This document shows positions 1 through 46,302 of a stretch of 46,302 nucleotides of DNA, one piece after another (within the stretch, counting starts at the first letter, position 1; each line of letters begins with the position of its first letter). The position numbers and the translations under genes were made by a program. This stretch comes from a virus (lineage: Duplodnaviria; Caudoviricetes), in the IMG/VR virus record IMGVR_UViG_3300031473_000131, positions 1-46,302 of that record; one strand, written 5' to 3'. The notes beneath the pieces were generated by a model that was not told the origin of the DNA, searched no databases, and saw nothing but the letters and a program-made list of their open reading frames with translations.

Positions 1-99
1 GCCGTCCGTGACGATCGTGTGACCGCCCTGCACGGTGTCCTCGGTGGACGTTCCGCCGCTTCGACCAAACCCGCCGCCGTAAACTTGTGTCTGAATCAT
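1..99 (-). CDS. Hypothetical protein, 5' part only (runs out of window)
   Basis: ATG at 99 preceded by AGGAGG; open to window edge (MIQTQVYGGGFGRSGG...); divergent from XRE gene. Confidence 0.5.
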   Translation of the reverse strand, partial: MIQTQVYGGGFGRSGGTSTEDTVQGGHTIVTDG

Positions 100-271
100 C
101 TGGCCCTCCTGTGCTGTATTGCCGGACCGTCTGCCAACGGTGATCGGCGGCTGATGTAGGTGTCAGACGTGCGTTACTGACAAAACAAATATATCATGAA
201 TATAAAAAGTTGTAAAGGTGTATACTATGAAAGTGACATGAACATGGAAATTCACGAAGGGGGCATCGAGG

Positions 272-505
272 TTGGATACTATCGGAACTCGAGTGCGTAA
301 GGAGCGAGATCGACAACTTATGACTCAAGCAGAGTTGGCAAGTCGGTCACAACTCACAATGGCCACCATCAGCCGAATCGAGAATGATAAGGGAGCACGC
401 AGACCGACGAAGGCAACGTTGGTCGCTCTTTCTGAGGCTCTCGGGGTGAATGTGTTTTGGCTTGCAAATGGGGAAGGGCAATTTGAGGGAAAAATGGCGG
501 CGTGA
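272..505 (+). CDS. XRE-family HTH transcriptional regulator
   Basis: IGTRVRKER...MTQAELA...TISRIEND...TLVALSEALGV, typical HTH_3 pattern. Confidence 0.9.
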   Translation: MDTIGTRVRKERDRQLMTQAELASRSQLTMATISRIENDKGARRPTKATLVALSEALGVNVFWLANGEGQFEGKMAA

Positions 506-521
506 ATTAGCACGCCGCCAT
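494..521. terminator. Perfect 11-bp hairpin over the XRE stop codon
   Basis: ATGGCGGCGTG-AATTAG-CACGCCGCCAT; T-tract follows on the minus strand. Confidence 0.5.
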
Positions 522-578
522 CGCACGCCTGACACCGGTAGCAGCCGGTGAGGGCATGATCATTGTAGTGGAGGAGAG

Positions 579-803
579 TTGACGGTGTCAGAAAGCGTAG
601 AACTCAAATGCCCGAGTGCTCACTGGGGGTTTGCGGAAAATGCGTCGGGATCCCTCCGCGTTCGATGTAGTGGCAAGCGTTGCCGTCTATCGAATAACGG
701 TCGGGTCATCCACAAGTTTGATCTTGCCTCAGGGTCATTTTCGACATCCGTGGATACAGGACCAAACCACGACTCTCTAAAGGATCCGGCCGACGACCAG
801 TGA
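579..803 (+). CDS. Small Cys-containing protein (possible zinc ribbon)
   Basis: GGAGGAG SD; CPSAH...CSGKRC. Confidence 0.5.
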   Translation: MTVSESVELKCPSAHWGFAENASGSLRVRCSGKRCRLSNNGRVIHKFDLASGSFSTSVDTGPNHDSLKDPADDQ

Positions 804-828
804 GATTGTTCAAATGTTCGAATGTTCA
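802..828 (+). repeat. 27-bp direct repeat, copy 1 (three TGTTC units at 8-bp period)
   Basis: GAGATTGTTCAAATGTTCGAATGTTCA; 2 mismatches to 2155-2181. Confidence 0.85.
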
Positions 829-859
829 TCCATAGCAAACCTACTCGTTGAGAGGCCGA

Positions 860-2092
860 ATGACCGACAAGAAGCGACGACGTGGCCACGGTGAAGGATC
901 GATCTACCGACGCTCGGATGGGCGTTGGTGCTCTGTTGTCGATCTCGGCTACATCAATGGCAAGCGTGTTCGCAAGACGGTCTATGGGAAGACGCGTAAA
1001 GAGGTCGCCGACAAGTTGCCGGCGCTCCTGACAGCACAGAAGCAGGGTGTCGCACTTCCGACGTCGCAAACCAAGGTATCGGAGTTCCTGGCTCGATGGC
1101 TCGAAGAGGCCGTCAAGCCGTCCAATGCGCCCACGACGTAGGAGAGCTATCGCATGATGGTGGTGAACCACATCTCTCCGATGGTCGGGAATCATCGCCT
1201 TGACAAGCTCACGCGCTCGCACGTGCAGCAGATGTTGAACGCCAAAACGGCGGCCGGCCTTTCTCCCAGGACGGTGCAGTACATCCGAGCCGTATTACGG
1301 ACGGCTATCAACGACGCGATCAAATGGGAACTGTTGACCCGGAACGTGGCGGCATTGGCCGAACCTCCGAGACAGACTCGTGACGAAGTGACACCGCTCA
1401 CGGCGGAGCAGGTGAAGGCACTCTTTGACGCAGTGAAGGATGATCGCCTGGAAGCGCTCTATATCGTTGCGGGGACATTGGGACTCAGAAGAGGGGAGAG
1501 CGTCGGATTGCGGTGGATCGATATCGATTTCAACGAGGAAACTATTTCAATCCGAAAGCAGATCCAGCTCGTCGAGGGCAAGGCTCAGCTCGTCGACCTC
1601 AAGACAAAGCGGAGCCGACGGGTGTTACCGATGACATTTGACGTCAAGCGTGCGCTGGTAAGGCGTCTGGATCGCGAGAATGAAGATCGATTGCTGGCAG
1701 GCGTACGTTGGAGAGGCGATGAATGGGGGCTGACATTTCCCACCTCACTCGGAACGCCTATATATGGTTCGAATCTCTTACGGGAGATTCGCAAGCACTA
1801 TGCTATCGCGGGCATTTCAATTGACTTTGACTTTAAGGCTCTGCGACACACTGCAGCGACTATCCTGGGAATGCAAGGCGTGCATCCTCGTGTTGCGATG
1901 GCCATACTAGGGCACTCCCAAGTCGCCACCACAATGGAAATCTATTCCCACGCGGTCGATTCATCGACACGCCAAGCTGCGAACTCGGTCGAACTGGCCT
2001 ACCAGCCGAAGACAACCGCCAAGCGGCCAGTCCTCAAGCGTCCTCGGTCGATCGCACCCGTCATTCGCCAACCTCGGAAGAAGGGGGTATAG
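860..2092 (+). pseudogene. int: Tyrosine integrase (arm-binding, core-binding and catalytic domains) with one in-frame TAG at 1139-1141
   Basis: RRGHGEGSIY...GKTRKEV N-terminus; GLRRGE, LRHTAAT, LGHS, EIYSH motifs; ORFs 848..1141 and 1154..2092 share one frame. Confidence 0.9.
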
Positions 2093-2094
2093 CG

Positions 2095-2181
2095 GAATGT
2101 TCGAATGTTCGAATGTTCATTCAGGAATACATGGAAGTGAACTTCGACAGGCGAGAGATTGTACGAATGTTCGAATGTTCA
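2095..2181 (+). repeat. (GAATGTTC)3 at 2095-2118 and 27-bp direct repeat copy 2 at 2155-2181
   Basis: Read directly from sequence. Confidence 0.85.
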
Positions 2182-2234
2182 GCTGTAATGATCCTATCAG
2201 AGAGGAGGGTGAGAAATGACCCATCAAAACACTT

Positions 2235-2255
2235 TGGCTGTCATCGTGGCTGTCA
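2235..2255 (+). repeat. Tandem TGGCTGTCA repeats, probable integrase arm-type sites
   Basis: Copies at 2235-2243 and 2247-2255, about 70 bp from the tRNA 3' end. Confidence 0.6.
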
Positions 2256-2325
2256 GGGGTAACGAAATGCCCCAGGCTGAATACCTGAGGCTATCGAAAA
2301 TCCCCGTCGTTGCTTGGTTTTGTGA

Positions 2326-2401
2326 TGGTACCGTCGAAGGGACTCGAACCCCTAGCCTCTTGTTCCGAAGACAAGCGCTCTATCCGTTGAGCTACGACGG
2401 C
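2326..2401 (-). tRNA. tRNA-Arg(UCG), CCA encoded
   Basis: GCCGTCG TA GCTC AACGGATA GAGC G CTTGT CTTCGGA ACAAG AGGCT AGGGG TTCGAGT CCCTT CGACGGT ACCA; A20 Arg identity base. Confidence 0.95.
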
Positions 2402-2466
2402 GTACGTACGCGGGTTTTTGCCTCTTCCCCGATTAAGAATCCTTTACACAAGAACGGCGAGCCGCT

Positions 2467-2934
2467 TTACACCTTGCGGAGCGATTGTACCTCAGGAAGG
2501 GTTGGATATCCATGCCACCCGAATTGGACCGATGTCTTTCGTCTGTGGCAGTTTGCACAGCGTACATCGCATTTCTCGATTTCTGTGAGTATCCGACACC
2601 AGGGCAACCCATGGGAGTAAACCATAACCGATACGTTGCCTGTCTTAATTCCCCGTACGTGGTCAAATTCAAGCACAACCGGATCTGGTTCCCCACAATC
2701 GACGCAAGGATGCATCCAGAGGTACTCCGATAATTTCTCTTTTAAGAGCTTGAATTGCTTCACCTTGCCGACTCTCGCCTTCATAACGTAATAGTCCACG
2801 TTCGCAAGATAATGGTTCCTGACATAAATCGAGTGGCACGCCTTACACTCGGACTGGAGTCCGTCCTTGTTCTTAGCCTTCGCACTGAATAATATTTCTT
2901 CTTTGTTTTCCTTGCATTTGCAACATACTTTCAT
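2467..2934 (-). CDS. HNH endonuclease with N-terminal Zn-binding domain
   Basis: CCKC...CKAC; PCVDCGE...LEFDHVRG...CDVRCANCHRRKT. Confidence 0.9.
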   Translation of the reverse strand: MKVCCKCKENKEEILFSAKAKNKDGLQSECKACHSIYVRNHYLANVDYYVMKARVGKVKQFKLLKEKLSEYLWMHPCVDCGEPDPVVLEFDHVRGIKTGNVSVMVYSHGLPWCRILTEIEKCDVRCANCHRRKTSVQFGWHGYPTLPEVQSLRKV

Positions 2935-2945
2935 ATACCTCCACT

Positions 2946-3043
2946 AAAAAGCCGCCCTCTGTTGATCCCAGAAAGGCGGCTGTATTCAAATTCGTTGGGA
3001 TCAACAACATGGTCATTATGAACTTGTCATAACCCACTGTCAA
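2946..3043 (-). promoter_or_regulatory. Promoter plus leader L1 (terminator loop complementary to transcript 5' end)
   Basis: TTGACA-17-CATAAT; 2996-3006 complementary to 2960-2970 inside terminator 2946-2981. Confidence 0.75.
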
Positions 3044-3138
3044 TCCGGTCCACCAGACACTCTGAATGACTACCGGAAACTCCTATTGTGGTTCCAGACT
3101 GCAATGAGCTGTCACCGATTCATTCATGGAGTAGTGTC

Positions 3139-3255
3139 GTGGCCAAGGATTACAAGCATCCCAAACCTCCGCGTCCGTCCAAGACCACCCCAGCCGATAT
3201 CATGAGGACGGGCAAGTCACCTGGCGGGTCATTCGTTCGTAAGCCGAAGAAGTAG
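3139..3255 (+). CDS. 38-aa basic peptide (not in ORF track)
   Basis: GGAG SD, GTG start, MAKDYKHPKPPRPSKTTPADIMRTGKSPGGSFVRKPKK. Confidence 0.4.
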   Translation: MAKDYKHPKPPRPSKTTPADIMRTGKSPGGSFVRKPKK

Positions 3256-3268
3256 CTATCGCCCTCAG

Positions 3269-3637
3269 TCAGAAATGGCTGGGGGCTTTTGATTTAAGGA
3301 GTAAATATTCACCGGACAGTATCCGATCAACATCCTCTATGGAAGTTGCAATCCCACACAGGCCGCCATACCTATGTATCGCCTCTAGAAACTCTAGCTG
3401 GGCGGGAGTAGGTTTGTATCGACCACTGGGACGCTTCACCTCGATTGCCAGAAACCTACCTGTCGGATGGATGCCCAAAATATCCGCTGAACCTACCTTA
3501 CCGAACCTAACTGGAATACCACGCTTGTCAATCAATGCGCCGGAATTATTACGCCAGCAGTAGATACCTCGAAGCGTGAGGTAGTTCTGGATTGTAATTT
3601 GAATCGAATGCTCTGAGTCCTCAGATAGCTTGGGCAT
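3269..3637 (-). CDS. VRR-NUC domain nuclease
   Basis: EHSIQITI...WRNNSG...GSADILG...FLAIEVKRP...TPAQLEFL. Confidence 0.9.
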   Translation of the reverse strand: MPKLSEDSEHSIQITIQNYLTLRGIYCWRNNSGALIDKRGIPVRFGKVGSADILGIHPTGRFLAIEVKRPSGRYKPTPAQLEFLEAIHRYGGLCGIATSIEDVDRILSGEYLLLKSKAPSHF

Positions 3638-3655
3638 TACCCTCCTTAGGCTTCT

Positions 3656-3895
3656 TCATTCCATCTCCCCCCGGTTAATAAACCCTCGATGGAGTTTGAG
3701 CCAGGCGGCAATCAGGGTCGGTGATGTATGGGGATTGTAACCAGCTCGATCTAAGGTCTCATGCACCATCTTAGTCACAACACGTTTAGACAGTTGTCTG
3801 GTGCTTGAAATATATTCATATCCCTGATGCGGACTGGTAACGCCGGGACCGGCCCAGGTCGAGAATAAAAATGCGTCTTTAGTATGTTGAGTCAT
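3656..3895 (-). CDS. Hypothetical protein
   Basis: Tightly packed ORF in minus-strand operon. Confidence 0.5.
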   Translation of the reverse strand: MTQHTKDAFLFSTWAGPGVTSPHQGYEYISSTRQLSKRVVTKMVHETLDRAGYNPHTSPTLIAAWLKLHRGFINRGEME

Positions 3896-3910
3896 AGGAA
3901 TAAGTTCATC

Positions 3911-4441
3911 CTATCCTTTACATTCCCACGCTGTCCAGACCGTCCCGCCTAGACTCATGCCAGCGGCGTAGGCGATATTGCTTGCTCCGACCATCAACGC
4001 AGCTCTCGATGGTCGGTCAGCGAAATCCTTTATCTGAAACAGTCCAATCGGCTGAAAGCCATGTGAGTCCATCGGTCCTATAGCTCCAGGTCGTCCGCCT
4101 GACTCGCACATCATGATTTTGTGGGCACGTATCCAATTGGCTCCAAAATACTGCTGCAACAGGCCGTCCCAGTTTGACGGTTGAGGCGCGTTCGTAGAAG
4201 TGGCTGTAATGGCCTTGGCAGACGACATTGGTCTTGTCGATGGTGTTGAGTCAGGCTCGACCCGTTCAGCGGTTATGGAAGACTCAGAATTCGATGTGGT
4301 TGGAGATTGAGCGATGTATTGCACCGTTTTTGTTTGCATGGGTACAAGTCGGGTAACTGGTTCGACCAGGGAGTGTTGAGAAAGGAAAAAGAAAAGCCAC
4401 GCCCATAGGCGACTTGAGGTAAGAAGACTCATAAATGTCAC
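3911..4441 (-). CDS. Secreted lysozyme-like/lytic transglycosylase (SLT-like) protein
   Basis: Hydrophobic N-terminus, S/T/P-rich linker, IMMCESGG...IGLFQI...WTAWEC. Confidence 0.75.
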   Translation of the reverse strand: MTFMSLLTSSRLWAWLFFFLSQHSLVEPVTRLVPMQTKTVQYIAQSPTTSNSESSITAERVEPDSTPSTRPMSSAKAITATSTNAPQPSNWDGLLQQYFGANWIRAHKIMMCESGGRPGAIGPMDSHGFQPIGLFQIKDFADRPSRAALMVGASNIAYAAGMSLGGTVWTAWECKG

Positions 4442-4687
4442 CCTGCCGTTTGGCTCGCTATCGTGAGAGGGTAAAAAGGAACACGAGCTACAAACAGGTG
4501 ACGGGATTTAGTTTAACATAATCACGAATCTTTAAAAGGAAAGCTTGGTGCGGCGAGAGTGAGTGGTGTCGTGTCCTTTCTGGTAGGACCTTGATTGTTG
4601 CTATGGTTCTAGCGGAGACAGGCACAGAACGCCCAGTGTCTTCGTTGAAAAAGGCACATGAACTTTCAGAACGGGATTCCGGTTTTT

Positions 4688-4939
4688 TTAGTCCGGCGAT
4701 CTTGCACTTTTCCCTATCACCGCCGGATCGGAACTATTCATCGTCACGGTCGGTAGAGCCACTTGGTAAGGTGAGTAGCTGGCTCGTTTAGCACTAGCGG
4801 AGTATAGGCCCAGGAATGCTGTCCTGGTCATCAGCCCGTAGTTGGCGTGAGGGTTTTTTAGAGACGGACCTCTACCATTTAAGTCTTCGCCGTCTGTCAG
4901 GTCGATAATCGCCTGAGTAATACGCCCCCACCAGCGCAC
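4688..4939 (-). CDS. Hypothetical protein
   Basis: GAGGT SD before GTG; follows 4951 gene. Confidence 0.35.
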   Translation of the reverse strand: MRWWGRITQAIIDLTDGEDLNGRGPSLKNPHANYGLMTRTAFLGLYSASAKRASYSPYQVALPTVTMNSSDPAVIGKSARSPD

Positions 4940-4950
4940 ACCTCAGAAGG

Positions 4951-5172
4951 TTAGTTCTCGTCTGGGCGGTTGACTGCCTCACCTATGGCATTCAAAAGAT
5001 CGCCAATAGGAAAGTAGTATGTGTAGTCGTGATCCTTATCAACTATGAAGCTAAAACCAATACGAGCTGAGTCCTCGTCGTAGTAAAAAATGACGGTATC
5101 GGCGGCCCTTGATGCCTGTTCTTCATCAACGTTGTAGTTTGCTGTCACTTCTGCGTATGGAACTTTAATCAT
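4951..5172 (-). CDS. Hypothetical acidic protein
   Basis: GAGGTG SD; plausible composition. Confidence 0.6.
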   Translation of the reverse strand: MIKVPYAEVTANYNVDEEQASRAADTVIFYYDEDSARIGFSFIVDKDHDYTYYFPIGDLLNAIGEAVNRPDEN

Positions 5173-5413
5173 GTGTAATCACCTCACTTTCTATTTGAAT
5201 TAGTAATCGCCTGATAAGAAGCCGCGCTGCCTATAGCCACGGCCTCGTATCAAACGTCTACTGTACGAGCCATAAAAACGCCCTGCGTCTTAATGCGGTA
5301 AAGCATGAGATACAGAGCGGTCGGTTCGTCCTCCATTCAACAATAAGGGTTGGCTTATGGCAGTGTTGGCACGTCCAGTGTATTCGATTGTCATGTTGGG
5401 ATTCTTGCATACG

Positions 5414-5561
5414 AAAAAGAGCCTCCAGTCATAGTGGAAGCTCTTTACTCGGACTGTTATGGGGGTCACCCAGTGAATTGCAATCTAAGTCGAGTATAGC
5501 AGTTACTATGACTAACTGTAAAGTTACAACCATAGTACACACAACGTAGAACATAGTGCAA
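5414..5561 (-). promoter_or_regulatory. Promoter plus leader L2 (terminator loop complementary to 5' hairpin loop)
   Basis: TTGCAC-18-TACTAT with TG extension; 5505-5513 complementary to loop 5427-5435 of terminator 5414-5446. Confidence 0.7.
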
Positions 5562-5591
5562 TAGGCAGATTTGTCATTCGCAATCTACTCT

Positions 5592-5629
5592 CTTGACATA
5601 AACATATGTTAACTCTATAATGTAAACAT
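5592..5629 (+). promoter_or_regulatory. Consensus sigma70 early promoter with overlapping operator
   Basis: TTGACA(5593)-17-TATAAT(5616); TATGTTAA-N10-TAAACAT. Confidence 0.85.
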
Positions 5630-5653
5630 CACTACAGAGAGGGGGTAACTATA

Positions 5654-5806
5654 ATGACTGCCATTATGAAACGTTCAATCGAACGACGCAAGGCAACAAA
5701 TCGGGCACGGGCATATCGCAACCATACATTGGTGATGTACGCCGGAATAACTCTATTAGTCGTCGGAATCATCATCAACGTGTTAGGGAATATGTATTTT
5801 AGCTAA
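5654..5806 (+). CDS. 50-aa single-TM protein (not in ORF track)
   Basis: GAGGGGG SD; basic N-terminus then LVMYAGITLLVVGIIINVLG. Confidence 0.6.
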   Translation: MTAIMKRSIERRKATNRARAYRNHTLVMYAGITLLVVGIIINVLGNMYFS

Positions 5807-5834
5807 AAATAATCACTATTTGAGAGGAATTACT

Positions 5835-6467
5835 ATGTCATTTGACAACGAACCAACCAGCCAAGCACTGGCGACAGAAATTGATACGCATGTAGCAAAT
5901 CATCCGGAGATGAACCCAAGCACCCATATGAGCACGAACGGACTTGAGGGTATCCCCATGTCCCTGATCGGCATGCCCCGCGTCAAACTGGTGCAACCGG
6001 TATCCCAGAACGTGGAGCTGGCAACTGGCGTCGATGCGACACCGGGCAGCTTCTTCTTCTCGGACTCGATGACCAGCAAGCCGGAAATCAGGATTGCCAT
6101 TATCACCGCCAAGAAGTCGGAAGTCACCTTTGACAACGACGATGGCCCCAGTACGGTCGATCGGATCGGTATCCTGTTTCAGGATCTGGAATCAGGCAAG
6201 AAATATCTGACCGACTTGTCTGTCACCTCATTTTCCAACTTCGGCAAGCTGATGGGACTGATGGCCGCTGAGGAATGGGAAAACGCCTGGGATAAGGATA
6301 TCGTCCTGTCGAGCGAAAAGCGCGAGGGGAAGAAAGGCAAGTACTTCGTGGTCAAGTTCACGGTCGGTAACGCTTTGTCTGAAGACAAACAGACGGAGCT
6401 GGCCGAACTGTGGACCATGTTTGGTGGCTACTTCACGCGCGAAGGGGAGATCTTCGAGGAGGCTTGA
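5835..6467 (+). CDS. Putative phage ssDNA-binding/recombination protein
   Basis: MPRVKLVQPVS...PGSFFF...KGKYFVVKF, acidic C-terminus; family call tentative. Confidence 0.5.
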   Translation: MSFDNEPTSQALATEIDTHVANHPEMNPSTHMSTNGLEGIPMSLIGMPRVKLVQPVSQNVELATGVDATPGSFFFSDSMTSKPEIRIAIITAKKSEVTFDNDDGPSTVDRIGILFQDLESGKKYLTDLSVTSFSNFGKLMGLMAAEEWENAWDKDIVLSSEKREGKKGKYFVVKFTVGNALSEDKQTELAELWTMFGGYFTREGEIFEEA

Positions 6468-6727
6468 TGAAACGGGATATTCTGCCTACCGGACTCAACT
6501 TCAGGGATATTTGGGGGTCGTTCGAGCAATCCAACCTGCCTAGTGCCTGCGAGCACTGTGGCAGGGAGGCTTCCAGCAAGTCGCTGACTGTCAGTCGCAA
6601 GCACTGGAACATGGATTTGTGCAGCGAGTGCCGTCATCTCAAATTCCAGGGTCTGTTGGGTGACCCACGGGAAGACGTGCGAACCGAGCCCGTTGAACCG
6701 GTCGATGAACCACCATTGCCGTTTTGA
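6467..6727 (+). CDS. Small Zn-finger protein
   Basis: TGATG coupling; CEHC...CSEC; ends DEPPLPF. Confidence 0.6.
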   Translation: MKRDILPTGLNFRDIWGSFEQSNLPSACEHCGREASSKSLTVSRKHWNMDLCSECRHLKFQGLLGDPREDVRTEPVEPVDEPPLPF

Positions 6728-6736
6728 AAGGAGTAC

Positions 6737-6919
6737 ATGATCACTCAGAAAAACCACCACCGGCCATCCACGTCGTGCAACCAGGGCCATAGTTATGCCC
6801 GATATGGGCGCAATCAGGACGGCTCGTGCAAGATATGTAAGCGCAGATACATGAAGGACTATATGAGAATACGACGCCAACGCGTCAAGGAGGATCAACA
6901 TGCCCAACAAAAAACCTAA
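6737..6919 (+). CDS. Small Zn-binding basic protein
   Basis: AAGGAG SD; CNQGH...CKIC, like HNH C-terminal Zn modules. Confidence 0.6.
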   Translation: MITQKNHHRPSTSCNQGHSYARYGRNQDGSCKICKRRYMKDYMRIRRQRVKEDQHAQQKT

Positions 6920-7550
6920 AGGAGTAGTCAAAGATCACGCGTTCTATGTCGCAACTGGAAAATTGGGCGGGATCGCTAACCGTGACAAGCAACTAGCCCT
7001 CAATCCAGACCACTTCTCAGAGATAGGCACGGCTGGCGGGGCAGCTCACAAGGCCAAGTATGGGTTGGGGTTCTATAGTCGGATCGGCAAGATCAAGCCG
7101 GGTGCGGGCAAGAATCCACGGGGGTATCCCATCATGTTTAACCTCCGCAACCTCTGGCCGTGGCACCACGAGCCGCTCAGCGAGAAAGGACAGGAGCAAC
7201 AGGAACGGCTCACCAGCTTCTACAGCGCAAGACTCATGAGCAACTATGGGTTCATCAGCATGAAGGGGCATCGGGTGATCGATACCCGGTACACCTATCT
7301 GACCGGTCGTCACAGTATCGTCCAGCTCAAGCCAGAGGACTTTCTCAATGAGGTGTGGCTGGAGGCAGCCTTGAAGCGAGCCAGAAACACTATGAAGGCC
7401 AGAGCGTTCAAGTTTCGTCACATGCTATCGAGTCAGGAGCATCGGTCGAACCTGGAGGTGCCCTCAATGGAAGCCATGACTGAATTGGCCAGTATGTGCG
7501 AGGCGTTACAGACGCCACCAATGCCAAAAGGCACAAATAAAACACATTAG
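6900..7550 (+). CDS. Hypothetical protein with N-terminal KGG-like repeats
   Basis: FYVATGKLGG, HFSEIGTAGG, FYSRIGK. Confidence 0.6.
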   Translation: MPNKKPKGVVKDHAFYVATGKLGGIANRDKQLALNPDHFSEIGTAGGAAHKAKYGLGFYSRIGKIKPGAGKNPRGYPIMFNLRNLWPWHHEPLSEKGQEQQERLTSFYSARLMSNYGFISMKGHRVIDTRYTYLTGRHSIVQLKPEDFLNEVWLEAALKRARNTMKARAFKFRHMLSSQEHRSNLEVPSMEAMTELASMCEALQTPPMPKGTNKTH

Positions 7551-7557
7551 GAGAAGT

Positions 7558-7902
7558 ATGCATTCATTGATTCACATCGGGAATGAAGCGAACAAGTACA
7601 AAGATAGCGTCTCTGATGCGGCGGCCGCGATTGATACGGTCTTCGGAAGCGCACGGACGCACGTCATGGATCAGGCAACAGTCATAGAAGCACTGCGGAC
7701 TCTGTCGTCGGTAGCTGAAATAAAGAACATCACCATCACCAACAGTACCTTTGTCAACGATCAGCCGGATAGTCCGGAGGAGGATATGGCTGTGAAGGCC
7801 GAATCAACCACTCCGTTCGATAGCACTAGGGATGATGACGATGACGAAGAAGCAGGTCTTGATTACGAGGATGAAGTAGATGACGTAAAAAAATCCGTTT
7901 GA
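7558..7902 (+). CDS. Hypothetical protein with acidic tail
   Basis: AGGAG SD; DDDDDEEAG. Confidence 0.65.
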   Translation: MHSLIHIGNEANKYKDSVSDAAAAIDTVFGSARTHVMDQATVIEALRTLSSVAEIKNITITNSTFVNDQPDSPEEDMAVKAESTTPFDSTRDDDDDEEAGLDYEDEVDDVKKSV

Positions 7903-7923
7903 CGAACTGAACAGCAATGCAAG

Positions 7924-7957
7924 GAACAGCGCCCGGAGGTCAAACCTGGCGCTGTTC
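7924..7957. terminator. Hairpin between convergent early and late operons
   Basis: GAACAGCGCC...GGCGCTGTTC. Confidence 0.6.
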
Positions 7958-7977
7958 TGGTATGAAGGGGCAGTTTG

Positions 7978-8199
7978 TTACTGCGGCAAGGTTGGAGTTT
8001 TGGGGTCGGCATAGCCCTTGATAAAGACCAGAAGCCCATTGACCACCGCGATCACGATACCCGCGTAGACAAAGCCACCGGCCAAATCCGGGTTGGATTG
8101 CAACAGGGGCACAACGGCTGTCAGTCCAGCCGATACCACCACAAACAGGATGGCTCGAACGCCTTTGCCCACGGCACTTGTATTGAAGAAATCATTCAT
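7978..8199 (-). CDS. Putative holin (2 TM)
   Basis: Two hydrophobic helices, downstream of endolysin. Confidence 0.6.
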   Translation of the reverse strand: MNDFFNTSAVGKGVRAILFVVVSAGLTAVVPLLQSNPDLAGGFVYAGIVIAVVNGLLVFIKGYADPKTPTLPQ

Positions 8200-8216
8200 T
8201 CGTTATCACCTCGCTT

Positions 8217-9002
8217 TCACCCAAGTATTTTTTTAATCTGATCCAGCTTGTCGGTGGCCGTCGTATCAACTTGACCTGCACCCATCACATCCTTGACCAG
8301 ACGCACCAGATCGCCGCTTACGCGCAGGAAGTCGGCTTTCTGCTTGCGTAGGTCGTCCGACGGGTTCTTGCCGTCGTGGGCCACGTACAGGGACGTGGCA
8401 ATGCGTTCCGGCAGGAAGTAGTTGTTGCCGGAGTTCACCAGGTCGCGTACCAACTGCCCGAGGTCGCCCCCGTTCAAGAATTGGGTCTTTTGCTCAATGA
8501 TTGAATCGGGAGGCAGGTGGCCTACCAGTTCCAGATAGAGCTTCTTGGCGATGTCTCGATTGTCCATGTCTGGTCCTCCTTGCAAGTATTGTGTTGGGTC
8601 GATGCACGTAAGGGAGAGCAAGCCGATATTCGGATTGGTTCCCGCCGTCACCTCATAGTGCAAATGAAATCCCGTCACCCCTCTGCCAGTCATACCCTCG
8701 GTGGCAATCTGGGTAGTGGAATCGACCATCTGCCCCACATGGCAGGTGAAAGCCTCGACGTGCCAGTAGTTGTCTATCTGATCCCCTACTAGCACCTTGA
8801 CGTAATTGCCGCTACCTGCCGAATCCGTCCCAAGCGCGACGACCTTGCCGGGACGAACGGGGAAGATAGGGCAATACTTTGAGGGGCCAACCAGGTCGAT
8901 TCCCCGGTGAAAGTGGGCTACTCCCATGTAGCCGGGCTCTTGTTGCAGCCTCGATGGGCCGAAGGGCTGACTGACAACGTAGGTTCCGTGGAAAGGATTC
9001 AT
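8217..9002 (-). CDS. Endolysin, M23 peptidase with repeated C-terminal helical domain
   Basis: HRGIDL, YWH, TGFHLHYEV motifs. Confidence 0.9.
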   Translation of the reverse strand: MNPFHGTYVVSQPFGPSRLQQEPGYMGVAHFHRGIDLVGPSKYCPIFPVRPGKVVALGTDSAGSGNYVKVLVGDQIDNYWHVEAFTCHVGQMVDSTTQIATEGMTGRGVTGFHLHYEVTAGTNPNIGLLSLTCIDPTQYLQGGPDMDNRDIAKKLYLELVGHLPPDSIIEQKTQFLNGGDLGQLVRDLVNSGNNYFLPERIATSLYVAHDGKNPSDDLRKQKADFLRVSGDLVRLVKDVMGAGQVDTTATDKLDQIKKILG

Positions 9003-9211
9003 GAGCCTCCTAGGCTGCGTAACCAACTGCTGATGCGCTCAGCCAATTGGTTAAACGCCGTTCCACCCTCGACCTTGTCGAGCACAAAGAGCAGAACAAT
9101 CCCCCCAATTGCTACGGGAATGGCGATACCCAGAATAGACAGCAGAAATTGTCCCGCTACCAAGAGGATAGCTAACCCTATGGCAACGGTGATGGCGGTT
9201 GCGATAGGCAT
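8999..9211 (-). CDS. Small membrane protein
   Basis: Two TM segments; overlaps endolysin start. Confidence 0.6.
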   Translation of the reverse strand: MPIATAITVAIGLAILLVAGQFLLSILGIAIPVAIGGIVLLFVLDKVEGGTAFNQLAERISSWLRSLGGS

Positions 9212-9381
9212 TAGCGGATTGAGGGAAATGCTCCTGGGACGAACAGCCAGACAATAACAATAACGGCAATGATGAGATAGCCCAATTTTCGCTCGTGAGG
9301 CGTATCGGTAATCCGGTCAACCAGATACGTGCCAAGGAGGGCAATCAACAAGGCAATAAGAATTGTTACAAGTATGTTCAT
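9211..9381 (-). CDS. 56-aa 2-TM protein (not in ORF track)
   Basis: MNILVTILIALLIALLGTYLVDR...LIIAVIVIVWLFVPGAFPSIR; TAATG coupling. Confidence 0.65.
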   Translation of the reverse strand: MNILVTILIALLIALLGTYLVDRITDTPHERKLGYLIIAVIVIVWLFVPGAFPSIR

Positions 9382-9382
9382 A

Positions 9383-9694
9383 TTATCCTTTCCTGTAGAT
9401 AAGCTTCCAGCTTAATCCGGTAATAAAGAAGGTAAACAAAATAATAAAGCGCATGGTATCTCGTAAGGGGTCACTTGGGCTGTTGTGGACAAATTTATAA
9501 CCAAGATAGATAGTTGTTAGGCTGGCAAAGAACACAAACGTCAGGGTCAGAACGGGCAGGAGTTTTCGGATAAGGCGGTAGTCATCCTGCGTCGGCAATT
9601 CACGAAGCTGAACCGGCACCACGTCGATTAAAATAAATCCCAGGCCCACGACTGATAAGATGATTCCAATAAGTGAAAATATATGAGCGAGCAT
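9383..9694 (-). CDS. 3-TM membrane protein
   Basis: Three hydrophobic segments in lysis cassette. Confidence 0.65.
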   Translation of the reverse strand: MLAHIFSLIGIILSVVGLGFILIDVVPVQLRELPTQDDYRLIRKLLPVLTLTFVFFASLTTIYLGYKFVHNSPSDPLRDTMRFIILFTFFITGLSWKLIYRKG

Positions 9695-9930
9695 TATGGT
9701 CTTCCTGCGGCTTTGGCTATTCTAATGGCGATATCGCCTGCCATGAGCTGCATTTCATCCCCCATTCTATCAAACTTTCTACCCGCTTTGGCACTTTGCA
9801 GAGTTGACCTATGGACGGTGGCATCCAAAAGCTCGCTACTCTGCTGCTTCAACTGCTCGATTTCCTGATGATTTTCAGTCAAAGTCCGATTGTGTCCAAA
9901 TATGGTATTGAAGAAAGTAGACAGTATCAT
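9694..9930 (-). CDS. Hypothetical helical protein
   Basis: Translationally coupled to neighbours. Confidence 0.6.
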   Translation of the reverse strand: MILSTFFNTIFGHNRTLTENHQEIEQLKQQSSELLDATVHRSTLQSAKAGRKFDRMGDEMQLMAGDIAIRIAKAAGRP

Positions 9931-10208
9931 TGTTGTCTCATGTTACTATTTTGCTGTAGGTTTTGCACTACCAGATATGTAGCGTCGGCCACCTTATTGG
10001 CCTTCTCCAAAGCAATAACATGGCTTTCGTTCATCTTATCTATCGCCGACTGAAATTTATCGGTCATCTCTTTTACATCGAGTATGCGTGACGAGCTTTC
10101 CACCTGCCTGTCTTTGTACAATTTGTAATTGACCAGGCAGGACAGAACGAACAAGGTGTAGCCTATTCCCTGATTCGCAAGTTGGGACAGGATAGCAGTC
10201 ATTTCCAT
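9927..10208 (-). CDS. Holin-like single-TM coiled-coil protein
   Basis: LANQGIGYTLFVLSCLV then coiled coil, resembling BhlA-type holins. Confidence 0.55.
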   Translation of the reverse strand: MEMTAILSQLANQGIGYTLFVLSCLVNYKLYKDRQVESSSRILDVKEMTDKFQSAIDKMNESHVIALEKANKVADATYLVVQNLQQNSNMRQQ

Positions 10209-10241
10209 AGTGTTAGATGGTGATGTTATCTTGTGGCATGA

Positions 10242-11195
10242 TTATTTCTTGAGTTCCACGATACTTAAAGACTGCTGAGTAAACACGCTTATGGTCGCGG
10301 CGGTAGTCACACCTGCCTGAAGTTTTATCGTGTGACTTCCAGCAGCGACTCCTGTTATCAGGAATGTCCCACTAACAGTAAATCCGTTTCCATTTCCGTT
10401 TTGCCATACCTTGCCCACGAATGAGCTATCAATCATACATTTCACGAGCATATCGGCTTGAGCGCTGAGGGTAAACATCTGGTTGAAGGCAACAAGTAAA
10501 TCTCCGCCAGTAGTGGTGAGGGTCTTGGTCATCTTTGTTATGTCATACCATGTGGTTGCAGCACTGCCTATAGCTCCGGAACCTCCAGTAAGGAAGTCGT
10601 TTGATGCGTTAGCCACTATCGCTCGTTGCGTTACAGAGTTGGCTGCGAGCTTTGAGCCGTCAATCGTGGCAAAAGTTCGCTTGTCTGAGATATCACCCAA
10701 GACGATAGTGGTGAAGCCGGAAGCGGCTGTCACGTCGCCTAATCGGACACCCACGTTGCCAGCTCCGACAGCAGTTTGAATATCAGATTGTATAGGGGCG
10801 GTAGGGGTAACAGCAGTAGCACCCTGAACCGATACGATAGAGGCTACGTTGTTGGCCAAATTATTGGGCGTCGTTCCCAAGTCGATTTTCAAAGCAATGG
10901 CGTCGATTCGCGGGTTGCCTGAGCCATTGGTGGGTAGAGTAGGGGACAAGGTGTAGTCTGCGTCAAGGTCAACCACATAGACCATGGTATTGGTAGCGTT
11001 CGGGGCATAGTAGCGCCCGGCCTTGATGACGACCGTTCGACTGGAGGCTCCGGGAGGAGTGACCTTGAACGCGTTGACGTCCTTGGCTCCAGGCGTGATG
11101 AAGTCGATGATGGCTGTGGACAGATCAGCGTCCGAAACGCCACCTATGCCACCGCTGGGTGCTTTGCCGTTAATAATTTTTACGGTGAGTGCCAT
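10242..11195 (-). CDS. Tail fibre/receptor-binding minor tail protein
   Basis: NPRIDAIAL and ISDKRT motifs of siphovirus minor tail proteins; position. Confidence 0.7.
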   Translation of the reverse strand: MALTVKIINGKAPSGGIGGVSDADLSTAIIDFITPGAKDVNAFKVTPPGASSRTVVIKAGRYYAPNATNTMVYVVDLDADYTLSPTLPTNGSGNPRIDAIALKIDLGTTPNNLANNVASIVSVQGATAVTPTAPIQSDIQTAVGAGNVGVRLGDVTAASGFTTIVLGDISDKRTFATIDGSKLAANSVTQRAIVANASNDFLTGGSGAIGSAATTWYDITKMTKTLTTTGGDLLVAFNQMFTLSAQADMLVKCMIDSSFVGKVWQNGNGNGFTVSGTFLITGVAAGSHTIKLQAGVTTAATISVFTQQSLSIVELKK

Positions 11196-11201
11196 ATACG
11201 C

Positions 11202-11411
11202 CTATTGTACGGGTGGTACGTCCTGACTTTTATATGCTTTGTCCTGTTCATTCGGGAATACGTCTTCGGGCTTAGTCAGGAGTTCCAATTGCTCGTCATG
11301 GGGCAGTTCGGTCACATCGATTGCTTCCGTTGCCTCGTGTCCGACATAGGTCAACCGGGCGTTGTGTTGGAGGGTCACGGCTCCGTTACTATGCTTGATG
11401 AGTTCGCTCAT
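11202..11411 (-). CDS. Hypothetical tail-region protein
   Basis: Coupled ORF. Confidence 0.6.
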   Translation of the reverse strand: MSELIKHSNGAVTLQHNARLTYVGHEATEAIDVTELPHDEQLELLTKPEDVFPNEQDKAYKSQDVPPVQ

Positions 11412-11872
11412 ACATTGGCTCCCGACAATAGCGGTAGTCGCCAGTCAACAAAGACCCCAATCGAGTTCAAGGCTGTGGTTCCCCGGTTACGGAAGAACAC
11501 CGCATATTGCAGGTCGTTGGCTTCAGAAGGGGCAATCGAGCCGTAGAGACAGTAGGGCATGACATCAAAGGCTCGTAAGTCCGCTGCCGTCCAACGCGAA
11601 CCCAGTGGCCAGATATTTGAGCCGTCAAGAGTCTGGGTCATATCGCGGTAGATAAGCATGCGGGGTGAACCCATGACCAGGGCATTGTTGTCGTTGTGGA
11701 GGGTAAACCAGGCCAGGGTCATATCGGTGGACGTTCCCGTTGCACCTAAACTGAAGACCGTCTCACCCACGTTCGATGACTGGACAGAGGTGGCACGGGG
11801 GTAGCGCTCCATGGCATTCAGGCGTTGCTCGTGATCTTTCAGTTGTCCCAGTATATCGTCAGGCAAGTTCAT
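11408..11872 (-). CDS. Hypothetical minor tail protein
   Basis: N-terminal short coil LKDHEQRLNAMER; position. Confidence 0.6.
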   Translation of the reverse strand: MNLPDDILGQLKDHEQRLNAMERYPRATSVQSSNVGETVFSLGATGTSTDMTLAWFTLHNDNNALVMGSPRMLIYRDMTQTLDGSNIWPLGSRWTAADLRAFDVMPYCLYGSIAPSEANDLQYAVFFRNRGTTALNSIGVFVDWRLPLLSGANV

Positions 11873-11873
11873 A

Positions 11874-12890
11874 TTAGTTCGGGTTGAAGATTATCTTGGC
11901 CGTTTCCCGGCCCAAATTACTGCGTGTCAGCTCAATGCCATACATTCGGTACAACCCGTGTACCTGAATCAATCCATCATCAATATCCACCTGAGCGCTG
12001 TCACCCACATCATACGCGCCCCAGTCATCAGCCGTCACGTGAATGGTCACGATCTGCTTGGGCACTTGCCTGACCAACCGCTCAGATTCCGCCCGTTCGT
12101 CCAAAGTGGTTTGGTCGGAGATATCCTTGAATGAGAGGGTGCGTTCACGCAGTCTATAGCTGTTTAACAAATAGTCTGGAGACTGAGAGGTGGATGTCAG
12201 CATGTTGGCTCCGTCACCCGCGCCTAATAAGGTCAATTTGTTGGTTAAGGCGGTCGCGTCTTCCGTTACCCAGTGGTCGATGATGTTGGTGCCGGTGGAA
12301 AATGCCAGATCCAATACCCGCCCTCGTTGCGGATAAAAGGAGTTGATGACCTTTCCGGGAGTTATCTCGATGTCCAGTCCGTTGCTGATGTTGGAGTTAG
12401 ACAGACCTTCGATTGCAGATTTTACGGTGTCGAACTGATAGTTGCGGATTGCCGTTCGAGAGGTGGCAAGTGTCCCGACGGTCAAGCCAATATTGCCCCA
12501 GCCGATCTGGGTATTGACGATCATGTTATCCAGAATGGCTGACAGGCCAACCTCGTTGTAGGAGGTTGGATAGATGTTATTGCCTACCAACCGGGCTTCG
12601 AGTAGCGATAGCCAACCCTTGGCTCCGTACTGAATCATGCCCTGATTGAGCGCCCCTGAGCGGGTCTGGATTTCCCCCGCCTGCAACAGACTGTTGTTGC
12701 GGTAGACCTCAATCTCGGTGAACCCCAATGTAATGTCATCAGACGACAAATCGGAACCCTGCTTGGGCAGCTCAAAGGTCACGGCTCCGGGAGCGTTTAG
12801 ATACCAGCCACAGGTCAGGCTGGCAGTCTGGGGCAGTTCGGTGACGGTGTCGCCACTCTTGTTTTTAATGAGGGTGGTGTAGTCGATCAT
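11874..12890 (-). CDS. Baseplate hub/Gp37-like minor tail protein
   Basis: LNAPGAVTF, LGAGDG, YDVGDSAQV; follows Dit. Confidence 0.75.
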   Translation of the reverse strand: MIDYTTLIKNKSGDTVTELPQTASLTCGWYLNAPGAVTFELPKQGSDLSSDDITLGFTEIEVYRNNSLLQAGEIQTRSGALNQGMIQYGAKGWLSLLEARLVGNNIYPTSYNEVGLSAILDNMIVNTQIGWGNIGLTVGTLATSRTAIRNYQFDTVKSAIEGLSNSNISNGLDIEITPGKVINSFYPQRGRVLDLAFSTGTNIIDHWVTEDATALTNKLTLLGAGDGANMLTSTSQSPDYLLNSYRLRERTLSFKDISDQTTLDERAESERLVRQVPKQIVTIHVTADDWGAYDVGDSAQVDIDDGLIQVHGLYRMYGIELTRSNLGRETAKIIFNPN

Positions 12891-13717
12891 GCGTTCAAAT
12901 AGGTTATAGGGAGTGTGATCTGAGCACTGACTGACGGGTCATTGGAATCGGCCACAAACCGCACTTCGGTCACTCCTGTGCCCACCTTCCACCACTTGCC
13001 CCGGAACTGTCCACCCCGGCTGCGTCCGGTGTCGTCGCTCACCCGGTGCGCCCGGAAGTCGATATTCAGATATTGGCCAGCAAGCAGGGTTAGATTAAAC
13101 AGCATGTCCTGTCCGGTGGTGATATTACGCAAAGAAGGATTGACCACGGGTCCGGGGATATGGGCAGTCGAATAACTGGGAGCCGAGCCGGTGTTGGTAA
13201 AGAAGGCGCTACCACCTGAGTTCATGGACAGGCTCATGGGGACCGTAGCCGGGACAGTGCCGCCACCCGTCACACTCAAGGATAGGGAGATCGTGGTATC
13301 ACTGGCTCCGGTGAGAAACGGAAACGAGGCCATCATCGGAATGTGGAAGGCGCAGGCAAAGGGTGAGTCGGGGGTCGGGTCAAAGTCCGGCTTGTCAGAC
13401 ACCACAGCTTTAATCTGTCTGGTCGGGCGGCTGTCGTATTCAAAGACCAAAGGTTGCTCACCGTTAAAGGGGGTAAAGGCGGCGGACAACTGGTCGCGTT
13501 TATCGACAAACTCCTGAATCGTGGTGGCGATAATCATGCCCTCCAGCGCAAAAGCCCGTTGGCCGTAGTAGGTGGACACATACACGCCGTAGTCGGCCAA
13601 TGGCATGTCGAAGCTCTCACGCCTGATTGAGCCGCCTGATAATCCGGGCACACCGTCAAGCATGAAGTAGGGGTTGTCGTTAAAGCTGATACCGGGATAG
13701 GAGACACGGGGAAACAT
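12887..13717 (-). CDS. Distal tail protein (Dit)
   Basis: NTGSAPS...GPVVNP; directly after tape measure. Confidence 0.75.
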   Translation of the reverse strand: MFPRVSYPGISFNDNPYFMLDGVPGLSGGSIRRESFDMPLADYGVYVSTYYGQRAFALEGMIIATTIQEFVDKRDQLSAAFTPFNGEQPLVFEYDSRPTRQIKAVVSDKPDFDPTPDSPFACAFHIPMMASFPFLTGASDTTISLSLSVTGGGTVPATVPMSLSMNSGGSAFFTNTGSAPSYSTAHIPGPVVNPSLRNITTGQDMLFNLTLLAGQYLNIDFRAHRVSDDTGRSRGGQFRGKWWKVGTGVTEVRFVADSNDPSVSAQITLPITYLNA

Positions 13718-15807
13718 TACAGGCTCCCCATCTGCTTGCCGTAATAGGCCAGCTTTTGACCGAGGGTCTCGATATCCACATCCTGGTTGATAGTGGCGTA
13801 GACGTTGATGGTCTGATTACCGTAATTGCCAGATTGCTTGTGGGTCGGTAAGACGGTTTCGCCACCGTGGGCCACGATTAACTGAGCGGAACCAATTGGT
13901 CCGGGCACGACCCCGCCATTATCGAAGTGGGGTAAGTGACCGAGCTTAGGCACACCGGGGAGCTTGCCTACCGTGTTATTTAATCCGTCGACGAAGCTAT
14001 TTATTTTGTCTACGATCCAGTTGACGGCGGTTGTAATAACAGACTTGGCCGAGTTGATGGCACTGGCGATGGCTCCGCCAATTGCATTCCCGATTGAGTT
14101 GCCCGCACCCGTTGCCGAGTTGGTCAGGCTGCTCCAGATGCCACCAAAGAACCCTACTGCTCTATTCCAGACACTTGCAATCCAATTCCAGGCAGCTGCT
14201 CCTGCGGCGCTCACTCCGCCCCAGACTACGGCCATGACGCTCCCCACCCACTGGGCAGCAGCTACAATCGAGCCAATGACTGGTGCGATGACGTTGGTAT
14301 AGATGAAATTCCAGATAGTTCCAGTGACTGAGGCAATCCACTGCCAGACCGCAACGATTGCGCCTCCCACCGCTTGGATACCAGCGGTTATCAGGTCAAG
14401 GACGGGTTTTATAGCGGTAGTCCATAGGAACTCCCACAACACGATTGCTGCGCCCCGGATGACGGCAAAGACATACAGCACAATATTGAGCTGGAGCATC
14501 CAAGCGCCAATAAACAGATTAAAAATAGGACCAACTACCGTCCAGATAGCAGCCCACACGTTCTGAATGATGCGCCCGATAGATTCAAATACCGTCTTAG
14601 CTGAGGTAGCGATAGTAGTAAGAGTGATGGTCCAAGCTTGTGCGACTAGATTGACAGTCTTGACCCAAGTTTCCTTGAGCCAGATAGCTTTATCAACTAC
14701 CCACGTGATGGCGTTGCCAATGCCCGGCACGAACGTACCGCTAAACCACTTAACGAGCCCCTCAACCGTCGTCCTGACACCCCAGAAGTTGTCGTCCCAA
14801 GCTTTGACCACCCGAGAGACGAGATACCCAAGGGCCACCAATGCCAGACCCAGCGCAATCACCTGCCAGTTGGCGGCGATAAAGGCCACCACGACAATCC
14901 CCAATAAGACACCAATAACCGTCAACATGCCGATGATATTTTCTCGATTTGACAAGAACTTTCGGACAGCGGGGACGGCGGTGCCAGACAACCACTCACC
15001 AAATTGCTGAATAAGGGGAATGGCTTTGGCCAGCGCCTCTTTTATCATGTCAAATAAACCGGAAGTCTTCAAAAAGTCAACCATGGAGATGTTTACCGTG
15101 TCGTGTAAATTGCTCCACAACTGATTGAGTGTTCCCGCCTGCGAGCTGAACGCTTTTTCGAACCGGCCACCTGCACTGCCAGCCTTGTCGAACATCTTGG
15201 TTAATACGTCGAAGGTGACGCCACCATCAGATATCAGGGCTTGGAGCGCGTCGCCACTCTTGCCAGTTGCCTGAGTAAGCAATTCGTAGATGGGAATACC
15301 AGCAAAGGCGAATTGCTTAATGTCCAAAGCTGAGGCGTGCCCTACCGCCCCAATCTGTTGCAGGTTGACGATGATCCTGTCTAATTCCGGTTGGCCCTTG
15401 CCCATGGCAGACAAAGCCTTTCCGACGTTCAACAGGAGTGATTCGGATTTTCCTGCGTCTTTGGTCACGGAGGTCAGTAACTGGTTGGCCTGAATCAGGC
15501 CGGGGAGTTCAAAGGGAGTAGCGGCAGCGTCACGCTTGATCATGGCGATTGCGGCATCCGCCAGCTTAGCCGAACCAAGCAGTGTGATAAACCCCTGACG
15601 TGATGTCTCGAGGTCGGCGGCGATCTTGGTGCCATAGCCGATTGCGCCCGCAGCAGCGGTGGCGACGATCGCCAGACCACCAGCCAATTTGTTGGCCGCC
15701 GCGCCGATCCCCTGGAACGAGCCGGAGATGGTACTGGCTGCACCTTGGACGACCTTGGAGGCTTCGACTTTGGCTTGGAGAATTATTTGGAGAATATCGT
15801 TGCCCAT
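13717..15807 (-). CDS. Tape measure protein
   Basis: AATPFELPGL tape-measure domain, periodic W/F residues, GGVVPG...AHGGETVLP. Confidence 0.92.
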   Translation of the reverse strand: MGNDILQIILQAKVEASKVVQGAASTISGSFQGIGAAANKLAGGLAIVATAAAGAIGYGTKIAADLETSRQGFITLLGSAKLADAAIAMIKRDAAATPFELPGLIQANQLLTSVTKDAGKSESLLLNVGKALSAMGKGQPELDRIIVNLQQIGAVGHASALDIKQFAFAGIPIYELLTQATGKSGDALQALISDGGVTFDVLTKMFDKAGSAGGRFEKAFSSQAGTLNQLWSNLHDTVNISMVDFLKTSGLFDMIKEALAKAIPLIQQFGEWLSGTAVPAVRKFLSNRENIIGMLTVIGVLLGIVVVAFIAANWQVIALGLALVALGYLVSRVVKAWDDNFWGVRTTVEGLVKWFSGTFVPGIGNAITWVVDKAIWLKETWVKTVNLVAQAWTITLTTIATSAKTVFESIGRIIQNVWAAIWTVVGPIFNLFIGAWMLQLNIVLYVFAVIRGAAIVLWEFLWTTAIKPVLDLITAGIQAVGGAIVAVWQWIASVTGTIWNFIYTNVIAPVIGSIVAAAQWVGSVMAVVWGGVSAAGAAAWNWIASVWNRAVGFFGGIWSSLTNSATGAGNSIGNAIGGAIASAINSAKSVITTAVNWIVDKINSFVDGLNNTVGKLPGVPKLGHLPHFDNGGVVPGPIGSAQLIVAHGGETVLPTHKQSGNYGNQTINVYATINQDVDIETLGQKLAYYGKQMGSL

Positions 15808-15841
15808 ATATAGGGCATGATAGGAAGCGGGAGGGTGCTTT

Positions 15842-16398
15842 TTAGACGTTTTTCCCAGACGGCTTGTTGGCCAGGTTCTCCGCTTGGTTGCGGCCAGAGA
15901 TCAGGGCTTGCATGGACTCTACCCACCAGTCGGGCTGGTCCATCAGAACGGTATAGGGCAGCTTCAATACATGACACAGCAAGGCCAGTTGCAGGTCGGG
16001 GTTAGTCAGTTTGTGGTTTGAGTGGAAGAATTTGAAGGCCTCTAGCTGGAGGTCTGTGATTTTTTTGCGCGGTCAGTCACCTCAGCGACTTTAGCGGCAA
16101 CGGCTTCACCATCGTCTTCCGGCATATCCAGAATGGCCTCAAAGGCATTGTCTGCCTGGGAACCGTCGGGGTTGGTTACGGACACCACCAGATATTCCAT
16201 CGCCTTGCGCCGGTAGGCAAACAGGTCCTTGATAGCCACTTCCATGTCCATCTTTTTGGTATCCGGATTCACGGCGTCGAGCTTAATACTGTTGTTGCCC
16301 AGTAAGGACTCCTGAACGTCGAGCTTATGGCGGTAGCTCAAGGCCTTTTTGAGGGTGACGACATAGTTCGAGGGAGTGGTGAGGGTAAGGGTATCCAT
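15842..16398 (-). CDS. Tail assembly chaperone G (16042-16398) and -1 frameshift product GT (to 15842)
   Basis: GCA AAA AAA TCA slippery site at 16060-16066; -1 frame open to TAA at 15842 (LCHVLKLPYTVLMDQPDWWV). Confidence 0.8.
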
Positions 16399-16399
16399 A

Positions 16400-17350
16400 T
16401 TACACAAGGGTCGCTAAGGTGTTGGTCGCATCGACATTGAGCAATTTGCCGGTTGATTGGTCGAGTATGGCTTCAAAGTTGACGCTGATCAGGTTCATGT
16501 CATCACTGATGGGTTCTTTGACGGCGGTGTAGACCACAGCGGGTAACGCGACGGTAATCCCCATGAATTTCGTTGCACCAATCAGATCTGAGCCGGTTAT
16601 GGTCAATGACAGTGCCTGTACGGTCTTGTTCAGGTAGGCGGTGTACTGGGCGGCTGAGGTGTTGTCCAGATACAGATCAAACGAACCGGTGACTTCGGAT
16701 GGCTTAACGAAGTTGTAGGATGGGTCGATTGAACCATTGAGTGCGGTCTTTAATTCCAGTCCGTTCTTGTACTCGACCTGGATATTCTCGGCCTGTGGCT
16801 GGCTGACGGTGGCAATCTTGAGGTCGGCTCCGAGGAAGGTTAACGGGTTGGCGGTTTCATAGGCTGGGGTTATAGCGGTGGCGGTAGTCACGGACTTGGC
16901 TACCAGACCAAAGTTGACCACAATCGGCTCATCGGTCTTGGCCGTAATTTTGAAGCCAGTAGCCATGACACCTGCGAAGCGCTGGACAATTTCGCTCTGT
17001 GCCTGTTCGACGGTGAGAGAAGATTTAGCGGCCGTTTCGGTAAAGGCATGTTTGTAGACGCCGGTTTCGATCAGTGTCGGGGTATCTGTACCAATAGCGG
17101 ATTGGAAAAGGTAGGCAGCATATCCTGGAATGACATCGACTTCATACTCGCCTGAGTAGGAGGCAACCTTTTTATAGGAGCCGGAGTTGTTCTTGGCTAA
17201 CGTGCCTTTGATCCCGGTCGGGAAACCCGCAGGTCGATTGACCGTCAGACCGTCGCTGGTATGAACGCTAATGGATTTGGTAGGGGTAACAGGTGTGCCC
17301 CAAGTCGATTCTTTGGCGAAGGAAATGGCGGATAGGATACCGGAACTCAT
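16400..17350 (-). CDS. Major tail tube protein
   Basis: AKESTWGTPVTP, YKHAF, SLTVEQ, VTGSFDL. Confidence 0.85.
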   Translation of the reverse strand: MSSGILSAISFAKESTWGTPVTPTKSISVHTSDGLTVNRPAGFPTGIKGTLAKNNSGSYKKVASYSGEYEVDVIPGYAAYLFQSAIGTDTPTLIETGVYKHAFTETAAKSSLTVEQAQSEIVQRFAGVMATGFKITAKTDEPIVVNFGLVAKSVTTATAITPAYETANPLTFLGADLKIATVSQPQAENIQVEYKNGLELKTALNGSIDPSYNFVKPSEVTGSFDLYLDNTSAAQYTAYLNKTVQALSLTITGSDLIGATKFMGITVALPAVVYTAVKEPISDDMNLISVNFEAILDQSTGKLLNVDATNTLATLV

Positions 17351-17502
17351 GATTGTTTGCCTTTGGCGGCTTCCTCCTTGTTGATGGTTTCAAAGTCGGG
17401 GTGCTTGATGGACTGCTCTACCTCCAGCGTGTCACCGGGCTTCACCGTGCCGATTTCAGGGATAAATACGGGCGCATCGCCCTTAAAAATGTAGTGCTTC
17501 AT
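17347..17502 (-). CDS. Small hypothetical protein
   Basis: MKHYIFKG...VKPGDTLEV; ATGA overlap with tail tube gene. Confidence 0.6.
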   Translation of the reverse strand: MKHYIFKGDAPVFIPEIGTVKPGDTLEVEQSIKHPDFETINKEEAAKGKQS

Positions 17503-17547
17503 TACTGGCAGTGTAGCGACATATCCCATCAGCGTTATATGGATTCA

Positions 17548-17958
17548 TCAGGTGCGCGCCACAAAGGCCTTGGCCATGATGTCGATTTCGGCCACGGTCA
17601 CGGGGACTTCCCTGTCTGCCGGTTGAATTCGGGCATTGCTGGGTTCGGCAAACGAGCAAGTATTATTGAGTGTCGGATTGCTGTCTATGGCTGCTACCAC
17701 TCCGTCCATCAGGCTTCTGACATCAGCCTCTACCTGTTCATCACGGCTGTTCATGGCGGGGAGATACAGCCGAAGCACAAAATGGAAGATTCGCATGTTG
17801 GAATTAGTCGAGCGAAATTCTCCCAGGTGTCCCGCTGCTTGAATGGTCAGAGCCGGGAATACCTTCAGTTCGTCTGGTTCATAATTGTAGACGACTTCAA
17901 TATTAGGCACGGTGTTTAAGATTGATTCCAATACATTGCCGATAGTGGTGTAATTCAT
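17548..17958 (-). CDS. Tail terminator-like protein
   Basis: Position; FPALTI, DSNPTLNNTC. Confidence 0.65.
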   Translation of the reverse strand: MNYTTIGNVLESILNTVPNIEVVYNYEPDELKVFPALTIQAAGHLGEFRSTNSNMRIFHFVLRLYLPAMNSRDEQVEADVRSLMDGVVAAIDSNPTLNNTCSFAEPSNARIQPADREVPVTVAEIDIMAKAFVART

Positions 17959-17960
17959 AC

Positions 17961-18437
17961 TTAGAGTTGTTTCAGAGCTGACTCAACCTCCCGTTTCACA
18001 TTGGCCCGATAAATGGGTGTGCTCTCAGTCCGCGCTTTCTTCATAAACCAGTGAGGCTTTACTCCCGCCACGCTCTTGGCAAATACCCACTTGCCATTCT
18101 TCTGCCAAGCCAGCGTCTTGGCGTGGCGCGGATAGATACGGCCATGACCGGCATAAACGCCTGTGCCTTCCTCCTGCCACTTGGCGTGTTTTAGACTCGT
18201 GCCAATTCGGGTCTTGATAAGCAGTCCTGCGCCCTCGGTCGGATGTACCAGAATCGAGGCATGGAGCTGCCCGGTGTCCCTGGGGGCGTACACTCGGGCG
18301 ATTCGTTGAATGATCGGAGCCGTCGTTGCCTGGGCAACCTGGAAGGCTGCACCTATCACCTGTGGCGACTTGTTGTACTTGGCTTGCAGTTCGCGTAACC
18401 CCTTGACATCAATAGACATCTGGACTGGTTCGTTCAT
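17961..18437 (-). CDS. HK97 gp10-like neck protein
   Basis: APRDTGQLHASI, QEEGTG, GVKPHWFM. Confidence 0.8.
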   Translation of the reverse strand: MNEPVQMSIDVKGLRELQAKYNKSPQVIGAAFQVAQATTAPIIQRIARVYAPRDTGQLHASILVHPTEGAGLLIKTRIGTSLKHAKWQEEGTGVYAGHGRIYPRHAKTLAWQKNGKWVFAKSVAGVKPHWFMKKARTESTPIYRANVKREVESALKQL

Positions 18438-18754
18438 AGTGGCACCTGCTCGGCCATGAACCACTGGTAATCGAGTCCGAGTCCCAGGTCGTAGCGTTCA
18501 CCCACCCCACTCAGAATCCACTCGCGATCCTCAGCGTTGATTATTTTGTCGCCGGTCTTGAGAGTGTCGAGGTTTTCGGTAAAGACTTGAAACTGGGCGT
18601 ATTGGGTGGATGAGGGAAAGAGCTTAAGGGCTTCTTCGGAGGCAGGGACAATGCTGACCGACATGCCCGTAATGGTCGGAGTGACAGGATACGAGTCTTT
18701 GTATCCCACTTTGGTCAGACGATAGACGGCAACGGTGGCATTCAAAAGCAGCAT
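18434..18754 (-). CDS. Head closure protein
   Basis: Position; LKTGDKI. Confidence 0.6.
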   Translation of the reverse strand: MLLLNATVAVYRLTKVGYKDSYPVTPTITGMSVSIVPASEEALKLFPSSTQYAQFQVFTENLDTLKTGDKIINAEDREWILSGVGERYDLGLGLDYQWFMAEQVPL

Positions 18755-19318
18755 TTACATGGGCGACAGCCGGTAGCGACGCACAACCTCCTCGACATAG
18801 CTGGGTAGTCCAGAAATTGGATCCATTGACGTAGCAGGCGGTAGGCCATAGTCAATCGTGACAGGGCCTTGGGTCAATCGCTTGACCTTTTCGTTTCCTG
18901 CCTCTCGTGTGGATTGCATCAATTGCTCGGCTACCCAGCGGATAAGCACGCGCTTCACATCTTCCGGTACCGTAGCTCCAGAGGTATAGGTCAAGACCAG
19001 ACGTTGGTGGCCGTAAGCTGGTATGTAGGCTAATCGGATGAAACTACGGTAGTTGTAGAAGTCGGTATCTGCCGTCATTGGTGCACCATCGAGGGTCAGG
19101 CTGGTGATGACGGTGACAGGCAGGGAATTTGGAAAGAGTCGGGACGCTCCTCCGTCAAAGCTTTCTGTGACAGGGTTGGTAACAGTCCAGGTGCGGTTAC
19201 AGGCTGACTCAATCTGTGCGATGGAGCCAGTAATGAGGTCCGTGGACAGTGCTTCACCCTCGAAGGTCAAGTCAACATTCAAATAGTCAGCAACGTTTTC
19301 GGGATTGATGTATGGCAT
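18755..19318 (-). CDS. Head-tail connector/adaptor
   Basis: IESACNR, YTSG..VPEDVK, VVRRYR. Confidence 0.8.
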   Translation of the reverse strand: MPYINPENVADYLNVDLTFEGEALSTDLITGSIAQIESACNRTWTVTNPVTESFDGGASRLFPNSLPVTVITSLTLDGAPMTADTDFYNYRSFIRLAYIPAYGHQRLVLTYTSGATVPEDVKRVLIRWVAEQLMQSTREAGNEKVKRLTQGPVTIDYGLPPATSMDPISGLPSYVEEVVRRYRLSPM

Positions 19319-19410
19319 ATACGGCTAGTGTAGGCATCTGGGCGTGTGATTTTATACAATAATCAGGTATATTACTTTGCAAACGTAGTCTGAAACAAAG
19401 GAAAGAAACG

Positions 19411-20322
19411 ATGACGCTTACTTCTCATCTCAAACTAAAGAACAGTCCGGTACGGATATTTCTCCATGACCGTTTTCCAAATACCAAAATTATCATCAAC
19501 GAGATCCGTGCGGTAGGCAATGCTGCGACCACGATTCGGCCAGAAACGAAAGTCCCTTGGTCATTACTCGGAACGGCAATTGACTTTCGCATTTGCGGTT
19601 ACTTTGCGCCAATTACCTTTCATGGTTTTCCGCCTCTTCAAGAAGTCTGGGGGGATGAAGATTTTATGGTGTTTTTTATGGAGACGATCCAACAAATAGA
19701 AAGCCGGGCGGCAGAGTTGTATTCCGCTGGTCCATCTTTAAAGCGTATTGATGAAGAGTCGCTTTGTCGGTTTTGCGTTGTTCTGGCTATGTTTGACCAT
19801 GAATTTCGATCTGGAATGATGCCTCTAGAGGTGTCACTTCTTAACCCAAAATTTACGACAACTGAAGAGTTTCTCTCAGTAATTCCTCAAGAGTGGGTTG
19901 ATGACCTCTATCAGATGTCTTTAGTATTTCGAAATACGTCTGTTGATTTATTGAGCCGTCCTGTCGTGCTTAACCCCCATTTTGAAGGTAGCATTGATGT
20001 AGGTGGGGCCGATGCGGACTTGATCATTGACAGCTGTCTGCTAGAAATAAAGGCGGCAATCAGTTTCAAGGTAAGCAGGCCAGAGTGGATTTATCAATTA
20101 CTTGGTTATTCTTTTTTGGACTATAGCAATAGTTACACTATAAACACCGTTGGATTCTATCTTGCTCGACAGGGCGTTTATATTCGGTGGAGTCTAGAAG
20201 AAATTATGGAGAAATTGGCAGGAAAAGAGGTTCCACCTTTAGCAGAATTGAGATTAGAATTTAAAAGCGTCATTAGCGGAGCAGGACTGGGAGTGGATAG
20301 AAGCATACTTTACAGATATTAG
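19411..20322 (+). CDS. Putative PD-(D/E)XK nuclease (moron)
   Basis: LGTAIDFRI; GADADLIIDSCLLEIKA; YQLLGY; AT-rich, antisense to late operon. Confidence 0.7.
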   Translation: MTLTSHLKLKNSPVRIFLHDRFPNTKIIINEIRAVGNAATTIRPETKVPWSLLGTAIDFRICGYFAPITFHGFPPLQEVWGDEDFMVFFMETIQQIESRAAELYSAGPSLKRIDEESLCRFCVVLAMFDHEFRSGMMPLEVSLLNPKFTTTEEFLSVIPQEWVDDLYQMSLVFRNTSVDLLSRPVVLNPHFEGSIDVGGADADLIIDSCLLEIKAAISFKVSRPEWIYQLLGYSFLDYSNSYTINTVGFYLARQGVYIRWSLEEIMEKLAGKEVPPLAELRLEFKSVISGAGLGVDRSILYRY

Positions 20323-20379
20323 TAGATATATGCTGAGACGGAATATTTCTTAATCCGTAAGCCTCTGAGCCTATGCCAA

Positions 20380-23300
20380 TTAACTGACCGTTCCACCTTG
20401 TCCAACAATCTGCCAATTCACTCCGTCTGAAACAATCACAATGTAGGAAAAGGCAGCCCCCAGCGTCTTGGTGGCCGCTCCATCAATGGTCTGGCTGGCT
20501 GAGCACCCCACCGTGACGTTGTTCGCCCCTGCGTTGATACGTTTGATGGTGTACTGGCGACCCGATATGCCAACGGCGGTGGGAAGCGTGGCTTGAAAGG
20601 CGGCAGAGGTGGCGTTAGCCAGGATGACCGAATCGGTAGCGGTGATGGTGTAGGTGGTGGTTTTGGAGACGAGTGCGGTGGCGATGGGACCGTTCGCGCG
20701 GATCGCGCCCAGACTGAACAGCGAGGAAAACCCGTCTCCAACTGGAGCCGCGATGCCTGCGATATATGACGTTCCAGTATTGCTGCTTGGGTTGCCGGTA
20801 GGGCTCGTGTCGACTGGAGACTGGAGATCGAATCCTAGTTCAAGCACGAGTCCCGACGCTGGCGCCGTCCCTCCCGCGGTCACTGTGGCTTTTTCAGAGC
20901 TCGTGAGTTGCCGGTTCCACATCCTGACCACGTCCAGGACCCCCTTAAACTCCGTGCCGGCTTCGCCGTTCCGCTTCCCCAGATAGAGATTATTGGTTCC
21001 AGACGCACTAGATGTGCTCACGATCGAGTTTTCTACGATGCCGTTCACACTGATTGAGGTGTTCGCGCCGTCCCAGTCAAATATAATGTCGTACGTACCG
21101 CCTGCCACAAGCGTAGTCGTCGAGGTCGGATTCGCGCCTCCCCAGATACCGCCTCTGATTTTCATTCCCGACGTGATATTCAAGTAATAACGACCCACGC
21201 TCATAAGTGGGTACGATCCCGACGCTGAACTGTAGGTCGGATCAAGCTGTAGTCGACAGGCAATGGTAAATGGTTCCGCTACTGCACCCCGCATAATCGC
21301 GCCATTGTTCCCTGCATCGAGGTAGCTACCTGATGACCCAGCTAATTGCAAGGCATACCCTTGACCGAGAATGAGTTGACCAGACATATAGTCGCCCGTT
21401 CGAGATACTACCCCCAAGGCACTTCTGGCGGCGGCGGCTGTACTCCCACCTGTCCCACCACTAATAACAGGGAGTGGAGAATTGTCCGTTACCCGGGAAC
21501 CGTCAGCTCGCCAGTTATTGCTCACGACATCAGTTGTTGCCAAGGGGCTCACAATGGGCGAGTTGTGGGTGACCGAATTCTGGATGACCTGTTCCTTCAC
21601 GTCGCTATTGCCAATGATTTCGTGCTTAATTTCACTATCAAGGTAGAACGTCTTGACGAGATTCGCACCACCCATCATTTTGTTGTTTCGGTAGGTGTTT
21701 GGATGAGTGACATCACCCGAGGTATGAAGTTCAGCGAAGACATATTTCAACTTGCTGGCAGCACCGAGGTCGTCGTAAATGATATTGCCATCATAATCCT
21801 GACCACCCAACTCAGCCAGGAAGATTGCCTGGGCCCATTCCGTGCTCGTGTCAGGATCAGTAATGCAGTTGTAGAAGACATTGCCGTGAGAAGTCTTTTG
21901 GGCAGTTTGCAGGCCATATCCAAAAATGATCGGACCGCTCTGAACACGGACAAAGATATTGTTGCTGCACATTCCCGCGATTTGACCATCACTATCGGCG
22001 AAGGTGATTGCATCCATCACCAGATTATTGTTGAAGGTCCAGGCATAGTTCTCGTGGCCGGGAGGGGTGCTATAGCCAGGAGCGATCACCGCCCGAGAGT
22101 TATAGAATTTGGCGTCATGGACGACGAAGCCAATAGATTCATAAATGGCGATATGAAAGTTGTCTACGGTTCTGGCGAACAGGTTATTATCGTCAAATGT
22201 TCCGGTAATGTCGATACCGTGAAATCCAGTGCGGTTCGAGTCGAACGCGTCAGCATAGGTTCCATCGCCGGCAATCCGTTTCTTGGTTTGAAAGCAACGA
22301 AGATTGAAGTTGAAGTTCTTTCTCCCACGGAGGTTAGACGTGCCACCGGCCATAGCAATCGTCGTTCCATACAGATTCTCAAATCTGCCATCGACCCATA
22401 GGCCGTCGAGATCCTCCGATAGAATATTGATAGAGTAAGGCCGCGTTCCCACCGCCCCCGTATTGTCGTGTGAGTAGTAATCTGTGATGTGGACGTTCTT
22501 GAGCGATCCGAGAACCCCGGTGTATTTGCCGTAGATGACGATACCAGCCAAGACACCATCTGCGCTCCCGGCCCTGTTGACTGATTCGAGACGTTCGAGA
22601 TAAAAGTTTCTCGAGAGGTTGGCTGTGCTGGTGTTCCCTCGAATATAGACACCTGGGATGCGACAGCCCATGTGGTCAAACACCACATCTCTGACACTGA
22701 TATTGCCGATCGTTGTGGAATCATCGGAGTAGAAGGTGAACATGCCATTGACCCCGCCCGACGGGTCGAATCCACAGTACATGGTTGTGCCGAAGTTGGG
22801 CCACCCGTCTACCGAGAGGTTCTTCCGGTCGTAGTAGAGCCGCGCACTGGTGATGTGGGACTGCATCAGCAGCATTCGGCCACCACCGGCCGATCTGATA
22901 GCAGCGAGGCAGGCAGTCATTGCCGCGAGATCGTCGGTGCCAAACGCAACCGACGCGCCACTTACAGAGGTGGAGGCGATTACGGTGAGAGTTACCTGAG
23001 TCGCCGATTGGTAGGATGCGATGGTTGTCGTCAGCACGCCTGAAGAAGTGCCGGCACCCGTGACGATGATCTGCTTCCCGACGTCACCACTGATAAAGGT
23101 CGCTGTCGCGGAGCTCAGAAGTCCAGATGAGGCGGTCATCACGCCGTCCATCACCTTACGAGCATCACCAACCGCACCATAGGCTTTGACGTTGTAGACC
23201 TGCGTCCCCTTATCTAACAGCGTGCCAGCATTGAAGGTCTTCGTTCCAGTAACCGTTTCCGTTCCAGACAAGTGCACAACCGTGTTGTCGTTCGCCTTGA

Positions 23301-23901
23301 GTGCAAGTGCGCTACTGACGGCAGTCGAAATGGGCTTGTTGGCATCAGTTGTGTTATCGGCGTTCGCCAAACCCACCTGACCCTTGGTCACTGCATGGGG
23401 ATTATCAGTTCGTGCAGCGTGCGTGACAGACGCAGCCACACTGGTGTTGGCGGTTACAGCGGTTTGAAAGTCAGAGATGGTTGCGGCGGTCTGCGTCCCA
23501 CTATGGTTTGCACGCTGCGTGGCATCCATATTGGGCACGTTAGCAAGGCCAACTTGCGTCTTGGTTACGTTATGCGGGTTGGAGGTATTGCCGGTATGGG
23601 TGGCCAGAGCTGTGGTATCCGCCTTGGTCGCAAGGGCAGATTGGGTAGCACTGGATACGGGTTTCGCAGTATCTGCGGTATTGTCGACCGCGCCTAGCCC
23701 CACCTGTGTCTTGGTGACCGCGTGAGGATTGGCAATGTCTGAAGTATGGGACGTGAGGGCCTGTTGGGTCGCCAGCCCATCAAGCAAGGCGGCTTTCGTC
23801 GCTCGCTTGGTCGTTGGTGTGGTGGCCGTGACGATGATGACCGAGTCGTTAGCGGCAACTGATGAAGCTATCGGAAGCAGTGAGCCTACCTTAGTTGCCA
23901 T
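20380..23901 (-). CDS. Large virion fibre/depolymerase: repeats, pectin-lyase-like beta-helix, LamG-like domain
   Basis: Three NPHxVTKxQVGL repeats; YNVKAYGAVGD; FKGVLDVVRMWNRQLT. Confidence 0.75.
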   Translation of the reverse strand: MATKVGSLLPIASSVAANDSVIIVTATTPTTKRATKAALLDGLATQQALTSHTSDIANPHAVTKTQVGLGAVDNTADTAKPVSSATQSALATKADTTALATHTGNTSNPHNVTKTQVGLANVPNMDATQRANHSGTQTAATISDFQTAVTANTSVAASVTHAARTDNPHAVTKGQVGLANADNTTDANKPISTAVSSALALKANDNTVVHLSGTETVTGTKTFNAGTLLDKGTQVYNVKAYGAVGDARKVMDGVMTASSGLLSSATATFISGDVGKQIIVTGAGTSSGVLTTTIASYQSATQVTLTVIASTSVSGASVAFGTDDLAAMTACLAAIRSAGGGRMLLMQSHITSARLYYDRKNLSVDGWPNFGTTMYCGFDPSGGVNGMFTFYSDDSTTIGNISVRDVVFDHMGCRIPGVYIRGNTSTANLSRNFYLERLESVNRAGSADGVLAGIVIYGKYTGVLGSLKNVHITDYYSHDNTGAVGTRPYSINILSEDLDGLWVDGRFENLYGTTIAMAGGTSNLRGRKNFNFNLRCFQTKKRIAGDGTYADAFDSNRTGFHGIDITGTFDDNNLFARTVDNFHIAIYESIGFVVHDAKFYNSRAVIAPGYSTPPGHENYAWTFNNNLVMDAITFADSDGQIAGMCSNNIFVRVQSGPIIFGYGLQTAQKTSHGNVFYNCITDPDTSTEWAQAIFLAELGGQDYDGNIIYDDLGAASKLKYVFAELHTSGDVTHPNTYRNNKMMGGANLVKTFYLDSEIKHEIIGNSDVKEQVIQNSVTHNSPIVSPLATTDVVSNNWRADGSRVTDNSPLPVISGGTGGSTAAAARSALGVVSRTGDYMSGQLILGQGYALQLAGSSGSYLDAGNNGAIMRGAVAEPFTIACRLQLDPTYSSASGSYPLMSVGRYYLNITSGMKIRGGIWGGANPTSTTTLVAGGTYDIIFDWDGANTSISVNGIVENSIVSTSSASGTNNLYLGKRNGEAGTEFKGVLDVVRMWNRQLTSSEKATVTAGGTAPASGLVLELGFDLQSPVDTSPTGNPSSNTGTSYIAGIAAPVGDGFSSLFSLGAIRANGPIATALVSKTTTYTITATDSVILANATSAAFQATLPTAVGISGRQYTIKRINAGANNVTVGCSASQTIDGAATKTLGAAFSYIVIVSDGVNWQIVGQGGTVS

Positions 23902-24052
23902 TACCCTCCAGACCGATGTAAAAACCGTCTTCTGTCATCAAGTAATAGTGGTCCTCCGTTAAGAGGCGACCAGGCAGTGGCTTAAATACCGGTGGTCGCG
24001 GTGTAAGCAGAGGCGCTCGGGGTGTGAAAAGGGGAGTTGACTCAGTAGCCAT
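23891..24052 (-). CDS. 53-aa protein with LLTED/LMTEDG motif (not in ORF track)
   Basis: MATESTPLFTP...RLLTEDHYYLMTEDGFYIGLEGNGN; overlaps fibre start. Confidence 0.6.
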   Translation of the reverse strand: MATESTPLFTPRAPLLTPRPPVFKPLPGRLLTEDHYYLMTEDGFYIGLEGNGN

Positions 24053-24161
24053 ATACCGACAGCATAGCGATGCGGGGGGTCAGGGTTATATGTTCACCTC
24101 AGTCTGGTATAGTGTGAACGGACAGTGAACACACCTTTTTCGGAGAGGGTATCGACTAGGT

Positions 24162-24707
24162 ATGTCGTCGTCACGCTCTGAGGCTGAAGAACATCTGCTT
24201 ACGGTTCTCGGGATGGTTAACGAGTGGCTACGCTTCGCTGAAGCAAAAAACGCAGGACTGATTGCCCTCGGAAGTCTGTCACTGACCGGGCTCCTCACCT
24301 ATGCCGCTGGCTTGAATTTGCCCCCGAAAGGTGCTGTTGCGGCGTTGGTCGTCGGATGTGCGCTTTGGTTGGGTAGTATATGCCTTGCCACCTATAGCTT
24401 CATGCCTCAGACCAACGCTGTGAACAGTAAGCTGCCTCTCAAGAATCTAGTCGACGAATCCGACAATCTCTTTTACTTCGGGCATTTGGCTAACTTCAGC
24501 AGTCAAGCGCTTCTCACCGCGCTAGGATCGAATCAAAATGGCGACAACGCCAGGGGCAGATTTGAAAATGATCTGGCGGGTCAAGTAATCATCAACAGTC
24601 GAATCACTGTTTCAAAGCTCGACTTATTCGACAGCGCCACTCGCTGGTGGCTAGCTGGACTGTTAGTCGTTTCAGCAGGAGTGCTGTGGACACTACTCGG
24701 AGGGTGA
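24162..24707 (+). CDS. pycTM: Pycsar-type transmembrane effector (PycTM-like)
   Basis: NEWLRFAEAKN, NLFYFGHLA, DLAGQVIINSRITVSK; 3 TM; adjacent to cyclase. Confidence 0.8.
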   Translation: MSSSRSEAEEHLLTVLGMVNEWLRFAEAKNAGLIALGSLSLTGLLTYAAGLNLPPKGAVAALVVGCALWLGSICLATYSFMPQTNAVNSKLPLKNLVDESDNLFYFGHLANFSSQALLTALGSNQNGDNARGRFENDLAGQVIINSRITVSKLDLFDSATRWWLAGLLVVSAGVLWTLLGG

Positions 24708-24714
24708 GACGCAA

Positions 24715-25656
24715 ATGAATTTGGAAGAATTTCGAGACAGTCTCCTGGAAGAAATACGTGGAGTTGGCGGTCCATTATTTGAACACGTCATTACAAAAAC
24801 AAATCTGGTGCCATCAATTGATGACCAGAATATTACGTATCCCAACTTAATCGAGAAAATGCAAAAGAGTAAGCTTCTTGAATCTGCTGTCCTTTTTGTT
24901 GACTTACGTAACTCAACCGCCATCAGCTTGAACCATAACCAGCAGACGTTAGCTGCACTTTACTCAACCTATGTACGTTCCATGACTAGGGCCGCGCATT
25001 ATTTCAACGGACATGTGAGGAACATCATAGGAGATCGCGTGATGGTTGTCTTTGACCGTGAAAATTGTTACCGGAAGGCCGTAAATACGGCCATGCTGAT
25101 GAATAGCGTCGCTAATTATATGCTAAATAAAGAAACCTCTGCTGTTCAGGTAAAAGTAGGAATTGGAATAGACTTTGGAGAGATGTTGATTACAAAAACA
25201 GGGATTATTAAGAGAGGTTCAGAAAACACGTCTAACAAATCACTGGTATGGCTAGGTAAGCCGGCAAATGTGGCTTCTAAGCTTACTGATATGGCCAACA
25301 AGCAGCGAAATGCGCCTGAAAGGATGGTTGAAGAGGGGGATTACTACCCGGCTCTTGAAGAATGGGGCTGGTATAGATACTCAGTGGATGAGTTTCTGAG
25401 TAGAATTGAAGCGATCGGTGGAAAAATAAGGCATAGGGAGCAGTACTTTGAGACGTTCATCAAAGTGATGTCGAACCCTCCTGTCAATCCGCCTATCTTG
25501 ATGACCAAATATTTTCATGACGGACTTACAAAAGAGCATTCGGAACTCAAATGTGTCAAAGACGAGTTCTGGAAGGCTCAGGACCTTTCTCTTCCCAGAG
25601 TAACTGGGAAGATTTATGGAGGTAGCGGTTACTTCGAGTCGGTGGCCAAGTACTAG
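24715..25656 (+). CDS. pycC: Class III nucleotide cyclase (Pycsar PycC-like)
   Basis: LFVDLRNST, IGDRVMVVF, VGIGIDFG, VWLGKPANVASKL. Confidence 0.85.
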   Translation: MNLEEFRDSLLEEIRGVGGPLFEHVITKTNLVPSIDDQNITYPNLIEKMQKSKLLESAVLFVDLRNSTAISLNHNQQTLAALYSTYVRSMTRAAHYFNGHVRNIIGDRVMVVFDRENCYRKAVNTAMLMNSVANYMLNKETSAVQVKVGIGIDFGEMLITKTGIIKRGSENTSNKSLVWLGKPANVASKLTDMANKQRNAPERMVEEGDYYPALEEWGWYRYSVDEFLSRIEAIGGKIRHREQYFETFIKVMSNPPVNPPILMTKYFHDGLTKEHSELKCVKDEFWKAQDLSLPRVTGKIYGGSGYFESVAKY

Positions 25657-26001
25657 TTATTTCTTAACCGGCACCTTCCCCACCATCTTATTCTCAGGTG
25701 CAGTCACGTCCTTTTCCTCTTCCGATACCACTTCCCGATGAGCCTCAACGTCTGACTCACCCACCGATACTGGTTCAAGCTCTGAAGGGTCTTGCGGATC
25801 ACGCTCTTTGGCCGCCTGATTATCCCCATATACGCTCTTGTCATAGACCGGAAAGTCATTTTCTGCGTCACCGAGCACTACCAACGAGCTGCCTAAGCGA
25901 TCAGCTTCAACCTGGGAAATGACATGCTCCTCGCCGTGGCCGAACACACGGGCTCCCAACAGGGTTGTTTCATTGAATCGAACTTGTACCATCTTAGACA
26001 T
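25657..26001 (-). CDS. Hypothetical protein after capsid gene
   Basis: AGGAGG SD; APENKMV tail typical of post-capsid small genes. Confidence 0.65.
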   Translation of the reverse strand: MSKMVQVRFNETTLLGARVFGHGEEHVISQVEADRLGSSLVVLGDAENDFPVYDKSVYGDNQAAKERDPQDPSELEPVSVGESDVEAHREVVSEEEKDVTAPENKMVGKVPVKK

Positions 26002-26043
26002 AACTGTCCTCCTAAATATTATTGTGTAATTCGTCGCTCAACA

Positions 26044-26064
26044 CTGGCCGGAGTGACCGGCCAG
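26044..26064 (-). terminator. Hairpin after major capsid gene
   Basis: CTGGCCGG-AGTGA-CCGGCCAG; no U-tract, may stabilise mRNA instead. Confidence 0.4.
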
Positions 26065-26080
26065 AGGTTGAAGGACCAAT

Positions 26081-27238
26081 TTAGCTAGCTGCGGTTTTCA
26101 CAACAGCAAACGCTTTGTCGCCTTCGGCCAATTGAATGTCGATGTTCTCGATGATTCGGACAGCGGACATGTCCTGTTGCCACAGATTGATGGTGGTTGT
26201 GCCATCAGTATCCTTGATTGTGGCCTCGCGGCTGATATCGAAGGAGTATTCCTTTTTGTCAGCAAACAGCATGTAGCTCAAATCACCCACCGCCATGAAC
26301 TTGGTACTGAGTTGTGTTCCATCAGTGGTTCGTGGCAATACCCGGACAAACTGAACGGGAATGTTCCAAATTGTGTTTGGACGTCCCTCAGTAGGGTCTT
26401 GGATCAGGTATCGGCCAGTCGTGTCCTTGATCTTGCGCAAAGCATTGAAGACCGAGAAGGACATGTACCACTTGGCGTTAGCAGCGGCATCGTCATCCAG
26501 CAAGGCCAGCGCAGCCAACATGTCGTCAAGGGTTATCTTGGTGTAGGTTGTCATGGTTGACGGCAAGGTCAACACAGGCACGTTGGCGTTCTGGAAGATT
26601 CCCTCGCCAGAGGCTAGTCCCTGGAAGCCCCAGGTGTCTTCGGCCTTGGCGAATGCCTCGGCGTAGAGCATGGTCAGGATATTGACGGTGTCAACATTGG
26701 CCCGGCGCAATAACTCATTGGACATCGGCGTGATACCTGCCATTTTCTTGACGGAGATCACGGTCTGGCCAGTCGTTGGCTGCACAGCCGGGATCGCACC
26801 CTTTTCAGAGACACGGTTCACGGACACTGAGCCAATCGTTGGTAAGCGGACAGTATCGCCCTCGGTCGGAACCCCGTACGAGCGGGCATCACGGCGAACT
26901 ACACCAAAGGTTGGAGCAATTCGGATGATCTCGCTGGAGAAGGTCTCCGGAACGAAGAATCCACCATCGGTGTCAGTACCGGTTGAGAGGGACTTCATCT
27001 GGGTTTCGTCGTGCGCCATGGCTGCCTGGATGAACTCAGCGGACTTTTCCAAGCCCTCCTTTGCATCTTTGGTAGCATCGCGCACATCTTCCCCAAATAA
27101 TTCCTTTCGACGATTCGGCAGGTCTGCTTTCATTTGCTCGAATACATCTTTGGTGATGGCGGGCATCAAGGTTTCGGTCAGGTCTTTTTTTACGCCGTCC
27201 TTAATATCGGTAACGATTTGTTCTAATTCTTTTTCCAT
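26081..27238 (-). CDS. Major capsid protein, HK97 fold
   Basis: DGGFFVPE, LRKIKDTTGRYL, GDLS. Confidence 0.95.
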   Translation of the reverse strand: MEKELEQIVTDIKDGVKKDLTETLMPAITKDVFEQMKADLPNRRKELFGEDVRDATKDAKEGLEKSAEFIQAAMAHDETQMKSLSTGTDTDGGFFVPETFSSEIIRIAPTFGVVRRDARSYGVPTEGDTVRLPTIGSVSVNRVSEKGAIPAVQPTTGQTVISVKKMAGITPMSNELLRRANVDTVNILTMLYAEAFAKAEDTWGFQGLASGEGIFQNANVPVLTLPSTMTTYTKITLDDMLAALALLDDDAAANAKWYMSFSVFNALRKIKDTTGRYLIQDPTEGRPNTIWNIPVQFVRVLPRTTDGTQLSTKFMAVGDLSYMLFADKKEYSFDISREATIKDTDGTTTINLWQQDMSAVRIIENIDIQLAEGDKAFAVVKTAAS

Positions 27239-28065
27239 TATTTATTCACCTCCTTCGTTGAAGGTTGTAATAGGTTTTTCATCGCAGTCATTTGGGCCAG
27301 CAGTGCCGTGTCCTTGGCGTGGATGTGGGTCTGGATATCGGTCAGGAAGCTTTTGAGCTGTTCCTGCCTAACTTCAGCCTCGGAGCCGGTCTTGATGGCC
27401 TCGACCGCTTCAATCAGCCCCTTCTTTAATTCCTCGGTCACCGGGATCTCAAAGGATTTGGACTCGTCGAAGGTGACCGTCGCCGTCGCGAAGTCGTCGG
27501 CAAACTTGAAGTCGGTTAGGGCTTTCACCTCTGTCTCGGTCACAACCACGGCCACGGAGGTATCAGACTCCAGCTTGGCAATCGTTTCCTCTGATACGCC
27601 TAGATTCTTCATCATGGTCAGGGCAAAGGGGTTGGCCGGGATATTGACAGCCGAGAATTCAAACAGCTCCCAGTCAAAAATCTTGAAGCCGCCCTCCGCA
27701 GTCTTCGAGGCAGTCTTGAGGTTGGGCAGGAAGCCGATTGACCAGGCACGCATGATGCCTTCTTCGTAGAGGTTGTAGACCTCATCGGCGAATTGACTCT
27801 TGCCCTCAGTTGGGAACTTGACCTTGGCGTGGATACCGGCGTCATCAACATACAGCTCAGGAGCCGTGGCAATAGCCGGGCGGTCAGAGGCGTTGTGGCC
27901 AAATAGGACCACGGGATTTTTCAAATAATTGTCGAGCTTGGCCCCGGTCGGCACCATGATGTCGCCGTAGCGGTCAACATCGGGGGTGGAGATGGTCACA
28001 AGCAACGAGCGTTCGTCTTTGAGGGCTTTGACGTCAGAATTAAAGGTCTTGCGGATGAGTTCCAT
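27238..28065 (-). CDS. Prohead protease, HK97 family
   Basis: VDRYGD, NPVVLFGH, WSIGF, ELFEFSAVNIPANPFA. Confidence 0.93.
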   Translation of the reverse strand: MELIRKTFNSDVKALKDERSLLVTISTPDVDRYGDIMVPTGAKLDNYLKNPVVLFGHNASDRPAIATAPELYVDDAGIHAKVKFPTEGKSQFADEVYNLYEEGIMRAWSIGFLPNLKTASKTAEGGFKIFDWELFEFSAVNIPANPFALTMMKNLGVSEETIAKLESDTSVAVVVTETEVKALTDFKFADDFATATVTFDESKSFEIPVTEELKKGLIEAVEAIKTGSEAEVRQEQLKSFLTDIQTHIHAKDTALLAQMTAMKNLLQPSTKEVNK

Positions 28066-28104
28066 ACTTGCAGTCTACGAATGTAGATCCTCCTGTTTAG
28101 ATAG

Positions 28105-30132
28105 TTATTCCTGTGTAGCGGATTTCCGCCATTCGAGCTCACATTTGCAATTCGGATGAGCGGTCGGAGCCAAGTCCCCTGAGGGGAAGGCATCCTCCCG
28201 GTGTATCCAGCCCACAGCCGCGTTCATTGAACACACCTCAGCCGTTTCTCCGTTACTGGTCACCCAGCGCTTCTCTTCCAAGTTCATCTGTCGAGCGGAT
28301 TCAATGCTGCCCTGAGCGTAGGTGGTCAACACCTCAGTCCGGGCAATGCGTAAGGCTCGCCACTGACTCTCATCATCAAAGAACTTACCGAGATCGGCGG
28401 CGATGTCCTTGACCGACTTGCCATCAGTCACCCCTTGGGACAGGATCGAGGTCATTTCGGCTTTCAGATTATCTGCAACCTGCGTGGCGCTCTTGAGGCC
28501 ATGATCGGTCAACCAGGATGTCACCCTGTGATTTGTGGCGTCGAAGGTGGCGTCGGCACTTACTTTGGCGGCGGTCTGGGTGGCGGCATGAGCGAATACT
28601 GGCGGTAGCACCTTGCTCATTACGCCTTGAAAGGCCACGGTCACGAACGGCCAGAGTTCAAACAACAGCCGATACAGGTCGGTTTCCTGTACGTCGGACG
28701 AATTGGGATTGTTGTCCTTGAACGACTTCTTGCCCTTGAGCTTCTTGGCCGCGTCCCGAGCCACCACGCGATAGACCCGCTCATATTGCTCGGAGGCGTC
28801 ATTGACGGTGTTAGAGATATAGGCGGAGCGCTCATCTATAGAAGAGTAGGCAGCCTTGAAGTCCTTCTTGGGCTTTGGTGCATTGGTAGGTGGTGGGGGC
28901 GCACCAGCGGGAGGAGCCACAACGACAGGTTCTGGCGGCTTGATAGCAGTCGTGAGTGGCACGTAGTTGTTGGGTACCAATAGCACGTCACCGCCCTCGA
29001 TATCCTCTTGTCCGTCCATCTTTCGAACTTCATTGCGGGTCAACCAGCCGGATTGCAGGGCAATTTGCTTGACCTTGGCTTGCAGTTCGACATTCTGGGG
29101 CACAGGATCAGTGGCTACGATGCGGTACTCGGACGATTTCAATCCCCACAGTGTCAGGTAGAACTCCGTCAGACGGGTCGCAATGAAGCGCATCCGAGGG
29201 GCCACGACCCGCTTGGCAAAGACATATTCAGAGGCTTCGGCATTGGCCCGGTTCACGTCTTCGGTGATACCAAGGATGGATTTTGGGGTATGGAAGATAG
29301 CCAGGATCTCGTCACGAACCAGTCGCTTGCCTTCATTGAAGTCCATCTCCTGCGCAGTACTGGACACCTTGCTGACCTTGAGGCCACCTTCGAGCACGGC
29401 GGGCAGATGACTCTTGCCGACTCCCTGGAACTTTTCCAGCCACTTCTGTTCGATGCGCTCGTACTGCTCATCATTTAATGTCTGCTCAGTCTCCAGTGAA
29501 ATGCCGGGCACGGCAGAATTGAAGAAGAAGTCACGATTGTATTTGGAAGCGTAGGTGTCTATGTCTATGGGCACGGCAGCCGGTTTGACCAACCCCGTAC
29601 CCCGCAGCATGTCCTCGGGGTTGAAGTCATGGAAGTTGATCACTTCCCACGGCTTGAGCTGAATTGCCTTGCCTTGTTCGTTGCGGTACTCATAGCCTGC
29701 CACACCGTCGGGACCACCCCGCAGAATGGTCATACGGGTGGGGTCCATCAGCCACAGTTCAGTGGGTTGGGACTTAATACGTTGGGAGCCATTGGAATAG
29801 GCGACGTACCAGAACGCGCTGCCACACAGATCGACAAAGGCCGAGGTGCCATAAAACAAGTCGTCCGAGGTCATGGTCGGGTTGACCTGATTCAGCAAGT
29901 CCATGGCCGGGTGCGTGTCTACATCCGTCCAGTCAGAGCCGGTATTCTTTTGCAGTTTGAGTTCGATAGTGGAAACGTCGGTCGCAATCGCCCGGATACA
30001 GGCGTTTACCCAGGGGAGAGCATAGGCCTGGAGCAGATTCTTGGTTGCAAGACTGGGAGCGTTCCGGGGCATGTAGAACGCGAACATGGATTGATTGCGG
30101 GATTTGGTGAAGAGGTTGGAGAAGAAGCCCAT
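28105..30132 (-). CDS. HK97-family portal fused to Mu gpF/SPP1 gp7-like domain
   Basis: VLEGGL, NRANAE, LTRNEVR; Pro-rich linker; RIARTE...PTAHPNCKC. Confidence 0.92.
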   Translation of the reverse strand: MGFFSNLFTKSRNQSMFAFYMPRNAPSLATKNLLQAYALPWVNACIRAIATDVSTIELKLQKNTGSDWTDVDTHPAMDLLNQVNPTMTSDDLFYGTSAFVDLCGSAFWYVAYSNGSQRIKSQPTELWLMDPTRMTILRGGPDGVAGYEYRNEQGKAIQLKPWEVINFHDFNPEDMLRGTGLVKPAAVPIDIDTYASKYNRDFFFNSAVPGISLETEQTLNDEQYERIEQKWLEKFQGVGKSHLPAVLEGGLKVSKVSSTAQEMDFNEGKRLVRDEILAIFHTPKSILGITEDVNRANAEASEYVFAKRVVAPRMRFIATRLTEFYLTLWGLKSSEYRIVATDPVPQNVELQAKVKQIALQSGWLTRNEVRKMDGQEDIEGGDVLLVPNNYVPLTTAIKPPEPVVVAPPAGAPPPPTNAPKPKKDFKAAYSSIDERSAYISNTVNDASEQYERVYRVVARDAAKKLKGKKSFKDNNPNSSDVQETDLYRLLFELWPFVTVAFQGVMSKVLPPVFAHAATQTAAKVSADATFDATNHRVTSWLTDHGLKSATQVADNLKAEMTSILSQGVTDGKSVKDIAADLGKFFDDESQWRALRIARTEVLTTYAQGSIESARQMNLEEKRWVTSNGETAEVCSMNAAVGWIHREDAFPSGDLAPTAHPNCKCELEWRKSATQE

Positions 30133-30174
30133 ATACCCATTAGGATAGGGTTACGGAGGGACGTTTTTATACAG

Positions 30175-31524
30175 TTAACGGATATTGGGAATTGGGGTCG
30201 GGTCTAACTCGAAAAACATGCGCATCATCAACGCGTCCCCAAAGTCCGGTGATTTGCCATAGTGCTCCTTGACTTCCTCCTTGGTCAGCACTCGCAGCTT
30301 GGAGTCTTTGTCGGTGTTCTTGGCCTTCATCTGCTCAAGGTCGGCAATGATTGCCTCCCGTATCACCGAGTCGTCATGGGCAACCAGCAAGCGATGATTC
30401 CGTACGTAGTCAGCCAACGTATAGTAGCACTGGGCTTTCAGGTTGGCATAGTTGACTTTGAAGGTGTGCTTGGCTTGAATGGGGTCTTGCATGGCCGATG
30501 AACCATTAACAAACCCCTTGCACCGAAGGTGATCGACAGCATTGCCTCCCACGCCGTCCTCATCGAGCAGGACATGGCTCATCGGTATGCCGTGCTTGGC
30601 CCGTAATCCTTCTACCGCTTCCTCCACCTGCGGACCACTGGATTTATCCATGCTGTGAATCTCGGTAGCAACTAGACCCTCCCATACCACCATAACTGTC
30701 TTATCCCGCCCAAAGCGAGCCACGTCGCAGGTCAGGTAGCGATTCGTGCCCGGCTCCACGGGGTTTGAGAACAGATCGGTCAGGTCGTCTCGGGCGAAAA
30801 GGGTGTACGGATCGTCGTCATATTCCCAGTTGCCGAATAGCAGACGTTCTTTCATGGCTCGGTCGGTCAGGCTTCGCAGGGACTCAATGTAATGAGGTGA
30901 GACATGCGGATTGTCGGTGACGAGTGCCTGGACGAAGGCTCGACCCTTGGGAAGGGTCTTGTTCTTTGCCGGTTGATAAAACTCGGAGTAGACCCAGTTC
31001 TTGGCCGGATTGCATGAGCTGACCAGCTTGGGAATGAGATCGAAGTCTGCCAACCTGAAACGCAGTCGGGAACGTACCACCTCTTTGGCCCGATGGGACA
31101 CCTGATTGGCTTCATCGATGGCCGCGCCGGTGTATTCGGTTGAACCAAGGGAGTCGAAGTTGGGATCAGACGGGTAGGTGGCCAGATCCTTGAGGTAGAT
31201 GGTCGAGCCGTTGAAGAAGGTGATGATGTTGTCCTGCTGATTGAAGCGATAATGCTCGCCTGCCTTCATCCCCCAATCGGTTAGGACTTCAAACAGGGTC
31301 AGGAGCGTCGATTCCTTAAGCGATTTGAGGACAGCTCGTCCCAGAAGCCAGCGAGAACCCGGATAGCGAAGGCAATTCTTTGATTCCCATTCACAGATCA
31401 GACGACTCTTGCCTCCACCAGCACCGCCTCCGAAGAGTAGCTCAGTGGTGACATCGTCTTCGAGGTAACACCAGGCTTCGTCCTGCTTGGGTGTCGGATG
31501 GATGTTTATCGTCAGGGTGGACAT
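30175..31524 (-). CDS. terL: Terminase large subunit
   Basis: FGGGAGGGKS Walker A, AIDEA Walker B, DVARFGRD, SPDFGDA. Confidence 0.95.
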   Translation of the reverse strand: MSTLTINIHPTPKQDEAWCYLEDDVTTELLFGGGAGGGKSRLICEWESKNCLRYPGSRWLLGRAVLKSLKESTLLTLFEVLTDWGMKAGEHYRFNQQDNIITFFNGSTIYLKDLATYPSDPNFDSLGSTEYTGAAIDEANQVSHRAKEVVRSRLRFRLADFDLIPKLVSSCNPAKNWVYSEFYQPAKNKTLPKGRAFVQALVTDNPHVSPHYIESLRSLTDRAMKERLLFGNWEYDDDPYTLFARDDLTDLFSNPVEPGTNRYLTCDVARFGRDKTVMVVWEGLVATEIHSMDKSSGPQVEEAVEGLRAKHGIPMSHVLLDEDGVGGNAVDHLRCKGFVNGSSAMQDPIQAKHTFKVNYANLKAQCYYTLADYVRNHRLLVAHDDSVIREAIIADLEQMKAKNTDKDSKLRVLTKEEVKEHYGKSPDFGDALMMRMFFELDPTPIPNIR

Positions 31525-31852
31525 GATTGATGGTGACTGAGGTGACGCCTGTTTGATCGATTTCCTGCTTGGGTGGCTTGAAGTCTTCGGGGTAGAGGTT
31601 GGCAAAGAGGTTGTCGATTTTCACCTTACGCTGATTCACCTTGGCAAATTTGGCTTGCGCTCTGAGCATGTCTATCCGAAAATTCTCGTCAGCAGCTTCC
31701 CAGTCGCGGATAGTTTGAATGTCTCGACCGACGAAGTTGGCAGCGGCCGTTTTCATGCCGGTCGTTTCAAAGAATGACAATACTTGCTCTTTCATCTGAG
31801 CAATATCGTCATCTCGGCTCATATCGGGGTTAGCTCGCTTTTTACCTGGCAT
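31442..31852 (-). CDS. terS: Putative terminase small subunit
   Basis: HTH-like AAANFVGRDIQTIRDW directly upstream of terL. Confidence 0.7.
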   Translation of the reverse strand: MPGKKRANPDMSRDDDIAQMKEQVLSFFETTGMKTAAANFVGRDIQTIRDWEAADENFRIDMLRAQAKFAKVNQRKVKIDNLFANLYPEDFKPPKQEIDQTGVTSVTINHVHPDDKHPSDTQAGRSLVLPRRRCHH

Positions 31853-31994
31853 GTGGACATAATATCACTTTGAGGGGATTGCAGTCATCTTCACTACGTC
31901 GCTCACGTTACCATTCTTCAAATGGTTCGTTACTAACGCCTCAAGCCGCAAACACCGTTAAATAAACTCACCGACATGCATAGGAGTTACTAAA

Positions 31995-32582
31995 GTGCAC
32001 GCCAATGCCAACGAGTTTTATTCTGTATTAGTTCAAACCACCGGGGTTATAGTCGCAATAGTGGCCGGTTTTTTAGCAGGCGGTCTGGTAACAATTTCAT
32101 CAAAGCGAGCGAGTATCAAGGAAAGACTAAAAACAAATGATCATGAAATTCAAATTGTAGAAAAAGGACTTGTGGAACCAAGGAAAATCATTAAACGACT
32201 AAATCAATCTCTGAGAGAAGGCGTCTACGGCGATAGCGAAGACTACCATATGAGTATAGACCAACATATGCGTAGGGTGCGCGAGGGTGAAGAGCGGATA
32301 GTTGATCTTGAAAATGACAAGTCGCTTCAGTTTGCACTGTTGAAGTCTACGTCCAACCCCGGAACTGAAATTGGAACTGCAGTTCTGGCATTGCTAGTAA
32401 TGACTGTGTTGGGAATAATTGTTCCTTTGTACTTTACTATTGCCACCTTCGATGACCTGAACTCTAAGTATGAGTGGGGGGTCTATGGGGCATTCGTCAC
32501 TAGCGTAGCAGCACTGATTGTATACGCTTGGTTCAAATACCGAACATCGCAAACACGGACAGCAGGTCGTGCTGAACTATGA
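31995..32582 (+). CDS. Membrane protein with coiled coil (moron)
   Basis: TM, coiled coil, 2 TM; antisense to neighbours. Confidence 0.65.
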   Translation: MHANANEFYSVLVQTTGVIVAIVAGFLAGGLVTISSKRASIKERLKTNDHEIQIVEKGLVEPRKIIKRLNQSLREGVYGDSEDYHMSIDQHMRRVREGEERIVDLENDKSLQFALLKSTSNPGTEIGTAVLALLVMTVLGIIVPLYFTIATFDDLNSKYEWGVYGAFVTSVAALIVYAWFKYRTSQTRTAGRAEL

Positions 32583-32765
32583 ATTAGACGTCAGTACTAC
32601 GAACAGTTCTTGCCCACGCAGCTCCATCAGTTTTTGCATAACATGCGGCTCCTCATAAACATCGAATGTCAAACGAATCGCTTCGCCTTCCTGTCCACCG
32701 GCTCGAATGGCAGTAGCGATTGGCGAGATGACCGCATGAAGGGCCAACGGTTCAGGCTTTGGCAT
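32577..32765 (-). CDS. Hypothetical protein
   Basis: AAGGAGG SD; MPKPEPLAL... Confidence 0.55.
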   Translation of the reverse strand: MPKPEPLALHAVISPIATAIRAGGQEGEAIRLTFDVYEEPHVMQKLMELRGQELFVVLTSNS

Positions 32766-32937
32766 GTGCCTCCTTAACCCAGACCTGGAGTGTGCCGTAG
32801 CTGGGCATCTCATATTCCCGAAGCACCACATGGAGCGTCCAATTACGCTGGATGTGCATAGCGGTGGCCTTGGGATGCACCTGACAAATCAGCCAGATAA
32901 GATTCTCCATCACGAATACTTCCTCATCGCGATTCAT
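32752..32937 (-). CDS. Hypothetical protein
   Basis: Overlapping small ORF in operon. Confidence 0.5.
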   Translation of the reverse strand: MNRDEEVFVMENLIWLICQVHPKATAMHIQRNWTLHVVLREYEMPSYGTLQVWVKEAHAKA

Positions 32938-33256
32938 GGCTTCCGTCCATATACGCTCGCAGTCGCGTCCTCATGCGGGGCACCATCTGGTGAATTGCCT
33001 GGACTGAGATACCATTCTTGGCAGCGACTTCCTTGCGGGAATAGCCATTGGCCAGCTCTCTGGCAATCTTGCGTTGGCGCTTGGTCAGGGCTTTGTACAA
33101 GTCGGTCGAGCCAGCCAGTCCAAGAGTGAAGCTATCCGGGGTCGAGGGTTCAGCCCATGACTGTTCTTGCAACTCATCAAGGGACGACACCCGCACCTGA
33201 GTACGGATATACGCAACACGCTTGGTAGCAAGGGTGGAATGGAGCATTATTTGCAT
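32924..33256 (-). CDS. Sigma70 region 4/LuxR-type HTH regulator (possible late activator)
   Basis: LTKRQRKIARELANGYSRKEVAAKNGISVQAI. Confidence 0.75.
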   Translation of the reverse strand: MQIMLHSTLATKRVAYIRTQVRVSSLDELQEQSWAEPSTPDSFTLGLAGSTDLYKALTKRQRKIARELANGYSRKEVAAKNGISVQAIHQMVPRMRTRLRAYMDGSHESR

Positions 33257-33383
33257 TATAGCAAATCGAACAAGAGCAGTTAGAATGCGTCACCACCATT
33301 CTCATAGCTCGCACGTCTGTACGAACATGGGTTACAGTATCCAGAGTTGGATGACCGCACGAAAATAGTGGGAGAGTAGCAAC

Positions 33384-35009
33384 GTGGCGGGCAACGCGCT
33401 GTACTATGGCGACAATCTGGAGATCCTGCATGACCACATCGACACCGAGTCGGTTGATCTGGTGTACCTAGACCCTCCCTTCAACTCCCAGCGCAACTAC
33501 AATGTCCTATTCAAGGAAACGACTGGTGAGTCCTCTCCTGCCCAGATTCAGGCATTCACAGACACCTGGGCATGGGATAGAGCAGCTGAAGCGGCCTTTG
33601 ATAACCTCATCGATACTGGCCCTCATAATGTTGCCACCATGATTTCCGCCATGCGTGAGTTTGTGGGTCGAAACGATATGATGGCCTATCTCGTAATGAT
33701 GGCTCAGCGCCTCGTTGAGCTACATCGGGTACTCAAACCCACGGGCAGTCTCTACCTCCATTGCGACCCGACAGCAAGCCACTACCTAAAAATGTTGCTC
33801 GATACTGTGTTTGGAAAGACGCGATTCATGAGTGAGATTAGTTGGCGACGTACCAGCGCTCACAGCGACGCAGCGCAAGGCCGGAAGAATATGGGACATA
33901 TTCGAGATGTCCTACTATTCTACACAAAGTCAGCAAAGTACATTTGGAATATTCAATATACGCCCTACAGCGCCGAGTATGTCGCCAAGAATTACAAACA
34001 TATAGACCCAGAAAACGGAAAATTCTTTACCCACAGTGACTTGACCGCTGCTAAAGGCGGCGGAGATACATCTTATGAGTGGAAGGGCAGAAAACCATAC
34101 TCAGGTAGGTTCTGGGCATATTCGAAAGCCAATATGGATAAATTCGAGGTAGAGGGACGACTGTTCTATACAACAACCGGCACACCTCGGCTCAGGAACT
34201 ACCTCGATGATATGCCGGGTATCCCATTGCAAGATGATTGGAGCGACATAGAGCCAGCTTCCGGTACTGAGAGACTTGGCTATCCAACTCAGAAACCACT
34301 TGAACTCTTGGAACGAATAATTAAAACCAGTTCGAACCCCGGTGACGTTGTGCTTGATCCGTTCTGTGGCTGTGGTACAGCGGTTGTCGCCGCTCAGTCA
34401 CTAGGGAGATCTTGGGTAGGGATCGACATTACTCACCTGTCGATTGCATTGATGAAGAACCGCCTGATTGACGCGTTTGGGTCAGGAGTCAAGTTTGAGG
34501 TCGAGGGTGAACCAGAGGATGTTGGCTCGGCTCGTATGTTGGCAGACACAGACCGTTATCAATTCCAGTGGTGGGCTTCATCATTAGTCAACGCTCAGCC
34601 GGTCGATGGTAAGGAAAAGAAGGGAGCGGATCGCGGCATCGACGGGGTGATTCGGTTTGTGGATGATGCCCCTGGCAAAATCAAACGGGTTCTGGTGCAG
34701 GTCAAATCAGGTCACGTCAACAGCGCCACCATGAGAGACCTGATTGGCACATTAGAGCGGGAGAAGGCGGAGATGGGCATGCTGGTCACGCTTGAACCTT
34801 CAACCAAACCCATGCGTCAAGAAGCCCTCGAAGCCGGCAAGTACTATTCACCTGGTTGGAATCGGGAATTCCCCCGAATCCAGATTCTCACTATTGAAGA
34901 GTTACTCACTGGAACGAAGCCCGACGTGCCGCCTATGCGAGCCACGTTTGAACGCGCCCAGCGTATCAAGAGCAAGTCCACCCACTCACAGCCCAGCCTG
35001 CTGGAGTAA
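33384..35009 (+). CDS. Beta-class N6A/N4C DNA methyltransferase with C-terminal Mrr-like domain
   Basis: YLDPPFNS before YPTQKP...VLDPFCGCGT; GADRGIDG...LVQVKSG. Confidence 0.9.
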   Translation: MAGNALYYGDNLEILHDHIDTESVDLVYLDPPFNSQRNYNVLFKETTGESSPAQIQAFTDTWAWDRAAEAAFDNLIDTGPHNVATMISAMREFVGRNDMMAYLVMMAQRLVELHRVLKPTGSLYLHCDPTASHYLKMLLDTVFGKTRFMSEISWRRTSAHSDAAQGRKNMGHIRDVLLFYTKSAKYIWNIQYTPYSAEYVAKNYKHIDPENGKFFTHSDLTAAKGGGDTSYEWKGRKPYSGRFWAYSKANMDKFEVEGRLFYTTTGTPRLRNYLDDMPGIPLQDDWSDIEPASGTERLGYPTQKPLELLERIIKTSSNPGDVVLDPFCGCGTAVVAAQSLGRSWVGIDITHLSIALMKNRLIDAFGSGVKFEVEGEPEDVGSARMLADTDRYQFQWWASSLVNAQPVDGKEKKGADRGIDGVIRFVDDAPGKIKRVLVQVKSGHVNSATMRDLIGTLEREKAEMGMLVTLEPSTKPMRQEALEAGKYYSPGWNREFPRIQILTIEELLTGTKPDVPPMRATFERAQRIKSKSTHSQPSLLE

Positions 35010-35338
35010 CGTTCAATGCCCACCATGATAGAAACCTTACTCTTAGGAGCCCATCGCGAGTGGCAATCAAAGCACAGGCTCACTAAGTCGCCCGGTTTCT
35101 CATTAAACAAGTTGCGGTAGGTAATATGGTGTGCCTGGAGATTGCGTGGTGAACCACACAGCGCGCATTTGAAATAGAAGTGTTTGAAACATTCCTTGCG
35201 CTTCTTCTGCCACCGCTTAGAAAATTGGATGTAGTAGGTGTAGCCCTGCTTGGCAATCCGTCGCTCCTGGGCCTCATGGATAGCCCACAGACACGCGAGT
35301 CCAAAGAATACGACCGTGATAAAAACAAATAATTCCAT
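34844..35338 (-). CDS. HNH endonuclease with N-terminal TM segment; a second HNH lies in frame upstream (about 35380-35600)
   Basis: CALCG...LQAHHITY...LVSLCFDCH; upstream CHLC...NLHHLVPK...VHCRCHKRLH. Confidence 0.7.
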   Translation of the reverse strand: MELFVFITVVFFGLACLWAIHEAQERRIAKQGYTYYIQFSKRWQKKRKECFKHFYFKCALCGSPRNLQAHHITYRNLFNEKPGDLVSLCFDCHSRWAPKSKVSIMVGIERYSSRLGCEWVDLLLIRWARSNVARIGGTSGFVPVSNSSIVRIWIRGNSRFQPGE

Positions 35339-35562
35339 ACCTTGATAATAGCAAAATAAAGGGGAGTGGCAAAAAATGCCAGCTCCCCAGTTGATTCGAG
35401 CCATGAATGTCACGTACTCCACCAGACTCATCTTTGGGTCGTCGAGCCGTCGGTGGAGACGCTTGTGACACCTGCAATGCACCGGCAGAAGTGGTGTCGG
35501 TAGATGATACCGCTTCGGGACTAGGTGGTGTAGGTTGACGGGTGTGCCGTCATTGAGCGGGT

Positions 35563-35961
35563 TCAAGCAGAGGTGGCAGGTGTTTCCCCGACAAATTCCC
35601 GCACAGTGAATACTTTGCTGCTTTTCATCACCCCGTCGCCGTTGACGTAAGTCTTGAGTCTCTCTAACCCTTTGACGGTAACGTTGTCGCCTCTCTGCAA
35701 CTCCTGCGCCTGTTCGGCCACTTCGCCCCACGCTTCGAGACTCAACCATGTCGTAAACTTCCCCTCTTGAATTCCCAGTCCTGCGGTAAACAGCTTGCGG
35801 CCCTTGACGACTTTCATCTCAGGTCGTCCCACGATACCGGTCAGTTTGGTTTCATCGACCGACTCCGCTTTGACTTGGGGCAGTGGTTCGTCAAGCTCGT
35901 CGATTGCGCCGCGAAGCTCCACCAGTAGGGTCTTAATCCGTTCAAGCGTTGTAGCTTCCAT
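35563..35961 (-). CDS. ssb: Single-stranded DNA-binding protein (OB fold)
   Basis: LTGIVGRPE, TTWLSLEAWGEVAE, RGDNVTVKG. Confidence 0.8.
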   Translation of the reverse strand: MEATTLERIKTLLVELRGAIDELDEPLPQVKAESVDETKLTGIVGRPEMKVVKGRKLFTAGLGIQEGKFTTWLSLEAWGEVAEQAQELQRGDNVTVKGLERLKTYVNGDGVMKSSKVFTVREFVGETPATSA

Positions 35962-36196
35962 CGACTTCGTCTCCTAGGAGTGTTTCGGCCAGTGGGTTAC
36001 GACACAAGCGACCCACCCATACCACGATCTGAAAGCCTCGTACGTCGATAAACTCTCGCTTTTCTAGTGGTAGACCCACGTGACGCTCTAACACCGCCAC
36101 AAACTGCCTGGTCTCATCCCTCGACGTATCTGTCGGAAGGAATGACACTGGGCGACCATTGCGGAGCCGTTCGACGGCTTCCTCTAGCGTGGTCAT
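35942..36196 (-). CDS. Hypothetical protein
   Basis: AAGGAG SD; MTTLEEAVERL. Confidence 0.55.
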   Translation of the reverse strand: MTTLEEAVERLRNGRPVSFLPTDTSRDETRQFVAVLERHVGLPLEKREFIDVRGFQIVVWVGRLCRNPLAETLLGDEVDGSYNA

Positions 36197-36370
36197 GACT
36201 CGGCTCCTTGCTGAGAGTCCACGGGACAACAAACGCAAAATAGACCCGGACAAAAATGTCCGAGCCTCTCCCCCTGCTACCTGATTTGGATAGCCTGGTC
36301 GTTACATAATGCGCTTTATGGTTGGGAATGAAAACAGGGAGCCAATCGTTGCCGATCAACTCCCCGATAA

Positions 36371-37195
36371 TTACGCTGCCTGCGCTTCTTCCTCGATATG
36401 CAGCAGGTCGGCAATGTTACGCACGGCCAAGTGAATCCGTGTCAGGCTGTCGTGAAAGTCCTCAACACAGCCACCGTAATGCAGGATGTAATCCTGGCTA
36501 AACGGATTGTTCAGACCGTATAGGCGAGCCAGCAGGTAGGCTCCTGCCTCCGCTTCCAGCTCTCGTTGCGCTTTGGTCGTGTTCTCGCGCTTGTCGCCTT
36601 TGTGCATGACCTCATGGACGTACTCGTGCAAGAGACACAGGAACTTTTCGCCGGCAGAGATGGCCGGACTAATGATGATCCGTCCGCCTGTACTCATGCC
36701 GTGGATACCTGTGGGCAGTGGTTCCTCGTCCACCATAATGCCGGTCGAGCCAATGGACGCGCGGGCGTTGTAGTAGAGCGTGTCGTAATCACCGTCCAGT
36801 GCATAGCGGACTTTGGGCAGATCGACTTGCTCCACCAGTTGCGACACGTCAAACACGCAAAGCGCGATATACCCAACCAACCGTTGTGTCAGCTCTCCGG
36901 TCACGTCATCAACGAGTCTCTTGAGAATTGGCCCTCTCACCCAGATAGCTTTCTCGCCCTCTCGCACGTGGTAGCCCATCTTCTCCCAGGCCTTGTAGCC
37001 CGCACAATGGGTGGCGTCGGGTCGTTGAATCAGTATCAGCATGGCATTTGCCAGACTGTACTTATGGAACCTCGAATAAAATTCAAGCAGTTCCAAGAAC
37101 CGCTCCGTGTGTCCGGCGTTGATGGCATGCTCCAAATCCTGTGTTGCCGTCGCCACCGTTTCCTCTAGCCATTCGCCGCGTTCTGACCTATTCAC
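36371..37195 (-). CDS. ardC: ArdC-like antirestriction protein (ssDNA-binding plus zincin domain)
   Basis: FHKYSLANAMLI.IQRPDAT..AGYKAW, GEKAI, VFDVSQ, HEYVH, ELEAE. Confidence 0.85.
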   Translation of the reverse strand: MNRSERGEWLEETVATATQDLEHAINAGHTERFLELLEFYSRFHKYSLANAMLILIQRPDATHCAGYKAWEKMGYHVREGEKAIWVRGPILKRLVDDVTGELTQRLVGYIALCVFDVSQLVEQVDLPKVRYALDGDYDTLYYNARASIGSTGIMVDEEPLPTGIHGMSTGGRIIISPAISAGEKFLCLLHEYVHEVMHKGDKRENTTKAQRELEAEAGAYLLARLYGLNNPFSQDYILHYGGCVEDFHDSLTRIHLAVRNIADLLHIEEEAQAA

Positions 37196-37271
37196 CGTTG
37201 CTCTCCTTACTGAGCTTTGCAACGTAGACGGTTCTACGTTCCTTCAGGTCAGCAAGGGCGGCTAGTGTCTA

Positions 37272-37412
37272 TCAGGCGTCTTTACTCTCCTCCCGCCGTA
37301 TCCGGCGATACAGCATCTCGTTATACGTTCTCTCTAGCGCCATCAATATGATTCCGGCACTGAGTACTGCCAGGAATGCTGGGACAAATATTGATTCAAA
37401 CGTCATCATCAT
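37272..37412 (-). CDS. 46-aa single-TM protein (not in ORF track)
   Basis: GGAGG SD; IFVPAFLAVLSAGIILMAL. Confidence 0.5.
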   Translation of the reverse strand: MMMTFESIFVPAFLAVLSAGIILMALERTYNEMLYRRIRREESKDA

Positions 37413-37555
37413 TCTTTACCCTCCAGTTAGCTTTATTATCGAGCCGGATCTATAGCTTCATGACTACAAATCGCAGAGCCTAGGTATTGGTACTTTCGTC
37501 AGGCTATAGCGCAGTTTGGTTACTGGCTTGAGCGTTTCCGCCATCCGACTCGGAT

Positions 37556-38014
37556 TCAAGCAGTGTTCTGCTCAAGTCCCAACCTAATGGCAAGTCGTTT
37601 TTCCCTATGCTGTATGGTATTTTTCTCTCTGGAACACGTTCTGCATATTCGATTTATTCTGCCGTCTTTTCGTGCTCTAACTCTCAGGGGTTTGCCAGAG
37701 TATTCGTGGCCGTTTTTACAGTGCGTCTTGGTTTTGTTTATGAATGCTGGACTACTGTAGGTCAGATAAGGATGATCGCCGTGACTAACTTCTGTTAAGT
37801 GACTTGGATTGAGGCATGCACGGTTCTCACATAGATGGTGAACATCATCAGCTAACTCTCCGTATACTGTGCGATAAACTTCCCGATGGATACGAACAGT
37901 CTTTCCAGCGATCTTCTGAGTTGCATAGCCGAAAGTTTTGCCTCCGAGCCACTCCCAACAGTGATTCGGCAACACAGTTGTATGTAGTTGTGCAATCTGT
38001 ATTGCTGTTTTCAT
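37556..38014 (-). CDS. HNH endonuclease (HNH_3 type) with C-terminal Zn module
   Basis: CWEWLGG, HHLCENRACLNPSHL, THCKNGHEY, CRTC. Confidence 0.9.
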   Translation of the reverse strand: MKTAIQIAQLHTTVLPNHCWEWLGGKTFGYATQKIAGKTVRIHREVYRTVYGELADDVHHLCENRACLNPSHLTEVSHGDHPYLTYSSPAFINKTKTHCKNGHEYSGKPLRVRARKDGRINRICRTCSREKNTIQHREKRLAIRLGLEQNTA

Positions 38015-38042
38015 AGTTACACCCTCCACCCAATCGTCCACC

Positions 38043-38177
38043 CTATTTCTCGGTGTATCCACAATTCGGGCAGATACTGCGCTTTCTGTCCCACGGCTCC
38101 AGTGGTGATTCACAAATGGGGCATTCATCATTCAGCCATGTCTTTGCTCGATGTAACCATGTAATCAGTTTGTGCAT
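38043..38177 (-). CDS. 44-aa zinc-ribbon protein (not in ORF track)
   Basis: AAGGAGG SD; CPICES...CPNCGY. Confidence 0.65.
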   Translation of the reverse strand: MHKLITWLHRAKTWLNDECPICESPLEPWDRKRSICPNCGYTEK

Positions 38178-38227
38178 ATAATCCTCCTTGTTTGTACCGG
38201 CAGCTTTGCCCCTCTACCGGCACGAAC

Positions 38228-38327
38228 AAAAAGCCACCTACGGGTTAAAGATAGGTGGCGTAAACAGCTCGTAATACTTTCTTTTAACCCGTCTATCCAT
38301 ATTGACATAAATATATGCGATTGTAAA
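38228..38327 (-). promoter_or_regulatory. Promoter plus leader L3 (terminator loop complementary to transcript 5' end)
   Basis: TTTACA-17-CAATAT; 38283-38292 complementary to 38240-38249 in terminator 38228-38259. Confidence 0.7.
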
Positions 38328-38341
38328 CATCATCAACCGCA

Positions 38342-38451
38342 TGAGGGGAGCAGGAGTTACACCTGCGGACTGCCTGTCCAGTCAGACTCTGAGTGTCGGG
38401 TACCGACAGGGTGCTCAGCGCTAAGCTTTGCGTCTGTGACGCCACCCCCTC
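38342..38451 (-). ncRNA. tRNA-like structured RNA candidate
   Basis: Acceptor-like GAGGGGG/TCCCCTC-A, T-arm-like GCAGG-TGTAACT-CCTGC, several internal hairpins. Confidence 0.45.
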
Positions 38452-38536
38452 ATACGATTGACGACGTGTCGTCCCCTCTTTGCTCAGGCCGCTTGGTGGC
38501 TCGGTCCGAGCAAGCAAGGGATGAACCTTGCTATTT

Positions 38537-39469
38537 TCATCTGACTACTTTTCGCTCCGTGATAGTAACCCCAGCGATTTCTCGCACCCCAGTCTTGACC
38601 GCTACCCTTATTTTCTGCTCATCAGGGCTCAAGGACTTAGCCGGCACTTGTGATGGGTCAACCACCTCGATGTCGTAGTTCGTCACAATATTGGACTTTG
38701 GCTTGCTGGCGGCCTCTTTAGCGGCGGTCTTTTCGGCTTCTGCCTGAGATGCTGCCAGTACCTGTGCCTCTTGCTCTCGCGCCAGCTGTCGGCGTTCGTC
38801 ATCGAGCTTTTGGCGTTCGAGCTCAATACGAGCCTTTTCCGCTTCCAAGGCCGCTCGTTCGGCCGTCTGGGTCTTGGCTTGCTCGGCCAGTCGTTGACGC
38901 TCGGCTTCAGCCTTTTCTTGGGAAGCGATAGCTTCCCCTCTAGCCTGTAAGTCGTTCAGACAGCGGGTATACGCCAGTTTGATAGCTGGGTTCTGTTGGT
39001 CAGCTTCACTGCAATCGGCATAAATCATTTGGGTGGAATCGATTGCGCCCTCCACACCAACCACGGTTCTGAAGTCGCTCATGTCAAAATTGAAGTCTTC
39101 ACATAGTCCCTGTACCCGATTTTCCTCGGCCCGCCGGTCGGCCTCCAGCTTTTCCTCATAGTCCAGGATTTGACCGGATACAACCGCTTTGGCCTCATCT
39201 AGGTTGACCAGAATGCTCTTCTCGGCGTCTAGAATGGTCTTCTTGAACTCGTCGAGCGGTCGGGTGAATTCCAGCCGCAGCTCTTTGACCGTGGACGCCT
39301 GAGCGTTGATTTCCTTCTTGATATCGTTCGCTGTTTTCAGGCTGGTGTTATCGACAACCGTTACTGACTTCGCCTGTGTGAGGATGGCGATTGCTTTTTC
39401 CTGAAGCGGTGTATTCTGCTTTTGAACTTCGAGCTCAAATTTATCGAATTGAATCGTTGGTAATGGCAC
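38537..39469 (-). CDS. Coiled-coil protein with Gp157/Gam-like C-terminus
   Basis: RLEFTRPLDE; VVDPSQVP...DEQKIR..VK.GVREIAGV. Confidence 0.65.
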   Translation of the reverse strand: MPLPTIQFDKFELEVQKQNTPLQEKAIAILTQAKSVTVVDNTSLKTANDIKKEINAQASTVKELRLEFTRPLDEFKKTILDAEKSILVNLDEAKAVVSGQILDYEEKLEADRRAEENRVQGLCEDFNFDMSDFRTVVGVEGAIDSTQMIYADCSEADQQNPAIKLAYTRCLNDLQARGEAIASQEKAEAERQRLAEQAKTQTAERAALEAEKARIELERQKLDDERRQLAREQEAQVLAASQAEAEKTAAKEAASKPKSNIVTNYDIEVVDPSQVPAKSLSPDEQKIRVAVKTGVREIAGVTITERKVVR

Positions 39470-39502
39470 TTGCCTCCATTCTGCCCTCTCAGGCGGTACT
39501 GA

Positions 39503-39733
39503 TTATTCTTCCCGATAGTTCATATACCGGTCCACTGGCTTGCGTCCCGCGTTGCGCTTGGCTTCCTGTGCCCATTCCTTACGCAGCTCTTGCAGTGTCT
39601 GTTCTGACTCCATCTTAATGGCCTTTGTGCGCTCTTGCCGATTGCGTCTTGCCTGTGCCTCCATCTCCCGATTATCGCCGTCAGAATAGGCCTCTCGTTC
39701 ATCCTGACGGGCATTGTACTGCTGGATAGTCAT
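39503..39733 (-). CDS. Hypothetical protein
   Basis: TAATG coupling. Confidence 0.55.
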   Translation of the reverse strand: MTIQQYNARQDEREAYSDGDNREMEAQARRNRQERTKAIKMESEQTLQELRKEWAQEAKRNAGRKPVDRYMNYREE

Positions 39734-40098
39734 TAGCGTGTCGCCTTTACGCTCAACGTATTCAACGCCTCTAGTGGATTACCAAACATCATATCAAACG
39801 CCTTGCCGTTCTCTCGGTCTCGCTTTGCTTCCATCTCACATACTTGGCAAACCATCTCACTATCTGGATTGCCATATTCACCCATTACTAACCCGACTTG
39901 GTGTCGTGGGCAGACATTCGTTGTTCGTAACTGCTCACCTGTTAATGACTTGTCTAGTGGATTACTCATAAAATATAACCTTTCAATTGTGTCTATGGTT
40001 TCATTAAACTCATAGGGGAGCTTTTGCTCCAAAAACCGCAAGCCAGAAATGGTGGCGGTGACTACTTGCTCTACTGCTGTGGGCTGTATATCTATCAT
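39733..40098 (-). CDS. Hypothetical protein (CPRH...CQVC)
   Basis: GAGGAG SD; first gene after early promoter. Confidence 0.6.
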   Translation of the reverse strand: MIDIQPTAVEQVVTATISGLRFLEQKLPYEFNETIDTIERLYFMSNPLDKSLTGEQLRTTNVCPRHQVGLVMGEYGNPDSEMVCQVCEMEAKRDRENGKAFDMMFGNPLEALNTLSVKATR

Positions 40099-40135
40099 TA
40101 AATACTCCTCTCACAAAGTATGTATGCTTTTGCAT

Positions 40136-40173
40136 ATGTTTACATTATATAGTTAACATAAAACTATGTCAAG
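40136..40173 (-). promoter_or_regulatory. Consensus sigma70 early promoter with operator, near copy of 5592-5629
   Basis: TTGACA-17-TATAAT; CTTGACATAGTTTTATGTTAACTATATAATGTAAACAT. Confidence 0.85.
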
Positions 40174-40180
40174 CACCAAA

Positions 40181-40372
40181 TTAACGCTTGTTTATCCAAA
40201 TAAATTCCGGCTGATATAGCCTAACCACTTCCGCCTTATCCCAGGCCTTGTGATATGCCCATAACGCATTCGTTACTCTGATTGACCACTGTCTCTGGAC
40301 AAAAGACTCTGCTTCGCTTTCAGACCGGCTGTGGGCCTCCATAATTGCAGCCACGTTGATTTCGCCTTCCAT
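40181..40372 (-). CDS. Hypothetical protein
   Basis: AGGGGG SD next to large hairpin. Confidence 0.5.
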   Translation of the reverse strand: MEGEINVAAIMEAHSRSESEAESFVQRQWSIRVTNALWAYHKAWDKAEVVRLYQPEFIWINKR

Positions 40373-40386
40373 AGTTGCTACCCCCT

Positions 40387-40525
40387 GCTCCTACACCGGC
40401 TGCCTGCCGGAAGTTAGTGACTTTTTACCAGTGAGCGGGTCAAGAGGGGGGAAGGACTTTGTCCGGCCCTCTTGAGGCGGTCACGCATGATAAGTCATGT
40501 TCCGGCAGGCAGCCGGTGTAGGAGC
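40387..40525. repeat. 26-bp perfect inverted repeat closing a structured 87-nt spacer
   Basis: GCTCCTACACCGGCTGCCTGCCGGAA (40387-40412) and complement (40500-40525). Confidence 0.9.
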
Positions 40526-40689
40526 TTCCCTCTCTCTTGGTCTGGGGTTACAGACCATGCACCTCGTCAGGGTGTCCTGACTCCTACGTGAAACGTAAAA
40601 ATACTCTCAAATAGTTCTATTTCTTGGTAATAGTTGGGGTTGGGGCGCAAACACGCTGGCTTACTGGGAGTGGAAGCCGACGCTTGCGC

Positions 40690-41634
40690 TCAATCAAAGC
40701 TGAGTGACTGGTAGCCGTCCATGGTTGGGACGAACCAGACAGAGTCCAGCGCGGTGTAATCAGGTGGCTCTATGAAGGCAAAAGCCGTGAACCAATAGGC
40801 CTTGCGTCCGCCCGATTTTAGGGTTGCTTCCTTGAGGTGTTGTGCCCTCTTTGCGCCGGTGGTGATGACCAACACTTGTGGGCGTTGAAGACCCGAAAAG
40901 AGTGGATCGTTGACGAACCGATGGCGGAAGTAATCGCCGTACTTGGCAATTTTTCTATCGAAAGATGAGAAGGCTGCTCCGCGCACGACTTCAGTTCCTG
41001 CGTCCACTTCAATCAGGTAGGTCTTGAGCAACGAGCCGAATTTGACCACCAGCAAAGCGTCAGGTTGAATGTCCTTGAGGTGCGTTTGGCCGTCCATAAT
41101 CTGCCGCTTCAACTGCTTGTCGTTTAAGACCAGGACGGTTTCGCCACCGGCCTGGCGGAAGGATCCAATCAGATTTGCCAGGACGTTGTTGAGCTTCAAG
41201 GCATGGTCGTAGGTCAAGGGGGCGGAGGTTCGTAATCCTGACGTCCAATTGGGGTGGAAATCGTCACGCTTATGGTGTTTGAGGAGTTCGACGCCGTGGC
41301 GAGTCAGCAGGTTCAGCTCGTGGCGGATCAACTTCTGGGGAGTTGGGTACTCCGCGATAGGGACCACCTCCACCAGACCGAGATCCTTTAATCGGCGAAG
41401 GCACATCTCGTTGGCCGCGTTGCAGGCGGTTGACAGTTGGCGGGGCTGGTTCTTGGTGTTCGGCTCCATCCAGAAATACATCTTCGCCACCATCAATGAG
41501 GTCAAGAAGTCGAGTTGGTCCAGGCGTTCCAGTACCTCCCATCCGTGCTGAATCAGGCTCATCGGATAGGTCTTGTGGGGCGTCGTGAAGTGGATTCGGC
41601 CTTGTCGCTTTGGTTTGACGTGTGGGTTTTCCAT
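40690..41634 (-). CDS. Replication-relaxation (Replic_Relax/MOB_C-related) protein
   Basis: Winged-helix-like N-terminus, DHALKLN, IQPDALL...YLIEVDAGTE...KIAKY, PQVLVIT. Confidence 0.8.
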   Translation of the reverse strand: MENPHVKPKRQGRIHFTTPHKTYPMSLIQHGWEVLERLDQLDFLTSLMVAKMYFWMEPNTKNQPRQLSTACNAANEMCLRRLKDLGLVEVVPIAEYPTPQKLIRHELNLLTRHGVELLKHHKRDDFHPNWTSGLRTSAPLTYDHALKLNNVLANLIGSFRQAGGETVLVLNDKQLKRQIMDGQTHLKDIQPDALLVVKFGSLLKTYLIEVDAGTEVVRGAAFSSFDRKIAKYGDYFRHRFVNDPLFSGLQRPQVLVITTGAKRAQHLKEATLKSGGRKAYWFTAFAFIEPPDYTALDSVWFVPTMDGYQSLSFD

Positions 41635-42958
41635 TGTTTTCCATTGTGCCACCTTGCCGCCAGGCTTCATAGCGCTCCCTGAGACTGGGAATGTCGGATT
41701 TGGGCAAGGTGTACCGAATAGCCTGGGACTGCGCTTCGACCAATTGCGTCAGGTTGGCCGTCGAGTTCCACGGTGGCATCATCAGTCGTTGGGTGGGAGT
41801 GTTTGCCAGACCTTTATACGTCCAGTCGGCCTCATGCTCACCAAATGACTCTTGACGCTCTCTAAACCGCTCATAGGCAACTGAGGTAGTAGGAGCGTCA
41901 CCTTCGCTTTGTCGGAACGCCAGACGGCTCACGTGACCAAGAGCTACCGGAATATCTGAGTCTTTGTCTAATTGTTGGAGTTGACCGTAATCCTGATGAG
42001 CAAATACTGGGAAAATATTAAAGGCGTTCCCGTTACGGATGATGCGAGCAAACGGGGCGGGGGCCAGCTCGTGGGCTTCATCCACTATCAGTCGCCAGCG
42101 GCGCTCACGGCTCCAGTCGGAGAGTCGGCTTTCTCTCCGTGCGTAGAGATTTGTCAGGTGGGAGGTCATCAGGTTACCAATACGTCTGCCATCTTCGTTA
42201 CTTAAGCCCTCGGCTAGATTGACTACTACTAGCTTTCCTTGATCGAGCCAGTCGCCTAAGTGAATGGTAGAGGTGGGGGAAGCGATTGTCAGACTAACAT
42301 CTTCCGATGTGAGAAAATCCCATAACCGTCCAAGTGTCGAGTCTACTTGGACGCGTTGGTCGCGCTGAGACCAGTCATCAAAATAATCCCAGAACCATTG
42401 CAGGTCAGGTCGGCGAGACTTGGCACGTAGTTGATTTCGGAAACCTGCGTCGAGAAAGACCAACACCACATCGCGCAGTGTAAGTTGGGGCAGTGCGTAA
42501 ACCAGTTGTGCTCCGGCGTAAAGGTACTTGCCTACTAAGGTCATGACTGCGGCGTCGTAGCGACCAATATGGGCGAATAGCGTTACGACATTCGACGCGG
42601 TAATGTTGGTGAGTTTTTTGGCATATCGGCTGTTGCGGTCTATCTCCATTATATTAAAGGCGATAGTGCGGTCTTGGTCAGCGCCCGGACTGAGGTAGAT
42701 GAGCTTGTCTGGATGGGAGGTTTTAAGCGCCACGTCCTGTGCCAAGTCACCCTTTGGGTCAAGCAAGACGACGCCCTCTCCGGCATTAATACAGGCGTCG
42801 GCAAATCTCCCAAGAAAGGTGGATTTACCGGATTTTGGGCTGCCAATTACATGTAGCGCATCAAGGTCAGACAAGTTAACCAATACCTTGCGCTTGATGA
42901 TTGAACCTTTGGGGGCACGGGAGGTCCCGACGACGAAACTAGGCGTTTTTGTCGTCAT
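41270..42958 (-). CDS. Type IV coupling protein-like ATPase (TraD/TrwB/HerA superfamily)
   Basis: HVIGSPKSGKST, LLDPKGDL, LIVDEAH, FAHQ. Confidence 0.85.
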   Translation of the reverse strand: MTTKTPSFVVGTSRAPKGSIIKRKVLVNLSDLDALHVIGSPKSGKSTFLGRFADACINAGEGVVLLDPKGDLAQDVALKTSHPDKLIYLSPGADQDRTIAFNIMEIDRNSRYAKKLTNITASNVVTLFAHIGRYDAAVMTLVGKYLYAGAQLVYALPQLTLRDVVLVFLDAGFRNQLRAKSRRPDLQWFWDYFDDWSQRDQRVQVDSTLGRLWDFLTSEDVSLTIASPTSTIHLGDWLDQGKLVVVNLAEGLSNEDGRRIGNLMTSHLTNLYARRESRLSDWSRERRWRLIVDEAHELAPAPFARIIRNGNAFNIFPVFAHQDYGQLQQLDKDSDIPVALGHVSRLAFRQSEGDAPTTSVAYERFRERQESFGEHEADWTYKGLANTPTQRLMMPPWNSTANLTQLVEAQSQAIRYTLPKSDIPSLRERYEAWRQGGTMENNGKPTRQTKATRPNPLHDAPQDLSDEPDSARMGGTGTPGPTRLLDLIDGGEDVFLDGAEHQEPAPPTVNRLQRGQRDVPSPIKGSRSGGGGPYRGVPNSPEVDPPRAEPADSPRRRTPQTP

Positions 42959-43865
42959 CGAACAAGCCCATGTTGCGAAGCATCATCCGTTCGACAGCTT
43001 CAACAACCTTTTTCTCGTCCATCTGAGCTGACGGGTCAATTCGCCTCACTTCGTTGTAGACGTGATTGAACCGTTCGACCAGCTCTTGTCCTAATAGATG
43101 ATCACGCAGCTCGGTCTTGACCAGCACTGTGGTTTGCAGCGCCAGACCCATCATATTGAGCAGGTTCACCCAACGCTCATGCAACAACGACCGCTCCTGC
43201 TTCTGCGCCTCAGCTACAACGCGCGGAGTTTCCTCTTTGATTCTAAGCTTTGTTTGACGTGCGGTGACCCTTAAATTTTCCTCGTTTTGTAGACGCACGA
43301 TTTCCATTCGCTGCTTTTCGAGCTCCATGCTTTGAATCTGTAGTTTGTAGTCCTGCTCGATAGCTCTAGCATCATGTACTTCATTCTGGAGTTTCATCAC
43401 TTCGATTTGTTGAATCTGGGCCTGATAATCACGTTCCCGTACTCCCTGGGCTCGTATGGCCTCAACTTTGTTCACAAGTTCAGCCTCGGCCACAGTAGAA
43501 ACAATCGGTACATCCCCCAAACTGTACATCATACTATCCCGAAAACTACCCTCAAAAAATAGCTTCCCCAGCCTCGTCAGCTCATGCTTAGACATTACTC
43601 CAGTGTCCGGGTTATCATCGGCGTATTTAGATGACCTATTTTTTAAGTAAGAGTCGTCGTACCCATCGACTTTAGCTATCCAGGCTTGTACCTTGAGTAA
43701 TTCCCCACTTCCGAGAATTAGAACAAGCTCGCGCAAATACTTTGACCCGCGCCTTACAAGTTCGTTTTCTTGTTTTGCTCGGTCTCGAATTCCGCTGTCT
43801 GACCTATACAGCCAGACTGCTGCAATTATCGTCACCAACCAAACGATAAACCAGAACCAGGCCAT
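42939..43865 (-). CDS. Membrane-anchored coiled-coil protein
   Basis: N-terminal TM MAWFWFIVWLVTIIAAVWL; long Q/E-rich coil. Confidence 0.7.
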   Translation of the reverse strand: MAWFWFIVWLVTIIAAVWLYRSDSGIRDRAKQENELVRRGSKYLRELVLILGSGELLKVQAWIAKVDGYDDSYLKNRSSKYADDNPDTGVMSKHELTRLGKLFFEGSFRDSMMYSLGDVPIVSTVAEAELVNKVEAIRAQGVRERDYQAQIQQIEVMKLQNEVHDARAIEQDYKLQIQSMELEKQRMEIVRLQNEENLRVTARQTKLRIKEETPRVVAEAQKQERSLLHERWVNLLNMMGLALQTTVLVKTELRDHLLGQELVERFNHVYNEVRRIDPSAQMDEKKVVEAVERMMLRNMGLFDDDKNA

Positions 43866-44330
43866 GAGGTCACTCCCCTAATAAAGTTGGCATGATTGGG
43901 ACCCGGCTCGATACGCGGCTGTTCTCTGTAGTACTCCTGTAACCGCAGCATAGCGTTCGCCGTCGTGTTACGCAAGCAGATGGCGAAGTCGAAGGGGCAA
44001 ACGACGTAAACTGTCTTTAGGCCGCCCCCATTCGACCGACCCAAAATCATACGCACCCGGCTTCGTCGCGCCCAGCTAGCGCCATTCCTCCCCACAAGAA
44101 TGAACGGACGACTGGTGACGGCGGTACTGTTTCCCGTCCGATGAGCCACCCCGGAAGTAAACAGCCGGGTACACAGGACCTACTCGTGCGTTCAGGTTGG
44201 ATTGGATGGGGCGGCAACTGGAAGTATGATTGTGCTTGGATAGCAGGTGCGAAACCCTCAGACGACTGGATGGGTACGAGTCAACTTCTGGCGACAGACC
44301 ATTACGTATGGGCTTGGTCAGAAAGGCGAC

Positions 44331-44609
44331 ATGTCTATTTTTCAATCGACTCTCCAGCGTCTCATTGCCCAAAGCGGAAAGAGCCTGTCGGAAATTGCTG
44401 AACTGGCGGATGTGGATCGAAGCTATCTGATGAGGTTGGCTCGCGGTGATAAGGACAATCCATCACCGGAAACCCTCGTCAAGATTTGGATCGGCATCTG
44501 TATGGACAGCCGACTGGCAAAAGCCGACCCGACATTCGTTCATGGTCTGGCTGAAATGATGCTTGCGGCAGGATTGTCACGGTACGCGACTGCAAAACGA
44601 TCGGAGTAG
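44331..44609 (+). CDS. XRE-family HTH regulator (candidate repressor)
   Basis: KSLSEIAELADVDRSYLMRLARGDKDNPSPETL. Confidence 0.85.
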   Translation: MSIFQSTLQRLIAQSGKSLSEIAELADVDRSYLMRLARGDKDNPSPETLVKIWIGICMDSRLAKADPTFVHGLAEMMLAAGLSRYATAKRSE

Positions 44610-44664
44610 CAACGCCACCCTGCGGTGGATGAACTTGTAAGACCGTTGGCCTGCTATCCACCTT

Positions 44665-45141
44665 TTAATCGAACGGAATGTTCAAGACTGCGAACTGGCC
44701 TCTGAGTTGAATTGTAAACTGATCATAAACATACATTGCCTCATGTTCGTCATCAAACCTGCCAATATGGATGATTGAATCATACATGCGTAACTGTGCG
44801 CTCCACATAGAGCGAGATGTATCCCAAAACACGCCTATCCGCCCCTTACGCTCCATGCCAAACCTGCGGCGGTTCCATTGGTTCTGGGACTTGGTACACA
44901 GACGAAGGTTGCTTCTGGTTGCATTCAGGACGTCGCCGTCTTTATGGTCCACTAAGAGACCTGATGGAGGCGATACCAACTCATTGTGAAGAAATATGTG
45001 TGTGTTGGGTCCATTTCTGCGTGCAGGGTAACCACCTTTTTTGGCATGCCACTTGAAATGAGCAGCCCAAACATAGTCATCATCGTCAAGTAAAACGTAT
45101 TTCCCCTTGCCATTCTTTCCCGACAGTGCGATTCTCTGCAT
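44665..45141 (-). CDS. HNH-AP2 endonuclease
   Basis: VDHKDGDVLNATRSNLRLCTKSQNQWN; GVFWD...WSAQL...HIGRFDDEHEA..YD. Confidence 0.9.
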   Translation of the reverse strand: MQRIALSGKNGKGKYVLLDDDDYVWAAHFKWHAKKGGYPARRNGPNTHIFLHNELVSPPSGLLVDHKDGDVLNATRSNLRLCTKSQNQWNRRRFGMERKGRIGVFWDTSRSMWSAQLRMYDSIIHIGRFDDEHEAMYVYDQFTIQLRGQFAVLNIPFD

Positions 45142-45149
45142 ATACCTCC

Positions 45150-45248
45150 AAAAAGCCCCCTCGAGTAACGGCTCAAAGGGGCTGATTTCAAAGATTCGCT
45201 GCCGTTACAACGTATGTCTATTATCTCAAGTAGACATAAAATAGTCAA
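45150..45248 (-). promoter_or_regulatory. Promoter plus leader L4 with operator-like palindrome
   Basis: TTGACT-17-GATAAT; TATGTCTA-N10-TAGACATA; 45201-45208 complementary to 45165-45172 in terminator 45150-45183. Confidence 0.72.
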
Positions 45249-45303
45249 ACGGCTCCCTGCGGAGTGACAGTCCTGTAACACCGACAGCTTCGCCTCACCC
45301 CAT

Positions 45304-45329
45304 AAAAAAGAGGGCCTGTGAAGGCTCTC
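45304..45329 (-). terminator. Intrinsic terminator after recombinase
   Basis: GAGAGCCT-TCAC-AGGCCCTC-TTTTTT. Confidence 0.75.
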
Positions 45330-45333
45330 GTGA

Positions 45334-46302
45334 CTATGCGATCGATTTTCCGGAATACCGCTGACGGCGTTTATGAAGTGGTGGTGGAGTCTCGGACTTT
45401 CGTATCAGGGTATCGAAGGGACTGCCTGCTTCGTGGGCTTCCTGCAAGTCCTCATCGGCCATGGAGAGATACCGCTTGGTCGTGTTGTAATCCTCGTGTC
45501 CCAAGAGCAACCGGACGTATTCCATGTTCTTTGTCTCGCGGAGCATCATGGTGGCGAACTGATGACGAAGCAAATGAGGATGAAAATTCTCCAAGCCCGC
45601 GTCTTCCTTGATCCGTCTGAAGGCCGAACGGATACCCCCAGGATCCAGATGGAAGAGTGGTTCGGCGTCAATGCCCCGAATCGCCATGAACTCTCGCAGA
45701 TATTCCCTCACCTGGGGGGAGAAGAATACCCGCCGCTCCTTGTTGCCCTTTCCAATAACCGTTACCACCCGCTTCTCCATCGACACATTATCGAGTCTGA
45801 GAGATGCGACTTCGGCTCGCCGAAGTCCGGTATCGAGCATCAACGCCACCATCGCACGATTGCGAATGGCAAGGCCACTGGTTCCCGACAGAAACTTGCT
45901 TCGCCACATGCGCTGCATTTCTTCATCGTTGAGAATCTTGAACAGCCGCTTGGGGACTTTCGGCATGGGGAAGAACACTTCCTTGGCCAGTAGTTCGCCT
46001 TTATACAGCCAGCGGGTGAAGGCTCGCATGTCACAGAGGTGGGCATGAATCCCTGACTCGTCGCGCTGGGTCGAGCCCTTCTGCTCGTTGACCGGCGTCA
46101 CTCGCAGCCAGGTCGCGAACTGCTCCATCATGGCGGTGGTCAGCACCGACGCAGACGGCGCGATGCCTTCGGCCTGCAAAAACCGATTGAAGATCAGAAA
46201 GGAATATTTGTAGCGATCCTTCGTGCCCTTGGCACGACCGACAGCTATCTGATGGCTCTGAAATCGACCAGTCAAATCCGCTAACGAGTTTGAAGTGTCC
46301 AC
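45334..46302 (-). CDS. Tyrosine recombinase/integrase (XerD-like, no arm-binding domain visible); start at window edge
   Basis: TGLRRAE, GKGNKER, HPHLLRHQFA, LLGHE, KRY. Confidence 0.92.
   Translation of the reverse strand: MDTSNSLADLTGRFQSHQIAVGRAKGTKDRYKYSFLIFNRFLQAEGIAPSASVLTTAMMEQFATWLRVTPVNEQKGSTQRDESGIHAHLCDMRAFTRWLYKGELLAKEVFFPMPKVPKRLFKILNDEEMQRMWRSKFLSGTSGLAIRNRAMVALMLDTGLRRAEVASLRLDNVSMEKRVVTVIGKGNKERRVFFSPQVREYLREFMAIRGIDAEPLFHLDPGGIRSAFRRIKEDAGLENFHPHLLRHQFATMMLRETKNMEYVRLLLGHEDYNTTKRYLSMADEDLQEAHEAGSPFDTLIRKSETPPPLHKRRQRYSGKSIA

Follow-up and report, generated by a model that had tools for sequence, protein, structure and literature searches.

A 2012 study already reported tailed phages, namely 0305phi8-36, SPO1 and Gamma, that combine a MOB_C relaxase with a VirD4-like ATPase (PMC3357382). 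The “DNA translocation operon” defined there covers orf200-207 of 0305phi8-36, has homologs in SPO1, Gamma/Wbeta/Cherry/Fah and GBSV1, and could be deleted from 0305phi8-36 without impairing growth (PMC3357382). In the temperate Bacillus members, the operon adjoins recombination genes. Given this earlier description in Bacillus phages, finding the combination in a phage is less surprising than had been assumed. PF13814 corresponds to MobC, and IMEs that pair VirD4 with MobC constitute class 8 (Coluzzi et al. 2017, PMC5357655).

The window analyzed here is a 46,302-nt stretch of IMGVR_UViG_3300031473_000131; it ends inside an integrase gene, and the element continues past it. Like the 0305phi8-36 operon, it has a MobC-related relaxase right after a VirD4-like ATPase that, as in orf201, lacks a membrane segment, together with a separate membrane protein and no channel. 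Unlike that operon, it shows only 22-25% identity, has no actin-like gene, likely belongs to a Chloroflexota bacterium, and comes with an IME backbone also found without virion genes and with no recognisable replication gene. Every metagenome that yielded the sequence came from rock. The window resembles VirD4 + MobC IMEs, CloDF13 MobB/MobC and pAD1 TraX in having an integrase, a coupling ATPase and a MOB_C-class relaxase with no mating-pair genes, but differs from class 8 IMEs in its tyrosine rather than serine integrase, its att site in the 5' half of a tRNA-Arg and its whole virion operon; its mobilisation is predicted. The temperate Bacillus siphoviruses Novomoskovsk, Bolokhovo and RBClin15 also place a translocase-like ATPase beside Replic_Relax, but that ATPase is annotated as FtsK/SpoIIIE and read as a plasmid-maintenance function, and the first two, unlike the window, encode a helicase, primase and polymerase (PMC9658697, PMC11526630). 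Prophages on ICEs and conjugative megaplasmids likewise have their DNA spread by conjugation (Huang et al. 2023, cited in PMC12282955; Hodors, bioRxiv 10.64898/2026.02.21.707213), although these ride on another element's machinery, whereas the window encodes its own relaxase and coupling ATPase. In the freely available literature, supplements of bioRxiv preprints apart, we found no earlier description of a Chloroflexota case or of a prophage/IME hybrid.

The relaxase and ATPase module

Three intact minus-strand genes form the module, and their coordinates and strands agree with the first-pass annotation. The relaxase (40690..41670, 326 aa), a nuclease with a winged helix and a PD-(D/E)xK domain, matches PF13814 Replic_Relax above the cut-off (E 7e-9, 36.4 bits versus 25.3), in keeping with the MOB_C class proposed for it earlier. 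All 27 sequences in the alignment share residues H156, P203, D204, E221, D223, Y244 and R275; the protein combines an HTH with a restriction-enzyme-like domain whose acidic triad, D204, E221 and D223, is fully conserved, with D as the third residue where the motif cited in the literature is DEE. The structure model (pLDDT 84) has FokI as its best PDB match, at a low TM-score.

The ATPase (41270..42958, 562 aa) is probably TraD/TrwB-like, as first assigned. Walker A and Walker B motifs are present, distant homologs carry PF10412/PF12696, and TrwB was the one PDB protein that a profile of 10 homologs recovered, at a weak E of 0.002; on the other side, the protein has no Pfam match of its own, its match to TIGR03743 is far below the cut-off, and coupling-protein models matched weakly. 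The N-terminal membrane anchor of VirD4/TrwB is absent, and one hydrophobic segment lies instead at the N-terminus of the upstream gene product (42939..43865, 308 aa), which has a coiled-coil-like body and may serve as the anchor for the ATPase. Homologs of this membrane protein were found neither in the protein search nor in the Atlas, apart from weak similarity to the syntenic gene of the sister prophage described below (E 4e-4). The ATPase gene shares its last 400 bases with the relaxase gene, which is read in a different frame, and this overlap recurs in all four relatives with both ORFs resolved; we rejected a fused ATPase-relaxase or a frameshift artefact at 41.6 kb, given this recurrence and the equal length of the homologs of both proteins. 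One sibling, G165a, has an in-frame ATPase-relaxase fusion, real or apparent.

The window ATPase matches orf201 and phage JL gp150 (of the pair gp150-gp149), and the genes adjacent to these homologs are PF13814 members, orf200 falling below the cut-off. Among viral proteins, the best matches to the relaxase model come from phage JL and phage G, together with a 283-aa entry that has the length of orf200. A tblastn search with the relaxase gave no match in 50,697 phage records, which reflects sensitivity, since the fold search did find phage homologs.

A single prophage and its relatives

A 38-bp direct repeat bounds the element. The left copy (2364..2401, minus strand) is the first 38 bases, within the 5' half, of a tRNA-Arg(TCG) at 2326-2401; the right copy lies at contig 46524-46561, 222-259 bases past the window end, just upstream of the tyrosine integrase (45334..46302, minus strand; ORF running to contig 46347), which is 38-50% identical to integrases of related elements. 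The copies are identical at 38/38 positions (E 5e-15) and enclose the virion genes and the module as a single 44.2-kb element, as expected of a temperate siphovirus. An unbranched contig of 44,182 bp, as deep as the flank, begins within one att copy, and its length places its far end within the second; depth over the element likewise equals that of the flank in all three well-covered runs. A loose contig end at 2401 was rejected as a sign of excision, since it belongs to the sequence flanking the second att copy. Runs that shared only part of the words were likewise rejected as a sign of a break, being low-depth copies of the whole stretch. The element is integrated between att repeats and has no Par or Rep match, which sets it apart from phage-plasmids.

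The packaging, head, tail and lysis operon (7978..31852, minus strand) is interrupted by plus-strand inserts, a Pycsar pair and a PD-(D/E)xK-like gene. TerL, portal, protease, HK97-type capsid, TerS, adaptor, tail (including the tail tube), tape measure, Dit, M23 peptidase and lysis genes mark it as that of a siphovirus, and its genes show no breaks. A convergent early block (5820..7902, plus strand), with a Pam3 gp34-like gene and small ORFs, is shared with the sister prophage. None of 127 six-frame ORFs of at least 55 aa from the non-structural regions matched a helicase, primase, polymerase or initiator in PHROGs; the single-strand DNA binding protein (SSB; 35563..35961, minus strand) alone matched, weakly, whereas the sister's initiator (E 5e-44) and DnaB (E 1e-62), used as positive controls, were recovered. 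This copy thus lacks the initiator, helicase/loader or polymerase expected of a temperate siphovirus, and with an integrase, relaxase and coupling protein and no mating-pair genes among the window proteins scanned, it also has the gene content of an IME. The first-pass annotation, which had described an intact-looking structural operon sharing one element with the module, without replication or mating-pair formation genes, is borne out on each count, and at 40.2-40.6 kb neither an att site nor a break in coverage that would have divided the element was seen.

The remaining genes mix both kinds of origin. An ArdC-N/IrrE protein (36371..37222, minus strand) belongs to the IME backbone, with phage-like early genes between it and the relaxase, and SSB homologs follow ArdC in G165:C9 and G158:C10. 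These early genes start from a sigma-70 promoter (40136..40173, minus strand; consensus 12/12), of which a 38-bp, 87% identical copy lies in opposite orientation at 5592-5629. Between this promoter and the relaxase is an imperfect 139-bp palindrome (40387..40525) with perfect 26-bp arms, against a longest arm of 13 bp in 20 shuffles; it is a candidate oriT/nic site, and a long palindrome occurs in 3 of 12 loci, the sister prophage and the virion-less siblings not being among them. On the integrase side are an HNH-AP2 endonuclease (44665..45141, minus strand) and an XRE-type HTH regulator (44247..44609, plus strand) divergent from the module, with homologs at the matching place in G004:C1, G165:C9 and G177, and beside the integrase in L075. 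We rejected L075 as an instance of the window's gene order; there, the integrase and HTH are both oriented away from the module and are separated from it by a fragment of a tRNA-Arg 3' half.

The closest relative is a sister prophage in a Thermomicrobiales genome (G004:C2), with the same gene order, a 44-bp att pair from a tRNA-Arg 5' half, and the module. Relaxase and ATPase are 31-32% identical between the two, and all three module genes are open in both. The sister also has a 2.6-kb cassette of initiator and DnaB, at a site (5172..5591) where the window holds neither such genes nor remnants. The same genome carries a virion-less, att-bounded 29-kb sibling (G004:C1), and the virion-less siblings share an integrase-ATPase-relaxase-ArdC backbone. 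Because the sister has the matching layout and att type and the virion-less siblings share this backbone, the element is a recurring phage/IME hybrid, as the first-pass annotation had suggested, a view also favored by the window's att pair. Of 192 Thermomicrobiales genomes, none but G004 has relatives of the window TerL or gp34-like gene, and a sample of 401 Chloroflexota genomes yielded just G004 and one distant genome. No close IMG/VR relatives were found with relaxase, ATPase, integrase or gp34-like queries, and the TerL relatives (80 kept of 413) share almost nothing else, and none carries the module in the flanking sequence retrieved. A practical limit is that the hosts are represented by metagenome assemblies.

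Proposed mobilisation and the alternatives

We favor, at a probability of about one half, a temperate siphovirus in tRNA-Arg with an IME-like integration arm, whose relaxase and ATPase would likely let the excised circle use another element's channel to reach a neighbouring cell. The integrase would excise the element at the 38-bp repeats, the MOB_C-class protein would nick a site in cis, probably the palindrome, and the ATPase, held by the upstream membrane protein, would pass the DNA on to a channel supplied by a helper ICE; in the recipient, ArdC and SSB may shield the single strand before the integrase re-inserts the element. The order does contain a candidate helper type whose relaxase is of this class: an ICE-like element in G051 has SLT/NlpC-P60, PrgI, a VirB4-like ATPase, VirD4 and Replic_Relax together. 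Helper genes seem scarce: across the 192 genomes, Replic_Relax was found in 35, PF19044 in 4, PrgI in 3 and PF12846 in none, the counts being lower bounds from incomplete genomes; helpers are undercounted, as the genome search missed a PF12846 match found by the protein scan. None of these three helper markers was found in G004. Lytic replication in the lineage likely uses initiator and DnaB, and the window copy has probably lost that cassette, judging from one relative, so that it may be replication-defective or helper-dependent. We count the att pair, the unbranched contig, the sister prophage with its initiator and DnaB at the matching site, the virion-less sibling, the precedent of VirD4 + MobC IMEs, the ICE-like element of G051 and the dispensability of the 0305phi8-36 operon in favor of this reading, and the scarce helper genes, the weak ATPase matches, the palindrome in 3 of 12 loci and the virion genes, free of the breaks that a long-dead phage might show, against it.

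In an unlikely alternative, though the likeliest of the rivals, the module serves as the replicon, solely or in addition to another role: the relaxase would nick the palindrome for rolling-circle replication with host helicase and polymerase, which would have made the cassette dispensable in this copy. The scan of all 127 ORFs revealed no other replication gene in an element that has an SSB and whose virion operon and catalytic residues are intact. The PHROGs label for the relaxase family is “replication initiation by nicking”, and ICEBs1 has a relaxase, the unrelated MobT, that serves in both roles (PMC5357655). However, the sister has the module and also initiator and DnaB, precisely at the window's empty spot, and therefore the module is probably not the normal replicon. 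Deletion of the homologous operon without a growth effect in 0305phi8-36 (PMC3357382) further weakens this reading, which the first-pass annotation had offered as its second option, as do the depth of the element, equal to that of the flank, and CloDF13 MobC, for which no covalent intermediate was detected (PMC6736028). The stronger version, in which a Chloroflexota siphovirus lineage is founded on a mobilisable element and the MOB_C relaxase of this member has replaced initiator and helicase, giving a fully active phage with one nicking enzyme for both replication and conjugative exit, is more doubtful still.

Unlikely, too, is a scheme in which the three module proteins move DNA with no classical mating channel, whether from cell to cell or in the segregation of the excised circle. 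Channel-free movement was a speculation of Pathria et al. for the Bacillus phages, in a paper that offers no explanation for the association between phages and this class of relaxase (PMC3357382), and the pair is found in lytic Bacillus phages beside actin-like genes; moreover, Replic_Relax is about ten times commoner in the order than detectable mating-pair genes (35 versus 3-4 of 192), a ratio resting on helper counts that are too low. Yet no channel-forming gene was recognised in the element, and in G051 the same relaxase class adjoins mating-pair genes. It is very unlikely that the module is a relic of the IME from which the integrase came, with no function for the phage: the operon proved dispensable in the laboratory in the single phage studied, and the membrane gene lacks detectable homologs in the protein search, but all three genes remain open in both prophages despite so low an identity, with invariant catalytic residues. 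Two elements in tandem (an IME and an integrase-less phage) or a chimeric contig would account for the clear module boundary at about 40.18 kb, where the palindrome is followed by a phage-type promoter, but can be set aside as highly improbable given one att pair around both parts, ArdC and SSB interleaved with phage genes, the identical layout in an independent genome and the contig without branches.

Meaning for the operon and its hosts

The lineage links the DNA translocation operon to its source, a family of IMEs in tRNA-Arg. Within a single order this family has members that carry virion genes and members that lack them, and it occurs beside ICE-like elements of the same relaxase class. 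The two prophages, only one of which has initiator and DnaB, allow a natural comparison to learn whether the module mobilises, replicates or does both; the window copy in particular offers a test, set up by nature, of its capacity also to replicate a phage. If mobilisation by a helper ICE is true, lysogeny could spread without infection in low-water habitats.

A relaxase and ATPase module in a tailed prophage and its relatives

The three minus-strand genes of the module (membrane gene, 42939-43865; ATPase, 41270-42958; relaxase, 40690-41670) are recovered by ORF calling at the positions first reported, and the proposed Replic_Relax/MOB_C identity of the 326-aa relaxase holds in an HMM search, with a PF13814 match exceeding the cut-off. 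Its predicted structure (pLDDT 84) joins a winged helix to a restriction-enzyme-like domain, for which FokI is the best, though weak, PDB match, and residues H156, P203, D204, E221, D223, Y244 and R275 are invariant throughout an alignment of 27 sequences (27/27), four of them canonical PF13814 proteins. The 562-aa ATPase contains Walker A and Walker B motifs and no membrane segment. Its placement as TraD/TrwB-like is weak, though the lines of evidence agree: PF10412/PF12696 occur in distant homologs, TrwB is the sole PDB match, and 7 of 12 plasmid matches are annotated as type IV coupling-type proteins.

The siphovirus structural operon is a complete set occupying 8-32 kb, as the first-pass annotation had indicated. 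A relaxase profile matched 7/192 Thermomicrobiales genomes, and flanks were read for six of them. One, G004, holds a sister prophage (G004:C2) with the order integrase, HTH, membrane gene, ATPase, relaxase, small ORFs, ArdC, terminase, head, tail, lysis and convergent early block; copies of a 44-bp repeat, the tRNA-Arg(TCT) 5' half, mark its two ends 85.7 kb apart (G004:C2:609663/695350). Relatives of the window's TerL or of its Pam3 gp34-like gene, from the convergent early block at 5820-7902 (+), occur only in G004 among the 192 genomes, both inside this element. G004:C1, G165:C9 and G106:C13 combine integrase, ATPase, relaxase and ArdC with different cargo, G158 and G009 have relaxase with ArdC, and G177 is too short for judging gene content; in none of these six were virion genes seen by tblastn and reading of gene calls. 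G004:C1 is 29 kb long, with a 46-bp att within the tRNA-Arg 3' half. In the two members with virion genes it is the 5' half that is duplicated, so that the intact tRNA stands at the end opposite the integrase. In G165:C9, ATPase and Replic_Relax form one 763-aa ORF (L182:12678-14969), either a genuine fusion or a frameshift introduced by assembly. In two short metagenome contigs (L074, L075), the relaxase is followed by a promoter and small ORFs, phage-like in look and matching nothing.

In the relaxase tree (built without G165a, frameshifted G106a, G158 and G175), the four phage-type loci form one clade (support 95/88), with the virion-less siblings outside it. G165a, G004:C1 and G177 cluster together in the ATPase tree (100/99), where the other loci are unresolved. 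Several long branches are present, and the direction of capture follows from neither tree. With a sister prophage and virion-less siblings at hand, the phage/IME hybrid first proposed is, in its structure, real and recurring with a probability of about 0.9.

Plus-strand inserts in the window include a PD-(D/E)xK-like gene (19411-20322) and, at 33384-35009, a gene joining a DNA methylase to an Mrr-like domain. A Pycsar-like defence pair, PycTM effector and PycC cyclase (24162-25656, +), lies between capsid and tail-fibre genes, and the sister carries a CBASS-like set (CD-NTase, HORMA, AAA ATPase, TIR-SAVED; L161:3048-6702) in the corresponding head-tail interval, which may thus be a hotspot for defence genes. 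The sister also has a portal/Mu-F fusion with an intein-like domain below cut-off (L160:2791-5700) and four phage tRNAs (L159:6194-6592).

Possible mobilisation and its alternatives

We put helper-dependent mobilisation at even odds as the function of the module. Replic_Relax occurs in 35/192 Thermomicrobiales genomes (G175, which is unpublished, and G033 enter only this tally and the 7/192), the VirB4-like family in 4/192, PrgI in 3/192 and PF12846 in 0/192; none of these three helper genes was found in G004. An ICE-like cluster in G051 combines SLT/NlpC-P60, PrgI, a VirB4-like ATPase, primase, VirD4, Replic_Relax and a serine recombinase, so conjugation using this relaxase class appears, from gene content, to exist in the order, with helpers rare there. 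A second Thermomicrobiales IME family (L005, L020, L031, L044) has ATPase, Replic_Relax and a serine recombinase and is frequently located next to tRNA-Val or tRNA-Arg; an MT-A70 methylase is confirmed in L005. In a Chloroflexota genome (L035:9935-20378), a VirD4-like ATPase and Replic_Relax are directly followed by Tad/Flp pilus genes (RcpC, T2SSE, two T2SSF), a possible Tad-based transfer system; similar matches are L023, L025, L032, L038, L042, L043, L052, L063 and L068, L035 being the annotated example.

After the relaxase lies a candidate cis site, a 139-bp palindrome with perfect 26-bp arms (z -11.5), against a longest arm of 13 bp in 20 shuffles. Hairpins of similar span and unrelated sequence stand in the same place in L074 and L075 (z -5.1 and -6.4), and the other 9 of 12 loci examined, sister included, have no palindrome of that quality. 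The nic site of pAD1 lies within a large inverted repeat. Two 38-bp sigma-70 promoter blocks, 87% identical (5592-5629 and 40136-40173), face inward from both arms and are probably shared operator sites of a putative repressor.

That the module might instead be the replicon was suggested alongside a lack of recognisable replication genes. The lack is borne out: none of 127 six-frame ORFs of at least 55 aa from non-structural regions (353 in the window) matched a helicase, primase, polymerase or initiator in PHROGs, where the sister's initiator and DnaB scored strongly as positive controls and a third, an AEP-like protein, was missed, so that highly divergent genes might escape. However, the sister has the module together with an initiator and DnaB, these two placed immediately upstream of a promoter and gp34-like gene common to both phages, and neither these genes nor their remnants are present in the window, at the syntenic spot or elsewhere. 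This one relative argues against the module being the replicon of the lineage, a role we regard as unlikely, and for a probable loss of the initiator and DnaB cassette from the window copy. Also missing from the window is the AEP-like gene located after ArdC in both the sister and G165. Channel-free translocation or segregation we regard as unlikely, and a mere leftover as very unlikely.

Element boundaries and host

A 273,670-bp contig (L073) opens with the window; the two are identical across 15,030 overlapping bases, and L073 reaches 6,656 bases further. A perfect 38-bp repeat joins 2364-2401, the 5' half of a tRNA-Arg(TCG), to a second copy immediately upstream of the integrase, so virion genes and module form one 44.2-kb unit, as a single element was first read; tandem elements or a chimera are hardly credible against such an att-bounded unit. 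In sequencing run X1, possibly from the source sample, one contig of 44,182 bp begins at 2372 and, by its length, ends within the second att copy (first 9,629 bases compared). Element depth equals left-flank depth in X1, X2 and X7 (20.3, 14.3 and ~9.6), giving no sign of amplification, and across 40.1-40.7 kb no joint or loose end turned up among the matches listed for four low-depth runs.

One host gene in the flank shares 76% identity with a gene from a Thermomicrobiales genome (5 genomes tested), which makes this order the likely host. A second element (272-2325), lying beyond the att-bounded unit and downstream of the 3' end of the tRNA, encodes an HTH repressor and a tyrosine integrase that an in-frame TAG (1139-1141) interrupts, with flanking short repeats at 802-828 and 2093-2183; variant copies of this element are present in sequencing runs. 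The host flank also holds, at L073:3361-3531 (contig ~49.4-49.6 kb), a gene remnant that shares 79-86% identity with the phage SLT-like gene (3991-4161), hinting at an earlier related prophage.

Precedents in Bacillus phages

Pathria et al. 2012 (PMC3357382) describe for phage 0305phi8-36 a MobC-related relaxase, a VirD4-like ATPase lacking a membrane segment and separate membrane proteins, with homologs in SPO1, GBSV1 and Gamma-like phages; there, deletion left growth unimpaired, and why such genes are linked to phages is left open. The window ATPase matches orf201 of 0305phi8-36 and the corresponding proteins of CP-51, JL and Shanette, and in JL the gene after the ATPase equivalent is a PF13814 member, comparable to the ATPase-relaxase order here. 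Other reports place Replic_Relax in further Bacillus phages (PMC9658697, PMC7685451, PMC11526630), and another equates PF13814 with MobC and describes IMEs that pair VirD4 with MobC (PMC5357655). The association has thus been known in Bacillus phages since 2012; the new points here are the likely host phylum, an IME backbone that can be traced, and one member lacking recognisable replication genes.
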